Positions 1 to 64,000 of a stretch of DNA of 64,000 nucleotides are shown piece after piece. The notes under the pieces were generated by a model. The model was not told the DNA's origin. It saw nothing but the letters and a program-made list of their open reading frames with translations, and made no database searches. Location: the NCBI GenBank assembly GCA_041753875.1, contig CM085492.1, forward strand, positions 12,255,563 through 12,319,562, read 5' to 3'. A program made the translations under genes and the position numbers. Origin of the DNA: Acanthopagrus schlegelii. Taxonomy: Eukaryota. How positions within the stretch are numbered: the first letter of the stretch is position 1; each line of letters opens with the position of its first letter.

Positions 1-13
1 CTGTTTTTTTCAG

Positions 14-89
14 TGGGAAAAGTGGGTCAAAACAGTCTGACAGCCTGTGGTGGAGACCTTTTAAAAGCCAAAGATATCTTCAAGAACAA
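14..89 (+). CDS. parp2: parp2 exon (partial gene, first exon in window); encodes ..GKVGQNSLTACGGDLLKAKDIFKNK
   Basis: Poly-T/CAG acceptor at 8-13 and GTGAGA donor at 90. The translation aligns to human PARP2 WGRVGKMGQHSLVACSGNLNKAKEIFQKK (WGR domain end). Confidence 0.75.
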
Positions 90-170
90 GTGAGATTGTG
101 CAATGAAAAAAAACATTTAGAGATGTTTCACATCAGAGTAAGTCAAGTAAAAGTCTGAAACTTGTCACAG

Positions 171-273
171 ATTCCATGACAAGACCAAGAATCAGTGGGC
201 AGACCGAGCAAATTTTGAGAAAGTACCTGGGAAATATGACATGGTGTTCATGGACTACAGCACGAATAAAAAG
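171..273 (+). CDS. parp2: parp2 exon; FHDKTKNQWADRANFEKVPGKYDMVFMDYSTNKK
   Basis: Acceptor cacag|a and donor aag|GTAAGG. Matches human FLDKTKNNWEDREKFEKVPGKYDMLQMDY. Confidence 0.85.
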
Positions 274-415
274 GTAAGGGACAACACAAAGAACCAACGA
301 CCTATTTATCCTCTCAGTATTTTTGTAATTAGGACTGGCAACTTGGAAATAAGGGTTTCAGTTTAACTACAGTTAAGGTTGTCGTTAAGAGCATGGATAT
401 ATTTCATGGTTTTAG

Positions 416-569
416 GAAGAGAACGAGACCACAGTGGACGCTGCGCCCAAAAAGAGGACCTCCAAGCTGGACGTGAAGATCCAGTCTCTCCTGGAACTCA
501 TCTGTGACCTCAAAGCCATGGAGGAGTGTGTGCTGGAGATGAAGTTTGACACCCGGAAAGCTCCTCTCG
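416..569 (+). CDS. parp2: parp2 exon; EENETTVDAAPKKRTSKLDVKIQSLLELICDLKAMEECVLEMKFDTRKAPLG
   Basis: Acceptor tttag| and donor g|GTCAGT. Matches human LDLRVQELIKLICNVQAMEEMMMEMKYNTKKAPLG. Consistent with track ORF 434..628. Confidence 0.9.
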
Positions 570-1146
570 GTCAGTCTGACAGAATCAAAAAAATCACATC
601 AGAAATAAAAAATATTTTTTCCTGTTAAACATCCTTTTCTGTCCTGTTCTTCAAAGCTGCCCAACTTGTTTTGATAAAATGTGACCTTGGAGAACATGGG
701 AGTTGCGTGTCTAGCACTACCTCAATTGGTTAGTTTGTTTACGCCATTGTGTGTGGGTGAGGTTAGTTAAGATTCACCAAAGTCACACAATGATACAAAC
801 AACTAATCAGGGCAGCTGTAGACTAGCCACCCTTGTGTTTTACAAAATAATTAGACTGTTTTTGTCAAAGGAGACTGGCAGCTTCGGAGAGTGTAAAAAA
901 ACAGTTCCAATCTGATGGCAAAATATAAAGGCAAAAATATCTAAGATCATCACTAAGCTTCCAACAAACTACCCTTTTAAGATGCTACAGCATCGTCCAA
1001 AAATGCAATCAAACAAGCTCTCAAAGTCATTACTTTAGCACCAACCTTCCCCCTCACTGTATGAGTATCTTTATGACCAGTATTTACAAACCTTTCATCA
1101 CTGGGTTTCACATTTCATATTCCCTATTTTCCTTATTTTATTGCAG

Positions 1147-1285
1147 GCAAACTGACCTCAGAGCAGATTCATGCAGGCTACTCGGCACTGAAGAAAATCG
1201 AGGATTGTTTGAAAAAGAAGGGCAGCAGTCGTGATCTGCTGGAAGCATGCAACCAGTTCTACACCCGCATCCCCCATGACTTCGG
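1147..1285 (+). CDS. parp2: parp2 exon; KLTSEQIHAGYSALKKIEDCLKKKGSSRDLLEACNQFYTRIPHDFG
   Basis: Acceptor ttgcag| and donor gg|GTGGGG. Matches PARP2 helical-domain sequence. Confidence 0.9.
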
Positions 1286-1377
1286 GTGGGGCATATGTAG
1301 CTGTACAGATGAAGATACGCTGTTATTGTTGAAAAGTGATGTCTGTTTTGCTTTAACTAAAAGATGTAATTCTCCAG

Positions 1378-1441
1378 GTTGAAAACTCCTCCAATCATCC
1401 GTACAGAAGATGAGCTGAAGGAAAAGATTGCACTGTTGGAG
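1378..1441 (+). CDS. parp2: parp2 exon; LKTPPIIRTEDELKEKIALLE
   Basis: Acceptor ctccag| and donor gag|GTAAGA. Matches human LRTPPLIRTQKELSEKIQLLE. Confidence 0.9.
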
Positions 1442-1555
1442 GTAAGAGAGTTCTCATATAGTTGAGGTCTACAAATATTATTTTATGTCCTCACTTTAAT
1501 GTGTGATCCTTACTGTCATATCTATATAAATTGCTTTCTTATTTCTTCATTCAAG

Positions 1556-1690
1556 GCTCTTAGTGATATTCAGATTGCAGTGAAAATGGTTCAGGCCAGT
1601 GAAAACAGTGATGAACATCCCCTGGACAGACAGTACAGATCCCTCATGTGCCAACTGCAGCCTGTTGACTCCAGCAGCCATGAGTACAAG
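1556..1690 (+). CDS. parp2: parp2 exon; ALSDIQIAVKMVQASENSDEHPLDRQYRSLMCQLQPVDSSSHEYK
   Basis: Acceptor ttcaag| and donor aag|GTCTGT. In-frame with track ORF 1499..1711. Confidence 0.9.
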
Positions 1691-2145
1691 GTCTGTGTTT
1701 CAATATCCTAAATATAGTTTTTGATACTATTGAAATGTCTAAAAATATCTGAACACAAAGCAGATCTTTCACTGGATGATACTAGGCTTTTTAAAATAAA
1801 AAATAAATGTCCCACACTTCAACCCACACACTGATATAATAAGAACAAACAACAGTAATGTGACAGTAGGTAGTGTCTTTGGCAACTTAAAATGAGAAAA
1901 ATTGCAGACTTTATATGTAGAAAAGTCGAGGCAACCTCCCTGCTGAGTCTTTGGTATACTTGCTTCCAGACAAAAACATCCATCTCCTGTGGTGAGAGCC
2001 AGACAGGTCCAGCTCCAACAGGAGATTTACTTTGCAGCTTCTAGATAACAGAATCATAGTCAGAGAGCAGAAGTTATACCAAACTATTAAACCCAGTGAA
2101 TCTTAATCTGAAATAACATGTCCTTTTCCTCTTTTCCATGTGAAG

Positions 2146-2273
2146 GTAATAGAAAAGTATCTACAGTCCACACACGCCCCCACCCATTCTGACTACAACA
2201 TGACTGTTCTTGACATTTTCTCAGTGGACAGAGACGGGGAGAGCAACAGCTTCCTCTCACAGTTACACAACAG
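2146..2273 (+). CDS. parp2: parp2 exon; VIEKYLQSTHAPTHSDYNMTVLDIFSVDRDGESNSFLSQLHNR
   Basis: Acceptor gaag| and donor cag|GTAATA. Matches human VISQYLQSTHAPTHSDYTMTLLDLFEVEKDGE. Confidence 0.9.
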
Positions 2274-2440
2274 GTAATACACAGCCTGCTGCGTATTATA
2301 TTTGTATAAACAACCATTACAGCTTCAGATGATGTACTGTATTTGCGGTACTTCTTCATATTTGCCTGCATGATCATGGACAATGATCTAAATGAAAATA
2401 TTGTGTTCTTGAAAATTAACTTATGCCCGTCCTCTGCTAG

Positions 2441-2540
2441 GACTCTGTTGTGGCACGGTTCCCGTCTGTCTAACTGGGTCGGCATCCTGAGTCAGGGGCT
2501 CCGAGTAGCCCCACCAGAAGCTCCCGTCACTGGTTATATG
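2441..2540 (+). CDS. parp2: parp2 catalytic-domain exon; [33 protein letters not shown]
   Basis: Acceptor ctgctag| and donor atg|GTAGGA. Contains the conserved PARP H-G-S motif. Position calibrated with track ORF 2343..2567. Confidence 0.95.
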
Positions 2541-3002
2541 GTAGGATGGACAGAAAATAACATATAAAATATATATAATTTTCATGTGATTGTAGATAGT
2601 TAGATGATGCATACTAAAACCCCAATTAACACAAGAATTTCAGAATAAAAAGTGACACCAGGGAGTAAAATCAAGAATATAAGAACACAACAGTGAAGTG
2701 ATAATCTAGCCACTGGAAGTACTGCAAAGAGCTGTCATTATGCGCAGACAGAGATAGTTCAACTGTAAGGTGAATACCAGTGCTGGTTTTGCTAAAATAA
2801 GGTGATTAAAAAGTAAAAACTGTGCAAGAATAAGCATTACTCTGGATGATAACCTCAAATTTTAGATAAATATGTTAACAGTTCAAGAGTAGGTCACATA
2901 GTCAGTCCAGCAAAGCAATGTGATTGAAAGTAAGAGGAAAACTGAAGATAAATATATACAGTTAATAAATACAAATGCACTCTCTGTTCCTCTTTCATCT
3001 AG

Positions 3003-3101
3003 TTTGGAAAAGGGATTTATTTTGCTGACATGTCATCAAAGAGTGCCAACTACTGCTTTGCCAATCAAAACAACGACACTGGACTGCTGCTACTGTGTGA
3101 G
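3003..3101 (+). CDS. parp2: parp2 catalytic-domain exon; [33 protein letters not shown]
   Basis: Acceptor tctag| and donor gag|GTAAGT. Identical core to human [19 protein letters not shown]. Confidence 0.95.
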
Positions 3102-3335
3102 GTAAGTTCATGAATTATTCTCTGTGAGGTGATTAAATGTATTCTACCTAATTTCTATCTCTACTTACTTATTTAACAATCCTGTTACTGAAGAAAGGAG
3201 TTAAAAAGAATATGTATACACTGAGGGCCGTCAAAGCAAAGTTCAACAACTCCTTTTAACAATGGACTTAACATGTTCGGCCCATATGTGATGCAGCTGT
3301 TTCAGTGTCCATGCTTCGTGTCTGTGTGGTTGCAG

Positions 3336-3460
3336 GTCGCTCTGGGTGACAGTAACGAGCTGCTGGATGCCGACTACGAGGCAAACAATCTGCCCGCTGG
3401 GAAACACAGCACCAAGGGCCTGGGACAGACTGGACCTGACCCCAAAAACTCTGTCACTCT
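3336..3460 (+). CDS. parp2: parp2 exon; VALGDSNELLDADYEANNLPAGKHSTKGLGQTGPDPKNSVTL
   Basis: Acceptor ttgcag| and donor ct|GTGAGT. Calibrated with track ORF 3273..3464. Confidence 0.9.
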
Positions 3461-3790
3461 GTGAGTCAGTCTCATTACACTGACACATTTCATACAGACC
3501 AGACATTGATTCAGATGTGCTCAGTGTTACACAACAAAAATCAATACATTATCTGAGAGTTTGTTAATTACATTAGCAAAAAAAAAAAAAAAAGGAGGCA
3601 GGTTGAAGAGCACAGAGAATGTTTTATTCTTTATTAGCTTTACGAGGGAGCCGATAAAGGATCTCTTTTGGCTTTAGAGACGATGATGTCATAGCAACTG
3701 GTTTCAGTTCATGTCAAGCACATCTTAAGCCAAAGTCTTGAAATCTCTAATCTAAAACATTTCATATGTCTTCCTCTTTCTATTTCTCAG

Positions 3791-3950
3791 GGATGGTGTG
3801 ACTGTGCCGATGGGGCCGGGGGTGAAGACTGGGGTGGGTAAACATAACAGCTACTCCCTCCTGTACAATGAGTTCATTGTTTACAACCCTGCCCAGACTC
3901 GCATGAGGTACCTGCTGCGGGTCAAGTTCAACTACTCTTCACTGTGGTGA
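3791..3950 (+). CDS. parp2: parp2 terminal coding exon; [52 protein letters not shown]
   Basis: Acceptor ttctcag| and TGA stop at 3948-3950. Matches the human PARP2 C-terminus ...NYNEYIVYNPNQVRMRYLLKVQFNFLQLW. Confidence 0.9.
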
Positions 3951-4210
3951 GGCTGTGCAATCTGGAGATTTCCAGGGGAATTGCTCTCCATGAAGTGGGG
4001 ATGATACATCACTCAGTCATGTACAGTTAGATGCTGTTCAGCTCTTGGATCTGGGGAATAGGATGTTAAACCTGGCAACTATTTTGATAATCAGTGAATC
4101 GTTTTTTGTTATTTCTTAAGCAAAAAATGCAAAATATTATCTGGTTGTAGCTTCTCAAATGTGATGACATTTTTCTACTTATCATATCTTATATCCTTGG
4201 AGTTTGGTTG

Positions 4211-4216
4211 AATAAA
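4211..4216 (+). other. parp2: candidate parp2 polyadenylation signal AATAAA
   Basis: AATAAA about 260 nt after the stop, followed by an A-run. Confidence 0.4.
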
Positions 4217-4760
4217 AAAAATGTTTTTTTCATACATCCGTTTCAGCTGTGGAAGGTGATAGCTAGCACTTTTCAGATAATGATATTTTATGGGCAAAAC
4301 GATTGGTTTGAGTAATTTTTTTTTAGAAAAGACTGTCCAAATACTTGCCTTCCAGTGTCTCAAATGTATATGTTTACTGGTTTCTTTACTCCTTAAAGAA
4401 CGTCAACTGAGTATGTTATGGTTTTGGACATTTAAGGACGTGAAGGACATCGTAACATAGATACAGTAAAAAGAAAAATTTGCACTACTTTTCTTCCATG
4501 ATGCTAAATCTCGTGTATGTTATAAACACAAGTTGTACTGTATTGCATGTTACATATGGCAACATTCTGTGCATTTCGGTTTCTGCTTTGGTGCTTTAGG
4601 CAACACAAAAAGCCTTATGGATCTCCAGTATCAGATTTGCAGTCTCTTACTGAAATGTCATGATTTGGAAATTCTCTTGGCAGGTTTGAAGTGAGCATTT
4701 TCACTGAAAATGTACCAAAATGAAATTAATTGATGTGTCTTGTTAATTAAATTGAAAGCC

Positions 4761-4766
4761 TTTATT
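4761..4766 (-). other. candidate polyadenylation signal (AATAAA on - strand) for the TMBIM-family gene
   Basis: Plus-strand TTTATT about 260 nt 3' of the minus-strand stop (5026-5028). Confidence 0.3.
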
Positions 4767-5025
4767 TGTAGGTGGGTTAAAGTGCAGTGTGTAACAAAAA
4801 AAAAAAAATACAGAACAGCAATTTTATAAATACATTCATGTCAAACTTCGACAAAGATTCTGTCAAAGAACTGATGCTCATTCATTTATTGTCACATAAA
4901 ACAGGATGTAGCTTCATTTTATACATGATGATAATATTAATAATAATAATAAAGAACATTTTCTGTGTGGGGAGTGCTGGTCTGTGTTAGTTAATTTTGT
5001 GTATATTTACAGTGTGTATACAGTT

Positions 5026-5160
5026 TCACCTCCTCCCCAGTAGGTAGAGGAAGATGAGCACTACGTCCAGATAGAGGGTGAGAGCAGCGTTGACGTATTC
5101 CTCTGGATCCAGACGGTAGCTCATCGACCCCATGAGCAGCTGACAGTCGATCATCAGGAA
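5026..5160 (-). CDS. TMBIM/lifeguard-family terminal exon; FLMIDCQLLMGSMSYRLDPEEYVNAALTLYLDVVLIFLYLLGRR*
   Basis: Minus-strand acceptor (plus ct at 5161-5162) and stop TGA (plus tca at 5026-5028). Matches the GRINA/TMBIM C-terminus [37 protein letters not shown]. Confidence 0.8.
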   Translation of the reverse strand, partial: FLMIDCQLLMGSMSYRLDPEEYVNAALTLYLDVVLIFLYLLGRR

Positions 5161-5416
5161 CTGAGACAGAGAATAATTAGGACAGGGTGAGAGATTAATA
5201 CCAGATACCTAAATGAATTATGGATGTAAGTGTAATAGACTTTATATTAACACGTCAGCATATGAAAAGCGCAGATGTGAAGAATTAAATTAATGATAGC
5301 TGCATTTCAGTTTTTAAAGGTACTGGTATTGTTCATTCTGTCCATCACGCTGCCTCCAAAATGTGAGTGGAAGTATAAAGTCAAAATTATGATTTTTTAG
5401 TTATTTATCCCCTTAC

Positions 5417-5560
5417 TAGTGAATACAGCAGAGCACCCAGACACCCATAGGCAACTTCAGTGATGTAGGAGTAGTAGAAGGTGCAGAAGAACCCGAACAT
5501 GAGGAAGTCCACAACCAGAATCAGCAGAACACCGTACCAGACAGTGAAATCATAACGAGT
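5417..5560 (-). CDS. TMBIM-family exon; TRYDFTVWYGVLLILVVDFLMFGFFCTFYYSYITEVAYGCLGALLYSL
   Basis: Calibrated with track ORF 5405..5644(-). Donor GTAAGG (minus) and acceptor ttgcag (minus). Matches GRINA QTRYDFTSCMGVLLVS... Confidence 0.8.
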
Positions 5561-6424
5561 CTGCAAAGAACACAGAAAGATATTAGCACATTGATTCATT
5601 TTATTGAAACATACTTTGTCCTGATTTTCTTTGGTCATTGTCAAGAACTTGCATGGTTCGAAAAACCATAAAAACTGTACTTCATAGCAGCTGTGTTAAT
5701 CAACATACGGTGCATCACATATGTTGATCAGTTTACAGAAATGCACTTCACATTTTTTATATATACTGAAACATTTCACAGCCCTCTACACACTTGACCA
5801 ATATACACTGAGCCGTTTAATACTCTTACCGCACAACCAGTATTTCTATGATTTTATAGTTGGAATATTGATTTATTTATTTCCTTTTTTAATGCTTGTT
5901 TTCCTCTGATTCTGGTTCTCATTCCATACTAAACACTAACCTCGCAGCACTTCTTCAATAGAAAACCACCCTGGCCTGCATCATACTGCACAAAAAGAGC
6001 ATGTGACAAATAAAACTTTTGAATTTTATAGCATTTAAGAAAAATGTGTATTGGAGCATAGTGTTGACTGGGTTCTTCACATAGTGTCTAACACAGTTTG
6101 CACATTATCACTTAAATTCAACACCTCTATGACCAGGATGGCAGAAGAGCTCATACCTCCGCTAAGGCCCAGCAGGCCTCCATAATTCAATAAAGCCTGA
6201 TCCAATATCAAATAATACATATACTTATATCTGCTAGATATGGATTTTTTTTTTCTTTTATATGGATGAGCATCAAATTGTTCTCACACATAGGTCCCAG
6301 GCACCTAATCATTCTATCTGTTGTTTGTACAGAGGATACAGCTGAGTAAGAACAGCTGTAATAGACAACACAAGTAGACAGGATTCAGTAACAGATAATG
6401 TCAACATTCAAGCACTAGTCCGAG

Positions 6425-6550
6425 AGGAAATTTTTTTCATTTATCAAATAGTTTTTAGTTCATAAAATGTCAGAAAAGAGTAAAAATTGAACTCTTCTGT
6501 CTCCCAAAGCCAAGCGGATGTCATTACAGGTCCTGGTTGACTGACAACAG
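6425..6550. repeat. dispersed repeat copy (core tttagttcataaaatgt..agaaaag.gtaaaaa..ctgatgtcatta.aggtc.tggttgac)
   Basis: About 120 bp are nearly identical to 9945-10065, which carries an internal poly-A run. Confidence 0.5.
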
Positions 6551-6633
6551 TTTTCAGGGCTACATTCACATTCGCCTCTTCGGATACGATTCACCAGTGC
6601 AAACAACATGGATCATCAGCCTGGTTATCTAAC

Positions 6634-6762
6634 CTGTGCGGAGAATGCAATGATCGCGACGGTGATGGCAAGCGTTGCTCCCATCGTGATGACAACAGCA
6701 GTAGTGTTGTGGAAGGATGCGATGGCTCCAACCATGTACGACAAACTCAGGGTGACCACAAC
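6634..6762 (-). CDS. TMBIM-family exon; VVVTLSLSYMVGAIASFHNTTAVVITMGATLAITVAIIAFSAQ
   Basis: Minus acceptor ctacag| and donor cag|GTTAGA. Matches GRINA [44 protein letters not shown]. Confidence 0.8.
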
Positions 6763-7781
6763 CTGTAGGTACAAAGTCAACATTTTACACATCTCCAGTA
6801 GTATCTCAGGAAAGTTTTTTCATAGTTTGCCTAATAAATTCACAAGTTTAACTGCCTGAAAAAGAGTCTCTCTTCATCAGTGATCCAGATTATTTATACA
6901 TATTAATAATTACAGTCTTGTGTATGTATGATGAGTGTTTTTGCAATACCCTGAATATTTAACCACAATAGAGCCTGTACCAATTTAACATGCCAACAAA
7001 ACCTCAACGGCGAAAAGAGAATCTGTGAGTATGTGAACACAACTTTAGAGGAAATGGACCCTTTTTATTTTTAAACAGTGAAAATGAAAGAAAACAACTG
7101 CTGATAATGCGCCAGCTTCTCACAGGCCATTTACATGTAAATAGGAGAGGTCTAAATGTCGAGGAAAATAACGGGCCAAAATGTGTCGTTATCACTTTTA
7201 AACCCGCTATTAAAAATAGTTTTGGGGCCTTTTCCTGCCACCAAAGCTTAGACAGATGACTGGAAACGGGGTGAGAGAGAGGGTGGAGGGACATGCAGCA
7301 AAAAGCCACAGGTTGGATTTGACCCCAAGTTTTTAGTGAAGTAGTTCTTTCCAGTAAAGCAGCAGCCCGCCTACTAACATGATAACATCTTTCACTTCTC
7401 TCTGTGTGACTGTGTGAGTGTGACTGTGTGACCTCAGATGTTTCATATCCAATATATGTGTATGATCTTTTAAACGACAAAGCTACGACTCTTTCATCAT
7501 ATAACTGTTCTTTTTGTCTATCATTCAGTTGCCTTGATTTACGTATTAGAGCTGCACGATTAATCAAACATATACCATATACCATAAAGTATATGATGTT
7601 TTTATTTGATTTTTTTTTTTCATGAAAGAAAAATGTAATGCAAAAAAACGACCATTCACAGTAATTGTGAATCGTATCCCAATTGTAATAACTCTCAAAA
7701 TAACGGCAATGTGATATTTTCCCCTCCCTAATAAGTCTATCTTGTGTTACACGTTCTGATACGTTTGGCGTTTCAACCCAC

Positions 7782-7982
7782 CAGTCCCATGATGTTCCAG
7801 GGGTGACGCCGACTGAAGGACTGGCAGCAGCTGAGGGCGATGGCGACCACGATGAAGATGATGAAGGAGCTGAGGTAGGCCGGCAGATTGGTCTGCACCG
7901 CTTCTTTGACCACGTCGGAGAAGGTGAACACGCACACCACGCTGAAGGTGAACAGCAGCTGGACGGTCAGGATGCTGAACAC
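7782..7982 (-). CDS. TMBIM-family exon; VFSILTVQLLFTFSVVCVFTFSDVVKEAVQTNLPAYLSSFIIFIVVAIALSCCQSFSRRHPWNIMGL
   Basis: Track ORF 7773..8003(-). Minus acceptor cgaacag| and donor ctg|GTGGGT. Matches GRINA [29 protein letters not shown]...SCCGDFRRKHPWNLVAL. Confidence 0.85.
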
Positions 7983-8081
7983 CTGTTCGGGGAAATTCAT
8001 CACTGAATCTTAGGAGCCCTGAGGAGGGTCCTGACACCAGGCTGGGAAATTCATGTTTCACAAACTCTCAGACCTACGGAC

Positions 8082-8372
8082 CTTCCTGACAAACCCTCTC
8101 CTCACTGTCCTGTCATCAAATGAAGATGAGGATATGAGTGGGGTCGTGTCTGATGGGGCCTCTGGTATGATGTCCCTGAAGGACTCGTACCCACCAGTGG
8201 GCTCATAGGTGCAAGTTGTCTCAGCTTTGAGTGGAGGATATGTAGATGGGGCTGCAGAGTAGGGCGGAGGTTGCTCCCCCTGGTAGGAGTATGCCGGTGG
8301 TGGTGGGGACACATCATAAGAAGGAGCGTGCTGTGTCTCTTTGGACGTGAGGTGGTCGGCTGTGTCTGACAT
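8082..8372 (-). CDS. TMBIM-family first coding exon; MSDTADHLTSKETQHAPSYDVSPPPPAYSYQGEQPPPYSAAPSTYPPLKAETTCTYEPTGGYESFRDIIPEAPSDTTPLISSSSFDDRTVRRGFVRKV
   Basis: Track ORF 8058..8417(-), ATG at 8372-8370, donor aag|GTCCGT. Pro/Tyr-rich N-terminus plus the DDRxVRRxFVRKV motif typical of TMBIM1/FAIM2/GRINA. An acceptor-like ctcag lies just 5' of the ATG, so an upstream non-coding exon is likely. Confidence 0.8.
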
Positions 8373-9944
8373 AGTGGAGGAAACTGAGGGGTGAAGACAA
8401 AGTTCAGTCAAACACAAAGGACAAACGCGGGGCAGATGGAATACATTCTGTTAAGCAGCAAGCGGGAAGGTCCGGTTTCCTGTGATTTAATGTACTGCAT
8501 GATTAACCAATTTAACTTTGGTGTCTGAGCTACTCAGAGGGATGTGTCCATGTCAGCCCACGTTGTTGATACAGTATATAGAAGTACATACAGCAAAAGA
8601 CGGCCTGTTTGTGCCTGTGCCTGTTCCTGTCCTGTCTGTCTCTGACGTAGATGCACGTGTGCCCCCCAGCACGTACAGGGCTTCTTACATCAGATCTGGA
8701 TTTCTAAGTGCAACCAGACTTGCTGCTGACTGGTTGCCACAGAATGGAGTAAAGATACGGAAGTAAAACTTGAGCCTTGGGGCCACTTCTCTTTCACCCA
8801 GCAAACATGGTGAGGAAGCCGGTGTTGTGCCATTGCATCTGGTTTAAAGAAAACCTGGTAACTTCACTAAATTCATGTCAGTGTTGAAGATTTACGTACA
8901 GGTATGAGCAGAGGTGGAGAGTAACAAATAGCAAATATTTAAGTAGATTTTTACATAGGAAAGCTTTTTTTCTTTCCCTCCCTACATTTGAACACAACTG
9001 ATGTACTTTCTACTCGTTATATTTTCAAAACTGGTTTGTTGCTTTAGATTTAATGCATCTGAGGAGAGTTATCGATTATTTATGACGCTTTACCAAAATG
9101 TCGTTACCTGACGTCCTGTGAATGAGACTCAGTCAATCAGCTATCCTTCTGGTGTGTTTGCGAACAGCTCAGATGAATCCTACTGATATTACCTTGAAGT
9201 TTAATAGTCTTTGAATTATATTATTATGACATGAGATTCAACCCTTCCCTAATCCTAGCTATGCACAGAAATGCCCATTCGAAATGTCCTTAAAAGGGAC
9301 ATTTCAGATCCTGTACTTTTAAGAATTTGCATCAGTGCATCTTTTTTCACACAACTATCTGTACTCGACTGAAGAATGTGTGAATATGTACTTTTGCCAC
9401 CTCTGTGATAATGCAATTTCACATCATTTTGGACCATTATATATCTGTACACAAATAATTGGAAAAGCTAGAGCAGATAAATTAGCAACACACAAAAAGC
9501 TTTAAAGGAGTATTGTTGACCCAGTAATGGATTTCTCATGTTGAAAATACATCGTAAATACTACAAGCAGAAAAAGCCGAGGACAATATACACAGAGCAA
9601 GTTCTTTAAATGAAGAACACTGACCTTTTTCTCCTGGATTATATTTGTGTCTGCCAACAGTCACAGTCAACAGTGCTGTGTGAAGAAGGACACCACACAA
9701 AGACCTTTCTTTATGTGTAACCTGTGGTGCAGAGTTTCACTTCCTCTCAACATGAGGTGGGGGAAAAAAAATTCCTGTCTGTGAAGCCTCATGTTGCGGA
9801 AACTCCACCGTTGCTTCAGACAAGGTTAGAGGTCATCATGGTAGGTCTCAGAACTTCCAAAGGTCCCCATGTTGGTCTTTCAGGGTCAACAATCAAAAGC
9901 TGCCTGTCCAGACTTGAGTCCACTTAAAGTACACATATTTTATC

Positions 9945-10065
9945 ATAAGATATTTTAGTTCATAAAATGTAAGAAAAGGGTAAAAAAAAAAAAAAAAAAA
10001 GACCTTTTTTGTCTCCTAGAATATAAGCTGATGTCATTAAAGGTCTTGGTTGACCCAAAAAAAAA
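9945..10065. repeat. second copy of the same dispersed repeat, with an internal A(19) tract
   Basis: Shares the tttagttcataaaatgtaagaaaagggtaaaaa...gatgtcattaaaggtcttggttgac core with 6425-6550. Confidence 0.5.
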
Positions 10066-12253
10066 AAAAAGTGTGTGTAGGAATATTCAACCTAAAATTG
10101 TTCAGGAACCACTGGTGTCAGCTGTTGCCAGGCAGAAATATTAATTGCAGTAATCAGGCCTGTGACTGACCACATCTCGAGATTGTTTGCCATAAATTCA
10201 AACTGAAAGTGAAAATTCCAGCATCAAGCTAAAAGGAGTGATTAAAAGTTGAATTTTGGATTGCTGAAACACATAAATCTCACTACCACGTCCACTTATA
10301 GTAAAACCTATAGTATAGGTTTTATTTACACCGGGGACTGAGCATTTGTAAAAAACTGCAAACTTTACAGCTTAGTCTGTCACCGTAGGAACAAACAGTG
10401 AGCGCTTTAAAAATGGTTTTGTTCCAACCAAGTTAGTCATTTAATAAATGTGGATGCTGTTCTTTAACCATTTAGTGTTTATTTCCTTGTGCTTTGTTGT
10501 ATGTTAAGTGTAATTTAAATTCTCTTGTTAAAACTAAACTCTTCAGGATGCTGTGTCCCGTTTTAGGTCTCACTGAACAGCACAAACAAGCACAAACGCA
10601 TTATTGACACTTAAAAACACAAACAGACATTCACAAAACGTCTCTCACACATATTTATTGTAAAAAATACATATAAAAACAATTTCTGAGACATACAAAA
10701 GATCGGAGCTTAGAAACAGTATATTGAACAGACAAAGACCAAGCCATTTTTCTTGAATTGCATTACATATTTACAATTTAATAAATAAAATTCAATTTGT
10801 TTTTATACCAGAGTAAAAGGCAGATTGTCCATATCTTGTGGATGCAGATACCGCTGTGGTGACTCTTTGAAAGACATTCTCATCTAATATGTCGGCCTCA
10901 AAGCACAGGGCGCACAGGGGGCGTCAGCGTCCTGCGATTCAAGACCAAGGATTTAGGGACATTTATACAAAATACCATCCTTGGTTGGAGAGGAGCTTGT
11001 TTACACACAGAGCGTTTAGTTAGCATTGGTAAAAATTGAGGTATTGCACCACACAGCTTAGAGGGGGGTAAGAAAGAAAATGTGAGTGATGTGGGGTTTT
11101 AGATTGCCTATTATCTTTATTGACAACCCAACCACCACCACCACCAACTCCCCCCAAAAACACACACGCACACACAAACACCCCCCCACCCCTCCCAGCC
11201 AAAGTGTACAACATTATAACTTATCACCACAACAAATGTAACATCTAATGATCAATGCAACTCGTCTTCCGCACTCTCTCACTCAATGCCCCCCAATGCA
11301 CAGACAGACTTTTGGCATTATTTTTTCTATTCACCAATACAAAAAATGAGAAACATGCACAGGGCTGCCCTCTAGTGGCGGGACAAGTCATAGCACCTCT
11401 GACTGCAGAACACTGGGGGGGGCTGGGGTGAACGAACCTGTCCACTGGGCTGACCTCTTCACTGATCCATACCGTTTGTACACACAGAGAAAACACACGG
11501 CACAGACTCGCCTCTTGAGCAGGCAGCAAAAGCAGTTAATTCATGTTTTTGTTCTTTTCCACTTTCCTCTGGCCTGAGCGCAATCTGCACCAGACAGCAT
11601 CTGTGGAGCAGCTTTACTGTTGTGCTTCCAGCCCTGAAAACTCTACGAATACCTGCTTGCACAAGAACCCCTTCACCAGGCAAAGGCAATCAACACACGA
11701 AAAAAGGCAAAGGAAAGCCATTTAACACATTTAGCAATAATCATGATCATAATGTGATGATATAATATCTAAAAACCTTAAAAAGAAAAAAAACCCAACA
11801 ACAATTGGGGAAAGTGGTGGGGGCTAGTTATGTAATAATTTACCATCAGCTGTCCATAGCCTCCAGTGTTGGAAAGCGAGGCAGATGCCACATGGTGTAA
11901 ACATGCCCCCAAAAATACATCCCTCTATCCATCCATCCCTTTATCCCTCCCCGATCTGGCATTAGTGTAACCAGATGGCAAAACTCTCTCTTGAGGGCAG
12001 GTCCAAAAAAAAATAAAAAAATCCGGACGCCACCCCAGAGAGGGTTTTAGAATGAGGAGGGAGGTGGGGGTGGCGTTGTGGGCCAAAAAACCCAAACCTC
12101 ATACAATGTAGAACAGGACCACATGAGCCACCATGTTGCATACCAATGCCACATGTTACAGGATGTTCGCCAGAGTGACTGGAGTTAAAAACTAGCATTA
12201 GAAATTAAAAGGGTAACCCGCTTGACCAAGCAGACTTCTGGGCGATTTACAGT

Positions 12254-12255
<2 letters not shown>

Positions 12256-12313
<58 letters not shown>
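12256..12313. repeat. (CA)n microsatellite, ~29 units
   Basis: Uninterrupted acacac... run read directly from the sequence. Confidence 0.95.
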
Positions 12314-12315
<2 letters not shown>

Positions 12316-15300
12316 TCAGTCATGTTCAGGACATTTTTTGTCCTTGGTCATCAGATCAACACACAAAAACAAGCACACACACACAACCTTAACCCAGACC
12401 TTTTGGGAAAAAAAAAAATTAGCCTTGATGGACAAAAGTGCTCAAATTGGTGCAAACACCAGCGCTACTATGGCCCTATGAAATACCTACAACCTTTCTA
12501 AACACTCAGCAAGTAGCAGCACATTAAACTCAGAGCTAACTAACCACCTACAAGAAAACTGACCTATTCAGAAAAACAATTAGCCCCCAAACTTCCCCTG
12601 AAATGTTTTACAGGTAGTAAGAAAAAAAAAAAAAGAAGAAAAAAAAAAAAAACACCTAGTAACAGCAGCCCCCATTCACCAAAAACAAAGCCTCAACCTC
12701 CAGCTGGTTCAAAGTAAAGCAACGTTTATGTGGTAAAAGTTCACGCTTTCAGTGTGAGGTTGGTTCATTTGGGGTTAGCCGAGGAAAGAAAACATTCATC
12801 CAATGTATGACATGGAACAATACTCTTTCTGCAAAATACTTGATAAAATGACCAATCCCATTTGGAGGGAGAAAAAAATACACAGGAGAGAATCCAAAGT
12901 CACAGTTCAGACAGCTTTTTTTTGTCTTCCACCCCACAGCTGACATCTTTCTGGGGCAAGTTCAATCATTTTGGGGTGATGATGTTTGATTTTTTGGGGG
13001 GTTTTAGTTTGTTTTTTGTTTTTTTATGCTGCGCCTTTTCAGGCCAAGTCCCTAACGCAGAAAGGGAACCTCCACCGCTTCTGTTGCAACAAAGGTCTCG
13101 ATCAGTGAAATTGGAGTAACCGTTTTTACTGTTGAAGTTTGGCTTGAAACGGCCTCGACCAAGTTCAAGTGGACTGATCCACGTGGAGAGCGTCAGGTGT
13201 CGCTAAGTGGAGCTTCCTCTTAGGATCTTCTGCCATCTACTCAAATACAGGGTTTGCGTCTGAGGGGGACAGTGGGCTTCGATTTGTTTAATTACACCTT
13301 TTTTTTTAAATTGGGATTCAATGTAGTCTCCTGTAAGGGTGGAAAAACACAGAGTGACCATTAGACAACGGAATGTATACTATAACAACTGCATTCAAAT
13401 ATAGTCTGCAACAGATGTGGGCAATGTGGTTAATATCAACATCAAATGAATAATATTTTTGTATCATTGATCATTTCACGATGTGGGAAGTGCATTCAAT
13501 ATCACAGACCATTCTCACAACCACGGCTTGTGTATTTCTGCTGAACAATATAGTCGGTGTGCCTGATGCTGAAATTAACTAAATGTCCTGGTCATTCAGT
13601 GGGTCGTACACGAACATACCTGAGTCAGGTTGGTCACTGTGCGGAATACATGTGAACCTTCAGTCAATCGAAAGGATGTTCGGGGCAGCAGGGTTTCACC
13701 TTGGACCAGGAATCAATGCAGCTACGTGGACAGAGACCAGAGGTGAGGGGACACCATGAGATTATATTCTGATTCATTCATGTTAAAAAAAAAGAAAAAG
13801 GGACCTGGCTAATGATAATCCATAAAGCTTGTTGTGAGCCGTTTCATGTCAGAACGCCTCCGTCAGCATTGTGATAAGGTGTTTTTCAGTTGAAAGTAAA
13901 CATTTTTCATACACGAAGCTGCGAAAAAAAACCTCTGTGGATTATCTTGAGAGAGTGGGTTATTAATTCTGTTAGCCGTTATTGCTGTTGAGTTTCTTCA
14001 AATGTATTTTTTGGGTTATATTATATTCAAGAGAAGACGGACATCTCTCAAGCTTGACCACCTCTACAAATACAATCTACATGGATAAATGGTAATATAG
14101 GTAGCAATAGCGCATCTGAGTGTGCGCTAGCGCTTTAATGTGCCATAATCTCTATGATGGGAACCAAATCTGAAGGCAATCACTGCAGCTGGTTGTGAAT
14201 AACCCTCTTTTAGATGTGATAACCTGTATTTTCTTTCCGTTGTGTGAGGGTTAACTCAGCACATTTGGGGACTGGATTGTTGGTCGAACAAAATGAAAAG
14301 TTTGAAGACCTTAGGTCAGATTCGACAAATCAAGAAAGAAGTTTAACGACGAGCAGAAATGGAAATATTTGTTCATCGCAGTCTGACACTAACACATGAA
14401 CATGCACTGTATAATTATTTCTAACCCCGTCATCTTTTAGATTCTAACATTCCAGACTTTTTCCAAATCTCTGTTGCTCGACTGGGTGGATCAGAATGTC
14501 AATTACACAGCCAAACAGCCCCACCTATAAACTGTGGTACAAAACTGAGAACTTCTTGTTCTATGACCAGAACAAAAGACAGACATGTTGTGTGCTTTAT
14601 CTGAGATTAACTTGTGCCGCAACTCAATTTCAGTTGTCTCCGTGCTGGTTATCCATCACAGTAAAACATCAGAGTGCTGTCAGGGTCACATTGTTGTCCT
14701 GTGGAAACTCAGTGTGGATTTTCGGATCAATAAGCACTTAAAAACACATAATGAGATGGATCACATAATCTTGGTTAATTTCGAGTCTCAACAAGTCCAG
14801 CGTCACGCTGGACTGACATTATGGGAAACTAATGGCTCCTTGTAAGTTAGGAAAGACCACAAGTGTTACAGCGTGCTTTGAAACTGAAAATTAGAAGTAA
14901 ATGAGCTGAAACGCGCATAAACACTCACGATCCTTTCACAAAATTGTGATCATTTCTTTTTCAAACCACTTGCACAAGACTTTGATCTGATACATCTGTG
15001 AGTATGTCTTGTGAAAACATAATGACACGGCACATTCTACACGTGTAAAAGCTGTAGTGGAAAACATTCACACCATTGAACTTAAAACATAATCTGTTAG
15101 AGAACAGAAACACGCAACCTGTTGATATTTTCATTTTCACATAAAGTTAACAGAGTTACACTCTTACACTACACTAATCCATTTTATCTCATTTTATCTC
15201 AAAATAATGATTCTTAATGGAGGTATCACAGCACTGGTTGTCAAGATTACATTAATCATATCATGGAAAATGACAGGGGGTCTGTAATTATCACAAACGT

Positions 15301-16106
15301 GTACATCCACTCTTACAGAACAACCAGTGCTTCCTTATATTCCAAACTCTTTAGACTAGTTACCACTGGCGATGCAACTATCAGTTATTTCCTTTAGTGA
15401 TAAATCTGTTTAATATTTACAAATAATTAAATGCACATCACAATCTCCCAGTGCCTATAGTGATGCTTTCAAATCACTTCTTTTGTCCAAGGAACGGTCC
15501 AAAAGCTCTAAGACTCTTCATTAACTGCCATAAATGACAAATAAAAGCAGCAAATTCTTACATTTAAGAAGCTGGAAAAAGCAAAAGTTTGACATGTTTG
15601 CTCTACAAATGACTCGAAGTTTACATGATGGCGTGCAAATCAAGGAACCCCTTGGTTCATTGCTATGTAGACATTGAAGTTCCGACTCTGGTGACATAAT
15701 TAATATCTATTTTGACAGAAGTAGGAGAACTGGTGTCCACTGAGCCACCTTGTATTTTTTTTTTGTTTTTTCAAACAGGAATAATTGTATGAGAGAGTAA
15801 TTGTGCATGAGTAAATGTATATACCTGTACATGTATTTATGTAAACTCAAGCTGTCCTTTAAATATTGTGAGTCAGTCCATAGTTGGCAACTAATTTTCT
15901 TTCGATCCACTAATCGATTAATCTGCTGCAGCTCTAGCTACCGCATTTCGTTCAGTTCTGGAAACAGCCAAATAAATGTTTCCTGTCATATGCACGATGT
16001 CTGCTTTTAATCTCACCCACACTCATTTGCATCTTTACCCCCCTCTTTTCATTTATATCTGTCTGTATTTTATTGTAATGCAAATATGTCGACTGAACTT
16101 TGATAC

Positions 16107-16212
16107 CTCTTATGGTAGACGCAGAGGCAAGCCAGCCTGGCAATGGTCTCTCCCTGTACCAGATCCTCCAAACAGATGGAGCACTCTCCGCTGTCTTTAC
16201 TCAGCACGTCCG
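16107..16212 (-). CDS. ZNRF1/2-like E3 ligase, RING exon; DVLSKDSGECSICLEDLVQGETIARLACLCVYHK
   Basis: Track ORF 16070..16408(-). Minus acceptor ttcacag| and donor ag|GTATCA. About 75% identical to the ZNRF1 RING DVLTKDAGECVICLEELLQGDTIARLPCLCIYHK. Splice phases are consistent with the flanking exons. Confidence 0.75.
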
Positions 16213-16293
16213 CTGTGAACACATGCACAAAGCGACCATAAGTGTTCCCAGCCTTTTTTAAAAACACATTCATTTCTGTGACATGGTACTTAC

Positions 16294-16389
16294 TGTTGTA
16301 AGGTAGGGGAGGAGACGTGAGGCAGCTCAACAAGTGATCCTCAATCCGACCTCCCGGGAAAGGCTTTGAGCAGAATGGACAGCGGATAT
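16294..16389 (-). CDS. ZNRF-like zinc-finger exon; IRCPFCSKPFPGGRIEDHLLSCLTSPPLPYN
   Basis: Minus acceptor ctctgcag| and donor a|GTAAGT. Matches the ZNRF1 segment FKCPICSKSVASDEMEMHFIMCLSKPRLSYN (the C-P-x-C-S-K...H...C-L zinc-ribbon pattern). Confidence 0.75.
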
Positions 16390-17741
16390 CTGCAGAGAGC
16401 AGACACACAACGGAGCTGAGATTAACACACTGTCACAGCTGGGATATAAATGATAGATGATCTGAACATCACATCGAGTACAACTGCTGTATTAAGACGG
16501 CTAGAACACACAGGCTGACTTGGCTAACCGTGGAGCAGAATAAAACACAATCAGACTGCATGAGGCAGTGTGAATGATGAAACCTCGAGTATAACTGACC
16601 CAAAATAGTTAGAAACTTAAATTTGACTGTATGCACTGCACACTATAATGATGAGGGCTGGAGGGAAAGCCACCGCTAGAGCGATGAGTGGATGCGACAG
16701 ACAGGCAGATACAGTGCCTTGCTGCCCTACATTCTCCTCCTCCTCCATCTATGAGCTGCTGCCAGCAGTGAGCGGGCATGTGAAGTTGTGACCCATTTCC
16801 CTACACTTGCTAGAGGGCTGTCCTGGGAAACCCACCACACTGTTGTGTTTTGGCTCGCGATCTCAATGTTTTGCCGACACACCACCATTTCTGTGTATCC
16901 CATTGTTGAATGCAGACCAAGAATGCATTTTCGCTTCCTCTGCACAGTTCCCTTTTAATGCACTTCTTCAAAAAGGGGGGTTGGTTCTTTAATATTTTGC
17001 TCGCTGCAGGATTTACCACTGACAACAACTGTCAACAGGCCTTGAGACATGAAAGAGCCAGTATATCACCACTTCCAGTTTTGCGCCATTGCTCCGCTTC
17101 ACACAATAGGGTCTCTTATGATTTTAGTCAGCATGCGAGCACGGGAAAAGAGATTATCTGTTCAGGAATGTAAATTCCCCAAATAATCCATTTTAATTTC
17201 TGAGTGGGTAGTTACACTTGGAGATATTTTGATTTAAAATTAAAAGTGTGATGTGAGACTAAATGTTTTTGAATTTGTTAACTACTGAAGCAGTATTTTT
17301 TTTTTTTTTTTTTGTCCTTGGGTTGCTGCAGAGTTAGGTGAAGCATTTTTTTTCTGACTTGATCTTAGTTTTATGACTGATTCAAGTTGACAGTTAATAG
17401 ATTATTTTCAATGAATACATACAAACATTCATGTCTTCAGCTGAAAATCGTCTGTCTCAGTCATACCCCAAATGTCGTCATTTTTTTATGACGAGGTATT
17501 GAGTCATTTAATGATGTTCATACTGTCAGGCTCCAACAGATCCACACATTCCTTGTAACTTCTGTGGAAAACTCAATGTTTATGTAAACGTGAGCTACCT
17601 AAAGCTAAAGGCACACACACACACAAAAAAAATGATGGAGACCAGATAATTATTATGGCAACTGCTTTGAATGCGCCACACATGTTAAAAAATATATATG
17701 TATGGAAAATACTAACGGACAGTGTAAATGTATTAACTTAC

Positions 17742-18267
17742 TGCCATGGCGGTTGTTAACACGGTACAGGCCGATCCAAGCCTCTGACACCGGCCGCTGG
17801 TGTGTGCCTCGGACCCGGGCGGATCTTGCGCCAACGCTGCGGGCGGAAGAGTGCCGATTGCCGGGGAGCCGCTCGGAAAAAGTGCGGTGGGGCGTGCGGC
17901 CTGTCTCCTCTCCGGACTGATGTTCCGCTACGACAGGGGGCTCCGGGCTTATGTTACCGTCTTCCTCGGGTTTCCCCTCGCTGTTGTTGTCGTCCGCAGG
18001 TGACGCTTGGCTAATGCTAGAAGGGATGCTGTGGTGGTCAGCGGGGCTACCGTCGGCGCTCGCCCCATGCTGCCCCAGGTCTGAGTCGCTGCCCTCCTCC
18101 GATCGGCTCCGGTTGGCCTCCGTGTCCTCGAAGCTCCCCGAGAAGTCGACCATGAGACTGGTGGGCCTGGTACACCGGGATCGCCGATAGGAATCCCGCT
18201 TTGTGCCATCTTTTCCGAAAGCAGAGGGAACCGGGTCTTCCTGTAGGCGACTTGCTCTCGTCCCCAT
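17742..18267 (-). CDS. ZNRF-like first coding exon; MGTRASRLQEDPVPS... acidic Ser-rich N-terminus ...GLYRVNNRHG
   Basis: Track ORF 17653..18267(-). ATG at 18267-18265 and consensus donor ggca|GTAAGT at 17741-17740, whose phase joins the next exon exactly (a+at = N). MGxxxS is an N-myristoylation consensus, as in ZNRF1/2. The region is a GC-rich CpG island. Confidence 0.65.
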
Positions 18268-18320
18268 CTCTGGCGAGCTAGCTAGCTAATTCAGCTGGCT
18301 AGCCGAGCTGCTTCCTCAAA
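17750..18320. promoter_or_regulatory. CpG island covering the ZNRF-like 5' exon/promoter, divergent from the tep1 promoter region
   Basis: Very high CpG density (runs of cgg, gcg, ccg) compared with the AT-rich surroundings. Confidence 0.6.
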
Positions 18321-18779
18321 GCGAACCACCACAGAAACAAGGGGACGAGTTAACCTCGAAACGACCCTTAAACTCCTAAATATTCGTCCGGTGACTTCAA
18401 ATACGCCTTTCAGCTGAGCCTAACTAAGACGATGTAGGCAGTTCAACCGTCTTTCTCTGGCCTCAGTTTGTTCTAACTGTCCACATTTTCCTTTCTTTTT
18501 TGACGTGCCCGTTCTCGCTACTGCAGCGGAAATAGAGCATTTTCGCTTCCTCCTTTGAGCCGTACACGAACCATTACGGTAACGTCACCGTATCATCCGA
18601 CAGTTTGTAATTCAAACATTAAACGACATTCACGTGTTTGTATTAAATTGATGTGTTTGTTTGTGATTATTGTGTTAAGTCCTGGAAAATTCCGCCACCA
18701 TTCGACCTAATATTCGATTATTTGAGCGTAGGGGCTCATATAGGAGGTATTACGGTAAAAAAGTACACAATAATACTGA

Positions 18780-18784
18780 CCAAT
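18780..18784 (+). promoter_or_regulatory. tep1: CCAAT box (tgaCCAATcagcg, NF-Y-type) in the putative tep1 promoter
   Basis: Canonical gaccaatcag motif about 190 nt upstream of a GAG|GTGAGT donor at 18973. A TATA-like catatagg lies at 18737. Confidence 0.35.
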
Positions 18785-18849
18785 CAGCGCTCTCGAGAGG
18801 GTAGCCAAGCAGCTGCTCGAGTGAGGAAATTTACTGTAAACCAACAGCC

Positions 18850-18973
18850 ACACCAAGCTAGCAGAGATAGTGTCAGTTTGATGCCAAAACCACAGTTCAT
18901 CAAACAGAAACTGAATACTCCAGAGGACACGTCTGTTTAGGGTCAGCTCTACATCCGTCCACCTTAAATTGAG
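18850..18973 (+). other. tep1: putative tep1 non-coding 5' exon (start uncertain), donor GAG|GTGAGT at 18973/18974
   Basis: The first coding exon starts with an acceptor (tttgcag|ggATG at 19917), so an upstream exon is required. A strong donor follows the CCAAT-box region. Confidence 0.3.
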
Positions 18974-19916
18974 GTGAGTTTCCGCGTATGACCCGATTGC
19001 TAACGGCTAACCGCCACACCTACTCAAAGTATTGAGTCATTGCAAAGAAATAAACCACCAGGAACCCCCATGACCTATGTTGAATGTTTAAATATTGACT
19101 AATGTCCGAGTTAGATTCATATATGGCAGATGAAACTGGTGGCTGACTTCTGAGAGGTGACGCCAGTTAGTTTCTAGTTAGTTATAGGGGCACTATGAAG
19201 TTTTTGGGAAAGGGATTTTAATCATAGGGGGGAGATGTCTTTATTGACTGAGCTTTTTCTGTTTTCATGACTGAAAAAAGTCACGAAAACAGCATGAATA
19301 TATCTGAGGTTGTGTTATTAACTCCCTAATATTGTAAATAGTCAAATTCTGAGTTTGAATTTTCTCTCCAAATCTACATTGTTCTTCATAGTGTCCTTTA
19401 CACGGTCTAGTTAGGAGTTGAGAAGTTACGTGTTTATGAATATATGCCAAAAATCCTTCATTACCAGAGTGAAGAAAGGGCTTGCAGTGCACCAAATAAA
19501 AATGTTGGCATTGTTTTTTTAAAGATTTTTTTTTTGTTTTCATTTGGTCTAAAGTTTGGTCAAAGTTTTTGGTTTGCAGTAAGCTTTTGCATGGTAGCCA
19601 ACGTTTCGACCACGACCAAACTGATTTGTATGGTATTTGTATGAGTACCTTTTGCATTTTATCTATGCGTTGTGTGCTCCTGGCATAATGTTTTTTTTAG
19701 ACTTTGTACCCTTTTATGGATGCTTTTAATTGACGCCCTCTACACGCCCATAACTACCTTAGTACACACTGTTCAAACAGCAGTAAAAATGCTGCTGAGC
19801 TGCTTGTGTCAATACTTCGTGCTATCTAGGATTAGGCAGGATTGTGTTTGTGAATGAGAGGAGGAGCTCAAACATGTGACAGCCGCTGACCTTCTGACTG
19901 ATGTGTTTCTTTGCAG

Positions 19917-20455
19917 GGATGAGGGCGCTGACTTTGCAGCAGCCAAATGTGGCCAAAGGAGAGCAGCAGCAGGCCACATGTGGGAGAAGCTTGTCTTCCA
20001 ACTATGTTCCTCTGAGTCTGGAGAATAAGTTCTTAGCGCAGACCTCCACACTGATGCCTCAGCCTTGCTCTCCACTGTTAGATTTTGCAGCAAATCCTTC
20101 CTCTTGTCCCTCTCTCCAGCCTTCCAGTCTGTCTTCCACCTCATCATCCCTTCTCTCCAGCTCTTCCCTCTCGCCCTTCCTCACCTCCCCTCTCCTCGCC
20201 TCCCCTCTCCTTGCCTCGCCTCTCCTCAGCACCGAGAACAAGCTCCTAGCTAGCCACTCTCTGCTCTCCTCTGCCCCTAATGCGTCTTTGCTCTCCACAT
20301 CCTTGACCAGCAGTGCTCTGCTCAATCGCTTTTCTCACACTCCTTCATTCCTACATCATGCTCTGGATGAGGAACAGAAGAGGGATGATGGAGAGGACAA
20401 AGACGGAGAGGAAACATCTGAAGTGATGCAGTCCTGTTGTGAAGAAATAAGTGTG
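19917..20455 (+). CDS. tep1: tep1 first coding exon (ATG 19919); MRALTLQQPNVAKGEQQQATCGRSLSSNYVPLSLENKFLAQTSTLMPQPCSPLL...SPLLASPLLASPLL...EEISV
   Basis: Track ORF 19901..20473. The acceptor lies 2 nt before the second ATG; donor gtg|GTACAT. The LSLENKFLA motif matches the human TEP1 N-terminal repeats (DILSLENRCLA). The region is S/L-rich low complexity. Confidence 0.75.
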
Positions 20456-20545
20456 GTACATGAAATGCTTTAACCTGTTGAACACCATCTTTGATTAATC
20501 TTTTTCCATGTTAACACTATTTTCATGTGATTACTTCTGCATCAG

Positions 20546-20719
20546 ACATATTCTGAGGAAGATGACGATGTTTCATCTGAAGGGGAGACAATCATGAAAT
20601 TACCTGCCCTGGAAATAGTTAACCAGGAATTCGAACATATTTTGGACATCAGACAGGAGGAATTTGCTGAGGTTGAGAGAGGAGATGATAAGATTGAAGA
20701 GGAGCGGAAGGACAAAAAG
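20546..20719 (+). CDS. tep1: tep1 exon; TYSEEDDDVSSEGETIMKLPALEIVNQEFEHILDIRQEEFAEVERGDDKIEEERKDKK
   Basis: Acceptor gcatcag| and donor aag|GTTGGA, 58 codons, phase 0-0. Confidence 0.75.
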
Positions 20720-20879
20720 GTTGGAGAAAAGATTTTAAACAGCATATGAGTGCATTTGTATGTGTTTGCAAGTTTAATATTTCTCTGCTCCAGTGCCAGG
20801 AAATTATATCCCTGTGTTTATTTTGTATGTGTTGGTTTAATTTAACACTTACGTCATTGTCCCTCTGGCTGTTCCACAG

Positions 20880-21029
20880 TATCTCCTGCTGAACTCTGTG
20901 TGTTGCTCCTTGGTCAATAAGAGCAAAGCTCCAGGTGAGAAGGACTGGGACTCAGAGGACAGTGTTTGGACCAGGATCACAAACCTGACAAAGGAGATTT
21001 CTGAGTATGACCCAGAGTTTCCTCTCAAG
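20880..21029 (+). CDS. tep1: tep1 exon (TROVE start); YLLLNSVCCSLVNKSKAPGEKDWDSEDSVWTRITNLTKEISEYDPEFPLK
   Basis: Track ORF 20898..21122. Matches human LLSLLCSTLVSEVNMNNTSDPTLAAIFEICRELALLEPEFILK. Confidence 0.85.
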
Positions 21030-21421
21030 GTGTGTATGTATTACCCTGCAGGAGGGTGGGGGTGGGGGTATTTATCTGAAGGCATTTTTATTTGTATCCC
21101 CAAACTGGATTGGTGCTCCTGAACTTTCATGTTAACTTTATAATAGTAATGCTTTAACCCTACCAGGACATCATCATGCTACTATCATGGTCAACCAATC
21201 AAGAAAAAAATCAGCCCAGGAAATGACATGTCAAAAAAAAAATAGTAGGAATACTATAAAATGTATCATAGAAATTACACGATTTGGTAGAAAACCATTT
21301 TTTAAACAGTTACCAAAACCTGACTGTCCTAAGTTGACAACGTTCAATCAACGATAGAATTCGGTTGTAATAATTTTGGTTGGTCATGTACAGCGTGCTT
21401 GTTGTTTCCTTAACCATTCAG

Positions 21422-21586
21422 GTGGCGGTTTACACTCGACAGCAGTTGAACATCCGCATCACAGCAAACTTCTTATTGGCACTGGCTGCCAATCTGCCCT
21501 CCGCCAAGCCACATGTCCGCAGGTACTTCTGTACTGCAGTGCAGCTGCCCTCAGACTGGCTGGAAGTCATTAGAATCTATAGCATG
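21422..21586 (+). CDS. tep1: tep1 TROVE exon; VAVYTRQQLNIRITANFLLALAANLPSAKPHVRRYFCTAVQLPSDWLEVIRIYSM
   Basis: Track ORF 21380..21655. Near-identical to human ASLYARQQLNVRNVANNILAIAAFLPACRPHLRRYFCAIVQLPSDWIQVAELYQ. Confidence 0.95.
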
Positions 21587-21675
21587 GTAAGTCTTAATGA
21601 GCGTCTTAATGAGGAATCTGGATGCATTGGTGCTGTTAAGTCTTCCAAGTCTTAACAGTGTTTGTCCGTTTCCAG

Positions 21676-21813
21676 TGCTTCAGCCGCTCCATGCCAGCTT
21701 GCCTGAAGAAAGCAATGGTTGACAAGTTCAAGCAGTTCAGCGAGTATCAGCTGGCCAAATACAACACACGCAAACACCGCTGTAAACACAACCGCAACAG
21801 GCGCAAAGCCAAG
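21676..21813 (+). CDS. tep1: tep1 TROVE exon; CFSRSMPACLKKAMVDKFKQFSEYQLAKYNTRKHRCKHNRNRRKAK
   Basis: Track ORF 21658..21840. Matches human PLPACLRTAMTDKFAQFDEYQLAKYNPRKHRAKRHPRR. Confidence 0.95.
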
Positions 21814-22037
21814 GTACAGACGTGCTCATTTCAAAACTAAGATGAAACCAAATGGTACAAATACACCAGTGTTATTGACAATTATTAAGATTGTTTCTCA
21901 ATTTTATTGTTCCTTGACTGAGAATGGATCGAAACTTTGTGCAGTTTCTATTTTGGTCTTAACTAATTTCTATAAATGAACACTCCACTGTTAATTTCTT
22001 CATTGTTTGCTCTATGCACACTGTCTTTGATTTTCAG

Positions 22038-22109
22038 AAGCCCACTAATGAGAAGCTGAGTACGTGGGCAGGGTTGCTCAGATCACATGAATCTATGCTG
22101 AAGAAGTTT
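22038..22109 (+). CDS. tep1: tep1 exon; KPTNEKLSTWAGLLRSHESMLKKF
   Basis: Acceptor ttttcag| and donor ttt|GTAAGT, 24 codons. Confidence 0.7.
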
Positions 22110-22406
22110 GTAAGTTTATATACTGTACTTTCCTTTGGTGTCACTCAGTGAGTTCTTTGGTCAGTTTTACATTTCGAGTTATATTTTTTAAAAAGTTTTA
22201 GCTCACATACCCCTCTGCTATATATGCAGTTATGGGCCTAGTGTAGACTGGGATAAAAATATTTAGTCTGTGTCCTGGTGATTCAAAGGAAACCTCTTCT
22301 AGGTTCTACTTTATTTTGTACGTATTGGACTTCCTCTCTCGGCGTGTTCTTCATTCTTTGTTTTGCTACACACTCATGTTTAAACACTGTTTTTTTGTGT
22401 GTGCAG

Positions 22407-22528
22407 TTGCAGTTAGAGGAGAAAAAGGTGGTAGATAAAAAGCAGAGTGAGTTCAGTATAAAGAAGATGATCAAGAGGCTTCACATTAAAGAACCGGCTG
22501 AACATGTTATGGCCATCCTGGGAAAAAA
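22407..22528 (+). CDS. tep1: tep1 exon; LQLEEKKVVDKKQSEFSIKKMIKRLHIKEPAEHVMAILGK
   Basis: Track ORF 22278..22532. Matches human KKLVQRLHIHKPAQHVQALLGYR. Confidence 0.9.
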
Positions 22529-22686
22529 GTAAGCCACACAAACACTTTCACGCTTGATAAGTTGGTTGAATGTAGTTGGTGTTTAGTTAGCAGTCTCGGG
22601 CCTGTCGTGTAATCTCAGGTTTTCCTAGACTCTTAATGCTGGACTTGTTCTCCTTCCAGTTTAAAATGTGTTTGTGTTGGCCACAG

Positions 22687-22844
22687 GTATCCTGCTGACT
22701 TGAAGACGTTCACCCGCAGTGGAATGAAGGGCAACTGGGACAGGGAGAGAGCCGGGAAGCGAATGAAGCTCAAAGAGCCTGAGACATGGGAACGGCTGGT
22801 CAGTCTGGAGGGCAACAAGGCCGCCACCTGGGAGAAGCTCATAG
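22687..22844 (+). CDS. tep1: tep1 exon; (K)YPADLKTFTRSGMKGNWDRERAGKRMKLKEPETWERLVSLEGNKAATWEKLI
   Basis: Track ORF 22700..22954. Matches human YPSNLQLFSRSRLPGPWDSSRAGKRMKLSRPETWERELSLRGNKASVWEELI. Confidence 0.95.
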
Positions 22845-23084
22845 GTCTGCTGAGCACATACATACAGGCACTCTTACCTTCCAGCAGGTGTTTGAGCGCA
22901 CTGATTTCACCGTTTACACCAGATCTATTAAAGAATATAACGTATTGCTGGTAAACACAACAAATGTTACAAATACAGCAAACAATAACTATTATAAGCT
23001 ACCATTATGTAATCTGTGGAGATGTTGCCAGACTCCCTTTAAAAAAATGCAAAATTTTGAGACTTGCTGTGGTAAGGGAAAGGT

Positions 23085-23285
23085 TATATTTACAGGGTTT
23101 CTGTCTTAAAAAGTCTAAAATTTGACAGTCTCAATTTTAGGCCTTAAAAAGTCTTAAATACATCCATATTTTACATACAGGTTACATAGACGTTTTCGTA
23201 CTTCGTTTAGGTCTTAAATTTAGTTCAAAGTGGTCTTGAAAATGTCTTAAATTGGACATTCAAACCTGCAGAAACCCTGTATATA
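23085..23285. mobile_element. MITE-like element in a tep1 intron, with 13-bp terminal inverted repeats (tacagggtttctg ... cagaaaccctgta)
   Basis: Perfect inverted repeat ends about 190 bp apart. The internal sequence repeats the motif gtcttaaa(t/a) five or more times. Confidence 0.5.
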
Positions 23286-23641
23286 GACTTAAGGAATTAC
23301 TGTCCACAACACATTCTTAACTATTTGGGCCTATTTGTCTTCAAATGTTATACATGAAGATATTTCTTTCTTTGTGTAAAAAGTATTGTATCCATCTATA
23401 TCAATGATGTAGGTGTTTATTTTATTATTGATCGGTGAAGTTGGATCCGATCACAAGAGCTCACTCAAGTCGCTTCTTGATGTTTTTTATGCCAGGTATG
23501 AATTGATGAGCTTGAAGCTTTCCGCTTGTGATCAGATCACTCAGAGTGGACGCTAAAACCGAATGTGAACAGGTGCTTGGATATTCAAAGATTCACTTAA
23601 GTTGCATTTACATTTCTCTGATTTACGTCTCTATATTTTAG

Positions 23642-23751
23642 ACAATAAGTCTCTTCCATTCATGGCCATGCTGAGGAACCTGAGGAACATGATCATTAAG
23701 GGCATCAGTGAGGCTCATCACAAGAAGGTCCTCAGCAGACTGACCAATAAG
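23642..23751 (+). CDS. tep1: tep1 exon; DNKSLPFMAMLRNLRNMIIKGISEAHHKKVLSRLTNK
   Basis: Matches human ENGKLPFMAMLRNLCNLLRVGISSRHHELILQRLQHAK. The phase continues from the previous exon (g+ac). Confidence 0.9.
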
Positions 23752-23837
23752 GTTAGTCATTTTTTTAAATAATAAAACATTGGTAGGACATGTTATTACA
23801 TGCTTTGTGTAACTTTGTGTTTTTGATGTGCTTACAG

Positions 23838-23916
23838 AATGCTGTTATCCAGAGCCGACAGTTTCCCTTTCGGTTCCTTGCTGCCTACAAAGTCATCATG
23901 GAGCTTCACACTTTGG
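23838..23916 (+). CDS. tep1: tep1 exon; NAVIQSRQFPFRFLAAYKVIMELHTL
   Basis: Matches human SVIHSRQFPFRFLNAHDAIDALEAQL. Confidence 0.9.
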
Positions 23917-24818
23917 GTGAGATACAAACACATCAAGTGGCTCTCATTCTCTTAACTGAAATCTGATTAAAGAACTTTTAGGTAGCTTGTTTTTTAGATG
24001 TGGTATTTTATTCCACTCATTTAGTATATGGAAAAAGGCTGACAGTCCTACCATAAAATTTATTTTGAAATGAAGAACAAAAAATGATCCAGGTTATAAT
24101 TGAGAAGTTATATTCATAAATACTGTTGCTGTAAAGAACGAGGCTGGTGATATTTTGTATTTTTCTTTATTAACAAAGCTCACTGAAAGAGAAGGATGGC
24201 AACTGATTATCAATGGATCTGCCGATTATTTTCTTGATCAATCGATTAATTGTTTGGTCTATAACAGGTCAGAAAATTCTTCGCCACGACACCCTAAAGC
24301 ACAAGGCGACATCTTCAAATGACTTGTTTTGTTTGGCCAACCATCCGAAGTGTAAAAGCAGTAAATTCTCACATTGGAGCACCTGGAACAAATGAATATT
24401 TTTTTGCCAGAAAATTCTTTATGTCTTCATCCACAGTTTTGAATCCCAGTTGCCCCCAATGCTCCCATCAAGTTTTTTTTTTTTTTTAATTAGTGAAACA
24501 TTACATCTCTATTTTTGAAAATTTGCATCAGTAGGAACCGGTAAGCTTGGACCCAAGTCATCCAAGTTATCGAAAGACGGATTAACATCGTTTGTTTCGG
24601 CTCTTAATGGAGATTTTTGACAACCTGAAAAATATATAGTAATGACAGCCTCATCCTGTAATATCAGTAGTGTTTCATATGGTGGATCAACTTTTGATGT
24701 TAAACCAAAATATGTTGATAAAGTAAAGTACCTTAACAAACCTTTCTCAATGAATATGAAGTAGAAAAAAAAAAACTAAAAACAGACAGAACCTCCTCTT
24801 TGCCTCTCTGTCCTCCAG

Positions 24819-25011
24819 CCTCTGCATCACAGAAAGCAATCCCCTCTGTTGCTACAACCCTGGCGGAAATTCTGAAGAAGATTCCCAAGAGCAAGCGCTA
24901 CAGTAGTCTGGAGTGGGATAAAGCTCCAAGGAGTAGAATCAGGGTGGCACTTGGAGTGCCCTTTGTCTATCGACTCTACCGAATGAAGAGGGCCCAGTAC
25001 ATAAAGGCCAA
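24819..25011 (+). CDS. tep1: tep1 exon; ASASQKAIPSVATTLAEILKKIPKSKRYSSLEWDKAPRSRIRVALGVPFVYRLYRMKRAQYIKA
   Basis: Acceptor tcctccag| and donor aa|GTATGA. In-frame with track ORF 24800..25030. Confidence 0.7.
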
Positions 25012-25947
25012 GTATGAAAATTTCCTTTGAGTTTCAGTGGTTTGACAAAAAACAATAATCTACATAATGTAGTTTTAAGTATAAACCCACATTTGTTTTT
25101 TAGGGTCCCTACAAAGTTTTGAAAGTTTGGACAACGCTGAATTTCAGTCTTTGGTTAGAAAAGGCTTGATTTTCAACATTATATGGTCTTTCGTCTACAC
25201 AGTCATTCATATGAAACAAATATCCTTTACATTTTTTAATGAAATGATCTGTCCTCATTTGTTTGGTGTCTCCTTAAAGGATAACCTTTTGTGGCTCTAG
25301 AGGAAGCTGCATGTAATCTGATAAATTGCCTCCAGTGATGTCACTCTGTGACTGAGCTGCATTTTGGGTAATGCAGGCGCCAGGTTTTGAAAAGGAAGAA
25401 GAATACGTGGAATAAAAACACGATATCTCTAGTTCTGTTGTATTGATTTGATGATTTGTTTTTAAACTGTCCATAATGAGTCCTATGGTGTTTTAGGAGT
25501 GCAATGCAGGCCAGTGGACTGCTTTCCAAAAGTTGGTACCTACGTTAACCTCAATGCAGCTTAGCCTATGATATCACCCGAGGCAATTTTTAGAACTCTT
25601 TAGATCTCTTCCTTGGGGGCCACAAAAGGTCTTTTAAAAATGTTTTCATATATGCAGTTGTAGTCCCCACTTCAACGTAAGTTCTCCACCTGAAAAAAAT
25701 CAGGGAAAACAGTGAGCAGCACCTACCTACAGGAACTCAAAGTGAGCTGCCTGATCACAGGGAAGCACAAAAACATGGCATAACAAAACTGCCTCTCAAG
25801 AAAAAAATTAGCTAAAACCACATTGCACAGTTTTTTTGCTCTTTTGGAGATTTGGTTGGTACGATCACATCTGCTTGGATTAAAAAGAAATTGTGCTTAG
25901 TTCTATAATATCTCTCACTCTCTCTCTCTGTCTATGCTTTCATCCAG

Positions 25948-26233
25948 TCAGAAGCTGTACACTGTTGATCTGTTGGACCGTTACCGCAAAGCTTTGGAGA
26001 CGGCGGTCCAGATCTCCTGTCGTTTCAACCTGCCCCCACTCCCTGGACGCACCGTTATCGTGCTCAGTAATAACATGAGCACTTGCGCGAAATCGAAATA
26101 CGACTTCTGTCTACCACCAGACCCTGAGCAAAAGAATGAGGAGGAGGAGGACAACAACAACGAGGATGGGGAATGCAAGAAGCCCCCAAGCAGACGGAGG
26201 AAAGAGACAGTAGATGAAAAGCTTACTCCTTCT
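25948..26233 (+). CDS. tep1: tep1 exon; QKLYTVDLLDRYRKALETAVQISCRFNLPPLPGRTVIVLSNNMSTCAKSKYDFCLPPDPEQKNEEEEDNNNEDGECKKPPSRRRKETVDEKLTPS
   Basis: Track ORF 25934..26266. Matches human EMLNRYRQALETAVNLSVKHSLPLLPGRTVLVYLTDANADRLCPKS. Confidence 0.85.
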
Positions 26234-26337
26234 GTAAGAGCCTGTTTTTTTTTGTTTTTTTTATAATTGCCATTATCACTGAATGTATGGGCTATTTGAC
26301 TTTATGCTGATGTGTCCATATTTTAACATTTTCTCAG

Positions 26338-26499
26338 ATGAGGGAGGTGGGAGCTTTGCTCTCTCTGATGATTGCCAGCAGTGCCGAGGACTGTCAGCTC
26401 TTGTTAATTGATTGGGTTCACTGCGAAGAAATCAAGCTGAAGTCTGATGTTCTTTTGGATAACATCAGGAATGTAGTGAAGCAAATGGCCAAAACCAGG
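26338..26499 (+). CDS. tep1: tep1 exon; MREVGALLSLMIASSAEDCQLLLIDWVHCEEIKLKSDVLLDNIRNVVKQMAKTR
   Basis: Track ORF 26338..26568. Acceptor ttctcag| and donor agg|GTTTGT. Confidence 0.75.
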
Positions 26500-26764
26500 G
26501 TTTGTTGTTTTTTACCGTGGAATCCCTCTTGCATTTCATGTAATGAAGTTCTTCTCATCCTACTTTAATCCCTCATGGAGAGGGATTAAACAGAAGTGAA
26601 GTATATCCAAGAAATGTACTTAAAAAGCGCTTTAAGTGAATAAAAAATTGTGTTGGTAGACTTATAGATTTGCCGTTATGAAGTTTCTGTTAATAGATTT
26701 TTGCCTTTATTGATTCATTAAGTTTTTGTTTTTGTTTTTAACATGTAAGTTTTTTTTCTTCCAG

Positions 26765-26818
26765 TCAGATTATGAAGAAAATGATTTCATCGGCACAGTG
26801 TTCAACAAGTCAAACAAG
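26765..26818 (+). CDS. tep1: tep1 exon; SDYEENDFIGTVFNKSNK
   Basis: Acceptor ttcttccag| and donor aag|GTAGGT, 18 codons, phase 0-0. Confidence 0.6.
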
Positions 26819-27323
26819 GTAGGTAGGAGTTTTATGAATAAAACAGTTGTTTGTAATTGCAACAGGAAGACATAATCTATAACAAGACTGTTTTTAACAT
26901 GTAAGGAGAATGAAGAACAGATATTTGTGTTCAAATGTAGGGAGGAAAAGTGGTATTAAAAACAATTATAACAGATGTGACGCATCCAGTGGAACTGGCT
27001 AACAGCGCACTCACGCACATTTAAAAGATGACTCAGTCTTTAAAGGAGGAAGCTATTTGGAGAAGAAATAGCAGGTGAAGTTTGGAGGTTCACATGCATT
27101 CCTGAGATATCAGGACCATCTCATCATGACACATGCAAATAGACAAACCATAAATTAAAAAAAAAAAAAAAGTTTAATTTATTATACGCTTTGCAGGTTG
27201 CACAAGTTTCAGAATGGAAGCACAGTACTTTTTTAGATGGTCTTGATTTTCTTCTTTAGACGACCGTACAGGATGCCTGCTGGTCACCCTTGACATCAGA
27301 CATTATATGCTTTTGTAACTTAG

Positions 27324-27448
27324 GTGGACAACATCATCGTGGTGACTGACAGATGGAAAGAACGCAGGACTGCAGCGACCATCAACAACTACAGGAAGGA
27401 AATAAATGACAAAGCCCTCATGGTGCAACTCTTCTTGTCAGCAGACGG
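27324..27448 (+). CDS. tep1: tep1 exon; VDNIIVVTDRWKERRTAATINNYRKEINDKALMVQLFLSADG
   Basis: Acceptor acttag| and donor gg|GTAAAG. Confidence 0.65.
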
Positions 27449-27712
27449 GTAAAGCTCCAAACCGCTACTGTAGCTGCTGTTTCTCCTGTTTCTCCTGTAT
27501 CCTATAGACAGTACTGGGAAGCTAAAGCTGCGCTCCAACCAGTCACAGTCAGTGGCGAAATTTGAAATTGATTTTAAAAAGTTTCTATTTCTGTTTTCCA
27601 GCTACATTGTTTCAGCATAGACAGGTACTCAGCTGGTTTCTGGTTCCCTTCCTGTCTCTAACTTATTCTGAATGCATTTATCGTTATATTGACTACTTGC
27701 AGAGAAGAAGAG

Positions 27713-27778
27713 CTCTCGCCTGACAGGAACTGTGTGACACTGACAGGCTTCAGTGAACAAATGCTGAGGTAAAGTGTC
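27713..27778 (+). CDS. tep1: tep1 exon; (G)EEELSPDRNCVTLTGFSEQML
   Basis: Acceptor cttgcag| and donor ag|GTAAAG. Confidence 0.6.
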
Positions 27779-28207
27779 TGCTTTCGCATTTTCATCCAAG
27801 AACAGATTTATATTATTTTACATTACATTTATTTATTTACTTTCTTGCTTATTTGCTTGATGAATGTTAGATGAGATGATAGATCACTGTTGGAGATGGA
27901 GTCAGCAGCTTGTTAGGTTAGAATAGCATTAGCCAACTGGAAACGAACCCCACCTACCTGCATCTCTTAAGCACACCAGTTAACACCTCACAGAGCTGTT
28001 GTCATGTTGGATTTTGTTACCCTTCAACTGCAGCTGTTAGCTGTTGCCCACTGTTGGCAGCCTGTATGCTAAGCTAACTGGATGTTGGCTGTAGGTTCAT
28101 CTTACAGACATTAAAGTGGTATTGACATTCTCATCGAATTCTGTACAAGGGGACAAATAAGTGTATTTTTCCTCAATTTGTAAATAATTCTATGAATACG
28201 TGATCAG

Positions 28208-28351
28208 GTTTGTGGCGGAACGAGGATCATCGAGGCTGCTGGACCATGTAGAGCATTTAGACAAACTGTACAACATCCCACCACCAGACGGAGCTAAAAG
28301 TCCTGAGGCCACAAATAATGTTGTGGAAATACCAGCCAGCCCCAAGTTAAG
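28208..28351 (+). CDS. tep1: tep1 exon; (R)FVAERGSSRLLDHVEHLDKLYNIPPPDGAKSPEATNNVVEIPASPKL
   Basis: Matches human ILKFIAEHGASHLLEHVGQMDKIFKIPPPPGK. Confidence 0.85.
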
Positions 28352-28485
28352 GTAAGTTTCATTTCCTGTCAAAGAAGCAGGTCTGAGCAGTTTTTTTTTT
28401 TTACATTAATGGTCTGCTGTCCAAGATCTTTTTTTCCCTCCCTTTTCCACACAAGTTCAACACCAACTCCTTCCTCTGCCCTCAG

Positions 28486-28777
28486 GTGGCGAGGTGTACG
28501 CGTGTTTATCTCCTCCACCTTCAGAGACATGCATGGCGAGCGCGATATCTTGGTGCGGAGCGTGTTCCCGGAGCTGCGGCGTCGTGCTGCATCACACTGC
28601 CTCTACCTGCAGGAGGTGGAGCTGCGCTGGGGTGTGACAGAGGAAGAGTCAGAACGGGCCACGCAGCTATGCCTGTCGGAGGTGTGTCGCAGCCAGATGA
28701 TGATAGGAATCCTGGGGGAGAGGTACGGCCTGGTACCCTCCAAACCTGTCCTGCCCGACCTGCCGCAGCACAGCTGG
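28486..28777 (+). CDS. tep1: tep1 NACHT-domain exon; (R)[97 protein letters not shown]
   Basis: Track ORF 28409..28840. Near-identical to human [87 protein letters not shown]. Confidence 0.95.
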
Positions 28778-28952
28778 GTGAGACTACTGATGCTTTGTCC
28801 TGTGGATGTTTTATTAAAATTGAGATTAAAATCAAACTAGCCTTAAAACTTAAAAGTGAAAGAGCATTTCTGCCAGTTTTTAAATGTGCATTAGAATTTT
28901 AAATATTCTTTTAAATGTTGACAGAAGCATCATTTGAATTCTTTGTGTGCAG

Positions 28953-29074
28953 CTGGCGTCAGCCCCAGCAGGCCTGTCTATCACAGAGATGGAGATCCGT
29001 CAGTTTGAGGCTCTTTACCCCGACTCAGCTCACCAGCGAATGCTCTGCTACTTCAGAGATCCAAACGTTGTCAA
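28953..29074 (+). CDS. tep1: tep1 exon; LASAPAGLSITEMEIRQFEALYPDSAHQRMLCYFRDPNVV
   Basis: Matches human [38 protein letters not shown]. Confidence 0.85.
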
Positions 29075-29215
29075 GTATGCAAAACATACTCACATTCACG
29101 TATCACTATTGGCTTTCCTTTAACTTTTCTATTAACTTAAGCTTTACCTTTAACTTTGCTGGAATCCAAAATTTAAGTAATCATTTTTATTTCATTTTCT
29201 TCTTGTTGCTCTCAG

Positions 29216-29329
29216 ATCAATTCCTGTTGCTTGGAGATCTGACTTTGTTCCGGAATCAAAGGAGGCTGAGTCTAAAATGGCGTCTCTGAAGAAAAGGTTG
29301 CGGGACAATAAAGTCAAGGTCACTGAGAA
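29216..29329 (+). CDS. tep1: tep1 exon; (K)SIPVAWRSDFVPESKEAESKMASLKKRLRDNKVKVTE
   Basis: Matches human [37 protein letters not shown]. Confidence 0.85.
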
Positions 29330-29466
29330 GTGAGTTGTCTTTGTCATATTCAAACTGCACTGAAGCTGAAAAAGAAAGAGTTAACTTGTAGGACATCACT
29401 CTATTGCATTCTTAAATGAAACCATTGCAACATTTTTTAGTTGAGACCTCCATTTTTCTGTCATAG

Positions 29467-29584
29467 TTACCCATGTGCATGGGGAGGAGTAGTGGATGGG
29501 AAACCGTATCTGAAAAACCTGGAGGACTTTGGTAAAGCAGTGCTGGAGGACCTGTGGACGGCGGTCCTGAAGCAGTTTGTGGAA
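29467..29584 (+). CDS. tep1: tep1 exon; (N)YPCAWGGVVDGKPYLKNLEDFGKAVLEDLWTAVLKQFVE
   Basis: Track ORF 29441..29635. Matches human [38 protein letters not shown]. Confidence 0.95.
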
Positions 29585-29992
29585 GTGAGTTACTCTGACT
29601 GTTCAATCAGTTTAATTATCCAAACACCTCATTAACCAAAATTAGCTCTGTTTTGGAAGACGCATTCAACTCATTTAGTGAAATGTACTTAAAGGACCTT
29701 TTAACTGGTTAAGAAACAGTCTTACTATAGCGCTGATACCTCTATATGACCTGAGAAACAAATGAGATTGTGAGTAAGAGTATGACCTATTTCTACAGTA
29801 TACAGTTATATAAACTATTTTTCATGGTGGAGTGGTGAGGGTGAGTTATGTCATCTCACAGCCTGAGGAAAGAAGCTTCTCTGTAGGGGTACAGCACTAA
29901 AACAACATCATTGTCGCTGTCAAAAATGTCAACAGTGCTAACATACAACATACAGTAGACTGCTAATAAACTCTCTATTCTCCACATGGCAG

Positions 29993-30181
29993 GAGGAGGC
30001 AGAGGCTGAGGCTGTGTCCGGTGTAACAGAGCAGGAGGTGCACCAGGGGGCGCTGCAGAGACAGTTCTTCGGCAGGGCGAAGCTGCTGGCCGGCGCTGTG
30101 GATATAGTGGGGCAGCTCCATTCCAAAGGAGGGATGATGGTGGTGGAGGCGGGACCTGGAGAGGGCAAAACTGTCTTCATG
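29993..30181 (+). CDS. tep1: tep1 NACHT P-loop exon; EEAEAEAVSGVTEQEVHQGALQRQFFGRAKLLAGAVDIVGQLHSKGGMMVVEAGPGEGKTVFM
   Basis: Track ORF 30014..30220. Walker-A GPGEGKT aligns to human GQSGQGKTAFL. Confidence 0.9.
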
Positions 30182-30275
30182 GTAGATTTCTCAAAGGAAT
30201 TCTACTTAATTCTATTCTAACAGAGTGTAAATTCTCTCCATAGAAACTCTTTTTTTTGTATCTCTCTCCTCGCAG

Positions 30276-30463
30276 GCTGCTCTAGCAGACGCTCTCAGGA
30301 CTGGAGAAAAGTCTAAGAAAAACCTTGTTTGTGACGTCTTCTCCTACTCTACAGCTGCTAGCCAATCAGCACGCTCTGTGGAAAACCTGCTTCAGTGCCT
30401 CGTTCAGTGGTTCGGAAAGATGAAAGATGCTGGAAAGGAATCACCTCTTCCCCGTTCTTACAA
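30276..30463 (+). CDS. tep1: tep1 exon; AALADALRTGEKSKKNLVCDVFSYSTAASQSARSVENLLQCLVQWFGKMKDAGKESPLPRSY
   Basis: Acceptor cctcgcag| and donor aa|GTAGGC. Confidence 0.75.
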
Positions 30464-30551
30464 GTAGGCATATTTCAGATTTCCCTTGAGACAACATTGA
30501 CAGGTACATCATATTGTCTATACACTTGACAGCTATTTCCTGTCACCACAG

Positions 30552-30690
30552 AGACTTGCTGTCAGAATTTCACATCAGACTGGGTGAGATGAAGAAAAAA
30601 CCTGTGGTGCTGCTTGTTGATGGGTTGGATCTTGTCCAGGACAGCAGAGGTCAGCTCAGCTCTGATTGGATTCCACAGCAGATTCCATCG
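30552..30690 (+). CDS. tep1: tep1 exon; (K)DLLSEFHIRLGEMKKKPVVLLVDGLDLVQDSRGQLSSDWIPQQIPS
   Basis: Track ORF 30514..30726. Matches human QVLIIDGADRLVDQNGQLISDWIPKKLP. Confidence 0.95.
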
Positions 30691-30827
30691 GTCAGTTTCA
30701 TGGACAAAAAACATTGGTCTTTATAACTGTGCTTGGTTTGGACACAGGAAAAAATAACACTATTGAAATAATACCCACTGAATTCCTTTGAAACAGTAAA
30801 ACTGAGATTCTCTTTTTTTCTTGTCAG

Positions 30828-31007
30828 AATGTTTGTTTAGTCGTGAGCGTCACAGGCAAAGCAGCACAGTCACAAACGCTGATGAAGAAAAAGAGAGGTG
30901 TCCTGATTGAACTGGGACAGCTTACCATGCCAGACCGCAGGGAGATAGTTGAGAAGGGACTGGACACCTTCGGGAAGAAACTCAGTGACTCTGCGTTCAA
31001 CAACCAG
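30828..31007 (+). CDS. tep1: tep1 exon; NVCLVVSVTGKAAQSQTLMKKKRGVLIELGQLTMPDRREIVEKGLDTFGKKLSDSAFNNQ
   Basis: Track ORF 30843..31028. Matches human CVHLVLSVSSDAGLGETLEQSQGAHVLALGPLEASARARLVREELALYGKRLEESPFNNQ. Confidence 0.95.
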
Positions 31008-31187
31008 GTGCTTCTCACATGTTTTTGAGCCGTCGACATCACAGCAATGGCATGTTTTGTGAACTCGGTCATGACATTTTAATTTCATGATTCTGCCATT
31101 GATACTGATAACAAACACTCTTTAAGGAAAAAAAATGAAAAATACAAAGTAAGAAAACATCACATTTTGCTTTGCCTGCTTGTCCAG

Positions 31188-31280
31188 CTCCAGATCCTGA
31201 CAATGAAGAAGGGAGCAGTGAATCCTCTATACCTGCACCTGGCCTGTGAAGACCTGAGGAACTATGCCTCCTTTGATAAG
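31188..31280 (+). CDS. tep1: tep1 exon; LQILTMKKGAVNPLYLHLACEDLRNYASFDK
   Basis: Matches human MRLLLVKRESGRPLYLRLVTDHLRLFTLYEQ. Confidence 0.9.
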
Positions 31281-31627
31281 GTTTAGTATCACTTTTTTTT
31301 TTTTTACATTTTCAACCGATACCTTGACTTGAAATCCATTTGAAAAAAAGATTACATTACACATACATGTGGTGAGCCTCATCACTGGGTGCAACCTAGA
31401 GTTTTTCCTGCATGCCTCAAGACAGCCAATCTATAGCACTATTAGATCTTGGTGCAACAAACATGCTGCATGCTTACTGGCTCACTGATGCAGATGAGAT
31501 TTTGGTATTGAATGACATTTTTCGATACTCAATAGTATCGAGGCAATTCAGTCATAAAAAGTTCGATACCCAGTGGTTGTGCTGCTACCAATAACATTTA
31601 ACTCATAATGTACTCTCTGTGTCTTAG

Positions 31628-31763
31628 TTGAAGGAGAGCCTCGAGGACTTGCCTCAGTCTCTAAGTCAGTTGGTGCAGTACAGCCTGGACAGACTCTGCT
31701 CACAGTACAGAGACTTGTCGGGACTTCGCTGGGCTCTGGCAGCACTCACTGTCAGCACCACCG
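31628..31763 (+). CDS. tep1: tep1 exon; LKESLEDLPQSLSQLVQYSLDRLCSQYRDLSGLRWALAALTVSTT
   Basis: Acceptor gtcttag| and donor g|GTAAGA. Confidence 0.75.
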
Positions 31764-32214
31764 GTAAGACGTCTTTACGCATTTTGGAGCATTATTTTTA
31801 AACTTTATAAAGTGCTAGTTTGGGTTTCCAGGAAGTTCAATACTACAGATGCTAGTGTAGCTTTAATGATTATTAGTTGTCAGCTATTGAATTAATGCTC
31901 AATTTTTTGACAAACCATTTATTGGTTTGAGTAAGTTTTAAGAAAAAAAGAAGAAGTTCTCTGATCCAGCTTCTAAAATGTGTTACTCCTCTATGACATT
32001 AAACAGAATATCTTTGAATTGTGGACAAAACAAGACATTTGAGGGTGTCATCTTTAGCTTGAGAAAAAATTGATTGATTTTTTTCACCATTTTCTGACAT
32101 TTTAGAGCGCAAACAACTAATTGATTAATCAAGAAAATGTGTTATTTGACAATGAAAAATTATCTGGGTAATGTGTTTTTGGTTGCCTAAAAATGTTCTC
32201 CTCTTGATCGACAG

Positions 32215-32374
32215 GCCTGAGGGAGAGCGACTTTTACTCTGTGCTGAACACATGCAGTGACCTCTCGTCACGGGACGAACAGGTCACATGGCAGAAAGTA
32301 TTGCAACTGTCAAGGAAGCCCAAAGGACGTATTCCCATGGCACCTTTCACGCATATGGTGCAGAGTTTAAAAAG
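32215..32374 (+). CDS. tep1: tep1 exon; (G)LRESDFYSVLNTCSDLSSRDEQVTWQKVLQLSRKPKGRIPMAPFTHMVQSLK
   Basis: Matches human GDPYPMGPFACLVQSLRSL. Confidence 0.8.
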
Positions 32375-32665
32375 GTATGAATCCCACACGAGTTGAAAGC
32401 AAAACGGCAAGAAGTAATGACTGTGGCAGCATGTGAAAATTAATCTCCAACTTGCGGATACAATAACAAAATATTTTCACTCAAGTTTATTTTATTTTAT
32501 TTTATTTTTTTTTCAAATACATATTTCTCTTTCCACTAAAATGTAATGCACCAAAATGGTTTAAACAGTTGTGGGCTTTTAGATGTCTTTTATGTTTGAG
32601 GGAATAATCTCAAACCATCCTGAAGGACAAAAAGTTATTGAACCTGTTTGGATCACTATTTGCAG

Positions 32666-32799
32666 TCTGATTGGTTTATCTCAATGCCACGACAATGACA
32701 ACCTGCTGGCTCTAACCAATCGGGAGGTGAGGGGGGCCTTTGAGGAATTTCTCCTCCCAGCCAAAACTGACAGAACCAGAGCTCACCTCGTTCTGGCAG
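32666..32799 (+). CDS. tep1: tep1 exon; (S)LIGLSQCHDNDNLLALTNREVRGAFEEFLLPAKTDRTRAHLVLA
   Basis: Track ORF 32583..32918. The phase links the 32374 donor to the 32897 acceptor. Matches human EDTAHILIAAQLW. Confidence 0.65.
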
Positions 32800-32896
32800 G
32801 TAAAATATGTACAGTGTCTTATAAATCAGTTCAAGTAAGTACAGTTCACGCTATATTTCGGTTAATCTTGTGTCACTGTGCCGTCTGTTTATACAG

Positions 32897-32985
32897 GTCA
32901 TCTGTGGGCACTGGCTGACCAGCAGGGCACAGATACCTTCCTTCATTGTGAGGCCAACTCTGTCAAGCAGCTGCCGTCCAACCTG
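32897..32985 (+). CDS. tep1: tep1 exon; (G)HLWALADQQGTDTFLHCEANSVKQLPSNL
   Basis: Matches human AQLWKTCDADASGTFRSCPPEALGDLPYHL. Confidence 0.75.
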
Positions 32986-33896
32986 GTTAGTTGTCCCCTT
33001 CCACTGCACATGACATAAAGTTTAGCATCATGAGCAATGAGATGTAAAAAGAAATGACAGTCTAAACTTTCTTACAAAAACAAAACAAACTCTGAGCATG
33101 TCTTCACTAATGAAAAACCCTGGCATAACAATCAGAAATCCTGAGCACTGATGATCATATGTGCCTGCTCTCTTTAATCAGCTGGTTCAGTTTGTAAACC
33201 TTCATCAAGTATTTTTAGTTGAACTTTGCCTACCTAATCTCACTTGCTACTACTGTATTAGTTTTCAGAATGTTTGGACCTACACATCCATCATCATGTA
33301 TGTAATATTTGAGAGTTTTTCCCAGTTCACATCCAAATCAAAAATACACATTTTTCCTCTTACCTGTAGTGCTATTAGCCAGTTACATTAGGATTTTTGG
33401 AGATATCTGCCAAAAGGATGAATGCTTTCACTCCAGTATAATGGAACTAGATGGCACTCAGCTTGTGGTGTCAAAAAACAACTCAACAACAATGACTGTT
33501 TCCACAAATCATGACCCGTGAGCAGTTTCATTTTCTGTTTGTATCACCAAAAGCTCAGCCAAGGTGGACAACATTTATTTTTATATCCTGCACTGTCACA
33601 GACACAAGCCTCTTATCCATGAGCACAACAATACAAAAAAAAAATTGCTCCTGCATGAAAGTGCTCACAACAAAGTCTGTGGATTTTCTTGAGTAACTGG
33701 TTCGAGATTTCTGGACAGCGACGTTGCTGAGTTTTTCAAATATATTGTTTTTATGTTACTGTTTGTCAAAGCTCTGTATTGACTGTGAATTTTACTCAAT
33801 CGGGACTTTTGTGCAGAAGGATTTTGTGCAAAGAAATTCTCCCAGTTACTTTCAATCTCTTGTAGATTTGAGCTCTTTCTTTTTTGCTTTGTTCAG

Positions 33897-34011
33897 ATTC
33901 AAAGTGGCCAACTGGAGGCACTTTATTCTCTGCTTGCCAGCTACTACTTCCTGTACGCTAATGTGCGCCACGGCCTCCTACACCACCTTCTTGAGATCTA
34001 CAGCTCCTGTG
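33897..34011 (+). CDS. tep1: tep1 exon; IQSGQLEALYSLLASYYFLYANVRHGLLHHLLEIYSSC
   Basis: Matches human LQSGNRGLLSKFLTNLHVVAAHLELGLVSRLLEAHALYASS. Confidence 0.75.
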
Positions 34012-34190
34012 GTGAGTGTGAATGACGATGCTGTATGTAAAATGTGGTGAAAACTTGTGACAGTTGCGCTGCTTTGGAGACAGTTCTTCCCTTTAATCCT
34101 TCACCGTGTGTTGTATGCATTTTCTGATGAATGATGGCAAAACCCAAAATCCTGATGTTTGTATCCTGTGATATTTTGCCTTTCCTGTAG

Positions 34191-34217
34191 ATGACAAAAG
34201 CAAGTGTGTGCAGTCAT
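34191..34217 (+). CDS. tep1: tep1 micro-exon (27 nt); (D)DKSKCVQS
   Basis: Acceptor tcctgtag| and donor t|GTAAGT. The phase bridges its two neighbouring exons, but there is little homology. Confidence 0.45.
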
Positions 34218-34302
34218 GTAAGTGCTTAAAAACACATAACTCAAATTTTCTTTCATCTGTGTTGAATTCCTTCTTCATAAAAATTGATCTTTGTGTTCTC
34301 AG

Positions 34303-34525
34303 ATGATGGCTTCGCGGATCGTCTAAAACTGCTGGAGTGCTGGAGTTTCGTGCAGCGCCACTCCTTCCTGCTCTCGTCCTGGCCGGCTCTTTGCATTCAG
34401 CAAGCCCTCAACGAGCCTCCTGAGACCTTTGCTCACACCTGGGCACAAGGCCTGATGGGAAAAGGTGGAGTCCGAGTAGTCGAGTGGCTGAACAATGACT
34501 ATGAGGAGAAACTTCGAGGGCTCAG
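34303..34525 (+). CDS. tep1: tep1 exon; (Y)DGFADRLKLLECWSFVQRHSFLLSSWPALCIQQALNEPPETFAHTWAQGLMGKGGVRVVEWLNNDYEEKLRGL
   Basis: Track ORF 34284..34529. Confidence 0.8.
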
Positions 34526-34649
34526 GTGAGAAGGATGTCTGTCAGGTGGTTAGGAGAACTGTGCGGAAGTGTTCCCCAAATCCACTTTTTGTTGAGTGTT
34601 TTGATTTAACATGTGTTTACGGTCTATGGTCTTGTGTGTTTCATTACAG

Positions 34650-34770
34650 GAAGCTTGTGTCGACCTTCTCCTCAGCTCCGACCTGTTTGGTTTTGAGCTC
34701 AGATGAAGCTCAGATGGTGGTTGGCACCAGTCAGGGAACACTGCATTTCTTTAACACAAAGACCGGACAG
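34650..34770 (+). CDS. tep1: tep1 exon; (R)KLVSTFSSAPTCLVLSSDEAQMVVGTSQGTLHFFNTKTGQ
   Basis: Track ORF 34495..34776. Matches human SSSPTAVAFSTNGQRAAVGTANGTVYLLDLRTWQ. Confidence 0.9.
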
Positions 34771-35118
34771 GTATGAACGTATTTTCCAGTAGAAATGTCC
34801 CCTGATCCTGTCATTCATTTTAAGGCATTGTAGATTAACTGGGTAGTTTTGTGTTCATGGACTGAGAAGCAATCCTGACCAGTTACAGACTTACAGACTA
34901 TCCATTTTCAGTTCCCAGTCAGAACATTTCCCTTTACTGAAGAAATTTGCATATATGGCATTTAAGGTTTCTCGGTCCTGCAGAAATGTATTATTAAGCA
35001 TGTGAACAAAATAATTTTGAATGTGTCATGTTTTTTTTTTTTTAATCTGAGAATAATTACTGTCCAGTTTTCAAACGTGCAAAAAAGTCTAACATCACTC
35101 TCTCATGGATGTGAACAG

Positions 35119-35243
35119 GAGGTGAAATCGATGGTGAGCAGCTGTGACGGCATTTCAAGCTCCGTCTTTCTGAAGGACGGACGTCTCGCTACCACCTCCT
35201 TTGATGGACGAGTAGAGTTCTGGGACATCGAAAGTGGCTGCAG
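35119..35243 (+). CDS. tep1: tep1 WD-repeat exon; EVKSMVSSCDGISSSVFLKDGRLATTSFDGRVEFWDIESGC
   Basis: Track ORF 35002..35265. Matches human EEKSVVSGCDGISACLFLSDDTLFLTAFDGLLELWDLQHGCR. Confidence 0.95.
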
Positions 35244-35336
35244 GTTAAATACACCTCAGGCTTAACTAACCATTAGATTCTTGAGATACCGCACAGGATA
35301 ATGATGTTTGAGTTAATTGAGTTGTATTCCCTGCAG

Positions 35337-35436
35337 GTCTGCTGTTATTAATGCCCACACTTACGCGATAACAGCAAGCGACGCCACTGAAGACATGAAG
35401 CACCTTGCAACTGCGTCTCTGGACTCCATGCTTAAA
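35337..35436 (+). CDS. tep1: tep1 WD exon; (R)SAVINAHTYAITASDATEDMKHLATASLDSMLK
   Basis: Track ORF 35317..35508. Confidence 0.85.
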
Positions 35437-35649
35437 GTTAGTCTTAAACAAATCACATTGGAAAATCAGTTCCTATTTCTGGTGTTTGTGTTTCTACATT
35501 TACTGTGATTTTTAAATACCTTTTTACTTTTAATTTTTTATTCTTTATTTTATGTGGGGGGAAGACTAGACACAACTTTTTACAAATCCGTTGAACAGTC
35601 AATGATAATCTTCCTTAATCATGCTGACTGAATGTTGTTCATCTATCAG

Positions 35650-35805
35650 GTGTGGTCTTCGACTAAAGGTCACGAGGTAGCGTCCCTGCCTGGCTCTGGC
35701 CCTTTAAACTGTGTGACCTTTGACCCTGAGGATCGCCTGCTGGCTGCTGGTTGCTGGAATGGAAATGTGATTATATGGAACTGGCTCCAGAATAAAACTC
35801 AAGTG
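35650..35805 (+). CDS. tep1: tep1 WD exon; VWSSTKGHEVASLPGSGPLNCVTFDPEDRLLAAGCWNGNVIIWNWLQNKTQV
   Basis: Track ORF 35632..35949. Matches human LWDTVRGQLAFQHTYPKSLNCVAFHPEGQVIATGSWAGSISFF. Confidence 0.9.
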
Positions 35806-36739
35806 GTGAGTTATCATGAGGAGAGGACAAAAAAAGTCACGTGGTTTTTTTTCCGTACACACATGCTGGCTCTGTTTGACGCAGTTCGACCCAGCATGTC
35901 AGGACAACACAGCTGGGATTTGCCATTCCATCCAACTACTTTGATCTGAACATGCAGACACTCTTGAAAATGTCTTCCTCTCAGGTTTCCTGAACAGAGT
36001 TGAGTTGTGTCTGGCAACTGTAGCTGGTTTGGGCTTGTCACGGGTTGACTGCGGGCAAAAGCAACATGATGTAACTTATTTTAGCCTTAAAATAACAGCT
36101 TCAGGATCATTTTGATGATACGGTGTTTGTAGTGTTACACACAGAAACTGTGGGGGGGCGGCAAATTGCAAGAAATGCCAATTTCATGTTGTGCAATTTG
36201 GTGCCCCCTGCAGGTTCTGAGTGCAGCACTGCTGTTGTAAAATCAAATCCCAAGTTTGTTATACTTTGGCAAATGTAATGTAGGTACTATCTATAAACAG
36301 AACTCTCTACATCATATCAATGTAACTTGAAGGATGTATGTAATGCTGTGATCCTTCCCTCTCAGTGCAGAAAAAAGTAATGGGGGTGGAGTGGCTGAGA
36401 CAGAGACAACATTCAGCCTATTATAAGACACTGTACCATCAAAATTATTCTGAAGCTATTTTACGACAAACATAAGTTGCACAATGTTGCTTTTAATGAA
36501 GCCAACAACTCAGTTAACCAGCTTTGCAAGTAGTGTACAGAAAGGCTAATTTAAAAAAATTACCTCTCAGCCATTAACATATACTACATCAACACAAGAA
36601 GAGCAGAGCGCTGGGCCTTCTCAATAGGATGTAAGAGGGAAAAGATAAAATTATAATCATACTACAGTGTTGCGGATAGATGATCGCCATTGTTGCTGGG
36701 TTTTTTTTAAAAACACAATTGTCCACTCTGTTCCCCCAG

Positions 36740-36949
36740 TCGCTGTCAGGTCACCAGTCCTCAGTGCGCAGCATCTCCTTCTCCTCCTCATCCATGCTCT
36801 GCTCTGGCTCCATGTCTGGAGAGGTTAGGGTGTGGTCAGTGCCCACCTCCACCTGTGTGGGATGTTTCCAGGCTCACACCGGAGCCACGGAGGCCCTCAC
36901 CTTCCTGTGTGAAGGGAGCATGCTGCTGAGTGCTGGCTCTGATCACACG
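36740..36949 (+). CDS. tep1: tep1 WD exon; SLSGHQSSVRSISFSSSSMLCSGSMSGEVRVWSVPTSTCVGCFQAHTGATEALTFLCEGSMLLSAGSDHT
   Basis: Track ORF 36680..37015. Confidence 0.85.
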
Positions 36950-37149
36950 GTGAGTCACTGCTGCATGTACATACATGAATACTTAAAATTAAAGGGACAG
37001 TTCACCCCTAAATAGATAATGTGTTTTTTTTTACTCTTACATTGAGTGTTGTTTACCCATCTGGACTGTTTTAGCGTTTCTTCTTGTCACTGATTTTGAA
37101 ATGAACCAAACTCCTTTTTCTTCGTATCTTCTTGTCTTTCTGTCAAACA

Positions 37150-37206
37150 GATCCAGCTCTGGTCAGGAGGACTTGGGCGTGCAGACACTGCATTAATAAA
37201 TGATGA
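37150..37206 (+). CDS. tep1: tep1 exon; IQLWSGGLGRADTALINDE
   Basis: Matches human VQVWSGSLGRPRGHLGSL. Confidence 0.85.
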
Positions 37207-37399
37207 AGTAAGCTCCTCATCCATCTTATGTTTAAGTGTTAACTTCATGCTTAGCTCATCTTCATAATTTTTAAGCTGAGCTATCGTCTGTGTGTAAAAT
37301 TATTAACTGTATGATTGAAAAAGGCCAGACATAAGTATATATATTTTTTGTTATTTGGCACTGTATTTCCTATACAAATCCTCTCATTTGATCTTTTAG

Positions 37400-37535
37400 T
37401 ACGAGCTGGAGCCTCCTCCGAAGAAACGGAAGTCTGTATCCTCTAGGCCCGCTGCTCTGTGTGTGGCTGTTAATGGAGCGTATGCTGCTGTTGGATACCA
37501 TGGGGACGGCTTCAAAGTCTACAGTCTTGATACAG
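37400..37535 (+). CDS. tep1: tep1 exon; YELEPPPKKRKSVSSRPAALCVAVNGAYAAVGYHGDGFKVYSLDT
   Basis: Matches human ALSVALSPDGDRVAVGYRADGIRIYKISSG. Confidence 0.85.
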
Positions 37536-37938
37536 GTGTGATTATGTGCTAGGAATGTCAAAAAAAAACAAGCTTTAGACTTTACTAGATTGAATCACTG
37601 GATGATGCCATCTGATGGAACAAATACAGGTGTGTGAGTAATGCCTACAAGAAAAATCAGACGGAATGGCTTCATGTTCTTTTTCTTTGTATAAAACATG
37701 TATCCATTTGTTTAGGTGGTGAAGGTGTTTATTTAGGCAATAAGTCACTTAAGCAAGACACACTTAATGTCAGGTGTGATCTGACACTATCCACTTGTGA
37801 TCGGATCACTCAAGTCAGATGGTAAAACCAGACATCAACAGCCTTTCTGTTCATTCCCAGGAGTACACAGGGCCGCATCTTTGTGGAGTTCTCTGCCCTG
37901 ATTCGATGAAAAAAAATGTTTTTTTTCTTTTACTGCAG

Positions 37939-37998
37939 GGGAGCAAACAAGGGAAGAAGTGTCATGGAATGAATGTCTCCCACAGGGGGTCAAAAGAG
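37939..37998 (+). CDS. tep1: tep1 putative small exon; (G)EQTREEVSWNECLPQGVKR
   Basis: Acceptor ctgcag| and donor g|GTACAT. The phase bridges exons at 37535 and 38920, but there is weak homology. Confidence 0.4.
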
Positions 37999-38919
37999 GT
38001 ACATCTTCTTCTGATAAATAATCATCAGTAATGTGGATATAATGACTAAGTGGGAAAAGACAAATATTAAAAGAAGAAGAAGAAAATTACATCACTTTAC
38101 AGCAACAACGTAGGTATGTCCCAAGTCTAAGATGATATATAGTTTTATATTTTGATAACTATATATCTTTATATTGCCCAGCCCTACAAGGGTTTCACCA
38201 AAGATCTTGAAGGAGGTAAAAGAGATGATATAGATATAGACTTTGATTGTGCAGAATAACAAAAGGTACTCAAGTGAAATAGCTCAGAGCAGACAACATA
38301 AACATACTGCAACAACAATAGAGAAACAAAAAGACAAACTAACACATCTCCCAAGAGAACATTGATGAAGCTCTGGTTTCACCAAGCCACTAAATTATAA
38401 GATGATATATTCATAACATCAATCAGCAAATACAAAGCAAAGAGATGCACCTTAATAGTTTCAAGAAATGAAACTAATACAATTGTAACAATCCCTGAAA
38501 TGTAAATAAAGATTATATTGAATAACAAAGACACCAATCATGAACGTCAATAGATAACCTGCCTGATGCAAGAGTGTATACCCCAACTCTCCTTCACCCT
38601 GTATGAGTTGTAAAATCACAAAGTAGATCTGGTAAACAGACTATAACTGTGTATGTTTATTTATGGATCCCCATTAGAAGCACAGAGATTTGTCTATACT
38701 CTTGAAGATGAAAAATCCAAATGCGATAAAAAGTACAAACTGTTCTACTGAGAACAGTCAAACAAGCTATGCAGACACATGATAGTAGAGTACAAGCAGC
38801 ACTATTATGTATAGTATCTGAAAAAGTGAATGCTGTGTGTATATGGATAAAACTAAAGCTGACAAATTGAACTGATGAAAGACGTCAAGATACTGAGAAT
38901 ATATCTTTTCTAATCGTAG

Positions 38920-39171
38920 CTGAGAAGATTTGGGCCCCCAAATATCTTGACGTGTCCGTTCTGTGCATGCTGTGGGTCGTTCTGGACGCGGAGAAGAAGG
39001 AACCTGAGCTGCTGCTGACTGCAGGAAGTGACAAGCGTGTGAGGGTGTGGAAGAGAAAAGGAGGAGAGGAGGGGATGCTGGGAGGCCTGGAGGAGCAGGG
39101 ATTATTTGGTGCCCAATCAGGCGTCGTCCTGGCATTAGCGCAAAACTCCACATACCTGGCCTCAGCTTCAG
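38920..39171 (+). CDS. tep1: tep1 WD exon; (A)EKIWAPKYLDVSVLCMLWVVLDAEKKEPELLLTAGSDKRVRVWKRKGGEEGMLGGLEEQGLFGAQSGVVLALAQNSTYLASAS
   Basis: Track ORF 38952..39182. Confidence 0.8.
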
Positions 39172-39326
39172 GTAAGTGTTAGAGAAATGTCCTTGAACAT
39201 CAGAGAAATACATGCTATCATGGTTTTTAGAGCAACATGATATATTTCTCAAGTACAAGGTGCTTTTAAGGAACAGATATTTTCTGCTGATTACTGTATT
39301 ATTCTCTGTGTATCTCATTGAATTAG

Positions 39327-39478
39327 ATGACTGCACCATTTTTCTGTGGCTGCTCAGCGTTCTGGCTGAAGACCCCTGTATGGACCCTCATGCAGTTCTG
39401 AGGGGCCACACTGGAGGAGTCACCTGTCTGGCTTTCAGCCCTGATGGTGGACAGCTGCTGTCTGGTGGGAAAGATCAG
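39327..39478 (+). CDS. tep1: tep1 WD exon; (G)DDCTIFLWLLSVLAEDPCMDPHAVLRGHTGGVTCLAFSPDGGQLLSGGKDQ
   Basis: Track ORF 39212..39493. Matches human ASEDFTVQLWPRQLLTRPHKAEDFPCGTELRGHEGPVSCCSFSTDGGSLATGGRDRS. Confidence 0.95.
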
Positions 39479-39749
39479 GTACAATATATTTGAGCTACAG
39501 TTAAGTGAGAATATCAGGATTTTGTTTTTGATGCGAACACTGACCATATTAATAGAAAACAATTGCTGTAGGGGCGTTTAAGAGTACCGGTAACTAAACC
39601 CCAGATGTTTGGCTAAAGTGCCTCTACCCTGGAAATTAAAAAATGCCTCAACATGGGCATGACTGGCAGTGGGTACTCTAATTGATACTGTAGATATGAG
39701 TCTGTGATTGTTCAGTGCAGCGCAGTACTGATGAGTGTCTTTGTTTCAG

Positions 39750-39857
39750 GCCCTGATGGTTTGGGATGTTACTGCGTCTCCTCCTGCTCTCTCCAAGTCA
39801 CTCCCCCACTCTCACAGAGACTGGATCACCGGCTGTGTTTGGACTCCAGACTGTGTG
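39750..39857 (+). CDS. tep1: tep1 WD exon; ALMVWDVTASPPALSKSLPHSHRDWITGCVWTPDCV
   Basis: Matches human LLCWDVRTPKTPVLIHSFPACHRDWVTGCAWTKDNLL. Confidence 0.95.
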
Positions 39858-39961
39858 GTAAATCTTCATTACTGTCAGTGTTGTAAAGAAATGTAACCAG
39901 AGAAAGTCATATTACTATACTAAATTAAGGGATCCTTATCAGCTTCCCTTTTCTCCTCCAG

Positions 39962-40066
39962 ATAAGCTCATCAAATGATGGGAGGCTCTGTTTATGGGAT
40001 CTGCTGGCAGGCGAATGTCTTAAAGAAATCTCCTGGAGGAGCCCTCTTACATCTGTCTGCTGTGTG
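39962..40066 (+). CDS. tep1: tep1 WD exon; ISSSNDGRLCLWDLLAGECLKEISWRSPLTSVCCV
   Basis: Matches human ISCSSDGSVGLWDPESGQRLGQF. Confidence 0.9.
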
Positions 40067-40231
40067 GTGAGCAAATTGCACATCTGTCTGTCAGAGAAAA
40101 TACAGGATGTGGTGTTTCCTTCTCTCCAGAAAAAAACTTGTATGCATTTCATTGACGCATTGATGGAGAAAATGAGCTCCATATTTCGTGAATATTGAGA
40201 TCTTGTGTTGACTTGGTGTTTCTTTGTGCAG

Positions 40232-40361
40232 GGTCAGTATGTGATTGCTGGCTGTGCAGAAGGAGTGCTCCACGTTTGGACCTGGAAAACGGGTGTTGAA
40301 ATCTCCCACATTGCTGCACACAAGCAGCGTATCCATCACTGCTCCCTCCTGCCAAATACAG
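40232..40361 (+). CDS. tep1: tep1 WD exon; GQYVIAGCAEGVLHVWTWKTGVEISHIAAHKQRIHHCSLLPNT
   Basis: Acceptor ttgtgcag| and donor g|GTAAGC. Confidence 0.75.
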
Positions 40362-40491
40362 GTAAGCTTACTGGAAAATGAGTACAAGCACACTTACAGT
40401 ATTTGAAACTGCCTTTCCCTTTTAAATTCATACTATATGATATGATAAGAGTCCGAGGCTGAATTTTTTTTGTTTTTTGTTTTTACCACAG

Positions 40492-40565
40492 AAGTCAACC
40501 CAGAGGAGATGTCTGTTTTCACTGCGTCTGACGATGGTATAGTGCAGCTCTGGAAACCACTACAG
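40492..40565 (+). CDS. tep1: tep1 WD exon; (E)VNPEEMSVFTASDDGIVQLWKPLQ
   Basis: Matches human MLTASEDGSVRLWQVP. Confidence 0.85.
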
Positions 40566-40698
40566 GTCTGTCAGTGAGAATCAAAGTTTATGCATTTTAG
40601 TCTAGATGCAGGGAAATAATGACTTCCTCATGGTTTTTGAACATAACAGAGCACACACTGTCATTTATTTCTCTGTTTCTCTGTATCTTTACGTTCAG

Positions 40699-40825
40699 GT
40701 GGAGCACAGCATGACCTTCCAGGGTCACAGCGGTGCAGTATCTGCAGTTTCTTGCTTTGGAAGGTCCCCAGATTTCTACACTATTTCTGAAGACCGCTCG
40801 TTGCGATCCTGGTGTTGGACAGAAC
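40699..40825 (+). CDS. tep1: tep1 WD exon; VEHSMTFQGHSGAVSAVSCFGRSPDFYTISEDRSLRSWCWTE
   Basis: Track ORF 40606..40836. Matches human QTHTLLGHSGPVRAAAVSETSG. Confidence 0.9.
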
Positions 40826-41254
40826 GTAATACTTGATACTCTACCTTTATATAATGCCATGAATATGTATTTTACGCCTTACACTTTATGGATATACAAA
40901 TATACAACTGATTATGCAGCATATGCATCTTTCAAACAAAGTCGTCTGTGTTTTACGGTCTTGTTTTTTACTGATAAATTCCAGCATCTTTCATGAGATG
41001 AAGAAACACATTACCCAAATGTCTCCTTTTTACATCCAAACTAACCTGTCAGAGTTTGTTCATGTCTGCAGAATAATCTTGTCGATCTTCCATTAATCAA
41101 GTCACAATGTTCCAGGTCATCTTCATAATTTGAAAACACTCTTTTCTGTGTATATTACTCTTCGCAGTCGTCACATGACGCTCCTCAGTGAAGAAGATAC
41201 TACATGGTTAATAAGCAGTGTATCCCAGTTCACCTGTGTGTTCTGTCTTTCCAG

Positions 41255-41385
41255 AGGGATCTCCAACACAGAAGGGCTCAGTCACAGCTCTCTGCTTCTC
41301 TCCCGGAGATGATCTACTTCTCGCCGGTTATGAATCCGGTTTGCTGAGATTATGGCAACGCAACGCCGTGGTTGGACAAAAGCAG
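41255..41385 (+). CDS. tep1: tep1 WD exon; (Q)GSPTQKGSVTALCFSPGDDLLLAGYESGLLRLWQRNAVVGQKQ
   Basis: Track ORF 41218..41508. Matches human PRSSAAVTAVAWAPDGSMAVSGNQAGELILWQEAKAVATAQ. Confidence 0.9.
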
Positions 41386-41500
41386 GTGAAGGCATACATC
41401 AGTACACAAGAAATAAACGGATGTACAGTGGACACGTGTTTGTTTGGGTTAGATTTTCACATGCTGTGTCTGTGTGTGCGTACGTGTGGGTGTATGTCAG

Positions 41501-41622
41501 ACTTCTGACAGGACCATCACAGCAATCTGCTCCATGCCTGACAACCAGTTTGCTGTCGCCTACATGGTACCTGTTGTTGATGTGTGGAAGCTAGTGTGGA
41601 ATAAACAACACGGCACCGCCAG
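41501..41622 (+). CDS. tep1: tep1 exon; TSDRTITAICSMPDNQFAVAYMVPVVDVWKLVWNKQHGTA
   Basis: Acceptor tgtcag| and donor ag|GTAAAC. Confidence 0.7.
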
Positions 41623-42533
41623 GTAAACAACAGCAAATCAGTCACACTACTAAGCTACCAGCTGCACCATGTTATGCTCATTTTCAGCTTCATAATTTTA
41701 TTTTGGGTTATTATTAGAATAAGTTTGCATGCCTTAATGCTCAAAAAGCACATTGGTTTTCCAAAACTGTCCAGTACTGCAGCTCTGTATTCCTCCTTTG
41801 TCTGAAACACTCTTTTAGTTCCCGTCTCTTTAGGGGCTGAATGTGACAGGGAAAAATGTAAAATACAAACCAAAAGTTCACTGCCTTTTTCTTTGTACAA
41901 AATGAAAAAAAAATATTAAAGAAATATGTAGGTGACAAAATGTATTTTTTTGTTTTCCTTCCTTAAATTTGCAGTTAATTGAAAGGGACGACAAGTAGTG
42001 AATTGAGAAGTCCACATTATCAGAATAATGTTTTAAAGTCAGTGCATTAATTCAGAGTGCTCCATTAACCCAAATTTAGTTGTTTTGTTTTTTTTCATAT
42101 ATTTTGTATAGCTTTTTTCATCAATATTTACAAGATGAGTTTGTATCAACATTTCACTCCTACTCCCACTCGACCACTCTGAGCCGTCAGTGTAGCTACA
42201 AAACAATAATGATCATTTACAAAATGATAATATTGATAATAAAAAACAAACTAAAGGGCCATATGAATTTTAAGAAGTTAGATTTTCAGGTCTTTCATCC
42301 AAAAATACAAGAATTGAACATTGCATACAATAATTAACCCACAATCTTAAACAAAGATCCCAAAGTTTGGGAACAGTTCACTGTTGATGTTTGGGAGCTG
42401 TGATATATGTGTGTTGACTTTAAGAACAAGATGTGAAATTGAAAGCGCCTTTTCTATGGGGACAGCAGATCTATTGTGATGAGCTTGAGTGACAGCACTA
42501 ACCCATCCTGCTCTGTCCTCCTGTTGCTTACAG

Positions 42534-42677
42534 CCTGGTGAAGGTCAACACGTACAAAGTGACACAACCAGTGATCCACCTCAACTACTGTTCAGTCCTG
42601 ATTGGTGTGTCACGCATGGGACGAATATTCAGCGTCCCATCTGACAAAGACAACATGTGGAACTACACAGTCACATC
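42534..42677 (+). CDS. tep1: tep1 exon; (S)LVKVNTYKVTQPVIHLNYCSVLIGVSRMGRIFSVPSDKDNMWNYTVT
   Basis: Acceptor gcttacag| and donor tc|GTAACT. Confidence 0.65.
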
Positions 42678-42814
42678 GTAACTACATACATGATTATTTG
42701 ATGATGATTAGGTTTTTTGACTGTAGAGAAAACTAATTTCTTTGATACGATAAGGTGCTGCTGGGTTTCGTTTCCCTTTACATTGAGGATTTTTCTTTCT
42801 TGCCTGTATTGCAG

Positions 42815-42914
42815 TTGGGAGGATAATGTCCGAGTTTTGGGTATCATCCGTAATGACGAGAAAAGCATGTGGCTGGTGGGCGAATCAGAGGGAGAAGTTC
42901 ACATTGGCTTCATT
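42815..42914 (+). CDS. tep1: tep1 exon; (S)WEDNVRVLGIIRNDEKSMWLVGESEGEVHIGFI
   Basis: Track ORF 42717..42926. Confidence 0.75.
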
Positions 42915-43228
42915 GTGAGTTTCTAAATGATGATAATCTAGTAAAACAACACATATTAAAAGTAAAAAAATAGTGGAAGTATTTAATGAAATGAAAATGT
43001 TTCATTGCCAATTAAATGATTCTACTTGGCTAAACTTTTTTTATAGAAAACAATATCATCATTGTTCCAGTTTAGATAATGTGACATCAGTTTGTTAAAT
43101 GAACATTTCTTTTTTGTCTCAGATGTCCAAACATTTCAGTGAAAAGTCAAGTCAAACCTCATGTTAAGTGCACCACATAGTTTGTTTTCAGTAAATGTGA
43201 TTGTTGCCTGTGTCCTCTCCTCCCTCAG

Positions 43229-43340
43229 TTTGGCATGGGCCCCAAAACCCACATCAGTTCAGCTTTCAGTACGTTGAACCTGGAGACCAATGATGAGGAG
43301 AAGAAAAGGAGCATGATATCAGCTGTAATGGTGAAAGGAG
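43229..43340 (+). CDS. tep1: tep1 exon; FGMGPKTHISSAFSTLNLETNDEEKKRSMISAVMVKG
   Basis: Acceptor ccctcag| and donor g|GTACTA. Confidence 0.65.
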
Positions 43341-43464
43341 GTACTAAGCAAAACTAAAACTGTTAGTTACTTCTCTTTCTTCAAGCATATCCATGGCTAC
43401 TTGAGCTACTGTTACTGTTTTGATTTGTATTGTTTATCATCCAACGTCTTGTATGTTCTTTCAG

Positions 43465-43547
43465 ACTTTGTCGTGTGTGGAGACAGGGAGGGCAACATGT
43501 GGTTCATTCAGCCTCCGGAGCCTTCCACATGGAGCAACAGAAAACCT
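43465..43547 (+). CDS. tep1: tep1 exon; (D)FVVCGDREGNMWFIQPPEPSTWSNRKP
   Basis: Acceptor ctttcag| and donor cct|GTAAGA. Confidence 0.65.
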
Positions 43548-43714
43548 GTAAGAGCTCAGACACTGTGAAGAACAAATGTAAAAAGAATGTATATTGTTGT
43601 ATCGTAAAATGTATCAAATCTGGCATTCAGACTCTCACATAAAGGTCCAATGTGCAGGATTTAGTGACATCTTCATAGCTATGGTTTTTTTTAATGATGA
43701 TGTTTTATCCCCAG

Positions 43715-43819
43715 GCCCATAGCGACAGGATCAGTGTGCTGAGACTCACTGACCGCGTCATCATCTCCGCCTCCCACGACAGGACAGTGAAGCTGTGGGA
43801 CAGAAAGACAAAGAAGCAG
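43715..43819 (+). CDS. tep1: tep1 C-terminal WD exon; AHSDRISVLRLTDRVIISASHDRTVKLWDRKTKKQ
   Basis: Matches human IHSGSVTALHVLPELLVTGTLDRDVKLWDRPSMQ. Confidence 0.95.
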
Positions 43820-44729
43820 GTACATCACAGTCTTCAAAGAACAGTCTGACATTTTAGGAGACATACTTACTCGCTCCATGGTGGATAGTTAGATGACAAG
43901 ATATTTGTACGCTGAATACAATGGCATCAGACAGTTGTCTAAGCAATGACTTAACTGCTCTGTCCAAAATTAACAAAGTTAAAAGTCAAATGACACATAA
44001 GGTATTAACTATTGAGCTTTAGTGGTGCTGGTAGATGGATTTTATTAATTTTGGACAGAGGGAGGGTAACCGTTTCCCCCGTTGCCTGTTATTATGCTAA
44101 GCTAAGCTAACTAGCTGCTGCCTTTAAGAAGGTGGACCCATCTTCTCATCTAACTCAAGTCAAGAAGGTTTTCTTGTGCAATAGAAAAACATTTTCCTTA
44201 TATGTAAATCTAATACGTTAAAAATCTTGGGTGTTTTTATTTATTTGTTTCAACTTATTTATTTTTTATCTTGCAAAATGCAAAGGGTAAAGAATAACAA
44301 AATAAATATAAAAGTAAATGAATTTAGACATGAATAAAATTAATGCAAAATTAAATGGAAACATGAATAAATAAGTGGATTAATACAAAGGCAAGTAAAT
44401 ACAGAAGCAAATTAAAACATAAATATCAATGTATGTCATATTTTGTACATTAATTAATACATTAATTTTTAATAAATGGTTTGTACATTTAATGGTTTAG
44501 TTTTGTATCTGTAAAAATAATATCTTTTGTTCCTTCATATGTATTGAAAAACTGTATATATTTAATAATACATTTGCAATGTATTATAAAAAAATATCAG
44601 ATTACATTTTCTCTATATATTGACAAAATATATTGGTTATTGACATTTTTCTTATATTTTAAAAAAGATTAAACACAGTCTAAGACATTAGTCTTTCAGT
44701 GACCTTCTGTTCTCTATCTCTTCCTCCAG

Positions 44730-44849
44730 GTGGGAATGTTTGTGTGTGAAGGACCGGTCGTGAATTTGGAGGTGAACCCTAAAACACCCACCGAGCTGGT
44801 CTGTGGTGACGTGCAGGGAAAGCTGTACTTCCTGTCCTGGAAAGAATGA
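44730..44849 (+). CDS. tep1: tep1 terminal exon; VGMFVCEGPVVNLEVNPKTPTELVCGDVQGKLYFLSWKE*
   Basis: Acceptor cctccag| and TGA stop at 44847-44849. Matches the human TEP1 C-terminus LLGLFRCEGSVSCLEPWLGANSTLQLAVGDVQGNVYFLNWE*. Confidence 0.95.
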   Translation: MGMFVCEGPVVNLEVNPKTPTELVCGDVQGKLYFLSWKE

Positions 44850-45201
44850 GACTTAAAATACTAAAAACTTAATTCAGCATTTAAGAAAATGTAACTACAC
44901 AAACCAAAAGTTGTTTAGCTTCTTCTTCGCTTCCATGATAGTGAATGTGCACCATATGTATTTACAAAAAACTCGTAAGTAAAATTATTTACTCCACAAT
45001 AAAGGAGACCTATGTTTACATGTGCCTTTTAATTTAGATAGTAAGTGAAACTTGCAAATGTAACAATCAAGTGTAAAGAATATGTTTGAATTTTGAAAAT
45101 ATCAGTTTTGTGTGAGCTGAATTATTTCTTTTAGTTGAAAATTGTATGTGGAAAGAGAAATGTGGGATATGAGACACTTGAAGTGGAAAAAGATGGTGAA
45201 A

Positions 45202-45207
45202 AATAAA
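45202..45207 (+). other. tep1: candidate tep1 polyadenylation signal AATAAA (alternative at 44999-45004)
   Basis: AATAAA hexamers 150 and 350 nt downstream of the stop. Confidence 0.35.
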
Positions 45208-45749
45208 ATCTTTTCTTTGACACTAAAATTAACCAAGACCAAAGGGTTGCTTGCTGTTTGAAACATGTTTTATGGATTCTGTGTGAGACATCAGTGGCTG
45301 ACATGTAAACACAGCTTATCAGCTAATGCTTTTACAACTCTGTTATCTGCACCAAAGTGCTTCTGTTATATTGACAATGAGCCTCCTCTAACAGCAAAGA
45401 CAAATATAATACTCTTGCCTAAAAATCAGACTGTTCAATAATCTTGATGCCTTTCTATTAACTATGTGGAGCCACTTTATATTTCTTTTGCGTTGTCATC
45501 AACTATATCAGCTAGTCATTGTTTAGGACAATGCTGCAGAGCTGTTTTGCTCTGAAGCTCCAGAAATGTTTTGTGTAGTACTCAACTCCACCACAGGGGT
45601 CAGTACATGATGACAGGATTTTCGTTTCTGAATGAACTTAAACATTCAAAGAAGACTTGACCGATCTGAACTGAACATCTACAGTTCTGTCGTATGAAGA
45701 TATAAGATCAAAAGTTAACCTCCTGTGAGAAATTATTTAAACATTTTCA

Positions 45750-47220
45750 CATGGGGGCAGTGATGAGTGTACTGTGCTTGAGTACAATTGTGAGGGATTT
45801 GTCCTTTACTTGAGCATTTCCATTTATGCTACTTTATTGAAAGCAAATATTGTCTTATTGTAAAATATAATTCTAATATTACAAAGAGAATGTACTTTTT
45901 ACTGAACAAATTTTAAAATAAGTTTAGTTACAAGTTACCAAGAGCCAAAGTACAAGATTTTATTGAATTTATTGGCATATAAAGAAAATCTTAAAAACGC
46001 TGAATAGCAGATCTGATAATTGACCAGACGGACAATAATTCAACTTATACTGTACATCATACATCTGTACTTCATTGTCAAAAGTTGACGTGCGCATTGT
46101 AAAGAAATTGTATATCAGAACAGTCTTCAGCTCCATTGATTTCTACATCTCATATTTCTGTGATGGAGAGAGTGGAACACATATTACTTTGTCACAAAAA
46201 GCATTCATGATGTTTGCTTCATACCTGAATTTATTGTGGGTTGTCTGGAAATGTGACCAAATCTGCTGGCTCAAAAATACACCTTCAGCAAATTAAACAA
46301 TCTTGGCTCATTTAGACTCAGCAACAAACACTACAATGGGAAGGTCTTAAATGCTCAGCATTCAAATGAACGAGCACATTATTGATTTGAACAAGTCAGA
46401 AAAGTCACTTGGAGTCATTTCAAATCAGTTACAGGTCCCAAGATTGGCTGTTCAAACAACTGTTTCTAAATACAAAGTGCATGGCACAGTTGTATTGTTG
46501 CCACAATCAGGAAGAAAAACGCAAACTATCACCTGCTGCTGAGAGATGGTCAAGAGCCACCAGAAAACACTATAATACAGTTCTACAATGAGTCAGAAGC
46601 TGCTGGAAGACAGATGTTAATTTCCACAGTCAGGCGTGTTTTACATCAACATGGGCTCAGAGGTTACCGTGCAAGAAAGAAGCCCTTGCTTCAGATGCGG
46701 CATTTTAAAGTTTGCCTGAAGTTTGCTGCTGATCACATGAACAAAGAAAAAACCTGGGGGTAAACTCTGTGGTCAGATGAAACAACATTTTTTTGTTGTT
46801 TTGCCACAATGGATTGCAATACGTTTGGAGGTGAGAAGGTGAGGCCCTTAACCTGAAGAACACCACAACTACTGTCAAGCACATCCTTGGGGCTGTTTTG
46901 CTGCCAGTGGATCTGCTTCTTAAAATCATCAGCCAGAAGATTGGGTCTTGGATGCAGCTGACAGTTCCAACAGGACAATGTTCCCAAACACACATCAAAA
47001 GTGGTAACTGAATGTTAGAATTGAGGTTTTGGAATGGCCCTCCCAAAGTCCTGACTTTCACTCGTACCAAAGTACTCTACTCAAATTTAGTTAGGAGTAA
47101 GGAGATTTTTCAGTCTTTCACTTGATTCTTTAATTTGTGACCTATCTGAATTTTTAACTTGTGTTCTGGGAATATTTTCGGTCCCCCAAAATAATGCGAC
47201 ACCTTTCAGTTGACCTTTAC
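45750..47220 (+). mobile_element. Tc1/mariner-family DNA transposon relic (degenerate transposase ORF, decayed TIRs)
   Basis: Track ORFs 46351..46542 (IIDLNKSEKSLGVISNQLQVPRLAVQTTVSKYKVHGTVVLLPQSGRK) and later frames (FPNTHQK...VLEWPSQSPDF) match the Tc1 transposase HTH and C-terminus, with frameshifts. The ends show imperfect inverted similarity (catgggggcagtgatgag ... tcggtcccccaaaat; tacttgagca / tactcaaat). Confidence 0.65.
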
Positions 47221-47612
47221 ATCCATGCACATGCACATATATACTTAACTAATATTGAGTAGTGTAATGTTTTAACACAGTATCTTTACTCGAATATGAT
47301 TTGTCTGTACTTTTAACAACACTGCTTACAAAAAACAGCCTTTTGAAACGAATGTATTTATTTTTTACCCTTGGCGAGGTCGACATTAGGAATTTCCGAG
47401 CAGTACGTGAAAGCAACATCAGCTCATCTCACAGACTCCCAGGTGAGTCTGACACGCCCTCTCTAGGACAACAACACACAGGTAACTAACAGGGACAAAA
47501 CTCGATGTGCTGGTTTCAGTGAGAGCTTTGTGGACACCTGCAAGTCGCAAGCATCTGTGGGACGTCTCTGACCGCAAGCGTTTTTCCTCCCCCCCTTCTT
47601 TTTTTTTTTCTC

Positions 47613-47799
47613 AGGGAGGAGTGAAAACAACCGGCAGTATCAACACGGGACGGACAGAAAGTCGACAAATCTTCACTAACAACACCAAACAGCGGCGGGA
47701 TAGCTTAACACTGAACAACTGCGGGATAACTCAACACTAAACAACTGCAGCATAACTTAACACTTACGTTACACAAGGGCGGACGTAAAGGAGCTAATG
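47613..47799 (+). CDS. putative first coding exon of the APOL-domain gene: mostly 5'UTR, ending with the start codon ATG (47797-47799) followed directly by donor GTGAGT
   Basis: Acceptor tttctcag| at 47612 and ATG|GTGAGT at 47799/47800. The next exon (47954) begins in phase 0. This is an inference; a possible upstream non-coding exon ends at 47446 (cag|GTGAGT). Confidence 0.3.
47690..47775. repeat. ~26-nt tandem repeat x ~2.5 (gatagcttaacactgaacaactgcgg / gataactcaacactaaacaactgcag / cataacttaacact)
   Basis: Read directly; it lies in the putative 5' exon just upstream of an ATG|GTGAGT junction. Confidence 0.6.
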
Positions 47800-47953
47800 G
47801 TGAGTTAACGTTCACATTCGTCCTCTACAAACGAGCTAATGTTCGTGTCGAGACGTTCTGCTGTCGACTGTCTCGAGACATTGTTCAAAATGTCGGTTAG
47901 CGTATCGTTAATGTTCAAATAACCGTTCATGACGATGTGTGTTCGTTTGACAG

Positions 47954-48019
47954 GAGCGATACGACAACCTGGATTTGGACCTGGAGTGTGATGGAGGAGG
48001 AGGAGGAGGAGGTGTAGCT
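47954..48019 (+). CDS. APOL-domain gene exon; ERYDNLDLDLECDGGGGGGGVA (phase 0-0)
   Basis: Acceptor tttgacag| and donor gct|GTGAGT. Contains a (GGA)7 run encoding poly-Gly. Confidence 0.4.
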
Positions 48020-49484
48020 GTGAGTAGATATCTTCTGATTATGAGCATAATCTAACTTTAGCCGGTTAACGTTTGTGGTTAAAGGTTTACTGTGTTGGAG
48101 TCACAGTTTTTCTCCTCGCTGAGGTCGGATGAGTAGAGTTCATCGATCCGACCTAAATCCATGTGACTGAAACTCAATACAGGCTTCTAATGCACAATGC
48201 AGTCCATAGGTATGTGCTCAGTGACATATTTTTTGTTGCTCTGGCTCGAAACTCCAACACAATGGACTTTAATATCAAATAATAAAAGATTAAATGAATG
48301 CTGACTTTTACCTTTAATTGGAGTGTGCTGTGTAGAAACTGTCCTTTCTTCATGGCCGGATTAACCTTCTAGGTTGCTCCAGGGCAAACATGTGCCATTG
48401 GGCCCCCTATAGCCCCCCTACACCAGATTAGCGATTAACCAGTGATGGAATGTAACCAAGAACATTTATTCAAGTACTATACTTAAGTGCAATATTAGTT
48501 TACGTATACGTACTACTTTTTTCTGTGTCTGTTTTCAATTGTTCACGATAAGGAGTGAGCATTTGTGGCAGCAGGCGCCACCCAGAGAAAAGGCGCAGGT
48601 CCCAGCATCTTTTATTTCCGCTTCACTGTCGCTCTTTTTTCTTTTTCCTGGCCTAGTCAATAATATTCACCATATTTTTGTCTTCTACGGATCATGTTGT
48701 GAACCGACATCGTCCATGCTCTGATGTCCTGATGTCAAATTAAAACGAAATAGATGGTAAACCGTAAAAGGGCAGATGTCAAGATATTGTTTTCATAGAG
48801 ACAACGTCACACGTGCAGCCTTTTTTCTCTCAGCACACAAGTGCTTAATTAATAAATGCCCCTGAGCACACAGCCTTACATTTTCTGCCTGAAAAAATGC
48901 TATGACATTGGCCCAAAGGTTACTTGTTACTTTGCAGATTGCATACATCATCAGAGCTATAAAAAAAAAAGGCATTATAGTTTTGGTTTATTATGATCTA
49001 TCAGTAATGCCTGTGGGTGCTGTTTTATGTGATTCTTAAACAGGTTAATAGTATTATGATCAATTTTCCCTGGGCTAGAAGACATAATTTTCACATAAAT
49101 TAATATTCTCATAAATTAACTGTCATCAAGGTTTCAAGTCCAGACATGAAACCAGCTTCAAGTCCAGGCTTGAAATCTCGATGTGAAACTGGACTGTGAG
49201 AAGTAAACCAGTCAGTGCTCTCATCCATAAATCCATTAGAAAAGTGTTGGTCATTTGCAGCGTCTTTTGCAGTTCAGTCTCCATGTGAAGCAAATATGAT
49301 GCTGCTGACTCACAGGTCTCTGCAGTAGATGTTTGCCCTGTGTTAGTCACTCATTTTGAATGATGCCGGTATGTCAGAACTGAAACCACTTCAGAGATTA
49401 GTCTTATGTAATCATCCTGAGTGGGTTTTACATGTATATCATTCACTAAATGTGTTTAATTTTCCACTTTCACCTCCCATGCAG

Positions 49485-49556
49485 CAGAAAGTGGCAATAT
49501 TTGGTGGGATGTTCAAAAGATCCTCCAAGATTGCTGAACCATCCGCGCAATCACAG
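49485..49556 (+). CDS. repeat-array exon, type A (basic); QKVAIFGGMFKRSSKIAEPSAQSQ
   Basis: Track ORF 49356..49568. Acceptor catgcag| and donor cag|GTGATG, phase 0-0. Confidence 0.55.
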
Positions 49557-49851
49557 GTGATGTTGTAGTTTTATCCTTGTTTAATTTAAATGTAGAACCT
49601 AACATTTAGTAAACCAGTACACTGAAAAGAGATCTCTCGTGAAAAGCTTATATTGACTATTAATCCCTGATACTAGTGTTTAAGATGGTTACTCATACTC
49701 ACATTGTTGACATGTATAACAATAAAATTGCTATAAGCGCTATCTTGTAAAACAAGTAGTTAGAATTCAGAAATGAAACGTAAAATAAAATGTGTTTATG
49801 ATTTGATTTGCTTCCGCATTTACTCACATCAGTTCTGTACTGACTTTTCAG

Positions 49852-49917
49852 GACACATTATCAGTGAACAGCGACCTTTCAAAGAGCAGCGACAGTCTGA
49901 CTGACAGCAGCACAAAG
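49852..49917 (+). CDS. repeat-array exon, type B (acidic/Ser); DTLSVNSDLSKSSDSLTDSSTK
   Basis: Acceptor ttttcag| and donor aag|GTGATG, 22 codons, 0-0. Confidence 0.55.
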
Positions 49918-50045
49918 GTGATGCTCACTATTTAATTTTTCTTTTCTAATCTTATGTCTGGTCATCACCAACTGTGATCGGCGTGTTATTATTAAATGAC
50001 AGTGTTTCTTGAGCATGTTGACAGTAAATTACATTCATCTTTCAG

Positions 50046-50114
50046 GAGAAAGGAGGCGTGTTGAAAGGAATGTTCAAGAAGACGACCAAAACCGCCAAAG
50101 AGGGCCAATCACAG
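50046..50114 (+). CDS. type A; EKGGVLKGMFKKTTKTAKEGQSQ
   Basis: Acceptor ttcag| and donor cag|GTTTGT, 23 codons, 0-0. Confidence 0.55.
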
Positions 50115-50485
50115 GTTTGTAGTGGTTTAACTACAGTTTAACTGAAGTTATTAGTAGATGGCTTATTGTTAAAGCCATTTATATTTATCAAACACATGCT
50201 AAACATTTGCTGGTTCCAGCTTCTTAAATGTGAGGATTTGGTGCCATTTTTCCCCTAAAAATATCACTGTTAATTCAAATATCTGTGGACTTTTAAGTCT
50301 CTAAAAGCTCTTTTGTCATTACTCTAAAAAGAATACTGACTTGAGTACTCAAAATGTGTTTTGAATCTGTCAACAAAATGGGAACAACTAAAAAAAGGAT
50401 TGTCTCAAAATGATTAAATATTTTAATTTGTGTCTCCACAATTGTATAGAAATATGAGAGGTTAATCGTTTTTTATCATTTATAG

Positions 50486-50557
50486 GACACCCTTTCACTA
50501 CAAAATCCTGAACTGTCTGTCAGTAGTGACAGCTTAACAGACAACAAGTCCTCAAAG
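50486..50557 (+). CDS. type B; DTLSLQNPELSVSSDSLTDNKSSK
   Basis: Acceptor tatag| and donor aag|GTGAGT, 24 codons, 0-0. Confidence 0.55.
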
Positions 50558-50645
50558 GTGAGTTAACTCTCTGCTCTGTGATATTTTCCCACGCAGAATT
50601 TTGTCTTGTCAGTCTTTAAAGCTAATCCTTTCTCTACACTTTTAG

Positions 50646-50717
50646 GAGAAATCAGGTGTGTTCGGTGGGATACTGAAACGAGCTGGTAAACCAGGACACG
50701 CCCGGAGGCCTTCACAG
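50646..50717 (+). CDS. type A; EKSGVFGGILKRAGKPGHARRPSQ
   Basis: Acceptor tttag| and donor cag|GTGAGA, 24 codons, 0-0. Confidence 0.55.
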
Positions 50718-50837
50718 GTGAGACAGAATCTTCTGTTATATGTCAGAGATAATGTATACCATTTGAAAACACAGTGGTCAGCTTAATGCCAGATATGTAA
50801 AATGTCTATAATTGTGATGTAACATTGTGTGTTTCAG

Positions 50838-50900
50838 GATCTGTTGGACAACGACTTTACAGCCAGTAACGACAGTCTGTCTGAAAACACTGCAACTAAA
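50838..50900 (+). CDS. type B; DLLDNDFTASNDSLSENTATK
   Basis: Acceptor tttcag| and donor aaa|GTGAGC, 21 codons, 0-0. Confidence 0.55.
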
Positions 50901-51705
50901 GTGAGCCTCATCAGCCAAGTTTTTTATTTAAAGAAAACAAAGAACAAAGTCTTTGTTCTTCAATGCTCTTTTTAAATATTTTGTTAATAAAATCACTGTA
51001 TGTCAATCAACCAACAAAAATTGGGGAAGATTCAAAAGAAGTCTTGTTACAGTGGCAATTTTGTATTTTTTATTGGTAGTTTTTATTATTTGTAACTATT
51101 TATTTGTAAGTTTTTGTTTGAGCTCACCAAACTAAATTCCTGTCAACTATGTTTGATGGCACCAAAGTTTTGAATCTTGAATTTGATTAATGTGTGTTAA
51201 ATTATTATCAAACAGTCAAAGTAAGAACACATGTCTGTTGCTGTTATTTATTTAACACTTATCAAGTGAAGAATCACATCACTTTGTGTCCAAGAGATGT
51301 TTCTTAGGACAAAAAACTACTTTACCAACACTGAGTGTTCAGTATTGTCAAGTTGGTATTGAAGAATAGAAACATACAGTACATGTGAGGGATTTTGCTT
51401 GGTGTTAATTAGGGACGTATGATGGTCTTTCTGATGTTGTTCAGCCTACAGTAGGCGTGTGGACCTCAACTCAGGTTTGGAAGGGTGTGTTTTTGTTTTT
51501 GTGGGTGTTTGGAAGTGTGAGCTGAACCTGCTAGCATCAGCAGTATGAAAGAAATGCTGGCTCCTGCGTGTAAAGCACAAAAGGCCTGCCTGTCCATCTG
51601 ACAGCTGCATCAGTTCAAAAGACAACAGAGCTGGTTTGATTTTATTTTATTTCAACAAACTGTATATATGTATATATGTGTCTTTTACGATGTGTCTTTT
51701 TCCAG

Positions 51706-51771
51706 GAGACAGGAGGAGTGTTCAGTGGGATGTTTAAAAAAAAGCCTTTTGGAGCGAGGACACAATCTCAG
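51706..51771 (+). CDS. type A; ETGGVFSGMFKKKPFGARTQSQ
   Basis: Track ORF 51676..52050 frame. Acceptor tttccag| and donor cag|GTGAGA. Confidence 0.6.
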
Positions 51772-51861
51772 GTGAGAGTTGTGCATCTTACTCTACCTCT
51801 GTTACATCATTTGAAAATAAACAATAATAATCAGGTGGGGACATTTGTTTCTTGCCTTCAG

Positions 51862-51930
51862 GAGGATTTGTCTGCACCAAGCGAGCTCTCAGGCAGCACT
51901 GACAATCTCTCTGTGAATAGCAACACTAAG
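51862..51930 (+). CDS. type B; EDLSAPSELSGSTDNLSVNSNTK
   Basis: Acceptor ccttcag| and donor aag|GTAAAG. Confidence 0.6.
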
Positions 51931-52555
51931 GTAAAGTTTGTGAAAGCTTCACCTTACATCAAACATACAAACTGTCCTCAACTTGTGATATTAAAGCTGC
52001 CATGGCAGTTCCTAGCAGCACAGTTCTTCCTTGTTTTCATTCTAAACTGAAGCTGCACTCATGATACATCTCTGTTTTGGTTTACATTTGCCCCTTTGTC
52101 CATCCACTTCAATTTTGAAATCTGAATAACTGATTTAAGCACGCATTTCATGTTCTAGTGCAACTTCTACCTGCACCATCAACTATTTTAAACATTGGTG
52201 CTTTGAAATGAATAATGAATGAAGTCATAATACTTGAATTTATATTTATTTCTTCTTTTACTAAAGTATAAGATCTTAATATTCTTCCATGTCTTATACT
52301 TTTTCGGAGCTGAACAGTTACATTGAATAATGTGACTGTCCCCAATTGTTTGTACAGAGCTGAAAGCATTGGATGAGAATTTGTGAGATGTGTGTTTCTG
52401 TTTTTGTTTTGATGTGTGTTGGGAAGGATGAGAGGTAAAACTTCATCCATCAGCATTTTGAAGAAAGTACAGGCTGCAGTGTGACATCCCTGCCCATCCA
52501 TCTGCCACCTGAAAAATCTCTTAGTAATTCTTTCTTTTGTTTGACTTTTTTACCA

Positions 52556-52627
52556 GGAGACAGGAGGGATCTTCAGTGGGATGTTTAAAAAATCCCCCAA
52601 GCCTTTTGGAGCAACAACACAGTCTCA
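52556..52627 (+). CDS. type A; ETGGIFSGMFKKSPKPFGATTQSQ
   Basis: Acceptor ttaccag| and donor cag|GTGAGA. Confidence 0.6.
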
Positions 52628-52712
52628 GGTGAGAATTGTGCTTCTCACTTGTACCACTGCATCATTAGGAGACAATAGTAAATGAAAGGGGATGTTGTTT
52701 TCTCGCTTTTAG

Positions 52713-52781
52713 GAGGATTTGTCGGCACCCAACGAGCTCTCAGGCAGCGCGGACAATCTTTCTGTGAATAGCAACACTAAG
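52713..52781 (+). CDS. type B; EDLSAPNELSGSADNLSVNSNTK
   Basis: Acceptor cttttag| and donor aag|GTGAGG. Nearly identical to 51862..51930. Confidence 0.6.
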
Positions 52782-52857
52782 GTGAGGAACACTTTATTAA
52801 ATTCCTCTATTTTTGGCAAAACTTCATACACTGTTCTCATGTGAATTTTGTTTCCAG

Positions 52858-52923
52858 GAGGGAGGAGGGATTTTTAGTGGAATGTTTAAAAAAAAGCTTC
52901 TTGGATCAAGGACACAATCTCAA
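52858..52923 (+). CDS. type A; EGGGIFSGMFKKKLLGSRTQSQ
   Basis: Acceptor gtttccag| and donor caa|GTGAGC. Confidence 0.6.
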
Positions 52924-53022
52924 GTGAGCATACGATATATATACATCTCACCATTAAACCATGTGACCATAAATTATTAGAATTAAAAATTAATTGACTG
53001 GCTTTTTTTTCTTGCCTTGAAG

Positions 53023-53091
53023 GATGATTTGTCTGCTCCCAGCGAGCTCTCGGGCAGCACCGACAATCTGTCTGAGGGTAAAGACACTAAG
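53023..53091 (+). CDS. type B; DDLSAPSELSGSTDNLSEGKDTK
   Basis: Acceptor ccttgaag| and donor aag|GTGAGG. Confidence 0.6.
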
Positions 53092-53596
53092 GTGAGGTTT
53101 GTCAAAACCACCCACGCCAATCTTCAAGCGACACAACACTTTAAGTGCAATCCATATTCATAAATGTGCTCATATTAAAGGTGAAATAAATGATATTTGC
53201 TGTCATTAGACATGGCACTAGAACACGAGCATCTCAGACCAAAACAAATGTGTGCTTCGCTCACTCAGTAGAGTTGAAACTCAGAAGAAACTGTCAAACT
53301 ACATAGGCAGTGCTGATCAAATATGAATCAAGCCTCTGTTGCTACAAAGTCTTCATGCAAATGTTTTCAGAAACATACTTTTGTGAGCTGTTTTAGCTTT
53401 GATATGAGAAAGTTCCTCACCAGGCCACCATGTTGAAAACGGAGAAATTCACATTACAGGCACACACAGGCAGATGTGACAACATTTTCTTCTCAGGATG
53501 CCATTTTTACTTTACATAGCAAATGCCTGTTTACCCCTATATACATGTTCAAAATCTTATATATTTAACCTTCAACATTTGGCTTCATATTCTCAG

Positions 53597-53656
53597 GAGA
53601 AAGGAGGAATCTTTAGTGGTGTGTTCAGAAAAAAAGTCACCAAATCTCAGTCTCAG
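53597..53656 (+). CDS. type A; EKGGIFSGVFRKKVTKSQSQ
   Basis: Acceptor ttctcag| and donor cag|GTAAGA. Confidence 0.55.
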
Positions 53657-53896
53657 GTAAGATGATAATAATAAGGTTTTCAATGCTGATGTGAACCCTT
53701 TTTTGGTGGTGTAAAAAAGATAGGGATCAAACCAGAGATGTTGAGAATAAAGTACGAATGCAATATGTTGCAGCAGTTTTCACCATCCTTTTTCCCTTCA
53801 GTCATTGAGAAACATGGTTGATAATTCACACATTTAATAAAACACTTGAGCATTTTCGTCTTGGTTAGTACATTCTGATTGCATCTCTCTGTTTAG

Positions 53897-53962
53897 GATG
53901 ACTTGTTTGCCGATGGGGAGCTCTCTGCCAGCAGTGACAGCCTCATAGAGGCGTCTTCAAAG
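53897..53962 (+). CDS. type B; DDLFADGELSASSDSLIEASSK
   Basis: Acceptor gtttag| and donor aag|GTAAGA. In-frame with track ORF 53903..54130. Confidence 0.55.
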
Positions 53963-54158
53963 GTAAGAGGTGAGGCTTTTCGCCTCTTATTGTCTTTTCA
54001 CTTGGACACGCACTGCATCAACACTAAGACATATACAGGAAATATATCAGTTTGTAACTTCCTTAAATTGTTTGCATTACAAAGGACTTTACAGCCAGTA
54101 AATTGCACTTCTGGTCATGTTCTGAGATGAATGACATGCTGATAATGTATTGTAACAG

Positions 54159-54224
54159 GAGAAGGGTAAGACTGAACAATCAGGAGATCTAAAGGAGAAT
54201 ACAGAGAAACCAAAAGCCAAGCAG
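54159..54224 (+). CDS. charged exon; EKGKTEQSGDLKENTEKPKAKQ
   Basis: Acceptor taacag| and donor cag|GTGGGT, 0-0. Confidence 0.45.
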
Positions 54225-54357
54225 GTGGGTTGTTATGCTAGAGCAACTGCATATCCTCTCTAAATAAGATCTGCTGTGCTGATACAGTGAGGGTCAGGGT
54301 TACAATCCGTTTATTTTTGTGACAGTAACAGTATCTTTGTGTTTTGTGTTTCTTCAG

Positions 54358-54405
54358 AATGGTTTCAGTGCGATGATGAAGAGCACATTCTACACTGAAA
54401 AACAG
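54358..54405 (+). CDS. exon; NGFSAMMKSTFYTEKQ
   Basis: Acceptor ttcttcag| and donor cag|GTGAGA, 0-0. Confidence 0.45.
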
Positions 54406-54595
54406 GTGAGAGGTGGCAGACTGTTCTTTTGATATTTGCTACATGTCATTGGTTCATCTCTTCCATTAATTGATTAGTATATCTGGCAGAAAAGGCAAAA
54501 ACATTGTATGAACTCATGAATTAACCCACATGATGTACTATTGTTGCTATTGTCTCCTGTTTATAATCTACATTACATTTTGGCTCCATGTGCAG

Positions 54596-54658
54596 GAGAA
54601 GAACTCTGACTCTGAGGAGATATTGGACAATGGAGATGACCAGCCCAGTCACAAACAG
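54596..54658 (+). CDS. exon; EKNSDSEEILDNGDDQPSHKQ
   Basis: Acceptor gtgcag| and donor cag|GTTTGT, 0-0. Confidence 0.45.
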
Positions 54659-54758
54659 GTTTGTTAAGTTTTGTGTTTTAGTGTCAATCAGCAGTTTATT
54701 CTCTGAATGTGCTTCTTATTTTATGTCGTTTACTCTGTTTATTTTGTTTCATATTCAG

Positions 54759-54812
54759 AAAAAACTCACTGATGCGATGACAAAGCTGAATCCATTTCGA
54801 TCTGCAAATAAA
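54759..54812 (+). CDS. exon; KKLTDAMTKLNPFRSANK
   Basis: Acceptor attcag| and donor aaa|GTAAGA. A paralogous exon lies at 55921. Confidence 0.5.
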
Positions 54813-54906
54813 GTAAGAAATTATTACATTTTCTTTTGAGAAAATGATTATTGAAAGAGATTCTATGTGTTTTTCATGAAGTATGGCTTTATGTGTTCCC
54901 TCTGCA

Positions 54907-54978
54907 GCATGAGAAGCAGGCTGACTCAGATGACGAGGATCCACCTGTGAGCAGTGAGAAGTCATCAGGCAACAAACA
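54907..54978 (+). CDS. exon; HEKQADSDDEDPPVSSEKSSGNKQ
   Basis: Acceptor ctctgcag| and donor cag|GTGCTT, 0-0. Confidence 0.45.
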
Positions 54979-55920
54979 GGTGCTTTAATATTTACTTGTT
55001 CCTGTTTCATTGTGTTAAATTCGGCATCGGGGTTTTTTATGCATTTAACCAGTTATTTTTATTCAGTGCACACCTGTCACACTGAGAGGCAGAACAGCCT
55101 GTACAGTTTAACTGTTATTACTCAAGACGAAGTTTAAAACTTCATAATAACCATCATCAAAACGGGTACATTTATGGTTAATTGAACTTTAGTTTCTAGT
55201 TAATAATAATTGTAGAGGTTTATAAATGTAAGTTGCATCTTTGCCTTGTCTAGTCATATAATGTTTTTAGATGAACTACACAGTATTTATTAACCACATA
55301 CAAAGTATTTTAAATATCAGTAGCAACTTTACAATAAACACTTGCTGATTGAATGGTTTATATAGCATTTCTCTTTTTGTTAACAAAAGCAAAAAACCCA
55401 TTATGGTGTTACTGATAACATTCAGGAGAAGGGACAGACTTGACCAATATAGAAACATGGGTATCACGTGATTCCAACAACATTATACTACTGACTGACA
55501 AATCTTATTAGAAGCTGGAACCATCAGAATTCTTACACAGAATAAAACAATTATTTTTGAAAACCTTTTCAGGTTATTGATTCACAATCATAATACTGTT
55601 TTTTAAGGAAAATAAATTATTTTATTCTACATTTTTCCTCAAGCTTTGTATTTATTTTAATTTCTTTATGATTTGTTTATAGTCTAGAGTCATGAGTCAG
55701 AAGTGAGGTATGTGATCCTCAGGCTCTCTCTGCAGTTCAGCTTCACTTGTCATGCCTGGGCTTGTTGAGGTTGTCTTTCAAGTTACATGGAACAGCTCCA
55801 AATACTACAGACCAGGCATAATTGTTGTACAGTACTGTGGGGTAACATTGACCAGTATGTCATCTCGGCTGACTTATTGGTGTTACTTATTTCCGATGTT
55901 GTGCCCCACCACCCCCCCAG

Positions 55921-55974
55921 AACGCCATGGTTGGAGCCATGTCCAAGTTGAACCTATTCCGCTCTGCAAATAAA
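55921..55974 (+). CDS. exon; NAMVGAMSKLNLFRSANK (paralog of 54759..54812)
   Basis: Acceptor cccccccag| and donor aaa|GTAACT. Confidence 0.5.
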
Positions 55975-56999
55975 GTAACTATGCTGTTGATTGTGTTTGG
56001 CAGTGGTGGAGGTGTCTGGTAATGATGTTGTAGGTGACGGGAAGTGTCTGTGGTGGTCATGGGTCTGTGATGGTGGTGATGGTTCAATGTTTCATTTTAG
56101 AAAGTTGTGATGATGTGCTGCAGACGTAAAGGACCATTTCCGTGATTTTTGCCTGTTGTACCCAGTTTGCCACAAATAACATTTATATCGAGACCCAACC
56201 ATTTTACAAAACGAAGTTGATATGATTTGAATTTTGGGGTATTGGTCTAACTGCTTAAGGCAACCATTGTTTTACATGTATTTCAGTAAAATATGAAAAT
56301 CAATATCTCTTCACAATTTTTGGCAACAATTAATACAGGATTGATGTTTTACTGTGATAAATAACACAACTAAAGTACAGTAGTTTCAAGAGTCTGCCTT
56401 TTGATTTTCATACCATTCAGAAATGAATGAAAACCAATGGCTGCCAGTCACAGAGTTAAAGGAACAGTTAACACAAAATGAAAATTCAGTCATCATCCAC
56501 TCCCATGCTGATGGAAAATCAGATGAAGTTTGTTAATCTGCAAGGAGCTTAAAGAGTTGCAGCATTTTCTTCAACAACTAAAGTAGTTGGGGACTAGTTT
56601 TAAAACGAAAAAACCAACAGAATATATTAAATGGCTTCATACAGCTCGTCAGGTGTAATACAAGTCTTCAGAAGCCTAGAGATCCCAAATTGATTTGATA
56701 AGGCGTAATTTACAGCATAATTTACAGCATAATTTGCAGCTACAGTGAGCTGCTAAAGCATTACCTTAAACCCAGTTTACAGTGTGAAGTAAACTTTGTC
56801 AGTTGTTTAGATGAATGCTGCAACCCTGTTCTGCTGTCAAGCTCCCGAAATGTTTTGTGGACTACGAAACAGCACCTGACTTTCCATCATTTCTTGGGTA
56901 ACTGTTCCTTCAAACTCGCAAAAGCAAAAGTGGTCCTTTAATGGCTGCACAAGTAATCAGATATTGGTTGATACAATTGATTTCATGTCCTTTGATTAG

Positions 57000-57065
57000 A
57001 AAGACACAGAAGATACTGAGAAGCTCACGGAGGACGAGCAACGAATGGAAGAGAAGCCGAAAGTG
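57000..57065 (+). CDS. exon; KDTEDTEKLTEDEQRMEEKPKV
   Basis: Acceptor gattag| and donor gtg|GTCAGT. Confidence 0.4.
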
Positions 57066-57297
57066 GTCAGTCTATTTTTTGCATCACTCATGAGTCATCA
57101 GTGACTGCACGCACACACACACACACACAGCTGAGCTGATCAACTTCTGTCAAAAATACCCTCTACTCTCATACCTCCTCTTCCCCCACCTTCACCACAT
57201 CCTCCTCATCCCCTTTAAATCCTGCCTGCTCACTGTCATACGTCCCCGTCTTCCTGCTCCACCACACTGTGTGACTCTGTCTGTGTGTCCTTGTCAG

Positions 57298-57375
57298 GTC
57301 AAAAGCAACATGATCCAGCAAGAGAGAAAAGACAGAAGTGAAACACCAACGGTCCCGCCTAGACCAACTGAAGAG
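57298..57375 (+). CDS. exon; VKSNMIQQERKDRSETPTVPPRPTEE
   Basis: Acceptor ttgtcag| and donor gag|GTCTGT. A paralog lies at 57766 (..PVVPARPSEE). Confidence 0.45.
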
Positions 57376-57483
57376 GTCTGTATGCAGTTGAACACAGCTC
57401 AGTGACATGTGGTCCGAGTGAGACTCTTCTCACCTCTGCTCTGTCTGTTATAATGTGTTGTTAAGGCTGCCATCTCTCCACAG

Positions 57484-57543
57484 GAGATGAAGAGGACGTC
57501 AACATACAACAAAGGAAAACCAATAGGAGCTGAGGATAATAAG
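57484..57543 (+). CDS. exon; EMKRTSTYNKGKPIGAEDNK
   Basis: Acceptor ccacag| and donor aag|GTAAAG. Confidence 0.45.
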
Positions 57544-57765
57544 GTAAAGTTTACCCTTCTCTGATTTAGAAGGTGTTCTGTGGGTTGTCTGCTTATTTCT
57601 GCTTAATCAGAGTTTGAATATGTGAAGGTATCTGTATGAACACGAGTAAAATCAGTTAATGGTTCATTTATTTTCCAGTAAGCAGGAGGCCATTATGAAT
57701 GTGCTTTAAAATGTAAGGCTTTCACTGGAGTCTGTTTTTTTTCCCATTTATTTTGTCCTCTGCAG

Positions 57766-57846
57766 AATAACAAGGATATGACCTCCAGAGAGAAAAAAGC
57801 AAAACCTGAAAAAACTCCAGTAGTTCCTGCCAGACCATCAGAAGAG
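57766..57846 (+). CDS. exon; NNKDMTSREKKAKPEKTPVVPARPSEE
   Basis: Acceptor ctctgcag| and donor gag|GTAGTT. Confidence 0.45.
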
Positions 57847-57965
57847 GTAGTTTAAGCTTTCAGTCTCTAGAAAATAAGTGCTGTTGGTATCAGTTTGGAG
57901 CAGATGTGTATCGATGCTGCGTTATTAGCTCTGTGGTTATAGAAACTGCTCTGGGTTGATTTCAG

Positions 57966-58013
57966 GAGCTAAAAAGAGCAGACAGACAGTTAACGCAGAA
58001 CAGAAACCATCAG
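57966..58013 (+). CDS. exon; ELKRADRQLTQNRNHQ
   Basis: Acceptor tttcag| and donor cag|GTACTG. Confidence 0.4.
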
Positions 58014-58299
58014 GTACTGACATGTACACACAATATTAGACTGATGTATTAGTTGACTGATATTTTGGACCAGTATTGTTTGTTTAAACTGGATATCAGC
58101 TCATGGATATAAAAAGGTTACAGGCCCCCTTTGTCAAAAATCACTTTTTGACCTTGAATGTGGAAAAAGATGTCAGTGCAGAGTTTGACTCTAGAAGCCT
58201 GTTTTTACGTACCCACATCTGCTTTTTGTGACATTGCAATTATTCAACTCAGACGAGTATGATTGGCAACAAAAAACACAGTGCAAGTGGACTTTTCAG

Positions 58300-59000
58300 T
58301 GAAATGGGAGACACCTTGTTTCAAGCAGTCAGCTAAGATCCTCAGGCAGGAACTTGCTAACTGTTCCCAGCTCACGCCTTAAGGAAAGAGGGGACAGAGC
58401 GTTTACTGTCAGGGCTCCTCGGCTGTGGAACGACCTGCCTGAGGAACGACAGCTGAGTACATGAGTGTCCTCTTTAAAATCACTTTGATAGGGTTAGGGT
58501 TATTAGGACTTATTTTTATTGAAAGGCCCTCCTGACATTACACTTAAGACTTGCATGGCTGTTCTAAATGTCCAGGAGGTGCGGGAGTGAGGCACCAATG
58601 ATCTCTTCTGCAGCATTCACTCACTATGCGCTGCAGAGTTTTACAATTAGAGGTGCTGCAAATTCCAAACCATGCAGTGATGCAGCTGGTGATGCTTTCA
58701 ATGGAACAGCGGTAGAAGGAGCACTTGATGGGTGCGGGGCTCTGACCCTCTACAGATTGTGGAGATCGTAGAGGCGCTGCTGTGCTCTCTTGGCAAGTGA
58801 TGCAGTGTTGTTGGACTGGGAGAGGTCTTCTGTGATGTGCATGCCTAGAAATCTGGTGCTGCTCACTCTCTCCACAGCAGAGCCATTGATGGTCAGCGGG
58901 TGGTGTTGGATCCTGTTTCCCGGACGTCAGTGACCAACTCCTTCGTTTTGTCTTCATTTAGGGAGAGGTTGTTGTCACTGACCACATCACTTTCATGCTC
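58300..59000. repeat. teleost interspersed repeat fragment (carries the ..RAFTVRAPRLWNDLPEE.. coding remnant on + and the SIESITSCITAWFG.. / TLQRIV.. remnant on -)
   Basis: Plus strand 58370-58460 encodes KGDRAFTVRAPRLWNDLP, a motif recurrent in fish genomes. The minus ORF 58544..58957 matches the well-known CITAWFGxC..LQRVV repeat-encoded peptide. It sits inside an intron of the surrounding gene. Confidence 0.55.
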
Positions 59001-59581
59001 ATGCCTGGATACAGGCCCCTGGGGACAGTCGCATTCATTGGATTTTAAACAAGGGAAAAAAGTAGATGTAATTTTAACAAATAGTTAGAATCAGAGCATT
59101 CAGTTTATTCATTTTTTTTTTTAAATCCAAGCTGTTTCAAGTTATCTCTGTTTTTTAAGAGAATAACTGTAATGAAAGACCCTGAACAGTTTCTGGCATG
59201 AAAATCTTAACATTTTTAGACTTAATATTTGCATAAAACTTTCGCTGTAAAACTAAAAATAATATCACCATATGCTTTTAGATGTCAAAGTCTGGCATGC
59301 AGAAACACACCTTATGCAAACCATGACATAGAAGTGGGGCGGCTGTGGTTCAGGAGGTAGAGTTGATCGCTGATCTTATGGTTGGTGGTGCAATCACCAG
59401 GTCCTCCTGTCCTCAAGTTGAAGGATCCTTGAGCAAGACAGTGAGCCCCACATTGTGTGTGAGTGGGTGGCACAAAGCTAGTCAAGTGCATTGGTAAAAA
59501 GTGGTTTATCAGTGCTGTCATTTGCACTTTGCTAAAACATTTATAGTATAATTTGAATCTAATAAATATAATTTGCTGCAG

Positions 59582-59662
59582 AACCAATCAGATGATGAAG
59601 GCCTCAAAAAAGATGAATCTGCTGAATCCAAAGACGAGACGAACTATACAGAAAGCAAAACA
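59582..59662 (+). CDS. exon; NQSDDEGLKKDESAESKDETNYTESKT
   Basis: Acceptor ttgctgcag| and donor aca|GTAAGT, 0-0. Confidence 0.5.
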
Positions 59663-60034
59663 GTAAGTTTATCTCTTTATTAGTGATGGGACAGATTATT
59701 ACTGTACTAATCTTTACTATAAGAAAATAGTTTGATACACACAGTGAAATATGTGTGTTTATTTGTATTTGTGCGTCTATTTGTAGTATAAATCCACATT
59801 TGCTGCAACGTGCAGGTGAAAAACAAGCATGAGTATCTGCTTCGGTTATTCAGCCTGGATCTTATCATTCCACTTCCTGCTGCTTTCTACTCAGTTCTTT
59901 CATGCCAGAGCCATGCACAGATGTAGTTCTTTAATTCAGTTGTAAGTCTGCTGCAGCTATAATGAAATGTAGTTCTTCCAGTTATTGTTTTTCGTGTCAG
60001 CTGACAAATTTTCACCATGCCATTTCTTTTGCAG

Positions 60035-60088
60035 ACCAAGGTGAAAAAACACAAGCATAATCCGTTCATGCCGCGAGTTGCAGCCAAG
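60035..60088 (+). CDS. second array, type C; TKVKKHKHNPFMPRVAAK
   Basis: Acceptor ttttgcag| and donor aag|GTATGT. Confidence 0.55.
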
Positions 60089-60204
60089 GTATGTGACAGT
60101 GTGTGTTTTTCTGGATTTTGCAGTTCATGTAGAGTTGTGAAGACATTTATATTTTAGACTCTCATCAACTGGTCATCATCAACACTTCTTGTTGTTTGCT
60201 TCAG

Positions 60205-60291
60205 GCTTCGTCTGATGATGAAGGGCTGAAAGAAGATGATGATTCTTCATCCAAAGAGGAAAAGAATGATGAGGAAGACAAAGCTGAGGAG
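60205..60291 (+). CDS. second array, type D; ASSDDEGLKEDDDSSSKEEKNDEEDKAEE
   Basis: Acceptor gcttcag| and donor gag|GTCTCC. Confidence 0.55.
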
Positions 60292-60452
60292 GTCTCCAGC
60301 TTTTTTTTTGTGCTATTTTTGCTTGTAGATTGATTTAAATATACACTGCTTGATTTTTACACATACAGTCAGCAGGACCAAATATTCATGTTACTGTCAT
60401 TACACATATTTAAGGTCTCTCTTCCTCAAAGTGACCAAATTTTTCTTTTCAG

Positions 60453-60503
60453 ACCAAACTCAAGAAACCTAAGAGACACAATCCCTTCATGCCTCGGGTC
60501 AAG
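60453..60503 (+). CDS. type C; TKLKKPKRHNPFMPRVK
   Basis: Acceptor cttttcag| and donor aag|GTAACA. Confidence 0.55.
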
Positions 60504-60629
60504 GTAACATCCAAACATGTACAAACTAGTTGTACTTGTAAATGAACAAACCTTTATGTTACTGTCATGTTTTGTACATGTTTATTTATTTCATTGTTAG
60601 GTTTACATGTTTGTTGTTGTTTACCTCAG

Positions 60630-60722
60630 GCTTCGTCTGATGATGAAGGTCTGAAAGAAGAAGATGATTCTTCATCCAAAGAGGAAAAGAATGACGAGGA
60701 GGGAAAAGACAAAACAGAGGAG
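60630..60722 (+). CDS. type D; ASSDDEGLKEEDDSSSKEEKNDEEGKDKTEE
   Basis: Track ORF 60567..60767 frame. Acceptor cctcag| and donor gag|GTCTTT. Confidence 0.55.
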
Positions 60723-60899
60723 GTCTTTAAATTCTTTTCCTTTTGCTGCATTTTGCTTGTTGATTGAATAAAATGTTCATGGTTTGTTTTTGACAATGAA
60801 AAGTTATCAAGAACAATTGTTCATTTTACCTGAAAAACTCAGAATGTGACGCGTATCTTCCTCAAAGTGATACTGAAACCATGATTTTCTTCTTTTTAG

Positions 60900-60950
60900 A
60901 CCAAAGTCAAGAAACCGAAGAGACACAATCCCTTCATGCCTCGGGTCAAG
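60900..60950 (+). CDS. type C; TKVKKPKRHNPFMPRVK
   Basis: Acceptor ctttttag| and donor aag|GTAACA. Identical intron-flank sequence to 60453..60503. Confidence 0.55.
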
Positions 60951-61045
60951 GTAACATCCAGACATGCGCCTCTGTGAAGGACTATCAGTTAAAGCATTTC
61001 TACTTTCAATTTTAAAAAATCTGTCTTTGTGTTGAATGGTTACAG

Positions 61046-61096
61046 GGCAGAGTTAAAGCGAGGGGAGAGGGTGGAGCTGCAGGCAACACAGCAGAG
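61046..61096 (+). CDS. exon; GRVKARGEGGAAGNTAE
   Basis: Acceptor ttacag| and donor gag|GTAGAG. Confidence 0.45.
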
Positions 61097-61126
61097 GTAG
61101 AGAAAATAAAAAGCTCTTGAGACGAT

Positions 61127-61130
61127 CTTT

Positions 61131-61166
<36 letters not shown>

Positions 61167-61168
61167 TC
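61127..61168. repeat. (TTTC)n microsatellite, ~10 units
   Basis: Read directly from the sequence. Confidence 0.9.
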
Positions 61169-61835
61169 ACTCACTCTTCTTTCAATTCTTATATCTTCGC
61201 TCATTGCCTTTCCCTTCCCCGTCTGTATGAGTTATTCATCCACCATACTGAAGTATTGTAGTCTTGCTCATTGTGGTTCAGGATTACAACAGGTCTGTTT
61301 CAGTCACCTGAGCCCTCCCTGTAAACCACCTCTGTCTTTTGTTTGTCTCCAGGGCGTTCGCTTATCTCCCAACAGAGATTGTTATAGTCATCCTGCGTTT
61401 TGTTGCTGTTGTTGTGTTTTTCCCCTCCACTGTCGACACTGAACCCACCCCCACACCTTCACTCCACCAGGCAGTTTTTGTGCATGCCCATAGCTTGGAA
61501 GATAATGTGGGTTTAAGTTGCAATGTGCCCAGACTTGTTTCTCTGCTTCCGTTTTCAATGGGTCCATGGAAATTTTTGTCCCTTTTCACTTCTGCAAAAA
61601 CAGCACAAATATGTCAGTACAGTCAGAATCCCTTTTACCATCACTTCCTCCTCTTTATCTGAGCATGTACAGAGAAAAAGTGAAACTGAGGATATGTGAC
61701 ATTTGATGTATTAATTGTATTGTACTGCTGTGATATACACTTCAGCAACACTTTAGACAAAGGAAAACAAATCTTGTTATGATTTTTTTTATGATAATGT
61801 ATGATTTTAAAGCAGTATTACCTCTATTGTTTCAG

Positions 61836-61913
61836 AATGAAGGTCAAAAAAGGACCTTGTTTGACCAGCTGGATGACTACCGTATTGACCCGGCACAGGG
61901 TGAAGAAGGACAG
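61836..61913 (+). CDS. exon; NEGQKRTLFDQLDDYRIDPAQGEEGQ
   Basis: Acceptor tgtttcag| and donor cag|GTTGGT. Confidence 0.5.
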
Positions 61914-62039
61914 GTTGGTTTCTGAAGAAAAATATACCATCACAAGTAACATTTCAGTATAATCTGATACCACATTATTAACCGTTTGATATGCAGCCAT
62001 AAACATGCAAATCAATACAAATGTAATGGTGTCTTTCAG

Positions 62040-62079
62040 GATGTGGAGGATCTCATGGAGTGGTGGGACACAGTGGAGT
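62040..62079 (+). CDS. exon; DVEDLMEWWDTVE (phase 0-1)
   Basis: Acceptor ctttcag| and donor t|GTAAGT. Confidence 0.5.
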
Positions 62080-62793
62080 GTAAGTCACAAATTATTTTTT
62101 AGGCGAGATATTTAGTTTTCACATCCATAATATTACCAAAGGTTTGCGGATATAACCTGTTTTTGTACTTCAGTGTGCTGTTTCTTATGTTTGTTGCCCC
62201 TAAGTTCCAAATAAAGAAAATGTTTACAGCGTACAACTATAGTTAAGAAAATAGTCTGGGAAAGACCCTTTTCTGTTCCGACAGTTAGGGAAAATTTGAT
62301 TTAATTTCCAACTATTTTAATAATCAATTATTTGTTTCAGTCATTATTCAGGTAAAAATGTCAAACATTTGCTGGTTCCAGCTACTTTTCTTTGTCATTT
62401 ATTATAGTAAATTAAGAGTTTTTGGGTTTTGTACTCATGGTTGGATAGAAAAAACACATTTTTGGCACTGTAGAAAGTAAAAGGTCTAGGCTACTCAGGA
62501 AGGAAACGTAATGTGACCAAGTTGCTCCTTGGTAGGGAACACCAAAGTTCAAAAACTTTGTAGGCTTTTAAAAAAAATTTTTTCCAGATGAGTGCCTTGG
62601 ATTTTTCTCTTTCTTGTATTCCAACATTAGTGTTGGGCCTCTCTGATGTGTCTGTAAATCTGAAACCAGAGGATCAGAGCCTTTCTTTGGTTCTGGATGT
62701 TTTTTGTTTTTTTCTGATGTCCACATACTTTTGTCCATGTAATATATGCAACATTATGAGAAAGATCAATGTAATTCCTTATTCCTTCTCCAG

Positions 62794-62845
62794 CTTGGGA
62801 AGACACGGCTCAGGATGATGACATGACAGAAAAAGAAGAGGCCAA
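62794..62845 (+). CDS. exon; (S)WEDTAQDDDMTEKEEA (phase 2-2)
   Basis: Acceptor ttctccag| and donor aa|GTAAGT. In-frame with the neighbouring exons. Confidence 0.5.
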
Positions 62846-63296
62846 GTAAGTGTATGCTCATATAGGTGATGATGCAGTATTTCACTCCCACATTTTATAA
62901 TGTCTTCCATGACCCCAGTATAATGAACGAGAGAAAGAAACTCTGGATATTACTCTGTCATTACTCTGGATAATCCACAGAATAAGCTGTCAGCAGTTTT
63001 CATAGAGACTATCTCTTCAGAGAGAGAGCTCCAAAGAGAAGGGTTAACAGCAAGCTTTATGGATTATCAGAGTGATCAGAACTTGAGTGACAGAAGAGAC
63101 ATTACTGTTTTCTAAATGCAGTTTGTCAATGCTTTTTGCAACAGAAAAATACAAGTATTTTCCTCTATTATATTGGAGAGGAAGCTGGATATTTAAAAAA
63201 CTTGGTCAAATTAAACCACCACCATCTGCATGGCTAAATACAAACGGGTTATAAGAGTTATAGTCTGTATAATTCCTCTTAACTTGCTCCTCTCAG

Positions 63297-64000
63297 GGCT
63301 TTTGCTGTGACCGCAGAGAAAGTGCAGAAGGGCATCCGTGTTTTCAACAAACTGTTCTCGGAGCGCGCAGAGAGCCTCTGGCAGCACGTCATCGACCTCA
63401 ACACCATTGCAGATGGCCTGGACAAATTCAGCAAAAAGACCAAGATCGCCCAAATCACTGGTGGCTCCACCAGCGCCATCGGAGGCGTGGCCACGATTGC
63501 CGGCCTCGCTCTTGCACCAGTCACCATGGGAACCTCCTTGATTGTGACAGCAGTGGGACTGGGTGTTGCCACGGCAGGCGGTCTGACATCAGCAGGGGCC
63601 GGCATCTCCAACCAGGTAAACAATTCGATGGACCGCAAGAAGGTGGAGAAGATCATTAAGGATTATCAGGACAAGATGGTGGACCTCAACAAGTGCCTGA
63701 AGTTCATCAAGCAGGGGATTGAGAACCTGAAGAAGTTTGACCTGCTCAAGATGAAGGACAACGCTTACAACCGTGACTTCCCTGTGCTCACTGCTCAGTT
63801 CTATGAGGACGGTGCCATGGCAGGAAAGGCGATCCTCATCAACGCTAACGAGATCATGCGTGTGGTGCAGATCGCTAACGTGGCGGGCAGCACGGCCGCC
63901 AGAGCGGTCCAGATCGCCAGTATGGCTACTGGTGTACTCACCGGACTTTTCGTAGGTATGGACATTTACTTTGTGGCCAAAGACTCGAAAGAACTCAAGA
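63297..64000 (+). CDS. Apolipoprotein-L (APOL) domain terminal exon, partial; runs off the window. (K)AFAVTAEKVQKGIRVFNKLFSERAESLWQHVIDLNTIADGLDKFSKKTKIAQITGGSTSAIGGVATIAGLALAPVTMGTSLIVTAVGLGVATAGGLTSAGAGISNQVNNSMDRKKVEKIIKDYQDKMVDLNKCLKFIKQGIENLKKF...
   Basis: Acceptor tcctctcag| at 63295-63296. A long open frame continues to the window end. It carries the APOL-family hallmark ...LDK..KK..IA.ITGGS.SA.GG..TIAGL.LAP.T.G.SL..TA.G.G.A.A followed by a coiled-coil-like KK.EK...D.QDKM region, comparable to the human APOL1 LADELDKVHKGCNIANVVGGSTGAVGG..TIAGLILAP.T.G.SL segment. It is not on the ORF track because there is no stop within the window. Confidence 0.75.

Follow-up and report, generated by a model that had tools for sequence, protein, structure and literature searches.

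An intact ZNRF-type RING ligase gene in Acanthopagrus schlegelii and its probable standing as a third ZNRF paralog

Does the ZNRF-type gene on the minus strand of this 64,000-nucleotide stretch of the Acanthopagrus schlegelii genome (hereafter the window, to which all coordinates refer unless stated) encode a complete RING domain? The original prediction recognised a ZNRF1/2-like RING E3 but reported no detectable conserved terminal RING exon between 8500 and 16100, the only trace being a putative CIDSWFE relic, frameshifted by an insertion of about 14 nt, at 14948–14975. We find that the locus is almost certainly an intact, expressed-type five-exon gene for a ZNRF-family RING E3 ubiquitin ligase, with four coding exons.

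Gene model and terminal coding exon

All exons lie on the minus strand, and splice sites are marked with a slash. Exon 1 (17742–18390), read from the sequence and its translation, has a 5′UTR that reaches at least 18390 and an ATG at 18267–18265; its coding part (18267–17742, 526 nt) specifies residues 1–175 plus one base and ends at the donor GCA/GTAAGT. Exon 2 (16294–16389, 96 nt; acceptor ctctctgcag/A, donor ACA/GTAAGT) carries a zinc finger, and exon 3 (16107–16212, 106 nt; acceptor gttcacag/C, donor AAGAG/GTATCA) carries the first half of the RING, its reading frame closing with ...CLCVYHK plus 'AG'. The boundaries of these three exons and the phases that link them are as originally predicted.

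A six-frame motif scan of the window revealed ...SCIDSWSKVKPCCPEHPFD, followed by a stop, on the minus strand at about 13700. This is the last coding exon, exon 4 (13620–13721). Its acceptor, ...gtccacgtag/C at 13722/13721, is canonical and in the required phase, since AG plus C makes a serine codon (Ser243); the coding part (13721–13664) specifies Ser243 and then CIDSWSKVKPCCPEHPFD up to the stop (TGA, 13666–13664), and completes the RING with its three remaining zinc ligands, C244, C255 and H258. The stop is followed by 44 nt of 3′UTR and the donor CAG/GTATGT at 13620/13619, and exon 5 (11966–13330; acceptor cccttacag/G at 13331/13330), which extends at least to 11966, contains 3′UTR only. 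Altogether, the four coding exons (CDS 18267–13664), separated by canonical GT–AG introns, splice in frame to 786 nt encoding 261 residues. This product is identical at every residue to XP_036939138.1/KAM8727986.1 of Acanthopagrus latus, titled 'E3 ubiquitin-protein ligase ZNRF1 [Acanthopagrus latus]' in RefSeq; the gene at 18267–13664 is thus already annotated and ordinary.

Exon 4 lies inside the interval searched originally, and it is the normal CPEHP-encoding terminal exon that had been named beforehand as the refuting observation. It was overlooked because the search was for W-F-E-V-N-R-S, where this protein reads W-S-K-V-K-P-C. The statement that no splice-compatible W-F-E is encoded between 8500 and 16100 is literally true; it has no bearing on the existence of the exon, because members of this family read W-S/C-K there. 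More generally, an exon search based on the exact residues of one paralog (W-F-E) misses a diverged but intact exon, which a search with the zinc-ligand skeleton (C-I-D-x-W ... C-P-E-H-P) picks up directly.

Conservation, selection and the 14948–14975 segment

Transcript support comes from a Logan contig that represents an ortholog and not the present genome (2192 nt, 92% protein identity, uninterrupted ORF). The contig is collinear with the gene model over all four junctions, including that of the 3′UTR intron; it aligns from 18390 to 17739 in exon 1, and its bases 1069–2188 align with 13333–11966 in the region of exon 5. The genomic locus of Anabas is likewise collinear with the gene. Its annotated CDS stops at the position homologous to the exon 4 stop, its positions 13108–13243 align with window positions 13725–13575, and in the 3′ region it aligns over 12995–10571. 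Conservation with Anabas thus runs on to about 10571, and a hexamer scan found a possible polyadenylation signal, AATAAA, at 10659.

The ortholog search returned 158 matches, the 120 listed being ray-finned fish proteins or transcript-assembly contigs; about two thirds of these 120, Amia and Lepisosteus among them, span the whole query, and orthologs are present in more than 100 ray-finned fishes. In the 27 orthologs aligned, the C-terminus SCIDSW[S/C]KVKPCCPEHPFD is kept without exception (27/27), and W248, V251, K252, C254, C255, P256, E257, H258 and P259 are invariant. Relative to the ortholog transcript, dN/dS is 0.062 overall, 0 across exons 2–3 and 0.019 in exon 4, the latter having six synonymous changes and one non-synonymous change. 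Judging from these ratios, the gene is under strong purifying selection.

These data bear on two of the explanations that had been offered for a missing exon. The first and leading one holds that the gene is a pseudogenised or decaying ZNRF paralog whose RING has no second half any more and whose relic exon survives, frameshifted, at 14948–14975; all that speaks for it is, at about 14968, W-F-E in one reading frame alongside C-I-R-S in a second. The intact, phase-compatible exon encoding CIDSW...CPEHP at 13721–13664, the identity of the product with a RefSeq protein, the low dN/dS and the C-terminus conserved in every ortholog examined all speak against it, and we consider it extremely improbable. 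The segment itself is intronic, and it gave no blastn match to the Anabas locus; when the window is translated in all six frames, W-F-E turns up six times, versus about two expected from base composition. We conclude that the resemblance of 14948–14975 to a RING exon is due to chance. The alternative acceptor proposed at 15051 is likewise superseded by the real exon at 13721–13620. The second explanation, an assembly artefact in which some 14 extra nucleotides at 14940–14980 break the true terminal exon, has nothing in its favour beyond the comparison of frames and is just as hard to sustain, the true exon being intact elsewhere and its homolog being employed by the Anabas ortholog. The chief value of the analysis is a correction: the locus harbours neither a truncated or decaying RING ligase nor an assembly error.

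Domains, promoter and proposed function

The assignment to the ZNRF1/2-like RING E3s is confirmed by a match of residues 174–261, including those encoded by exon 4, to PDB 5ywr_B (the zinc finger and RING of ZNRF1; E = 5e-34) and by a Pfam zf-RING_2 score of 30.8 bits against a gathering threshold of 27.3; NCBI gives the Anabas ortholog the CDD domain name 'mRING-CH-C4HC2H_ZNRF'. The zinc-ribbon exon and the first RING half, already described as conserved, both align with 5ywr_B. More specifically, exon 2 encodes C179-x2-C182 ... H194-x3-C198 (C179-P-F-C182 ... H194-L-L-S-C198), in agreement with the ZNRF-family pattern C-P-x-C-S-K ... H-x3-C upstream of the RING, and these four ligands are invariant in the 27 orthologs. 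Exon 3 encodes C218-x2-C221-x14-C236-x-C238-x2-H241, and with exon 4 the complete RING reads C-x2-C-x14-C-x-C-x2-H-x2-C-x10-C-x2-H, the ZNRF-type C4HC2H arrangement. All eight ligands (C218, C221, C236, C238, H241, C244, C255 and H258) align with those of ZNRF1 in 5ywr_B and are invariant across the orthologs. The ZNRF1 residues E183, L188 and E189, which contact Ube2N (PMC5941314), align with E217, L222 and E223 within the first RING half. These are putative E2 contacts; across the same orthologs, E217 and L222 never vary and E223 reaches at least 90% conservation.

At the other end of the protein, the MGTRAS start fits the myristoylation consensus M-G-x-x-x-S/T and is a putative lipidation site, with G2 invariant and S6 nearly so (at least 90% conserved in the 27 orthologs). 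As had been noted, it lies in a CpG island (about 17600–18800), where the CpG observed/expected ratio in 400-nt windows is 0.87–1.31 versus 0.41 for the whole window and where GC reaches 0.66. The island spans the promoter, 5′UTR and first exon, and separates the gene from a divergently oriented TEP1-like gene; TMBIM and PARP-family genes flank the ZNRF gene on the other side. The Ser-, Arg- and acid-rich region encoded by exon 1, which had been regarded as atypical, is normal for this gene: it is kept motif by motif across ray-finned fishes, with R-x-x-S at S37, S131 and S161 and an SRSEEGSDSD block. ZNRF1 and ZNRF2 likewise have long low-complexity N-termini.

From homology to ZNRF1 and ZNRF2, we infer for the fish protein E3 activity, myristoylation, an E2 preference and phosphoregulation. 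Gly2 would be N-myristoylated, anchoring the protein to membranes, where it would ubiquitinate membrane-proximal substrates. The C-terminal RING would recruit a ubiquitin-loaded E2, probably Ube2N/Ube2V1 because the three Ube2N-contacting residues of ZNRF1 are retained; Ube2D-type E2s are perhaps used too. The N-terminal region is a plausible site of regulatory phosphorylation, by analogy with the Akt-controlled release of ZNRF2 from membranes.

Placement among ZNRF proteins

Is the gene the fish ortholog of ZNRF1, as its RefSeq name implies, rather than a separate third paralog? Many members of its group are called 'ZNRF1' by RefSeq and UniRef, the last 88 residues, which form the C-terminal domain, share about 60% identity with ZNRF1, and K-S-C-I-D-S-W reads as in ZNRF1, where ZNRF2 has K-G-C-I-D-E-W. 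However, teleosts own a separate znrf1: the Crenichthys and Cirrhinus proteins match the human domain at 91% identity, contain WFEINRS and cluster with bird and mammal ZNRF1. Furthermore, a neighbour-joining tree built on the 88-residue domain, a short, distance-based analysis in which the clade sits on a long branch, unites the window protein and its fish relatives in a clade with 99% bootstrap support, joined by a coelacanth fragment with 98%, outside both the ZNRF1 and ZNRF2 clades. The W-S-K-V-K-P-C loop also sets the protein apart from ZNRF1, and on the same short tree and alignment it has neither the K-G-C-I-D-E-W-F-E motif of ZNRF2 nor its grouping. Members of this one clade are titled ZNRF1, ZNRF2 or 'uncharacterized' depending on the annotation pipeline. 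Orthology to ZNRF1 is therefore unlikely in our view, and we lean towards the reading that the gene is a third ZNRF paralog of ancient origin, which ray-finned fishes and the coelacanth have kept and which is inconsistently named and unstudied. It is apparently absent among the tetrapod matches obtained, and a literature search on zgc:66427 found no paper. If this placement is correct, fishes have a third ligase of the ZNRF type, conserved and under strong constraint, which public annotation does not separate from ZNRF1 or ZNRF2, and ZNRF1/2 functions should be transferred to fish genes by name with caution.

Compared to human and mouse ZNRF1 (PDB 5YWR, with Ube2N), the window protein has the same architecture, with an MG start, a long low-complexity N-terminus, a zinc finger and a C4HC2H RING that ends in CPEHP-x-D in both; the exon break inside the RING after YHK is likewise the same, as the original prediction expected from ZNRF1/2, and is consistent with the conserved intron position of the family. 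By contrast, its N-terminal 173 residues show no recognisable alignment with ZNRF1, CPFC..PFPGGR replaces CPIC..SVASDE in its zinc finger, and ligand 3 is preceded by R-L-A-C instead of R-L-P-C. The RING loop reads W-S-K-V-K-P-C-C versus W-F-E-V-N-R-S-C in ZNRF1: between ligands six and seven, five of seven positions differ from ZNRF1/2 (FEVNRS to SKVKPC), and an extra invariant cysteine stands beside the seventh zinc ligand, so that E2 choice or activity could differ. This clade-specific loop (W-S/C-K-V-K-P-C-C), together with the N-terminal phospho-type motifs, could confer an E2 or substrate specificity distinct from that of ZNRF1/2. The coelacanth sequence (Latimeria chalumnae H3AAU4, an 86-residue fragment labelled ZNRF1) shares the clade-specific CPFC, YNTD, ECSICLE and SCIDSWCEVKPCCPxHP but resembles ZNRF1/2 in reading RLPC, and its zinc-finger spacer is divergent.

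ZNRF2, an Akt/mTORC1-regulated, membrane-associated E3 (PMC4889327), has the same domain order and RING type, and the Ser/Arg-rich N-terminus with basophilic-kinase-type motifs makes regulated membrane release a reasonable analogy for the window protein; ZNRF2, unlike that protein, reads K-G-C-I-D-E-W-F-E-V-N-R-S, and separate fish znrf2 genes exist, for instance in Ameca and Arctogadus. Finally, Drosophila detour (CG14435), the single invertebrate homologue of ZNRF1/2 (PMC10869362), has the same C-terminal module of zinc finger plus RING. The invertebrate homologues in the alignment retain the WFEVNRSCPEHP string and, in the tree, lie nearer vertebrate ZNRF1/2 than the fish clade does; on this sequence comparison, the fish clade is a divergent, fast-evolving branch of the family.

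Gene model and terminal coding exon

The ZNRF-type RING E3 ligase gene lies on the minus strand and comprises four coding exons, which splice into a 786-nt frame encoding 261 amino acids, all introns being of the GT-AG type. Reading of the minus strand over 14800-18400 and translation of the exons confirmed exactly the boundaries and phases proposed for the first three: exon 1, whose CDS runs from the ATG at 18267 to 17742 (526 nt, donor GCA/GTAAGT, slashes marking splice junctions); exon 2, at 16389-16294 (96 nt, acceptor ctctctgcag/A, donor ACA/GTAAGT); and exon 3, at 16212-16107 (106 nt, acceptor gttcacag/C, donor AAGAG/GTATCA). The predicted MGTRAS start of the protein is recovered on translation of exon 1, and the CpG island around it is real, with a CpG observed/expected ratio of 0.87-1.31 over ~17600-18800 versus 0.41 window-wide. 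The three exons link in phase, their frame ending in ...ARLACLCVYHK plus two spare bases, AG; exons 2 and 3 encode the part of a ZNRF-type C-terminal domain that comprises the zinc finger and the first half of the RING.

The original prediction held that no terminal RING exon follows. When the window was scanned in all six frames for RING skeletons such as C-x-E-H-P and W-F-E, a single decisive match emerged on the minus strand, near 13700, reading ...LCPR SCIDSWSKVKPCCPEHPFD up to a stop codon. It belongs to an in-phase exon whose coding part, 13721-13664, falls inside the very interval that had been searched (8500-16100); the exon was overlooked because W-F-E had been required, whereas the gene has W-S-K. 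The acceptor AG occupies 13723-13722, the DNA reading ...ctctggtctctgtccacgtag on the intron side of the junction and CTGCATTGATTCCTGGTCCAAGGTGAAACCCTGCTGCCCCGAACATCCTTTCGATTGA on the exon side. The pending AG of exon 3 and C13721 form a Ser codon, followed by C-I-D-S-W-S-K-V-K-P-C-C-P-E-H-P-F-D and the TGA at 13666-13664. With this exon the RING is complete (C218-x2-C221-x14-C236-x-C238-x2-H241-x2-C244-x10-C255-x2-H258), the assembled protein scores above the gathering threshold of Pfam zf-RING_2, and residues 174-261, exon 4 included, match the human ZNRF1 C-terminal domain, whose structure is solved (PDB code: 5ywr_B), with E = 5e-34 and about 60% identity. The product is identical end to end to XP_036939138.1 / KAM8727986.1, "E3 ubiquitin-protein ligase ZNRF1 [Acanthopagrus latus]", and the gene structure is already annotated in RefSeq.

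Exon 4 is the last coding exon and not the last exon, since a further minus-strand intron (13331-13619), supported by an ortholog transcript, interrupts the 3'UTR. Its donor (CAG/GTATGT, at 13620/13619) lies 44 nt past the stop codon, and its acceptor (ttacag/G, at 13331/13330), placed with the same transcript, opens exon 5, which extends from 13330 to at least 11966. Nonsense-mediated decay of the transcript is not expected, as 44 nt is under the usual limit of ~50-55 nt between stop codon and intron.

Conservation of the gene and chance features in its last coding intron

A homology search with the protein gave 158 matches; among the 120 of these that were listed, every entry is either a protein of a ray-finned fish or a transcript-assembly contig, and about two thirds cover the whole query. 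Identity in this listing spans 95% for Anabas and 93% for Scomber and Larimichthys to 61% for Amia and 56% for Lepisosteus. The C-terminus reads SCIDSW[S/C]KVKPCCPEHPF[D/N] in an alignment of 27 orthologs, in all of which W248, V251, K252, C254, C255, P256, E257, H258 and P259 are invariant. A 2192-nt Logan contig (SRR25788543) encodes a 92%-identical ortholog in an uninterrupted ORF and hence represents a spliced transcript; it aligns with the window in five blocks and with the spliced model end to end, crossing every junction. The Anabas testudineus locus is collinear with the window, and the stop codon of its annotated CDS is homologous to that at 13664.

Decay of the gene and an assembly indel had been among the possibilities put forward for the missing exon, the trace of the ancestral exon being a W-F-E-encoding segment at 14948-14975. 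Both readings are refuted. Between the window CDS and the ortholog transcript, the Nei-Gojobori dN/dS ratio comes to 0.062 over the full coding sequence; exons 2-3 taken by themselves give 0, and exon 4, with six synonymous differences and one non-synonymous, gives 0.019. These ratios mark the gene as constrained and not as decaying. As to the indel, an intact exon exists elsewhere and the supposed relic is intronic. The tripeptide W-F-E occurs six times in the six-frame translation of the window, once at ~14968, with about two occurrences expected from base composition; blastn against the Anabas locus gave no match over 14948-14975, the closest conserved intronic block being 14442-14548. The alternative acceptor at 15051 (S-FYTCRMCRV...) fares no better, lacking homology and zinc ligands in register, and the ortholog transcript aligned to the window contains sequence for neither feature. 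Both are chance features. Half of the original prediction is right, namely its first three exons, its start codon and its CpG island; the missing exon, the relic and the decay do not stand, the gene being intact, conserved and under strong purifying selection.

Conservation extends to an unusual degree into the long 3'UTR: over ~2.4 kb (10571-12995, minus strand), nucleotide identity to Anabas is 75-77%, which is comparable with coding exon 1. The stretch, which holds a (GT)n microsatellite, may contain post-transcriptional regulatory elements.

Predicted membrane anchoring, E2 binding and phosphorylation

ZNRF1/2 proteins are myristoylated and, by analogy, the MG-x3-S start would direct N-myristoylation and membrane anchoring of the protein. 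ZNRF2 is membrane-associated and is released upon Akt phosphorylation (PMC4889327). Likewise, the RING would bind a ubiquitin-charged E2, as in ZNRF1 and ZNRF2. In the ZNRF1:Ube2N structure, contacts made by Glu183, Leu188 and Glu189 lead to nanomolar affinity, and the RING alone binds (PMC5941314). These residues align with E217, L222 and E223, of which the first two are invariant and the third at least 90% conserved among the 27 orthologs. Since the aligned contact residues are kept, our best guess for the E2 partner is Ube2N/Ube2V1 (K63-linked chains), Ube2D being a guess for a secondary partner.

The N-terminal region (173 residues) is not mere filler, since the same alignment shows motifs in it that are conserved from gar to percomorphs: RPTSL (R34, P35, S37 and L38 invariant), S-R-S-E-E-G-S-D-S-D, R-T-F-S-E-R-L and R-P-V-S-E-A-W-I-G. 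Their three R-x-x-S motifs and acidic Ser cluster are candidate basophilic-kinase and CK2-type sites.

Family placement and genomic context

At the sequence level, the protein has the RING pattern, zinc finger, myristoylation motif and E2-contact residues of the ZNRF family, and both the domain alignment and a neighbour-joining tree (88-residue domain, 200 bootstraps) place it outside the ZNRF1 and ZNRF2 orthogroups. Fish also possess separate znrf1 proteins (WFEINRS, with 91% identity to the human domain) and separate znrf2 proteins (WFEVNRS), as a search started from the human ZNRF1 domain and an alignment show. In the tree, the window protein clusters with its fish orthologs in one clade (99% support), which joins H3AAU4 of the coelacanth Latimeria chalumnae (98%), apart from ZNRF1, ZNRF2 and invertebrate homologues, the deep placement not being reliable in a tree that is short and distance-based. 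H3AAU4 is a fragment labelled ZNRF1 whose tail, ...SCIDSWCEVKPCCPQHP, is clade-specific. The clade is probably a third, faster-evolving ZNRF paralog, and the grouping of the coelacanth protein with it suggests that this paralog is older than the split between ray-finned and lobe-finned fish. No tetrapod member of the clade appeared among the matches listed.

Upstream, a large gene on the plus strand (~18.6 kb to beyond 29.6 kb; 18600-29700, with exons such as 25934-26266 and 28409-28840) diverges from the ZNRF gene, the two lying head-to-head with the CpG island common to both. Its exons give a clear Pfam match to DUF4062 and a weak one to TROVE (21.8 bits, below the 23-bit cut-off), and its counterpart in Anabas, likewise collinear, is a gene for 2603 aa. 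Comparison with the human sequence (...FISSTFRDMHGERD...RWGVTEEE...) suggests that it is TEP1 (telomerase-associated protein 1). An ATG matching the first coding exon of the Anabas gene was not found in the window; that exon, a tiny one, has the look of an automated call. On the other side, downstream of the ZNRF gene, on the minus strand and collinear with Anabas, lie a Bax1-I/TMBIM-family gene (~8417-4931; first coding exon ORF 8058-8417, with a Pro/Tyr-rich N-terminus) and, below 4073, a PARP gene encoding WGR, PARP_reg and PARP domains. The PARP ... TEP1 order resembles that on human 14q11.2, where PARP2 and TEP1 are neighbours and no ZNRF gene is known to lie; this would fit with tetrapods having lost the ZNRF paralog between the two.

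In public annotation, the names given to clade members vary with the species and the pipeline (ZNRF1, znrf2, ZNRF2-like, "uncharacterized", zgc:66427-like), an inconsistency that could mislead name-based transfer of function. The name zgc:66427, borne by a Hemibagrus ortholog in the homology search, retrieved no paper. The interest that remains, a mild one, is that of an unstudied, probable third ZNRF paralog whose RING loop is specific to the clade. This loop, which lies between ligands 6 and 7, reads SKVKPC in the window protein, against FEVNRS in ZNRF1 and ZNRF2; it is the main departure from them and includes the extra invariant Cys254.

Follow-up and report, generated by a model that had tools for sequence, protein, structure and literature searches.

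Duplicated exon arrays of alternating charge precede the ApoL domain in a sparid orthologue of teleost apol1

The window, the 64,000-nt stretch of Acanthopagrus schlegelii DNA analysed here, contains on its forward strand, from 47797 to its end at 64000, most of a single protein-coding gene that is the sparid orthologue of teleost apol1. The gene lies just downstream of a TEP1-type gene, exons of which are present upstream of it within the window, and a fused TEP1-WD40 and ApoL model in Scortum barcoo (P0099) suggests the same tep1 to apol1 order in that species. Thirty-eight coding exons, all with AG/GT borders, were rebuilt between the ATG at 47797 and the window end, giving an open frame of 3052 nt (1017 aa) that is uninterrupted up to position 64000; the single reading frame of the original prediction was thus recovered, with 38 exons in place of the 39 it had counted. 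Exons 1-35 are whole-codon exons (phase 0/0) of 48-93 nt, except that the coding part of exon 1 consists of only the ATG (47797-47799, + strand), followed by a GTGAGT donor. The exons at 62040 (40 nt), 62794 (52 nt) and 63297 (terminal) have start phases 0, 1 and 2, an independent rebuild having returned the predicted phase chain, and the terminal exon is cut by the window end, with ~57 codons and the stop located beyond 64000. As each rebuilt exon aligns with proteins of other teleosts (orthologue alignment and tblastn), the exon model is not due to chance.

A CpG-rich putative promoter and 5′UTR region (47601..48200, + strand; CpG observed/expected 1.15-1.26) surrounds the first coding exon; a 26-nt unit is repeated in tandem within this region, at 47681-47764. 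Elsewhere in 44-64 kb, CpG observed/expected did not exceed 0.8 in any 400-nt window; an internal promoter or transcription start at 61000-61800 had been put forward as a sign of two genes, and there is no CpG-rich stretch near 61-62 kb. Exon 2 (47954..48019, + strand; exon model and orthologue alignment) encodes ERYDNLDLDLECDGGGGGGGVA, an acidic N-terminus without a signal peptide. Its DNA is 98% identical to positions 208-258 of L001, an intron-less Logan RNA-assembly contig of 4159 nt from a related fish, and M-ERYDNLDLDLEC is the start of the orthologues and of this transcript. L001 has a complete 992-aa ORF that runs from MERYDNLDLDLEC through the ApoL domain to the stop, and matches the window exons block by block over the junctions 60.9, 61.8, 62.8 and 63.3 kb, with L001 2043-2100 aligning to 61834-61891, downstream of the exon-33 block.

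Duplicated exon pairs of opposite charge make up the N-terminal region. Exons 3-16 (49485..53962, + strand), supported by the exon model, DNA repeat families D1, D3 and D5 and orthologue alignment, form seven A/B exon pairs, located at 49485-49556, 49852-49917, 50046-50114, 50486-50557, 50646-50717, 50838-50900 and 51706-51771 (exons 3-9), and at 51862-51930, 52557-52628, 52713-52781, 52858-52923, 53023-53091, 53597-53656 and 53897-53962 (exons 10-16). The A exons are basic-aromatic (..GG[IV]FSGMFKK..QSQ) and the B exons acidic and Ser-rich (DDLSxxSELSxSxDSLSxxxxK), such that net charge alternates between +2..+5 and -2..-5 along exons 3-16. Exons 17-22 (54159-54224, 54358-54405, 54596-54658, 54759-54812, 54908-54979 and 55921-55974, + strand; exon model, orthologues and family D7) comprise a linker and two copies of an xxLxxAMxKLN[PL]FRSANK exon, one with NPF and one with NLF, with acidic exons between them. 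Two PxxPxR motifs, PTVPPR and PVVPAR, are found in exons 23-27 (57000-57065, 57298-57375, 57484-57543, 57766-57846 and 57966-58013, + strand; exon model and orthologues), the last of which, exon 27, is the least conserved exon, is missing from the nearest isoform in the annotations (P0001) and is probably a cassette exon. In exons 28-33 (59582-59662, 60035-60088, 60205-60291, 60453-60503, 60630-60722 and 60900-60950, + strand; families D2, D4 (94%) and D6), three acidic exons (SDDEGLKEEDDSSSKEEKNDEE, net charge -5..-11) take turns with three basic exons (TKVKKPKRHNPFMPRVK, +6..+7), and exons 34-35 (61046-61096 and 61836-61913, + strand; exon model and orthologue alignment) form the linker into the folded part. 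At the DNA level the exon families are 9/11/13, 10/12/14, 28/30/32, 31/33 (94% identical) and 20/22, and family D6 is an intron copy, recent duplications having taken in intron sequence. The repeats of the predicted ~12 kb of exon arrays are therefore real at the DNA level, although ~12 kb is their genomic span and the coding sequence amounts to only ~2.3 kb (~780 aa).

Mean hydropathy over the N-terminal 782 aa is -1.32, and AlphaFold gives pLDDT <50 without predicted secondary structure for residues 1-720 of P0001, with helices starting from 724, so that a region of ~750 aa is predicted to be disordered. A Pfam scan of the full-length orthologue P0001 found no domain besides ApoL. The window protein has four NPF motifs (exons 20, 29, 31 and 33), all within the region predicted to be disordered, relative to ~0.05 expected by composition in 780 aa; the copies are not independent, because exon duplication produced them. 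The exon 33 motif (N674 P675 F676), which is nearest to the ApoL domain, is invariant in 47/47 aligned orthologues from paddlefish to percomorphs, and between 1 and 7 copies of NPF occur, depending on the lineage. NPF is the established EH-domain ligand (PMC2238750, PMC12808100), and POLE2 was recently reported to be a further NPF receptor (PMC12808100). EH domains of the EHD type favour acidic residues following the NPF; the context here is basic (KRHNPFMPRVK).

The structured module opens with exon 36 (62040..62079, + strand; 40 nt), which encodes DVEDLMEWWDTVE, a conserved WW helix identified by invariant residues and AlphaFold: L729, W732 and W733 are invariant among the 47 aligned sequences, paddlefish included, and a helix is predicted at 724-735 of P0001 (block pLDDT 61-81). 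Exon 37 (62794..62845, + strand; 52 nt) encodes (S)WEDTAQDDDMTEKEEA, with an orthologue identity of 0.86, an invariant W739 and an alignment to L001 2165-2215. The terminal exon 38 (63297..64000, + strand) carries the predicted ApoL domain, scoring 101 bits against Pfam PF05461 (E=1.1e-28; cut-off 25.9), and is 99.6% identical to P0001, which at full length scores 122 bits over profile positions 43-297 of 298. In 19-residue Kyte-Doolittle windows with a mean >1.5, no hydrophobic window was found ahead of residue 842, and no signal peptide; the only such segments are model residues 842-882 (a Gly/Ala-rich hairpin) and 986-1010 (a second helix), the columns of both being nearly invariant among orthologues. 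A C-terminal amphipathic or leucine-zipper-like helix, as expected after the domain in this family, would fall outside the window; orthologue P0001 has helices at 992-1023 and, at its terminus, 1056-1072.

Searching the upstream exons against protein databases, as the original prediction had suggested, returned full-length matches containing array exons and ApoL together: about 100 teleost species have collinear gene models with the N-terminus MERYDNLDLDLEC, the same exon order and ApoL at the C-terminus (query coverage 100%). The best orthologue is Acanthopagrus latus "apolipoprotein L1 isoform X2" (P0001; 1074 aa, 95% identity), and P0001 and the models of Pagrus major and Sparus aurata (LOC115573344) match the window gene in N-terminus, exon order, A/B arrays, NPF exons, WW helix and ApoL domain. 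These are the same gene in sister species or the same genus, P0001 differing from the window model only at isoform level (exon 27 skipped, another exon 9 donor, a shorter exon 2 Gly run). Amino-acid identity of the array exons is 0.6-0.75 over 16 distant orthologues, none of which breaks the frame. Percomorph proteins are ~1000-1200 aa long, the tarpon protein has 772 aa and those of cyprinids about 460 (440-490); gar, bichir and paddlefish have no arrays, nor do the tetrapod homologues seen, and from the sequences compared zebrafish and other cypriniforms have lost them. The architecture put forward as possibly undescribed has entries in RefSeq and UniProt from many fishes and is annotated as a matter of routine, in more than a hundred fish genomes, so that as far as databases go the claim fails. 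The gene is real without being new, and goes by the name 'apolipoprotein L1' or 'apolipoprotein L, 1' or by misleading low-complexity names. A literature search found no paper discussing the long APOL form, and the loss of the arrays from zebrafish and other cypriniforms is the probable reason.

One gene could yield several products, the full-length mRNA and shorter isoforms, which is compatible with the main explanation and has about an even chance of being correct. Candidate shorter forms are those with array cassette exons skipped, N-terminal truncations from internal starts, and an ApoL-less form made by intronic polyadenylation. Many isoforms per species (up to X16) are listed in RefSeq, although these numbers are automatic models; particular A. 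latus isoforms lack exon 27 or the exon 32-33 pair; and, since every array exon has phase 0, skipping one would not shift the frame. An AATAAA lies at 61105 in intron 34, but no transcript evidence for an ApoL-less or array-less form was seen in any percomorph, and an array-only model of the paralogue (P0207) may be a mere partial prediction.

With regard to function, the protein may be a membrane-anchored cytosolic scaffold for EH-domain trafficking proteins. The ApoL hairpin would anchor it in the cytosolic face of an intracellular or the plasma membrane, by analogy with mammalian APOLs that have no signal peptide, and we infer the cytosolic topology solely because a signal peptide is absent. 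The disordered N-terminus would reach into the cytosol as a multivalent adaptor, in which the NPF motifs may recruit EH-domain trafficking proteins of EHD, Eps15 or intersectin type and the PxxPxR motifs SH3 proteins, while the alternating basic-aromatic (GGIFSGMFKK) and acidic Ser-rich blocks could mediate reversible, phosphorylation-tunable membrane adhesion or self-association, valency being tuned by exon duplication and loss. Several points speak against a scaffold of this kind: the basic context of the NPF motifs, their origin by exon duplication, the report of POLE2 as another NPF receptor, the presence of arrays without NPF in the paralogue family, and the fact that cyprinids do with one NPF and no arrays. 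The apol1 orthologue with this putative mechanism is, taken as a whole, the best explanation of the locus, and is held with high confidence.

A further proposal, which is tentative and rather doubtful, is that the alternating-charge arrays common to teleost apol1 and apold1a are a teleost-specific, functionally important multivalent module. If so, the arrays would make an APOL membrane protein a scaffold for endocytosis or recycling by way of NPF-EH, PxxPxR-SH3 and phospho-regulated basic-aromatic membrane contacts, and zebrafish apol1, coming from a cyprinid and thus from a group that lost the module, would represent the fish gene poorly. The opposite proposal, that the arrays are neutral 'junk' coding sequence from runaway exon duplication in a tolerant linker, with only ApoL and the adjacent NPF/WW segment mattering, is unlikely. 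N-terminal length does vary more than twofold among teleosts, with complete array loss in Cypriniformes, the array-less zebrafish protein still yields knock-down phenotypes (PMC4492502, PMC4854397), and intron sequence is included in recent array duplications. However, the A and B motifs persist from tarpon through to percomorphs, and an anciently diverged paralogue family has them as well, the array exons retain the identity and intact frame given above across the 16 distant orthologues, and charge alternation is strictly kept.

Some database models of 347-445 aa are short: those inspected begin at the internal Met of NPFMPRV or in shared sequence (P0415, P0368, P0420 and P0113), or with a few unconserved residues followed by shared sequence (P0126 and P0129), and among them no alternative first exon for the ApoL part was seen to recur. 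These models, an in-frame Met inside exon 36 (LMEWW), the AATAAA at 61105 (9 nt into intron 34, where read-through closes the frame after 7 codons) and the span of only 2.6 kb given for the zebrafish apol1 locus in the literature (PMC4492502) could suggest a repeat or disordered gene ending at ~61.1 kb and a short APOL gene from ~61.8-62.0 kb, the long models being read-through or prediction chimeras, but this is extremely improbable, as L001 joins both parts in one ORF, the full-length models (automatic) are collinear in about 100 species, exons 34-35 are in frame and conserved in 16/16 sampled orthologues, the AATAAA count in the region of 61105 is at chance level, CpG enrichment occurs only at the 5′ end, and the short proteins of cyprinids, gar and paddlefish still have an N-terminal stretch with NPF or WW that runs on into the ApoL domain. 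The predicted single gene joining the arrays to the ApoL domain is accordingly retained.

Among known systems, zebrafish apol1 (NP_001025309) falls into this orthologue group on both its name and its sequence. No other member has a published function; the phenotypes described concern podocytes and the filtration barrier (Anderson et al. 2015, PMC4492502; Kotb et al. 2016, PMC4854397), and the zebrafish protein has no secretory domain (Anderson et al., PMC4492502). The proteins of Danio and carp likewise have the NPF, the LMDWWNTVEQWEDM helix and an ApoL domain of high similarity, but have no A/B array or PxxPxR region and a single NPF, and published work on this short protein therefore never met the long architecture. 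The teleost 'apold1a' / si:rp71-1g18.13 paralogues (O. mykiss LOC110508496, P0140) also have long N-terminal EKGGIFSGMFKKSPKP / ELSASNDSLSD arrays, an LLDWWxxVEGW helix and an ApoL domain, whereas their ApoL identity to this gene is only ~40%, they lack NPF, and they have an extra K/E-rich C-terminal tail of 400-500 aa. Multi-NPF endocytic adaptors include the epsin, Numb, Rabenosyn-5 and MICAL-L1 types; these likewise carry several NPF motifs in a long disordered region on a membrane-binding module, but are unrelated in sequence, and the fish motifs differ in their basic context. Human APOL1 is primate-specific and secreted, the family having arisen from an APOLD1-like ancestor (PMC8557400), and the name 'APOL1' is therefore no sign of 1:1 orthology. 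The acidic N-terminus MERYDNLDLDLECDGGG and the absence of any hydrophobic window in the first 840 residues speak against a secreted protein of the human APOL1 type. The fish protein has the Pfam ApoL domain and hydrophobic hairpin in common with mammalian APOL1-6 and APOLD1, and the absent signal peptide in common with APOL2, APOL6 and APOLD1 (PMC8557400). The N-termini of known APOLs are short, as predicted, in the mammalian proteins and the zebrafish apol1 of the literature, whereas the fish protein has ~750 disordered residues, as predicted by AlphaFold, ahead of the domain.

The gene model was assembled by hand and then checked by script. The start codon at 47797-47799 is directly followed by a GTGAGT donor, and 37 more exons, all with an AG acceptor and a GT donor, bring the total in the window to 38; the long in-frame chain of the original prediction was thus recovered, although not its count of 39 exons. 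Each of exons 1-35 consists of whole codons and measures 48-93 nt. Exon 36 (from 62040, 40 nt), exon 37 (from 62794, 52 nt) and the terminal exon 38 (from 63297, running past the window end), all on the + strand, start in phases 0, 1 and 2, respectively, reproducing the continuous frame and the phase chain expected at these three positions. The joined exons form a single open frame of 1017 codons, and ~57 more, with a stop after ...ENREYL, are expected beyond 64000. Against Pfam ApoL the terminal exon scores 101 bits (E = 1e-28; cut-off 25.9), confirming its assignment as an APOL domain. The weakest exon, at 57966 (48 nt), has an identity of 0.35 to the orthologues, is present in 11 of 16, and is skipped in the closest annotated isoform (A. 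latus). The predicted ~12 kb of arrays is indeed repetitive at the DNA level, but 12 kb is the genomic span, and the arrays encode ~780 residues.

The repeat arrays and the APOL domain belong to one gene, not two, and there is very little doubt about the gene structure and orthology. The 1017-aa product was searched against a 5.8-billion-protein collection, and full-length matches with 100% query coverage, all with ApoL as the sole Pfam domain, were found in ~100 teleost species. The top match was Acanthopagrus latus 'apolipoprotein L1 isoform X2' (P0001; 1074 aa, 95%), followed by proteins of Pagrus major and Sparus aurata. All model exons, including the upstream exons for which a database search had been proposed, align to 16 diverse orthologues and were recovered by tblastn, with the terminal exon 99.6% identical to that of A. 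latus. Transcript evidence comes from L001, a spliced mRNA from a related fish; it is a contig of a Logan assembly of a sequencing run and the source of protein P0067. Its 4159 nt contain a complete 992-codon ORF running from MERYDNLDLDLEC through the arrays and the ApoL domain to a stop, followed by a ~1 kb 3'UTR. Its alignment to the window breaks up into discrete collinear blocks with edges matching the model exon borders, and those at 60.9, 61.83, 62.80 and 63.30 kb span the suspected gene boundary.

A product that lacks the ApoL domain is possible within this single gene. Intron 34 has an AATAAA hexamer at 61105, 9 nt from its start (window 61097-61125), where read-through adds VEKIKSS and a stop (...AEVEKIKSS); this site would permit an ApoL-less isoform, with the hexamer count in that stretch being at chance level. 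A separate APOL gene starting near 61800, the alternative raised in the original prediction, is contradicted by the L001 blocks that bridge the boundary, and the CpG profile hints against it: the ratio of observed to expected CpG is 1.15-1.26 at 47.6-48.2 kb around exon 1, the sole CpG-rich stretch in 44-64 kb, and nothing comparable was seen at 61-62 kb. Short database models of 347-445 aa might be taken for such a gene, but P0415, P0368 and P0420 start at the Met inside 'NPFMPRV', P0113 starts within shared sequence, P0126 and P0129 have no more than a few extra unconserved residues, and no recurring separate first exon for the ApoL part was present among the short models inspected, so that to judge from their sequences they look like truncated predictions.

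The DNA-level repeat search grouped exons 9/11/13, 10/12/14, 28/30/32, 20/22 and 31/33 into families, the last at 94% and with a copy of the intervening intron. Tandem Repeats Finder, applied to 40-64 kb, did not detect the exon arrays because the copies are too diverged and too far apart, and reported four short non-coding repeats only. The tandem duplication of exons 30-31 / 32-33 (60186-60966; ~435-447 bp, intron included) has exon copies that are 91-94% identical, with the intron copy at 78%, and is younger than the other exon duplications. Just 3' of the exon 16 donor, 53963-54010 reads in frame as ..GEAFRLLLSFQ.. and looks like the decayed remnant of a 'GG..K.LKNPF.SS.Q' exon. Most other teleost orthologues keep this extra NPF exon (e.g. 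P0067, GEAGSKLWNPFSSSSQ), and its loss seems to be specific to the sparid lineage. The putative 5'UTR or promoter has, at 47681-47764 and inside the CpG-rich stretch, a tandem repeat with 3.2 copies of a 26-nt unit (82% matches). The large intron 27 (58014-59581) contains interspersed-repeat-like sequence and long open stretches on the opposite strand.

The window is teleost nuclear DNA, as shown by its composition (36-45% GC), its many short AG/GT-bounded open segments and its database matches. The APOL gene is preceded by a PARP catalytic exon (2343-2567, +), a Bax1-I/TMBIM exon (7773-8003, -), a RING-finger exon (16070-16408, -) and, immediately upstream, a TEP1-type gene with TROVE, DUF4062 and TEP1 beta-propeller WD40 exons (~25.9-41.5 kb, +). 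In another percomorph, Scortum barcoo, a fused TEP1-WD40+ApoL model (P0099) points to the same order of TEP1 and APOL.

The gene and its architecture are already present in public annotation and do not constitute a new kind of system. The layout, originally considered possibly undescribed, can be found in annotations throughout Teleostei, from Elopomorpha (Megalops, 772 aa; Anguilla; Gymnothorax) and Clupeiformes through Percomorpha, often under the names piccolo, starmaker-like, dentin sialophosphoprotein, titin homolog and others, which are low-complexity artefacts of automatic naming for apol1 orthologues. Protein lengths are ~1000-1200 aa in percomorphs, 550-750 aa in salmonids, 520-800 aa in catfishes, 570-690 aa in characins and ~440-490 aa in cypriniforms including Danio; proteins without arrays measure 390-417 aa in paddlefish, 352-412 aa in gar and 293-321 aa in bichir, and a caecilian homologue has 286 aa. 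A 691-aa gar model was considered as a case of arrays outside teleosts and rejected, as its extra N-terminus has neither A/B arrays nor NPF and seems to belong to a second ApoL-like gene. On this sampling of sequences, the arrays seem to have arisen in teleosts before the two ApoL families split and to have been lost later in cypriniforms. Literature searches on apold1a, on apolipoprotein L with teleost and disorder, and on apolipoprotein L with NPF/EH turned up no description of the long form. The two functional zebrafish apol1 papers concern a 2.6-kb locus and a short protein (PMC4492502, PMC4854397), and a study of APOL evolution traced the family to an APOLD1-like ancestor and did not treat fish forms (PMC8557400).

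In the product of this single gene, an acidic, disordered N-terminal region of ~750 residues without a signal peptide precedes a highly conserved ApoL module that contains a hydrophobic hairpin. K, S, E and D are abundant in the N-terminal 782 residues (mean hydropathy -1.32), where no hydrophobic window occurs; the only such windows, a Gly/Ala-rich hairpin (842-882) and a later helix (986-1010), are both in the ApoL domain. Net charge alternates exon by exon with striking regularity. Seven pairs consist of a basic-aromatic A exon (..GGIFSGMFKK..QSQ, net +2 to +5) and an acidic Ser-rich B exon (DDLSAPSELSGSTDNLS...K, net -2 to -5), followed by two KLN[PL]FRSANK exons between acidic exons, a stretch with two PxxPxR motifs and, at the array end, three acidic SDDEGLKEEDDSSSKEEKNDEE exons (-5 to -11) alternating with three basic TKVKKPKRHNPFMPRVK exons (+6 to +7). 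AlphaFold2 was run on P0001, the 95%-identical orthologue, with a 47-sequence alignment. The model has a mean pLDDT of 42, with residues 1-720 below 50 and lacking secondary structure, and helices from 724; a Pfam scan of P0001 returned ApoL only.

Four NPF tripeptides occur in the window protein against ~0.05 expected from composition, the copies having arisen by duplication, with 1 to 7 present depending on the lineage. Across the 47-sequence alignment, from paddlefish to percomorphs, no variation is seen in the NPF closest to the domain or at L729, W732, W733 and W739 of the LMEWWxxVExW segment. The WW segment was considered as an LC3-interacting or adaptor motif, but is read as part of the fold and not as a linear motif, because AlphaFold predicts it as a helix (pLDDT 61-81) with which the structured module begins. 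No significant hit came from searching the PDB by sequence with the C-terminal module (best E = 0.06-0.2). The phmmer alignment of the hairpin (63450-63600) with hydrophobic hairpins of the bacterial alpha-pore-forming toxins NheB (6tao) and MakE (6w08) is curious but non-significant, and at E = 0.2 was taken as chance.

A specific role as a membrane-bound scaffold that recruits partners through NPF and PxxPxR is tentative, and we consider it rather unlikely to be correct as it stands. Mammalian APOLs without a signal peptide lie on the cytosolic face of internal membranes (PMC8557400), and by likeness the hairpin may anchor the protein while the disordered region reaches into the cytosol. NPF is the canonical ligand of EH domains in endocytic and recycling proteins (PMC2238750, PMC12808100). 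Several NPFs in a disordered tail could form a multivalent recruiter of EH-domain proteins, to which the PxxPxR motifs might add SH3 partners. MARCKS has a basic-aromatic effector segment; by analogy, the GGIFSGMFKK blocks could rest on acidic lipid surfaces, with the adjoining acidic Ser-rich blocks as phosphorylation-tunable counter-charges. Alternatively, the blocky charge pattern could drive self-association. Since all array exons are in phase 0, their duplication, loss or skipping would alter valency and leave the frame intact; such tuning is in line with how widely protein length differs between lineages and with the many isoforms in annotation.

The protein is a member of the ApoL family, with both the profile match and the hairpin present and the position of the C-terminal helix of the family falling beyond the window end. 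It belongs to the teleost apol1 orthologue group and is not a strict orthologue of secreted primate APOL1, because it lacks a signal peptide and APOL1 is confined to primates. The importance of the finding is modest, the annotation question for the window being settled as one gene. The invariant NPF and Trp-rich helix beside the ApoL domain offer a concrete handle for tying intracellular APOLs to the EH-domain trafficking machinery, and multi-NPF endocytic adaptors resemble the protein in logic only. Zebrafish apol1 is the only experimentally studied fish APOL, and N-terminal arrays of ~600 residues have been lost in its lineage; what holds in zebrafish may therefore not apply to most fishes, and it is little appreciated that the model organism for 'fish APOL1' is without arrays. 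The second teleost ApoL family, apold1a / si:rp71-1g18.13 (P0140, P0153, P0133 and P0137, at other loci), differs in having a K/E-rich C-terminal tail of 400-500 aa and no NPF motifs, but shares the EKGGIFSGMFKKSPKP / ELSASNDSLSD A/B arrays and an ApoL domain that is ~40% identical.

Follow-up and report, generated by a model that had tools for sequence, protein, structure and literature searches.

The 64,000-nucleotide stretch of the black seabream (Acanthopagrus schlegelii) genome that we analyzed (referred to as the window) carries on its plus strand a gene annotated as 'apolipoprotein L1', which extends from about 47.8 kb to beyond the end of the window (>64 kb) and hence covers more than 16 kb. 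Fourteen mini-exons located between positions 49485 and 53962 are coding exons 3-16 of this gene, a reading of this part of the window in which we have good confidence overall. Our spliced model, together with the exon at 61046-61096, corresponds with 100% identity to the first 1001 residues of the A. schlegelii protein KAM8728429.1 (GenBank; 1086 amino acids), which contains all 14 exons of the array verbatim. This protein comprises a short acidic N-terminus, a predicted disordered region of about 740 amino acids, and a C-terminal ApoL domain (PF05461). The 740-residue region contains no Pfam domain and is encoded almost wholly by about 35 phase-0 mini-exons, so that about 70% of the protein stems from such exons; the array itself corresponds to residues ~24-340 and consists of seven copies of a bipartite unit of about 46 amino acids, with one exon for each half. 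The ApoL domain is recognized in the terminal exon (E-value 1.1e-28; 101 bits versus a cut-off of 25.9) and in the full-length protein (residues 773-1027; E-value 3.6e-35), and more than 120 teleost proteins of about 900-1280 amino acids combine the array with PF05461. NCBI designates the gene apolipoprotein L1 and its paralog apold1a; the name 'L1' implies no orthology to primate APOL1. Percomorph orthologs are labelled 'Apolipoprotein L, 1' by Ensembl/UniProt, and some orthologs have automatically been named 'nuclear pore complex protein-like'.

The original prediction had described seven consecutive pairs of 60-72-nt exons with AG/GT borders and 0-0 phase. A mechanical search for open segments flanked by AG and GT, with a length that is a multiple of three, recovered 14 out of 14 of them at the predicted positions; each border was re-checked, and each exon is in phase 0-0, with an acceptor rich in pyrimidines and a donor of the GT type. 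On the plus strand, the array starts with A1 (49485-49556; QKVAIFGGMFKRSSKIAEPSAQSQ; net charge +3), which has a NAGNAG acceptor (cagcag) and is identical in KAM8728429.1, and continues with B1 (49852-49917; DTLSVNSDLSKSSDSLTDSSTK; -2), A2 (50046-50114; EKGGVLKGMFKKTTKTAKEGQSQ; +4), B2 (50486-50557; DTLSLQNPELSVSSDSLTDNKSSK; -2), A3 (50646-50717; EKSGVFGGILKRAGKPGHARRPSQ; +5), the carrier of a near-invariant GHxRRPSQ motif, and B3 (50838-50900; DLLDNDFTASNDSLSENTATK; -4). The central subfamily begins with A4 (51706-51771; ETGGVFSGMFKKKPFGARTQSQ) and B4 (51862-51930; EDLSAPSELSGSTDNLSVNSNTK), followed by A5 (52557-52628; ETGGIFSGMFKKSPKPFGATTQSQ), B5 (52713-52781; EDLSAPNELSGSADNLSVNSNTK), A6 (52858-52923; EGGGIFSGMFKKKLLGSRTQSQ) and B6 (53023-53091; DDLSAPSELSGSTDNLSEGKDTK), and A7 (53597-53656; EKGGIFSGVFRKKVTKSQSQ) and B7 (53897-53962; DDLFADGELSASSDSLIEASSK) complete the array. 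All of these entries rest on both the scan and the cDNA of a relative. From A1 to B7, the exon lengths are 72, 66, 69, 72, 72, 63, 66, 69, 72, 69, 66, 69, 60, and 66 nt. When the A and B peptides were used as tblastn queries against the whole window, significant matches were found at these 14 places only. The two peptide motifs are as originally claimed: half A (net charge +2 to +5) has a basic Pro/Thr tail after the Gly-rich hydrophobic-basic core GG-(I/V)-F-(S/G)-G-(M/I)-(F/L)-K-(K/R), and half B (net charge -2 to -5) is acidic and rich in Ser/Thr, (E/D)-x-L-S ... ELS-x-S-x-D-(S/N)-L-(S/T).

The array makes up the 5' portion of a gene with an ApoL domain, in which the same exon logic persists for another ~8 kb, a context that the original prediction had missed. 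A putative start codon (47797-47799, plus strand) can be placed as the final triplet of the 5'UTR exon (ATG/gtgagt): KAM8728429.1 begins with MERYDN, the next exon opens with GAG (E) directly after its acceptor and has an in-frame TGA upstream, and the ATG is contiguous with this next exon in the relative's cDNA. The following features are likewise on the plus strand. The conserved acidic N-terminus (ERYDNLDLDLECDGGGGGGGVA) is encoded by the exon at 47954-48019, in which a GGA run yields a poly-Gly stretch, and which is identical in KAM8728429.1. Downstream of the array, ten phase-0 mini-exons of the disordered region (54159-57846), also identical in KAM8728429.1, are located at 54159-54224, 54358-54405, 54596-54658, 54759-54812 (KLNPF), 54908-54979, 55921-55974, 57000-57065, 57298-57375 (PTVPPR), 57484-57543, and 57766-57846 (PVVPAR). 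Eight further phase-0 mini-exons (59582-61913) occupy positions 59582-59662, 60035-60088 (HNPF), 60205-60291 (acidic), 60453-60503 (HNPF), 60630-60722 (acidic), 60900-60950 (HNPF), 61046-61096, and 61836-61913; within this group, a second duplicated exon pair is apparent (60186-60519 versus 60611-60966; 78% identity). Two linker exons (62040-62079 and 62794-62845; phases 0-1 and 1-2) encode DVEDLMEWWDTVE S WEDTAQDDDMTEKEEAK, and the terminal exon with the ApoL domain (PF05461) starts at 63297 and continues past the window end at 64000. NPF and PxxPxR motifs are thus present in the translation downstream of the array; in the catfish ortholog, the sequence PPVPPRPS matches the proline-rich region of p47phox.

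That these segments are genuine spliced coding exons is seen in a Logan contig representing the cDNA of a relative (1747 nt; 517-aa open reading frame), whose alignment blocks to the window abut exactly at all 14 predicted exon borders. In a second Logan contig (4159 nt), a single 992-aa reading frame encodes array and ApoL domain alike, and both are therefore present on one mRNA. The common 0-0 phase permits in-frame skipping, as had been proposed, and central A/B pairs are omitted in RefSeq isoforms of Epinephelus moara (X6, two pairs), Gymnodraco (X10, three), Hippoglossus (X6/X7, two/three), and Trematomus (X7, one); these are computed isoforms of four other species only, none of them from A. 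schlegelii. In other species, annotated isoforms treat the central units as cassette exons. In the sparid isoforms examined, the array is constitutive, and differences are confined to downstream exons and to one NAGNAG-derived glutamine.

Compared with the Pagrus locus, the exons are about 94% identical and gap-free, while the introns are about 87% identical and contain gaps. The dN/dS ratio of the array is 0.18 (Pagrus) or 0.20 (relative's cDNA), that of the downstream mini-exons is 0.35, and that of the ApoL exon is 0.02. Position-specific signatures are evident as well: unit 3 carries GHxRRPSQDLL with invariant alignment columns at H129, S134, Q135, and D136, and units 1, 2, and 7 each have a distinct signature. 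The repeat is kept under purifying selection, and the cDNA junctions, the annotated protein and the dN/dS values of 0.18-0.20 together place the array far above chance. We accordingly give next to no credence to the notion that the segments are a non-functional intronic satellite, a set of pseudo-exons or a decaying repeat. Their low-complexity composition, the silence of Tandem Repeats Finder and the lack of a Pfam family match would fit this notion, but the exact junctions in the spliced cDNA contig, the full-length transcript contig, the identical annotated protein, the conservation of exons above introns without indels, a dN/dS of 0.2 and the conservation of the repeat across the Teleostei all speak against it; transcript and selection evidence already refute it. 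Since the 14 segments are real and already annotated coding exons of an old, conserved repeat, the structure of the gene is ordinary. The repeat itself, which belongs to the long and floppy N-terminal portion of the protein, is uncharacterised: we found no description of the A/B repeat in Pfam, the PDB or the literature searched, and a profile search with the unit retrieved no PDB relative.

Our data support the view that the array arose from an exon pair that was duplicated in tandem; they do not support the proposed recent date of this event. The units at 51706-53091 had been considered near-identical at the level of exons and intron flanks. In pairwise comparisons of units 4, 5, and 6, nucleotide identity amounts to 75-82% for the A exons, 80-91% for the B exons and 60-68% for the short intron between A and B, and the outer 100-nt flanks (48-56%) are at the background of random pairs (50 +/- 3%); Tandem Repeats Finder detected no array here. 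Moreover, Pagrus major possesses 1:1 orthologs of unit 4 (100% amino acid identity), unit 5 (89%) and unit 6 (89%). We therefore consider it distinctly unlikely that we are dealing with a recent, lineage-specific expansion that evolves fast and has rapid variation in copy number and isoforms as its main property, the aspect that the original prediction had emphasized. Copy number does vary between teleosts, with 5-9 A motifs in apol1 orthologs, up to about 15 in the paralog, and 2 to 5 central units among percomorphs. Certain central units of Hippoglossus, Epinephelus, and Chaetodon are closer to each other within a species than between species, which fits local duplication or gene conversion, and the residual intron similarity of units 4-6 also counts for a young expansion. 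Against a young expansion stand, besides the Pagrus orthologs, the background identity of the outer flanks and the dN/dS of ~0.2, a seven-unit layout common to Sparus, Morone, Sebastes, and Chaetodon (including Chaetodon auriga), the stable orthology of units 1, 2, 3, and 7, and the occurrence of the repeat type in Elopomorpha (eels), Clupeiformes, and the paralogous gene apold1a; catfish and shad orthologs carry the array too, and the sources looked up for repeat matches were all teleost. The unit is thus old and predates the apol1/apold1a split. In the unit-by-unit comparison, orthologs of units 1, 2, 3, and 7 are each conserved in their own right, and the central units (4-6 here) form a subfamily of lineage-dependent number.

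What might such a repeat do? Our best guess, a tentative one of rather low confidence drawn from sequence features, is that the array offers basic-hydrophobic motifs for multivalent contacts, set apart by acidic spacers rich in Ser. It would then act as a string of short linear motifs and not as a folded domain. Each A core would contact an acidic membrane surface or a protein partner weakly, as an unstructured basic/aromatic site, and each B half would be a spacer in which phosphorylation of Ser residues could raise the negative charge and thereby loosen or mask neighbouring A sites. Valency would be set by exon duplication and loss and by exon skipping, and the region, with the NPF and PxxPxR motifs further downstream, may tether trafficking partners at the membrane that holds the ApoL hairpin. 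The A cores have favourable Wimley-White energies, with calculated interfacial partition values of about -2.3 to -2.6 kcal/mol in five out of seven cores (A3, -1.8; A2, -0.8), and each core is flanked by 3-6 Lys/Arg residues. The strict alternation of charge by exon, a charge periodicity of 45-47 residues, the near-zero net charge, the predicted lack of secondary structure, the absence of Pfam and PDB relatives and the NPF and PxxPxR motifs are in keeping with this mechanism. The charge of the A exons, however, lies far below that of classical membrane-binding basic clusters, and the measures of charge segregation are weak; both count against this mechanism.

The same measures bear on a rather unlikely alternative, in which the array would work mainly as a sticker-and-spacer polyampholyte whose alternating charged blocks and Phe-Gly stickers make the membrane-anchored protein self-associate or form condensates instead of binding lipid directly. 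The sign of the charge alternates strictly from exon to exon, the array is near neutral (net +1 over 317 amino acids), and the alternation continues downstream (blocks of +6/-11/+7/-10/+7). With 16 Phe residues, seven Gly-rich cores, a predicted disordered chain and a kappa above that of shuffled sequences (0.24 versus 0.18 for the array, z 2.2; whole region, z 2.9), such behaviour would be conceivable; yet kappa is moderate (0.2-0.24), SCD is indistinguishable from that of shuffles, the charged fraction of the array is only 0.26, and the position-specific conservation (GHxRRPSQDLL; units 1, 2, and 7) points to specific motifs over bulk composition. We regard as very improbable the earlier speculation that the A motifs are calmodulin-binding sites or amphipathic-helix membrane anchors, for which our analysis yielded no support. 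Their basic and hydrophobic composition is typical of such sites and their helical hydrophobic moment is moderate (only 0.28-0.39), but each core contains 3-4 Gly residues and is followed by Pro within 4-6 residues, so that a helix could span at most ~8 residues, fewer than a calmodulin anchor of the 1-5-10 or 1-8-14 type requires, and glycines and prolines interrupt any such spacing; the PDB search with the unit profile likewise lends this idea no relative. AlphaFold2 predicts an array without secondary structure (pLDDT ~30) and no helix in residues 20-380, in a model that is poor throughout, including the ApoL domain (mean pLDDT 34; 24-sequence alignment), so that its 'disorder' call carries little weight.

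Like the mammalian ApoL family (APOL1-6) and APOLD1, the gene ends in a bona fide ApoL domain. Human ApoL proteins comprise about 280-430 amino acids and, to our knowledge, lack a long N-terminal repeat region; for the A/B repeat of the seabream protein, neither Pfam nor the PDB contains a counterpart. Human APOL1 possesses a signal peptide, whereas the seabream protein starts with MERYDNLDLDLECDGGG and has no hydrophobic leader. The zebrafish gene used in nephropathy models (apol1; NP_001025309.1) shares its name with the seabream gene and encodes a protein that has an ApoL domain and lacks a secretory signal (PMC4492502). The zebrafish gene is described as a 2.6-kb locus, with no mention of an N-terminal repeat region (PMC4492502, PMC4854397), in contrast to the >16 kb of the seabream gene and the predominance of mini-exon-encoded sequence in its product.

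With regard to architecture, the array resembles other tandem arrays of symmetric exons, namely the 54-bp exons of collagen, the PEVK exons of titin and the 5' mini-exons of troponin-T: each is a run of short, same-phase exons that arose by duplication, encodes repetitive non-globular sequence, and allows in-frame skipping. Unlike these arrays, which are built from one exon type, the seabream unit is a pair of unlike exons (basic-hydrophobic and acidic-Ser), its copies have diverged into position-specific orthologs, and its sequence is unrelated to theirs. The A motifs may also be likened to the MARCKS effector domain, with Phe among Lys/Arg in a non-helical segment and adjacent Ser as a possible electrostatic switch. 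The MARCKS domain carries a net charge of about +13 and five Phe residues, compared with +2 to +5 and two Phe for an A exon, and shares no sequence homology with it; the analogy would thus be one of working principle at most. Finally, the GG-(L/I/V)-F-(S/G)-G cores recurring in a disordered chain recall the GLFG-type FG repeats of nucleoporins. The spacers between GLFG repeats are for the most part uncharged, whereas those of the array are strongly charged with alternating sign, and the seabream protein has a membrane-inserting ApoL domain and no nucleoporin domains; the resemblance to GLFG repeats is compositional.

A mechanical scan for open AG...GT segments with a length divisible by three, combined with a direct reading of positions 49000-54500, recovered, on the plus strand of the window, all 14 mini-exons with canonical borders that the original prediction had listed. 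They are arranged in seven pairs, in each of which an exon encoding a basic-hydrophobic, Gly-rich half (A) is followed by an exon encoding an acidic, Ser/Thr-rich half (B): pair 1 (A 49485-49556, B 49852-49917), pair 2 (A 50046-50114, B 50486-50557), pair 3 (A 50646-50717, B 50838-50900), pair 4 (A 51706-51771, B 51862-51930), pair 5 (A 52557-52628, B 52713-52781), pair 6 (A 52858-52923, B 53023-53091) and pair 7 (A 53597-53656, B 53897-53962). Every segment is 60-72 nt long and a multiple of three, is preceded by an AG acceptor with a pyrimidine tract, is followed by a GT donor, and has a frame open from its first base; the intervening introns range from 76 to 805 nt. When the A and B peptides were searched against the whole 64-kb window with tblastn, significant matches were confined to these 14 places, and the array thus begins at A1 and comprises seven pairs. 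Tandem Repeats Finder, applied to 45-60 kb, reported no array within 49-54 kb, since the units are diverged, separated by introns of such differing length and irregularly spaced. An Rfam scan of 44-64 kb found nothing, and hence no intronic RNA gene. Homopolymers of eight adenines encoding KKK are present inside exons A4 (51736-51743) and A6 (52888-52895). The A. latus protein is devoid of nine residues after the KKK of A4 (ETGGVFSGMFKKK|EDLS), an absence for which a different length of the run or the use of another donor may be responsible.

Downstream of the array, further short phase-0 exons follow in which basic and acidic segments alternate likewise, and the final ORF of the window (63297-63999), which continues past the window end, matches the ApoL domain (Pfam PF05461; E 1.1e-28, 101 bits, cut-off 25.9). 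With the full spliced model as the query, more than 120 teleost proteins of ~900-1280 aa were retrieved, all of them containing PF05461 and mostly at 100% query coverage. The majority is named "apolipoprotein L1 isoform X...", and misleading automatic names among these orthologs (starmaker-like, piccolo-like, dentin sialophosphoprotein-like, titin homolog) could be corrected. The 317-aa conceptual array as the query also yielded teleost proteins, including a 517-aa ORF on a 1747-nt Logan contig and an Etheostoma protein in which one A/B pair is joined to an ApoL domain. The top match to the spliced model stems from Acanthopagrus latus (95% identity), and its cluster contains KAM8728429.1, a 1086-aa A. 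schlegelii protein annotated as "apolipoprotein L1 isoform 1", whose residues 1-1001 are letter-for-letter those of our spliced model (including exon 61046-61096). The 14 array exons had therefore been annotated as coding sequence before now; they are present in GenBank and RefSeq for A. schlegelii and likewise for more than 100 other species. The ApoL domain of KAM8728429.1 spans residues 773-1027 (Pfam PF05461, 122 bits), so that the array lies outside this domain, though on the same polypeptide. By its domain the gene belongs to the ApoL family; its putative orthology to primate APOL1 is a suggestion of the automatic name only.

Splicing of these segments can be followed in cDNA. When a contig of a relative (L001, sample SRR28040489) is aligned with the window, the match falls into blocks that abut exactly at the predicted borders of exon 2, of all 14 array exons and of six further exons; beyond 57065 it enters an intron. 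A second Logan contig of 4159 nt carries a 992-aa ORF (P0085) with six A/B pairs, the remaining mini-exon region and the ApoL domain. Since the gene exceeds 16 kb, this contig cannot be genomic, and array and ApoL domain must reside on one mRNA. The exon junctions are accordingly supported by the cDNA of the relative, by the P0085 contig and by the identical annotated protein of the same species.

Two readings opposed to a long-standing coding array can be judged from comparisons with these sequences. Against the reading of the array as non-coding sequence, its exons are, in the comparison with the Pagrus major X1 locus, ~94% identical and gap-free, the introns ~87% identical with many gaps. 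Nei-Gojobori estimates of dN/dS for the A/B array amount to 0.18 against Pagrus and 0.20 against the L001 cDNA (A exons 0.18, B exons 0.21), those for the downstream mini-exons and the ApoL exon to 0.35 and 0.02, respectively, against Pagrus. The reading frame of the array is under purifying selection, and the segments are spliced coding exons, as had been predicted, on the evidence of cDNA borders, annotated protein and dN/dS values of 0.18-0.20. The second reading holds that the array is a young, fast-evolving expansion, in line with the original description of the units at 51706-53091 as near-identical and recently duplicated. Units 4, 5 and 6 are the only ones with similarity at the DNA level (79, 74, and 69% over ~240 nt in a self-blastn comparison), and the likeness includes the internal A-B introns (60-68% pairwise identity) as well as the A exons (75-82%) and the B exons (80-91%), to be compared with a background of 50 +/- 3% for random 100-nt pairs. 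These three units are hence products of tandem exon duplication. With exons just 75-91% identical and 100-nt outer flanks at background (48-56%), they are not near-identical, and a recent origin, by which we mean copies more than ~95% identical including their flanks and missing from sister taxa, is contradicted by the 1:1 orthologs of units 4, 5, and 6 (100, 89, and 89% aa identity) in Pagrus and by those in other species. Their duplication consequently dates back at least to the ancestor shared with Pagrus.

Units 1, 2, 3, and 7 are related to the others at the level of the protein motif only. In a unit-by-unit protein comparison of ten species, clear orthologs of units 1, 2 and 3 and of the last unit are present everywhere, every one of them with a signature of its own; the central units make up a subfamily with the pattern E(S/T)GG-x-FSGMFKKSPKPFGARTQSQ / EDLSAPSELSGS-x-DNLSVNSNTK and number from 2 to 5. 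Some central units of Hippoglossus, Epinephelus, and Chaetodon are nearer to each other than to any unit of another species, which would fit units having been locally duplicated, lost or subjected to gene conversion in these lineages.

When the array-only ORF P0002 was compared exhaustively, by phmmer, with 1.84 billion cluster representatives, only 66 matches emerged, and every one of these that could be assigned a name derives from a teleost. Proteins of the apol1 type were found in percomorphs, cod, Polymixia, squirrelfish, shad, smelt, and one catfish. A paralogous second family of 1100-1700 aa comprises apold1a of Osmerus, Sardina, and Pungitius, a Mastacembelus protein named "Apolipoprotein L domain containing 1a" and a trout relative with the zebrafish-derived name si:rp71-1g18.13; its members end in an ApoL domain too and possess up to ~15 units. 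The repeat is also present in proteins of moray eel, eel, bonefish, and halosaur. From this spread across both families and these lineages it follows that the unit is older than the apol1/apold1a split and than the base of the living teleosts. An alignment of 62 units gave the consensus EKGGxFSGxFKKSPKP...QD..S...ELSASxDSLSEN. A unit profile run against a 5.8-billion-protein collection yielded only 282 candidates and four short fragments. In addition to their larger number of A/B units, the apold1a-type proteins (P0161, P0163, P0166, and related ones) contain a conserved RRRTIKKKRRVVSFRVKKTLP segment before the ApoL domain and, after it, a Lys/Glu/Arg-rich tail of several hundred residues ending in DGL(Y/D/N)I; neither segment nor tail has an entry in Pfam.

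Neither the 317-aa array nor residues 1-770 of KAM8728429.1 match any Pfam family, the unit profile found no counterpart among PDB sequences at E <= 10, and no description of the repeat turned up in the literature searched. Papers on zebrafish apol1 deal with a locus of 2.6 kb and a short protein, leaving an N-terminal repeat unmentioned (PMC4492502, PMC4854397), and fish are absent from the discussion in a 2024 review of ApoL function (PMC11726835). As a gene structure the array is ordinary; it is not unusual for disordered repeats to be encoded by duplicated in-frame mini-exons. It shares the architecture of other tandem duplications of symmetric exons, but its duplicated unit consists of two unlike exons. 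The bipartite repeat of ~46 aa is a conserved sequence family, undescribed in Pfam, the PDB and the papers searched, that accompanies the ApoL domains of two paralogous genes in teleosts. A mini-exon region missing from primate APOL1 makes up about 70% of the teleost "apolipoprotein L1," a fact that bears on the reading of fish apol1 experiments.

The symmetric phase allows any subset of the exons to stay in frame, as the original prediction had foreseen. Among the isoforms compared here, which are computed models (RefSeq/annotation), two central A/B pairs are missing from X6 of Epinephelus moara, three from X10 of Gymnodraco acuticeps, two from X6 and three from X7 of Hippoglossus stenolepis, and one from X7 of Trematomus bernacchii. 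The sparid isoforms examined retain all 14 array exons and differ in three other respects: one Gln at the acceptor of A1, a NAGNAG site in the window (cagcag, 49482-49487), this Gln being exactly the difference between A. latus X1 and X2 (VAQKVAIF vs. VAKVAIF); the NAMVGAMSKLNLFRSANK exon (55921-55974); and one acidic-plus-NPF exon pair (around 60205-60950), the latter two being either included or left out.

The net charge per exon is +2 to +5 for A and -2 to -5 for B, with a total of +1 over the 317 residues, and the autocorrelation of charge peaks at 45-47 and 92 residues. This regularity could be read as that of a sticker-spacer polyampholyte; against such a reading, kappa is just modestly above that of shuffled sequences and SCD is not above it, and for this reason our explanation is not built on a "blocky polyampholyte." The original prediction had suggested, as a speculation, that the basic A motifs are calmodulin-binding or membrane-binding amphipathic segments. 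A calmodulin site or helix of this kind would be a basic amphipathic helix of ~15-20 residues with spaced bulky anchors. The A cores (GGIFSGMF and variants) are flanked by three to six Lys/Arg residues, most of them have two Phe residues, and for five of the seven the calculated Wimley-White interfacial energy lies between about -2.3 and -2.6 kcal/mol (A3 -1.8, A2 -0.8). Gly and Pro residues break these cores, the hydrophobic moment is 0.28-0.39, and no helix is predicted by a low-confidence model, all of which speaks against the helix. The AlphaFold2 model in question, built on a 24-sequence alignment, is poor as a whole (mean pLDDT 34) and shows the array at a pLDDT of ~30 without secondary structure; it lends weak support to disorder of the array and none to a helix. 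In composition, the A segments may be compared with MARCKS-type basic/aromatic membrane clusters (net charge +2 to +5, interfacial energy -0.8 to -2.6 kcal/mol). Several further candidates were discarded on sequence grounds: a polyprotein precursor of neuropeptides or antimicrobial peptides with dibasic cleavage sites (no signal peptide, an acidic N-terminus, no Gly preceding KK), the LLDND of B3 as a clathrin box (its fourth position is not consistently hydrophobic across species), an FFAT or LIR motif in B7 or B3 (unfitting core positions), and an FG-nucleoporin (charged spacers, ApoL domain at the protein end).

We favor a description of the array as a chain of short linear motifs, in which the A cores would make basic/aromatic contacts with acidic membranes or a partner, each contact weak by itself and the whole multivalent, the B halves would be acidic and probably phosphorylatable spacers between them, and the number of exons would set the valency. 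Ser/Thr residues make up 26-50% of the B halves, and several serines stand three residues ahead of Asp/Glu or another Ser, a spacing of the casein-kinase type. Unit 3 contains a near-invariant GHxRRPSQDLL with an RRxS site of the basophilic-kinase type, which probably marks this unit as functionally distinct from the others; the stretch GHARRPSQ|DLLD runs across the A3/B3 junction (50685-50717/50838-50849), and its H, RR, S, Q, and D are conserved in 24 orthologs. It is conceivable, although on balance rather unlikely, that the A/B unit is a teleost-wide, splice-tunable regulatory module of ApoL proteins (apol1 and apold1a), about as old as the teleosts, in which multivalent basic-aromatic cores, gated through phosphorylation of the Ser-containing acidic spacers, control the place and time of action of the membrane-inserting ApoL domain and recruit EH/SH3 trafficking proteins. 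If this were true, the models of human APOL1 disease that rely on fish "apol1" would concern a protein that is mostly without a human counterpart.

Motifs of the types bound by EH and SH3 domains lie on separate mini-exons outside the array: four NPF motifs (54759-54812, 60035-60088, 60453-60503, 60900-60950) and two PxxPxR motifs (PTVPPR, 57298-57375; PVVPAR, 57766-57846). The PPVPPRPS of a catfish ortholog matches the Pfam model of the p47phox proline-rich region (p47_phox_C). A second duplicated exon pair (60186-60519 vs. 60611-60966; 78% identity, introns included) is composed of an acidic ASSDDEGLKE... and a basic TK(V/L)KKPKRHNPFMPRVK part; up to six copies of it exist in killifish and pupfish, and A. 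latus X4 as well as isoforms of Sparus skip one of the copies.

At the 5' end of the gene, the cDNA of the relative has a start codon immediately before GAG CGG TAC (tttgaaATGgagcgg). At the corresponding place (47945-47956) the window reads tttgacagGAGCGA, an acceptor site closely preceded by an in-frame TGA. An ATG at the end of the upstream exon (ATG|gtgagt, 47797-47799) is the sole route to the annotated MERYDN, and the start codon thus seems to have been shifted to an exon boundary in this species relative to the cDNA. Just 5' of the inferred end of the first exon, in the 5'UTR/promoter region, lies a 26-bp tandem repeat with 3.2 copies (AACACTAAACAACTGCGGGATAACTT, 47681-47764). Exon 2 encodes poly-Gly from a GGA/GGT run (47993-48013) with seven Gly residues in A. 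schlegelii, three in A. latus, and six in Sparus, which suggests microsatellite-type length variation within coding sequence.

Three unspliced Logan contigs of ~2.8 kb (L004-L006), indexed in 149 blocks of the collection and compared with 62355-64000, are colinear with the genome from within the intron at ~62355 across the last two exons; they could stem from genomic reads, intron-retaining RNA or RNA from an internal promoter. The 316-aa "proteins" clustered with the orthologs do not speak for a short isoform, being GTG-start ORF calls on these genome-colinear contigs. Elsewhere in the window, a Pro/Tyr-rich ORF (7747-8417, minus strand) resembles TMBIM/GRINA by eye and has no Pfam match, and a RING-finger (ZNRF-like) gene occupies 16070-18267 on the minus strand. 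The immediate upstream neighbor, on the same strand as the ApoL gene (~25900-44800, plus), is a TEP1-like gene with TROVE, DUF4062, and WD40/TEP1 propeller matches.

Follow-up and report, generated by a model that had tools for sequence, protein, structure and literature searches.

The last two acidic and NPF exon pairs of a short exon array in the fish Acanthopagrus schlegelii arose within one gene by a tandem duplication, whose period is about 425-447 bp. The array lies in a stretch of 64,000 nucleotides (contig CM085492.1, positions 12,255,563 to 12,319,562 of the forward strand), hereafter called the window, and all coordinates given below are those of the window. We consider the account as a whole probable, namely that an apol1 exon pair was duplicated long ago, with EH-ligand valency as the inferred part of the account. 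The case is clean and datable: a disordered region gained copies of a short linear motif by small symmetric exon duplication. Moreover, it occurred in a gene family that is studied for human kidney disease.

Exon array

Sequence reading together with tblastn confirmed that three basic exons of 54, 51 and 51 nt alternate with acidic exons of 87 and 93 nt. All five exons listed by the first-pass annotation of the window were found, but the list had overlooked a third acidic exon, located at 59582-59662 and more diverged than the others. This exon (acidic exon 0) was detected when the window was searched with the exon peptides by tblastn, and it shows 54-58% amino acid identity to acidic exons 1 and 2. 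It is conserved in a related species (locus L001), in Nibea albiflora (L004), in Pempheris (L005) and in Melanotaenia (L006). Once acidic exon 0 is counted, the array consists of three acidic and basic pairs:

59582-59662, + strand, acidic exon 0 (81 nt, phase 0; peptides NQSDDEGLKKDES... and NQSDDEGLKKDESAESKDETNYTESKT)
60035-60088, + strand, basic NPF exon 1 (54 nt, phase 0; peptide TKVKKHKHNPFMPRVAAK)
60205-60291, + strand, acidic exon 1 (87 nt; ASSDDEGLKEDDDSSSKEEKNDEEDKAEE; net charge -11; four S/T-x-x-D/E sites)
60292-60452, + strand, internal intron of unit 1 (161 nt)
60453-60503, + strand, basic NPF exon 2 (51 nt; peptide TKLKKPKRHNPFMPRVK; net charge +7)
60504-60629, + strand, junction intron between units 1 and 2 (126 nt)
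60630-60722, + strand, acidic exon 2 (93 nt; ASSDDEGLKEEDDSSSKEEKNDEEGKDKTEE; net charge -10; four S/T-x-x-D/E sites)
60723-60899, + strand, internal intron of unit 2 (177 nt)
60900-60950, + strand, basic NPF exon 3 (51 nt; peptide TKVKKPKRHNPFMPRVK)

The basic exons share the pattern TKVKK.K.HNPFMPRVK, with a net charge of +6 to +7 each. One NPF-containing peptide of the array is KKPKRHNPFMPRVK. Orthologs of NPF exon 1, which have the form ...HKHNPFMPR.AAK, are found in L001, L002 (another fish), L004 and L005. Of the three copies, it is NPF exon 3 to which the single NPF exon found in other ray-finned fishes aligns. Every exon of the array, as well as the exon that follows it (61046-61096), lies between an AG and a GT and is in phase 0 (81, 54, 87, 51, 93, 51 and 51 nt). 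The same borders and phase 0 are retained in six other fish loci. The donor sites of the acidic exons are weak and non-consensus (GAG/GTCTCC and GAG/GTCTTT, the slash marking the exon end).

Host gene

Judged from its sequence, the host of the array is the teleost gene "apolipoprotein L, 1" (apol1), and the array lies in its N-terminal region, which is predicted to be disordered. The gene lies on the + strand, from about 47.6 kb to past the end of the window. The exons downstream of the array are as follows:

61046-61096, + strand, next exon after the array (GRVKARGEGGAAGNTAE; single copy)
61836-61913, + strand, exon in agreement with the orthologs (NEGQKRTLFDQLDDYRIDPAQGEEGQ)
62040-62079, + strand, exon with the conserved WW motif (DVEDLMEWWDTVE; phase 1 at its end; W190 and W191 invariant)
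62794-62845, + strand, exon with the peptide (S)WEDTAQDDDMTEKEEA(K) (W197 invariant)
63297-64000, + strand, start of the large ApoL-domain exon, cut off by the window end

A protein search with the 156-aa spliced peptide returned only four matches and no annotated fish protein, and the gene was therefore identified from the downstream ApoL exon. The spliced C-terminal part matches the Pfam family ApoL (PF05461) at residues 63-291 with E=1.6e-28 and 100.4 bits, against a cut-off of 25.9. The downstream part of apol1 has 211 homologs; those that carry a name are teleost apol1, with 73-92% identity over the full query. Annotated orthologs have the same acidic and NPF exons immediately ahead of the ApoL part. 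Furthermore, the junction at which an NPF exon joins the G[RK].. start of the 61046-61096 exon is present in these orthologs and in L007, a contig described below. Collinear orthologous loci were found in L001 and L004-L006. In Melanotaenia, TEP1 lies upstream of apol1, which matches the WD-repeat ORFs upstream of the gene in the window. Pfam assigned no family to the N-terminal exon arrays, and an Rfam scan across the entire window gave no match. A candidate Cys-rich terminal exon near 61353 (GVRLSPNRDCYSHPAFCCCCCVF...) was rejected, since the orthologous proteins splice the 61046-61096 exon to the 61836 exon.

The N-terminal region of apol1 is built of many very short phase-0 exons, in which basic or hydrophobic modules alternate with acidic, serine-rich ones. 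Further upstream in the same gene, at about 49.5-54 kb, seven pairs of GxFSGMFKK-type and DLS..S.DSLS-type exons were found, which do not contain NPF. These are presumably what the first-pass annotation had called the first amplification. A Monopterus protein joins the first exons of this region to the acidic and NPF exons, and hence both arrays belong to one gene.

Extent of the duplicated unit

The two copies of the duplicated unit were delimited by self-BLASTN:

60186-60519, + strand, copy 1: 19 nt of the upstream intron end, acidic exon 1, internal intron, NPF exon 2 and 16 nt of the junction intron start
60611-60966, + strand, copy 2: BLASTN match to copy 1

Alignment of the copies, which had been proposed as a check of collinearity, bore it out, with 78.4% identity over 357 columns (E=3e-76). 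The exons are much alike: acidic exons 1 and 2 are 94.3% identical at the nucleotide level, and NPF exons 2 and 3 are 96.1% identical (49/51 nt). The internal introns of the two units share 67.1% identity with 16 gap columns, and their alignment score of 65 compares with 19 +/- 3 for shuffled sequences. They are thus homologous, and the array is the product of a true collinear DNA duplication. The introns upstream of acidic exons 1 and 2 are 48% identical, which amounts to unalignable. The earlier proposal that the pair was duplicated together with its introns is supported as far as exon order, phase, splice sites and the internal intron are concerned.

The splice-site context had also been described as nearly identical between copies. 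The junction quoted for this is exact: a 43-nt repeat, made of 33 nt of exon followed by gtaacatcca, stands at 60471-60513 and again at 60918-60960, where no match is expected by chance. However, the likeness covers only the exons, roughly 16 nt downstream of the basic exon and roughly 19 nt upstream of the acidic one. At the start of the junction intron, 16 nt match the intron after NPF exon 3 at 15/16 positions, and at its end, 19 nt match the intron that precedes acidic exon 1 at 16/19. When duplication breakpoints were sought in the junction intron, neither of these end matches exceeded the best shuffle, and the middle of the intron was unalignable. Tandem Repeats Finder did not report the repeat of about 430 bp because the copies are too diverged.

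Judged by these borders, the copied segment began in the 3' end of one intron, spanned the acidic exon, internal intron and NPF exon, and reached into the first part of the following intron. Since all exons of the array are symmetric (phase 0-0, with lengths that are multiples of 3), the reading frame is kept after duplication. The duplication gives the protein one further NPF motif and one further acidic cluster.

Age of the duplication

L001 is collinear with positions 51249-63181 of the window at about 87% identity and has the same three pairs. In neighbor-joining (NJ) trees each unit of the window groups with its counterpart in L001, and both groups, (w1,R1) and (w2,R2), have 100% bootstrap support. 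Orthologous introns of the window and L001 are 86-95% identical (88% for the internal intron of unit 1), and acidic exon 2 is 98.9% identical to its ortholog. The duplication therefore predates the split from the L001 species, whose locus is about 13% diverged. The non-coding distance between the paralogs is 0.39, compared with 0.10-0.15 between the window and L001, 0.42-0.53 to Pempheris and 0.51-0.59 to Nibea. By this measure the duplication is several times older than the split between the window species and the L001 species, and its depth corresponds roughly to the divergence from the families of Pempheris and Nibea, that is, to divergences among spiny-rayed fishes. NPF exon 1 is an older duplicate, because its synonymous sites are saturated relative to NPF exon 2 (pS 0.93).

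The first-pass annotation had read the array differently, as a segmental duplication of very recent date that had copied the pair and its introns, perhaps with copy-number polymorphism. Such a reading could draw on the exact 43-nt repeat, which crosses an exon/intron border, on the 94-96% identity of the exons and on the modest synonymous divergence of the paralogous exons, although the dS of 0.22 comes from just five differences. A recent duplication would show near-identity also in unconstrained sequence and would be absent from close relatives. Instead, the internal introns are 67% identical with indels, the upstream introns are at 48% and do not align, and both units are present and orthologous, with 100% bootstrap support, in a species whose locus is about 13% diverged. 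In addition, the non-coding distance between the paralogs is about three times that between the species. We regard a very recent origin as extremely unlikely.

A falsely expanded repeat in the assembly, which had also been raised, has nothing in its favor other than the tandem arrangement itself. Of the aligned positions, 22% differ between the copies, which are further set apart by several indels, and three NPF exons are found both in the independent L001 assembly, which comes from another species and has the same structure, and in the chromosome assembly of Nibea albiflora. An artefact of this kind is practically inconceivable, and we treat the duplication as real and old.

Selection and gene conversion

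Why are the exons so similar if the duplication is old? Between the paralogous exons of the window, dN is 0.027 whereas dS is 0.22 (5 synonymous differences). Exon likeness thus reflects mainly purifying selection at the protein level, under which the copies have been retained. We also considered strong synonymous constraint in the tiny NPF exons. Orthologous dS was compared between the window and Nibea or Pempheris, with the ApoL exon of apol1 as the reference; it was 0.42-0.86 in the NPF exons versus 0.52-0.53 in the ApoL exon, and this candidate was rejected. A block of 15 nt at 60241-60255 (DSSSK) is shared by acidic exons 1 and 2 of the window but is missing from acidic exon 1 of both L001 and Nibea. 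This suggests that acidic exon 1 possibly contains a short gene conversion tract.

Copy number among fishes

The number of NPF exons varies among fishes, and it is between 1 and 3 in spiny-rayed fishes:

Three NPF exons: the window, L001, Nibea albiflora (L004) and L002
Two NPF exons: Pempheris (L005) and Eleginops
One NPF exon: Melanotaenia (L006)
One NPF exon, in annotated proteins: cyprinids, loaches, catfishes, salmonids, pike relatives, bony-tongues, Albula, sturgeon and paddlefish

The state with three pairs might have been gained repeatedly, or the copies might have been homogenised by conversion, in which case the copies of the window would not correspond one-to-one to those of Nibea or L002. 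The occurrence of 1, 2 or 3 copies in different spiny-rayed fishes would fit such a history. The four units of the window and L001 fall together in 51-71% of NJ bootstraps, and a pairing of the two Nibea units appears in 32-56%, but this bootstrap support is weak. Internal introns are 67-79% identical within species, compared with 47-59% between the window and Nibea. Nevertheless, the unit 2 intron of Nibea resembles that of L001 unit 2 (z=10.8) and not that of unit 1 (z=1.2). The 15-nt block can be read in both directions: its presence in both acidic exons of the window suggests conversion, while L001 and Nibea have the same 15-nt deletion in acidic exon 1, which speaks for a single old unit 1. 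Other markers specific to a unit are an 11-nt deletion in the unit 1 intron and KRH versus KKH in the NPF exon. In the window, the internal intron of unit 2 resembles its paralog (z=17.5) and the intron of the single Pempheris unit (z=18.1) to the same degree. Taken together, we find repeated gain or homogenisation possible but somewhat doubtful.

Splicing of the array

The exons of the window species are predicted, and the evidence on splicing described here comes from orthologs. L007 is an intronless contig of 323 nt in a Trichinella assembly, in which acidic exon 0, NPF exon 1, an acidic exon, an NPF exon and the next exon are joined exactly at the predicted borders. It is evidently a contaminant that derives from a spliced fish apol1 cDNA. 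Two NPF exons are likewise present in one protein model of Eleginops (P0010). Some annotated models skip NPF exons, as does that of Nibea (P0005).

Tandem exon duplicates are commonly mutually exclusive alternatives, and the duplicated exons could be used in this manner, with one NPF exon in each mRNA. Many annotated orthologs have a single NPF exon, and the weak, non-consensus donors of the acidic exons are typical of regulated exons. However, two NPF exons occur together in a single molecule both in L007 and in P0010, so that the orthologs do not keep to one duplicated exon per transcript, and with phase-0 exons joint inclusion preserves the frame. Mutually exclusive use is very unlikely, in our judgment.

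The array is also prone to misannotation. In several fish apol1 models, the start is placed at the Met within NPF-M-PR, or the upstream exons are split off as a separate gene. As a result, the motif array is missing from the predicted proteins.

Putative function of the NPF exons

NPF (N132, P133 and F134) is invariant in 26 ray-finned fish sequences, and all three copies in the window carry it. In the alignment of these 26 proteins, N-P-F and the three tryptophans of LMEWWxTVExWED are the sole invariant residues upstream of the ApoL domain. Every NPF among the 124 proteins that were fetched stands in a [KR]-rich-NPF-[ML] context, and a paralogous ApoL clade lacks NPF. The basic residues around NPF vary between species, while N-P-F is constant from sturgeon to spiny-rayed fishes. 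In the AlphaFold2 model of the Eleginops ortholog P0010, residues 1-121 have a pLDDT of 31-51 and no secondary structure. The pLDDT rises locally to 51 in block 71-80, which includes NPF at residues 75-77. The model thus places NPF in a region that is predicted to be disordered and accessible.

NPF peptides are the canonical class I ligands of EH domains, and both flanking residues and the number of NPF motifs influence binding (PMC3570524, PMC13282721). EH domains of the EHD type favor NPF followed by acidic residues (PMC3570524, PMC13282721). In the window, NPF is followed by M-P-R-V-[KA], and the acidic cluster begins 6-8 residues further on; the EHD-type signature, in which acidic residues directly follow NPF (e.g., NPFEEEEED), does not occur. 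Because NPF is followed by M-P-R rather than by acidic residues, a putative partner of the Eps15 or intersectin type is more plausible than one of the EHD type.

We infer that the duplication multiplies a putative EH-domain-binding motif and, next to it, an acidic serine cluster of the CK2-like type. The NPF short linear motif would bind EH domains of the endocytic machinery, of the Eps15 or intersectin type, and the acidic exon would supply CK2-type phosphorylatable clusters beside it. The odds are about even that each pair adds one putative EH-binding motif and one phosphorylatable acidic cluster. More pairs would then mean higher valency, and the phase-0 exons would allow valency to be adjusted by exon skipping.

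The basic exon may have another role, either as a nuclear localization signal (NLS) or as a polybasic and hydrophobic patch with affinity for acidic membrane lipids, which would be neutralised by the neighboring acidic, phosphorylatable exon. KKPKR in NPF exons 2 and 3 fits the classical monopartite NLS pattern K-[KR]-x-[KR]. The charges also agree with such a role, as the basic exons carry +6 to +7 each and the acidic exons -10 to -11 each, and the upstream GxFSGMFKK and DLS..S.DSLS pairs alternate in the same way without NPF. Still, both alternatives are a poorer fit, given that NPF stays constant whereas the basic residues change, which points to the tripeptide and not to charge as the constrained feature. 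We consider an NLS or a lipid-binding patch unlikely and prefer the EH-ligand reading.

A broader model can be outlined, although it is speculative and rather unlikely to hold in full. The tail of teleost apol1 would be an evolvable EH-ligand array, with class I NPF and class II-like WW/S-W motifs, that links the membrane-inserting ApoL domain to the machinery of endocytosis. Repeated duplication of exon pairs, short gene conversion limited to exons, and exon skipping would then tune its valency in spiny-rayed fishes. Class II EH-binding peptides contain FW, WW or SWG (PMC3570524). The invariant WW / S-W motif of apol1 resembles these peptides.

Comparison with known systems

Within animal genes, tandem duplication of exons was reportedly described by Kondrashov and Koonin in 2001 and by Letunic, Copley and Bork in 2002. 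The apol1 array is similar to such cases in that adjacent homologous exons have the same order and orientation, symmetric phase, splice sites and a homologous intervening intron. It differs in that the unit consists of two unlike exons, one acidic and one basic, rather than of one exon, and in that the copies are co-included in apol1 orthologs rather than mutually exclusive. The duplication is a new example of a well-known process, an ordinary route for the growth of disordered regions.

Several EH-binding endocytic proteins contain multiple NPF motifs, including epsins, synaptojanin (3 NPF), Rabenosyn-5, MICAL-L1, Rab11-FIP2 and EHBP1 (PMC13282721, PMC3570524). As in apol1, several NPF motifs are arranged along a disordered region with acidic clusters nearby. 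Unlike those of EHD ligands, the NPF motifs of apol1 are followed by M-P-R/Q and lack the EHD-type signature. Another difference is that in apol1 the putative ligand array is joined to an ApoL membrane domain.

Zebrafish apol1 has served as a model for human APOL1 nephropathy (PMC4492502, PMC4854397). Apol1 of zebrafish and other teleosts is the orthologous gene and shares the ApoL domain, the basic NPF exon and LMEWWxTVExWED. However, the NPF exon (KKKPKNPFMPQ) is single in zebrafish and other otophysans, whereas the window species has three, each with an acidic exon. Human APOL1-6 also share the ApoL Pfam domain. Human APOL1 has an N-terminal signal peptide (PMC8557400) and not an array of NPF and acidic exons, and by this description it is set apart from fish apol1. 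The name "apol1" in fishes does not imply one-to-one orthology with primate APOL1. For the cell biology of ApoL proteins in fishes, the invariant NPF offers a concrete handle, and the amplified motif is a reasonable lead.

Candidate neighbouring genes and the likely 5' end of apol1

Resemblance of ORFs points to one candidate gene in the first kilobases of the window and to another upstream of apol1, and reading of the sequence gave a candidate start of apol1 itself.

about 1-4000, + strand, ORFs of a candidate PARP-type gene, at the window start
about 39000-44000, + strand, ORFs of a candidate WD-repeat gene, upstream of apol1
47797-47799, + strand, candidate apol1 start ATG, the last bases of the first exon (aatg|gtgagt)
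about 47955-48022, + strand, next apol1 exon, ERYDNLDLDLECDGGGGGGGVA, in agreement with the N-terminus of Monopterus apol1, MDRYDNLDLDLECDGG

It is likely that apol1 begins at the ATG at 47797-47799. In Melanotaenia, the upstream neighbour of apol1 is TEP1, with TROVE, NACHT and WD40 domains.

Upstream exon pairs and a further NPF exon

Besides the NPF exons, the same gene carries an upstream array, and a small exon with a further NPF follows it.

49484-53962, + strand, upstream apol1 array of seven successive pairs of short phase-0 exons
54759-54812, + strand, small exon with a further NPF, KKLTDAMTKLNPFRSANK
55927-55974, + strand, degenerate copy of the 54759-54812 exon, MVGAMSKLNLFRSANK, about 1.2 kb downstream, with NPF changed to NLF

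The A-type exons of the array follow the pattern (E)xGG[IV]FSGMFKK...SQSQ, and the B-type exons follow [DE]DLS.xSELSGSxD[NS]LS...K. At the DNA level, the middle three pairs of the array are tandem duplicates (79% between 51697-51932 and 52548-52783; 74% for 52851-53106 in the same comparison). This array is presumably the amplification that the first-pass annotation had counted as the first. The small exon and its degenerate copy share 81% DNA identity over 43 nt.

Possible exchange between acidic exons, and conserved intronic blocks

Acidic exon 1 of the window (60205-60291) has a 15-nt block at 60241-60255, encoding DSSSK. The orthologous exon 1 is without this block both in the related species' locus L001 (9653-9730) and in Nibea (L004, 13660-13737), and acidic exon 2 carries it in all three. 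Because the block is present in exon 2 of all three but in exon 1 of the window only, the sequences suggest that, in the window lineage, exon 2 converted exon 1 over a short tract confined to the exon, or else that two identical deletions occurred independently.

Both internal introns (60292-60452 and 60723-60899) contain the conserved block TCTTCCTCAAAGTGA close to their 3' end. Another intronic block, GTCTTTAA.TC.TTTCCTTTTGCT, is conserved 3' of the acidic exon in several species, and the donors of the acidic exons are weak (GTCT..). These blocks, together with the weak donors, may be splicing-regulatory elements of cassette exons. Further downstream lies a simple repeat.

61129-61168, perfect (TTTC)10 microsatellite in the intron 3' of the exon 61046-61096

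Probably incomplete gene models and a likely contaminant contig

In the annotated or assembled fish apol1 proteins P0006, P0007, P0011, P0014, P0017, P0018 and P0019, the first Met is the M of NPF-M-PR. In Pempheris (L005 1-9415), the upstream exon array is annotated as a separate gene of 582 aa, which ends 9 nt beyond the acidic0 exon. Truncated or split models, which lose the motif array, are the probable explanation. A 323-nt contig (GCA_001447435.1, JYDK01004035.1), which carries the annotation 'hypothetical protein T06_16480 [Trichinella sp. T6]', consists of a fish apol1 fragment without introns, in the order acidic0, NPF, acidic, NPF and next exon. It is most likely contaminating fish cDNA within a nematode assembly.

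A conserved tryptophan motif

62040-62079 and 62794-62845, + strand, exons of the LMEWWxTVExWED motif

The three tryptophans of this motif are invariant, and the motif is kept even in bichir and in the paralogous ApoL clade. It is predicted to form a helix (pLDDT about 70-76). Its WW and SW are similar to the FW, WW and SWG that PMC3570524 names as class II EH-binding peptides.
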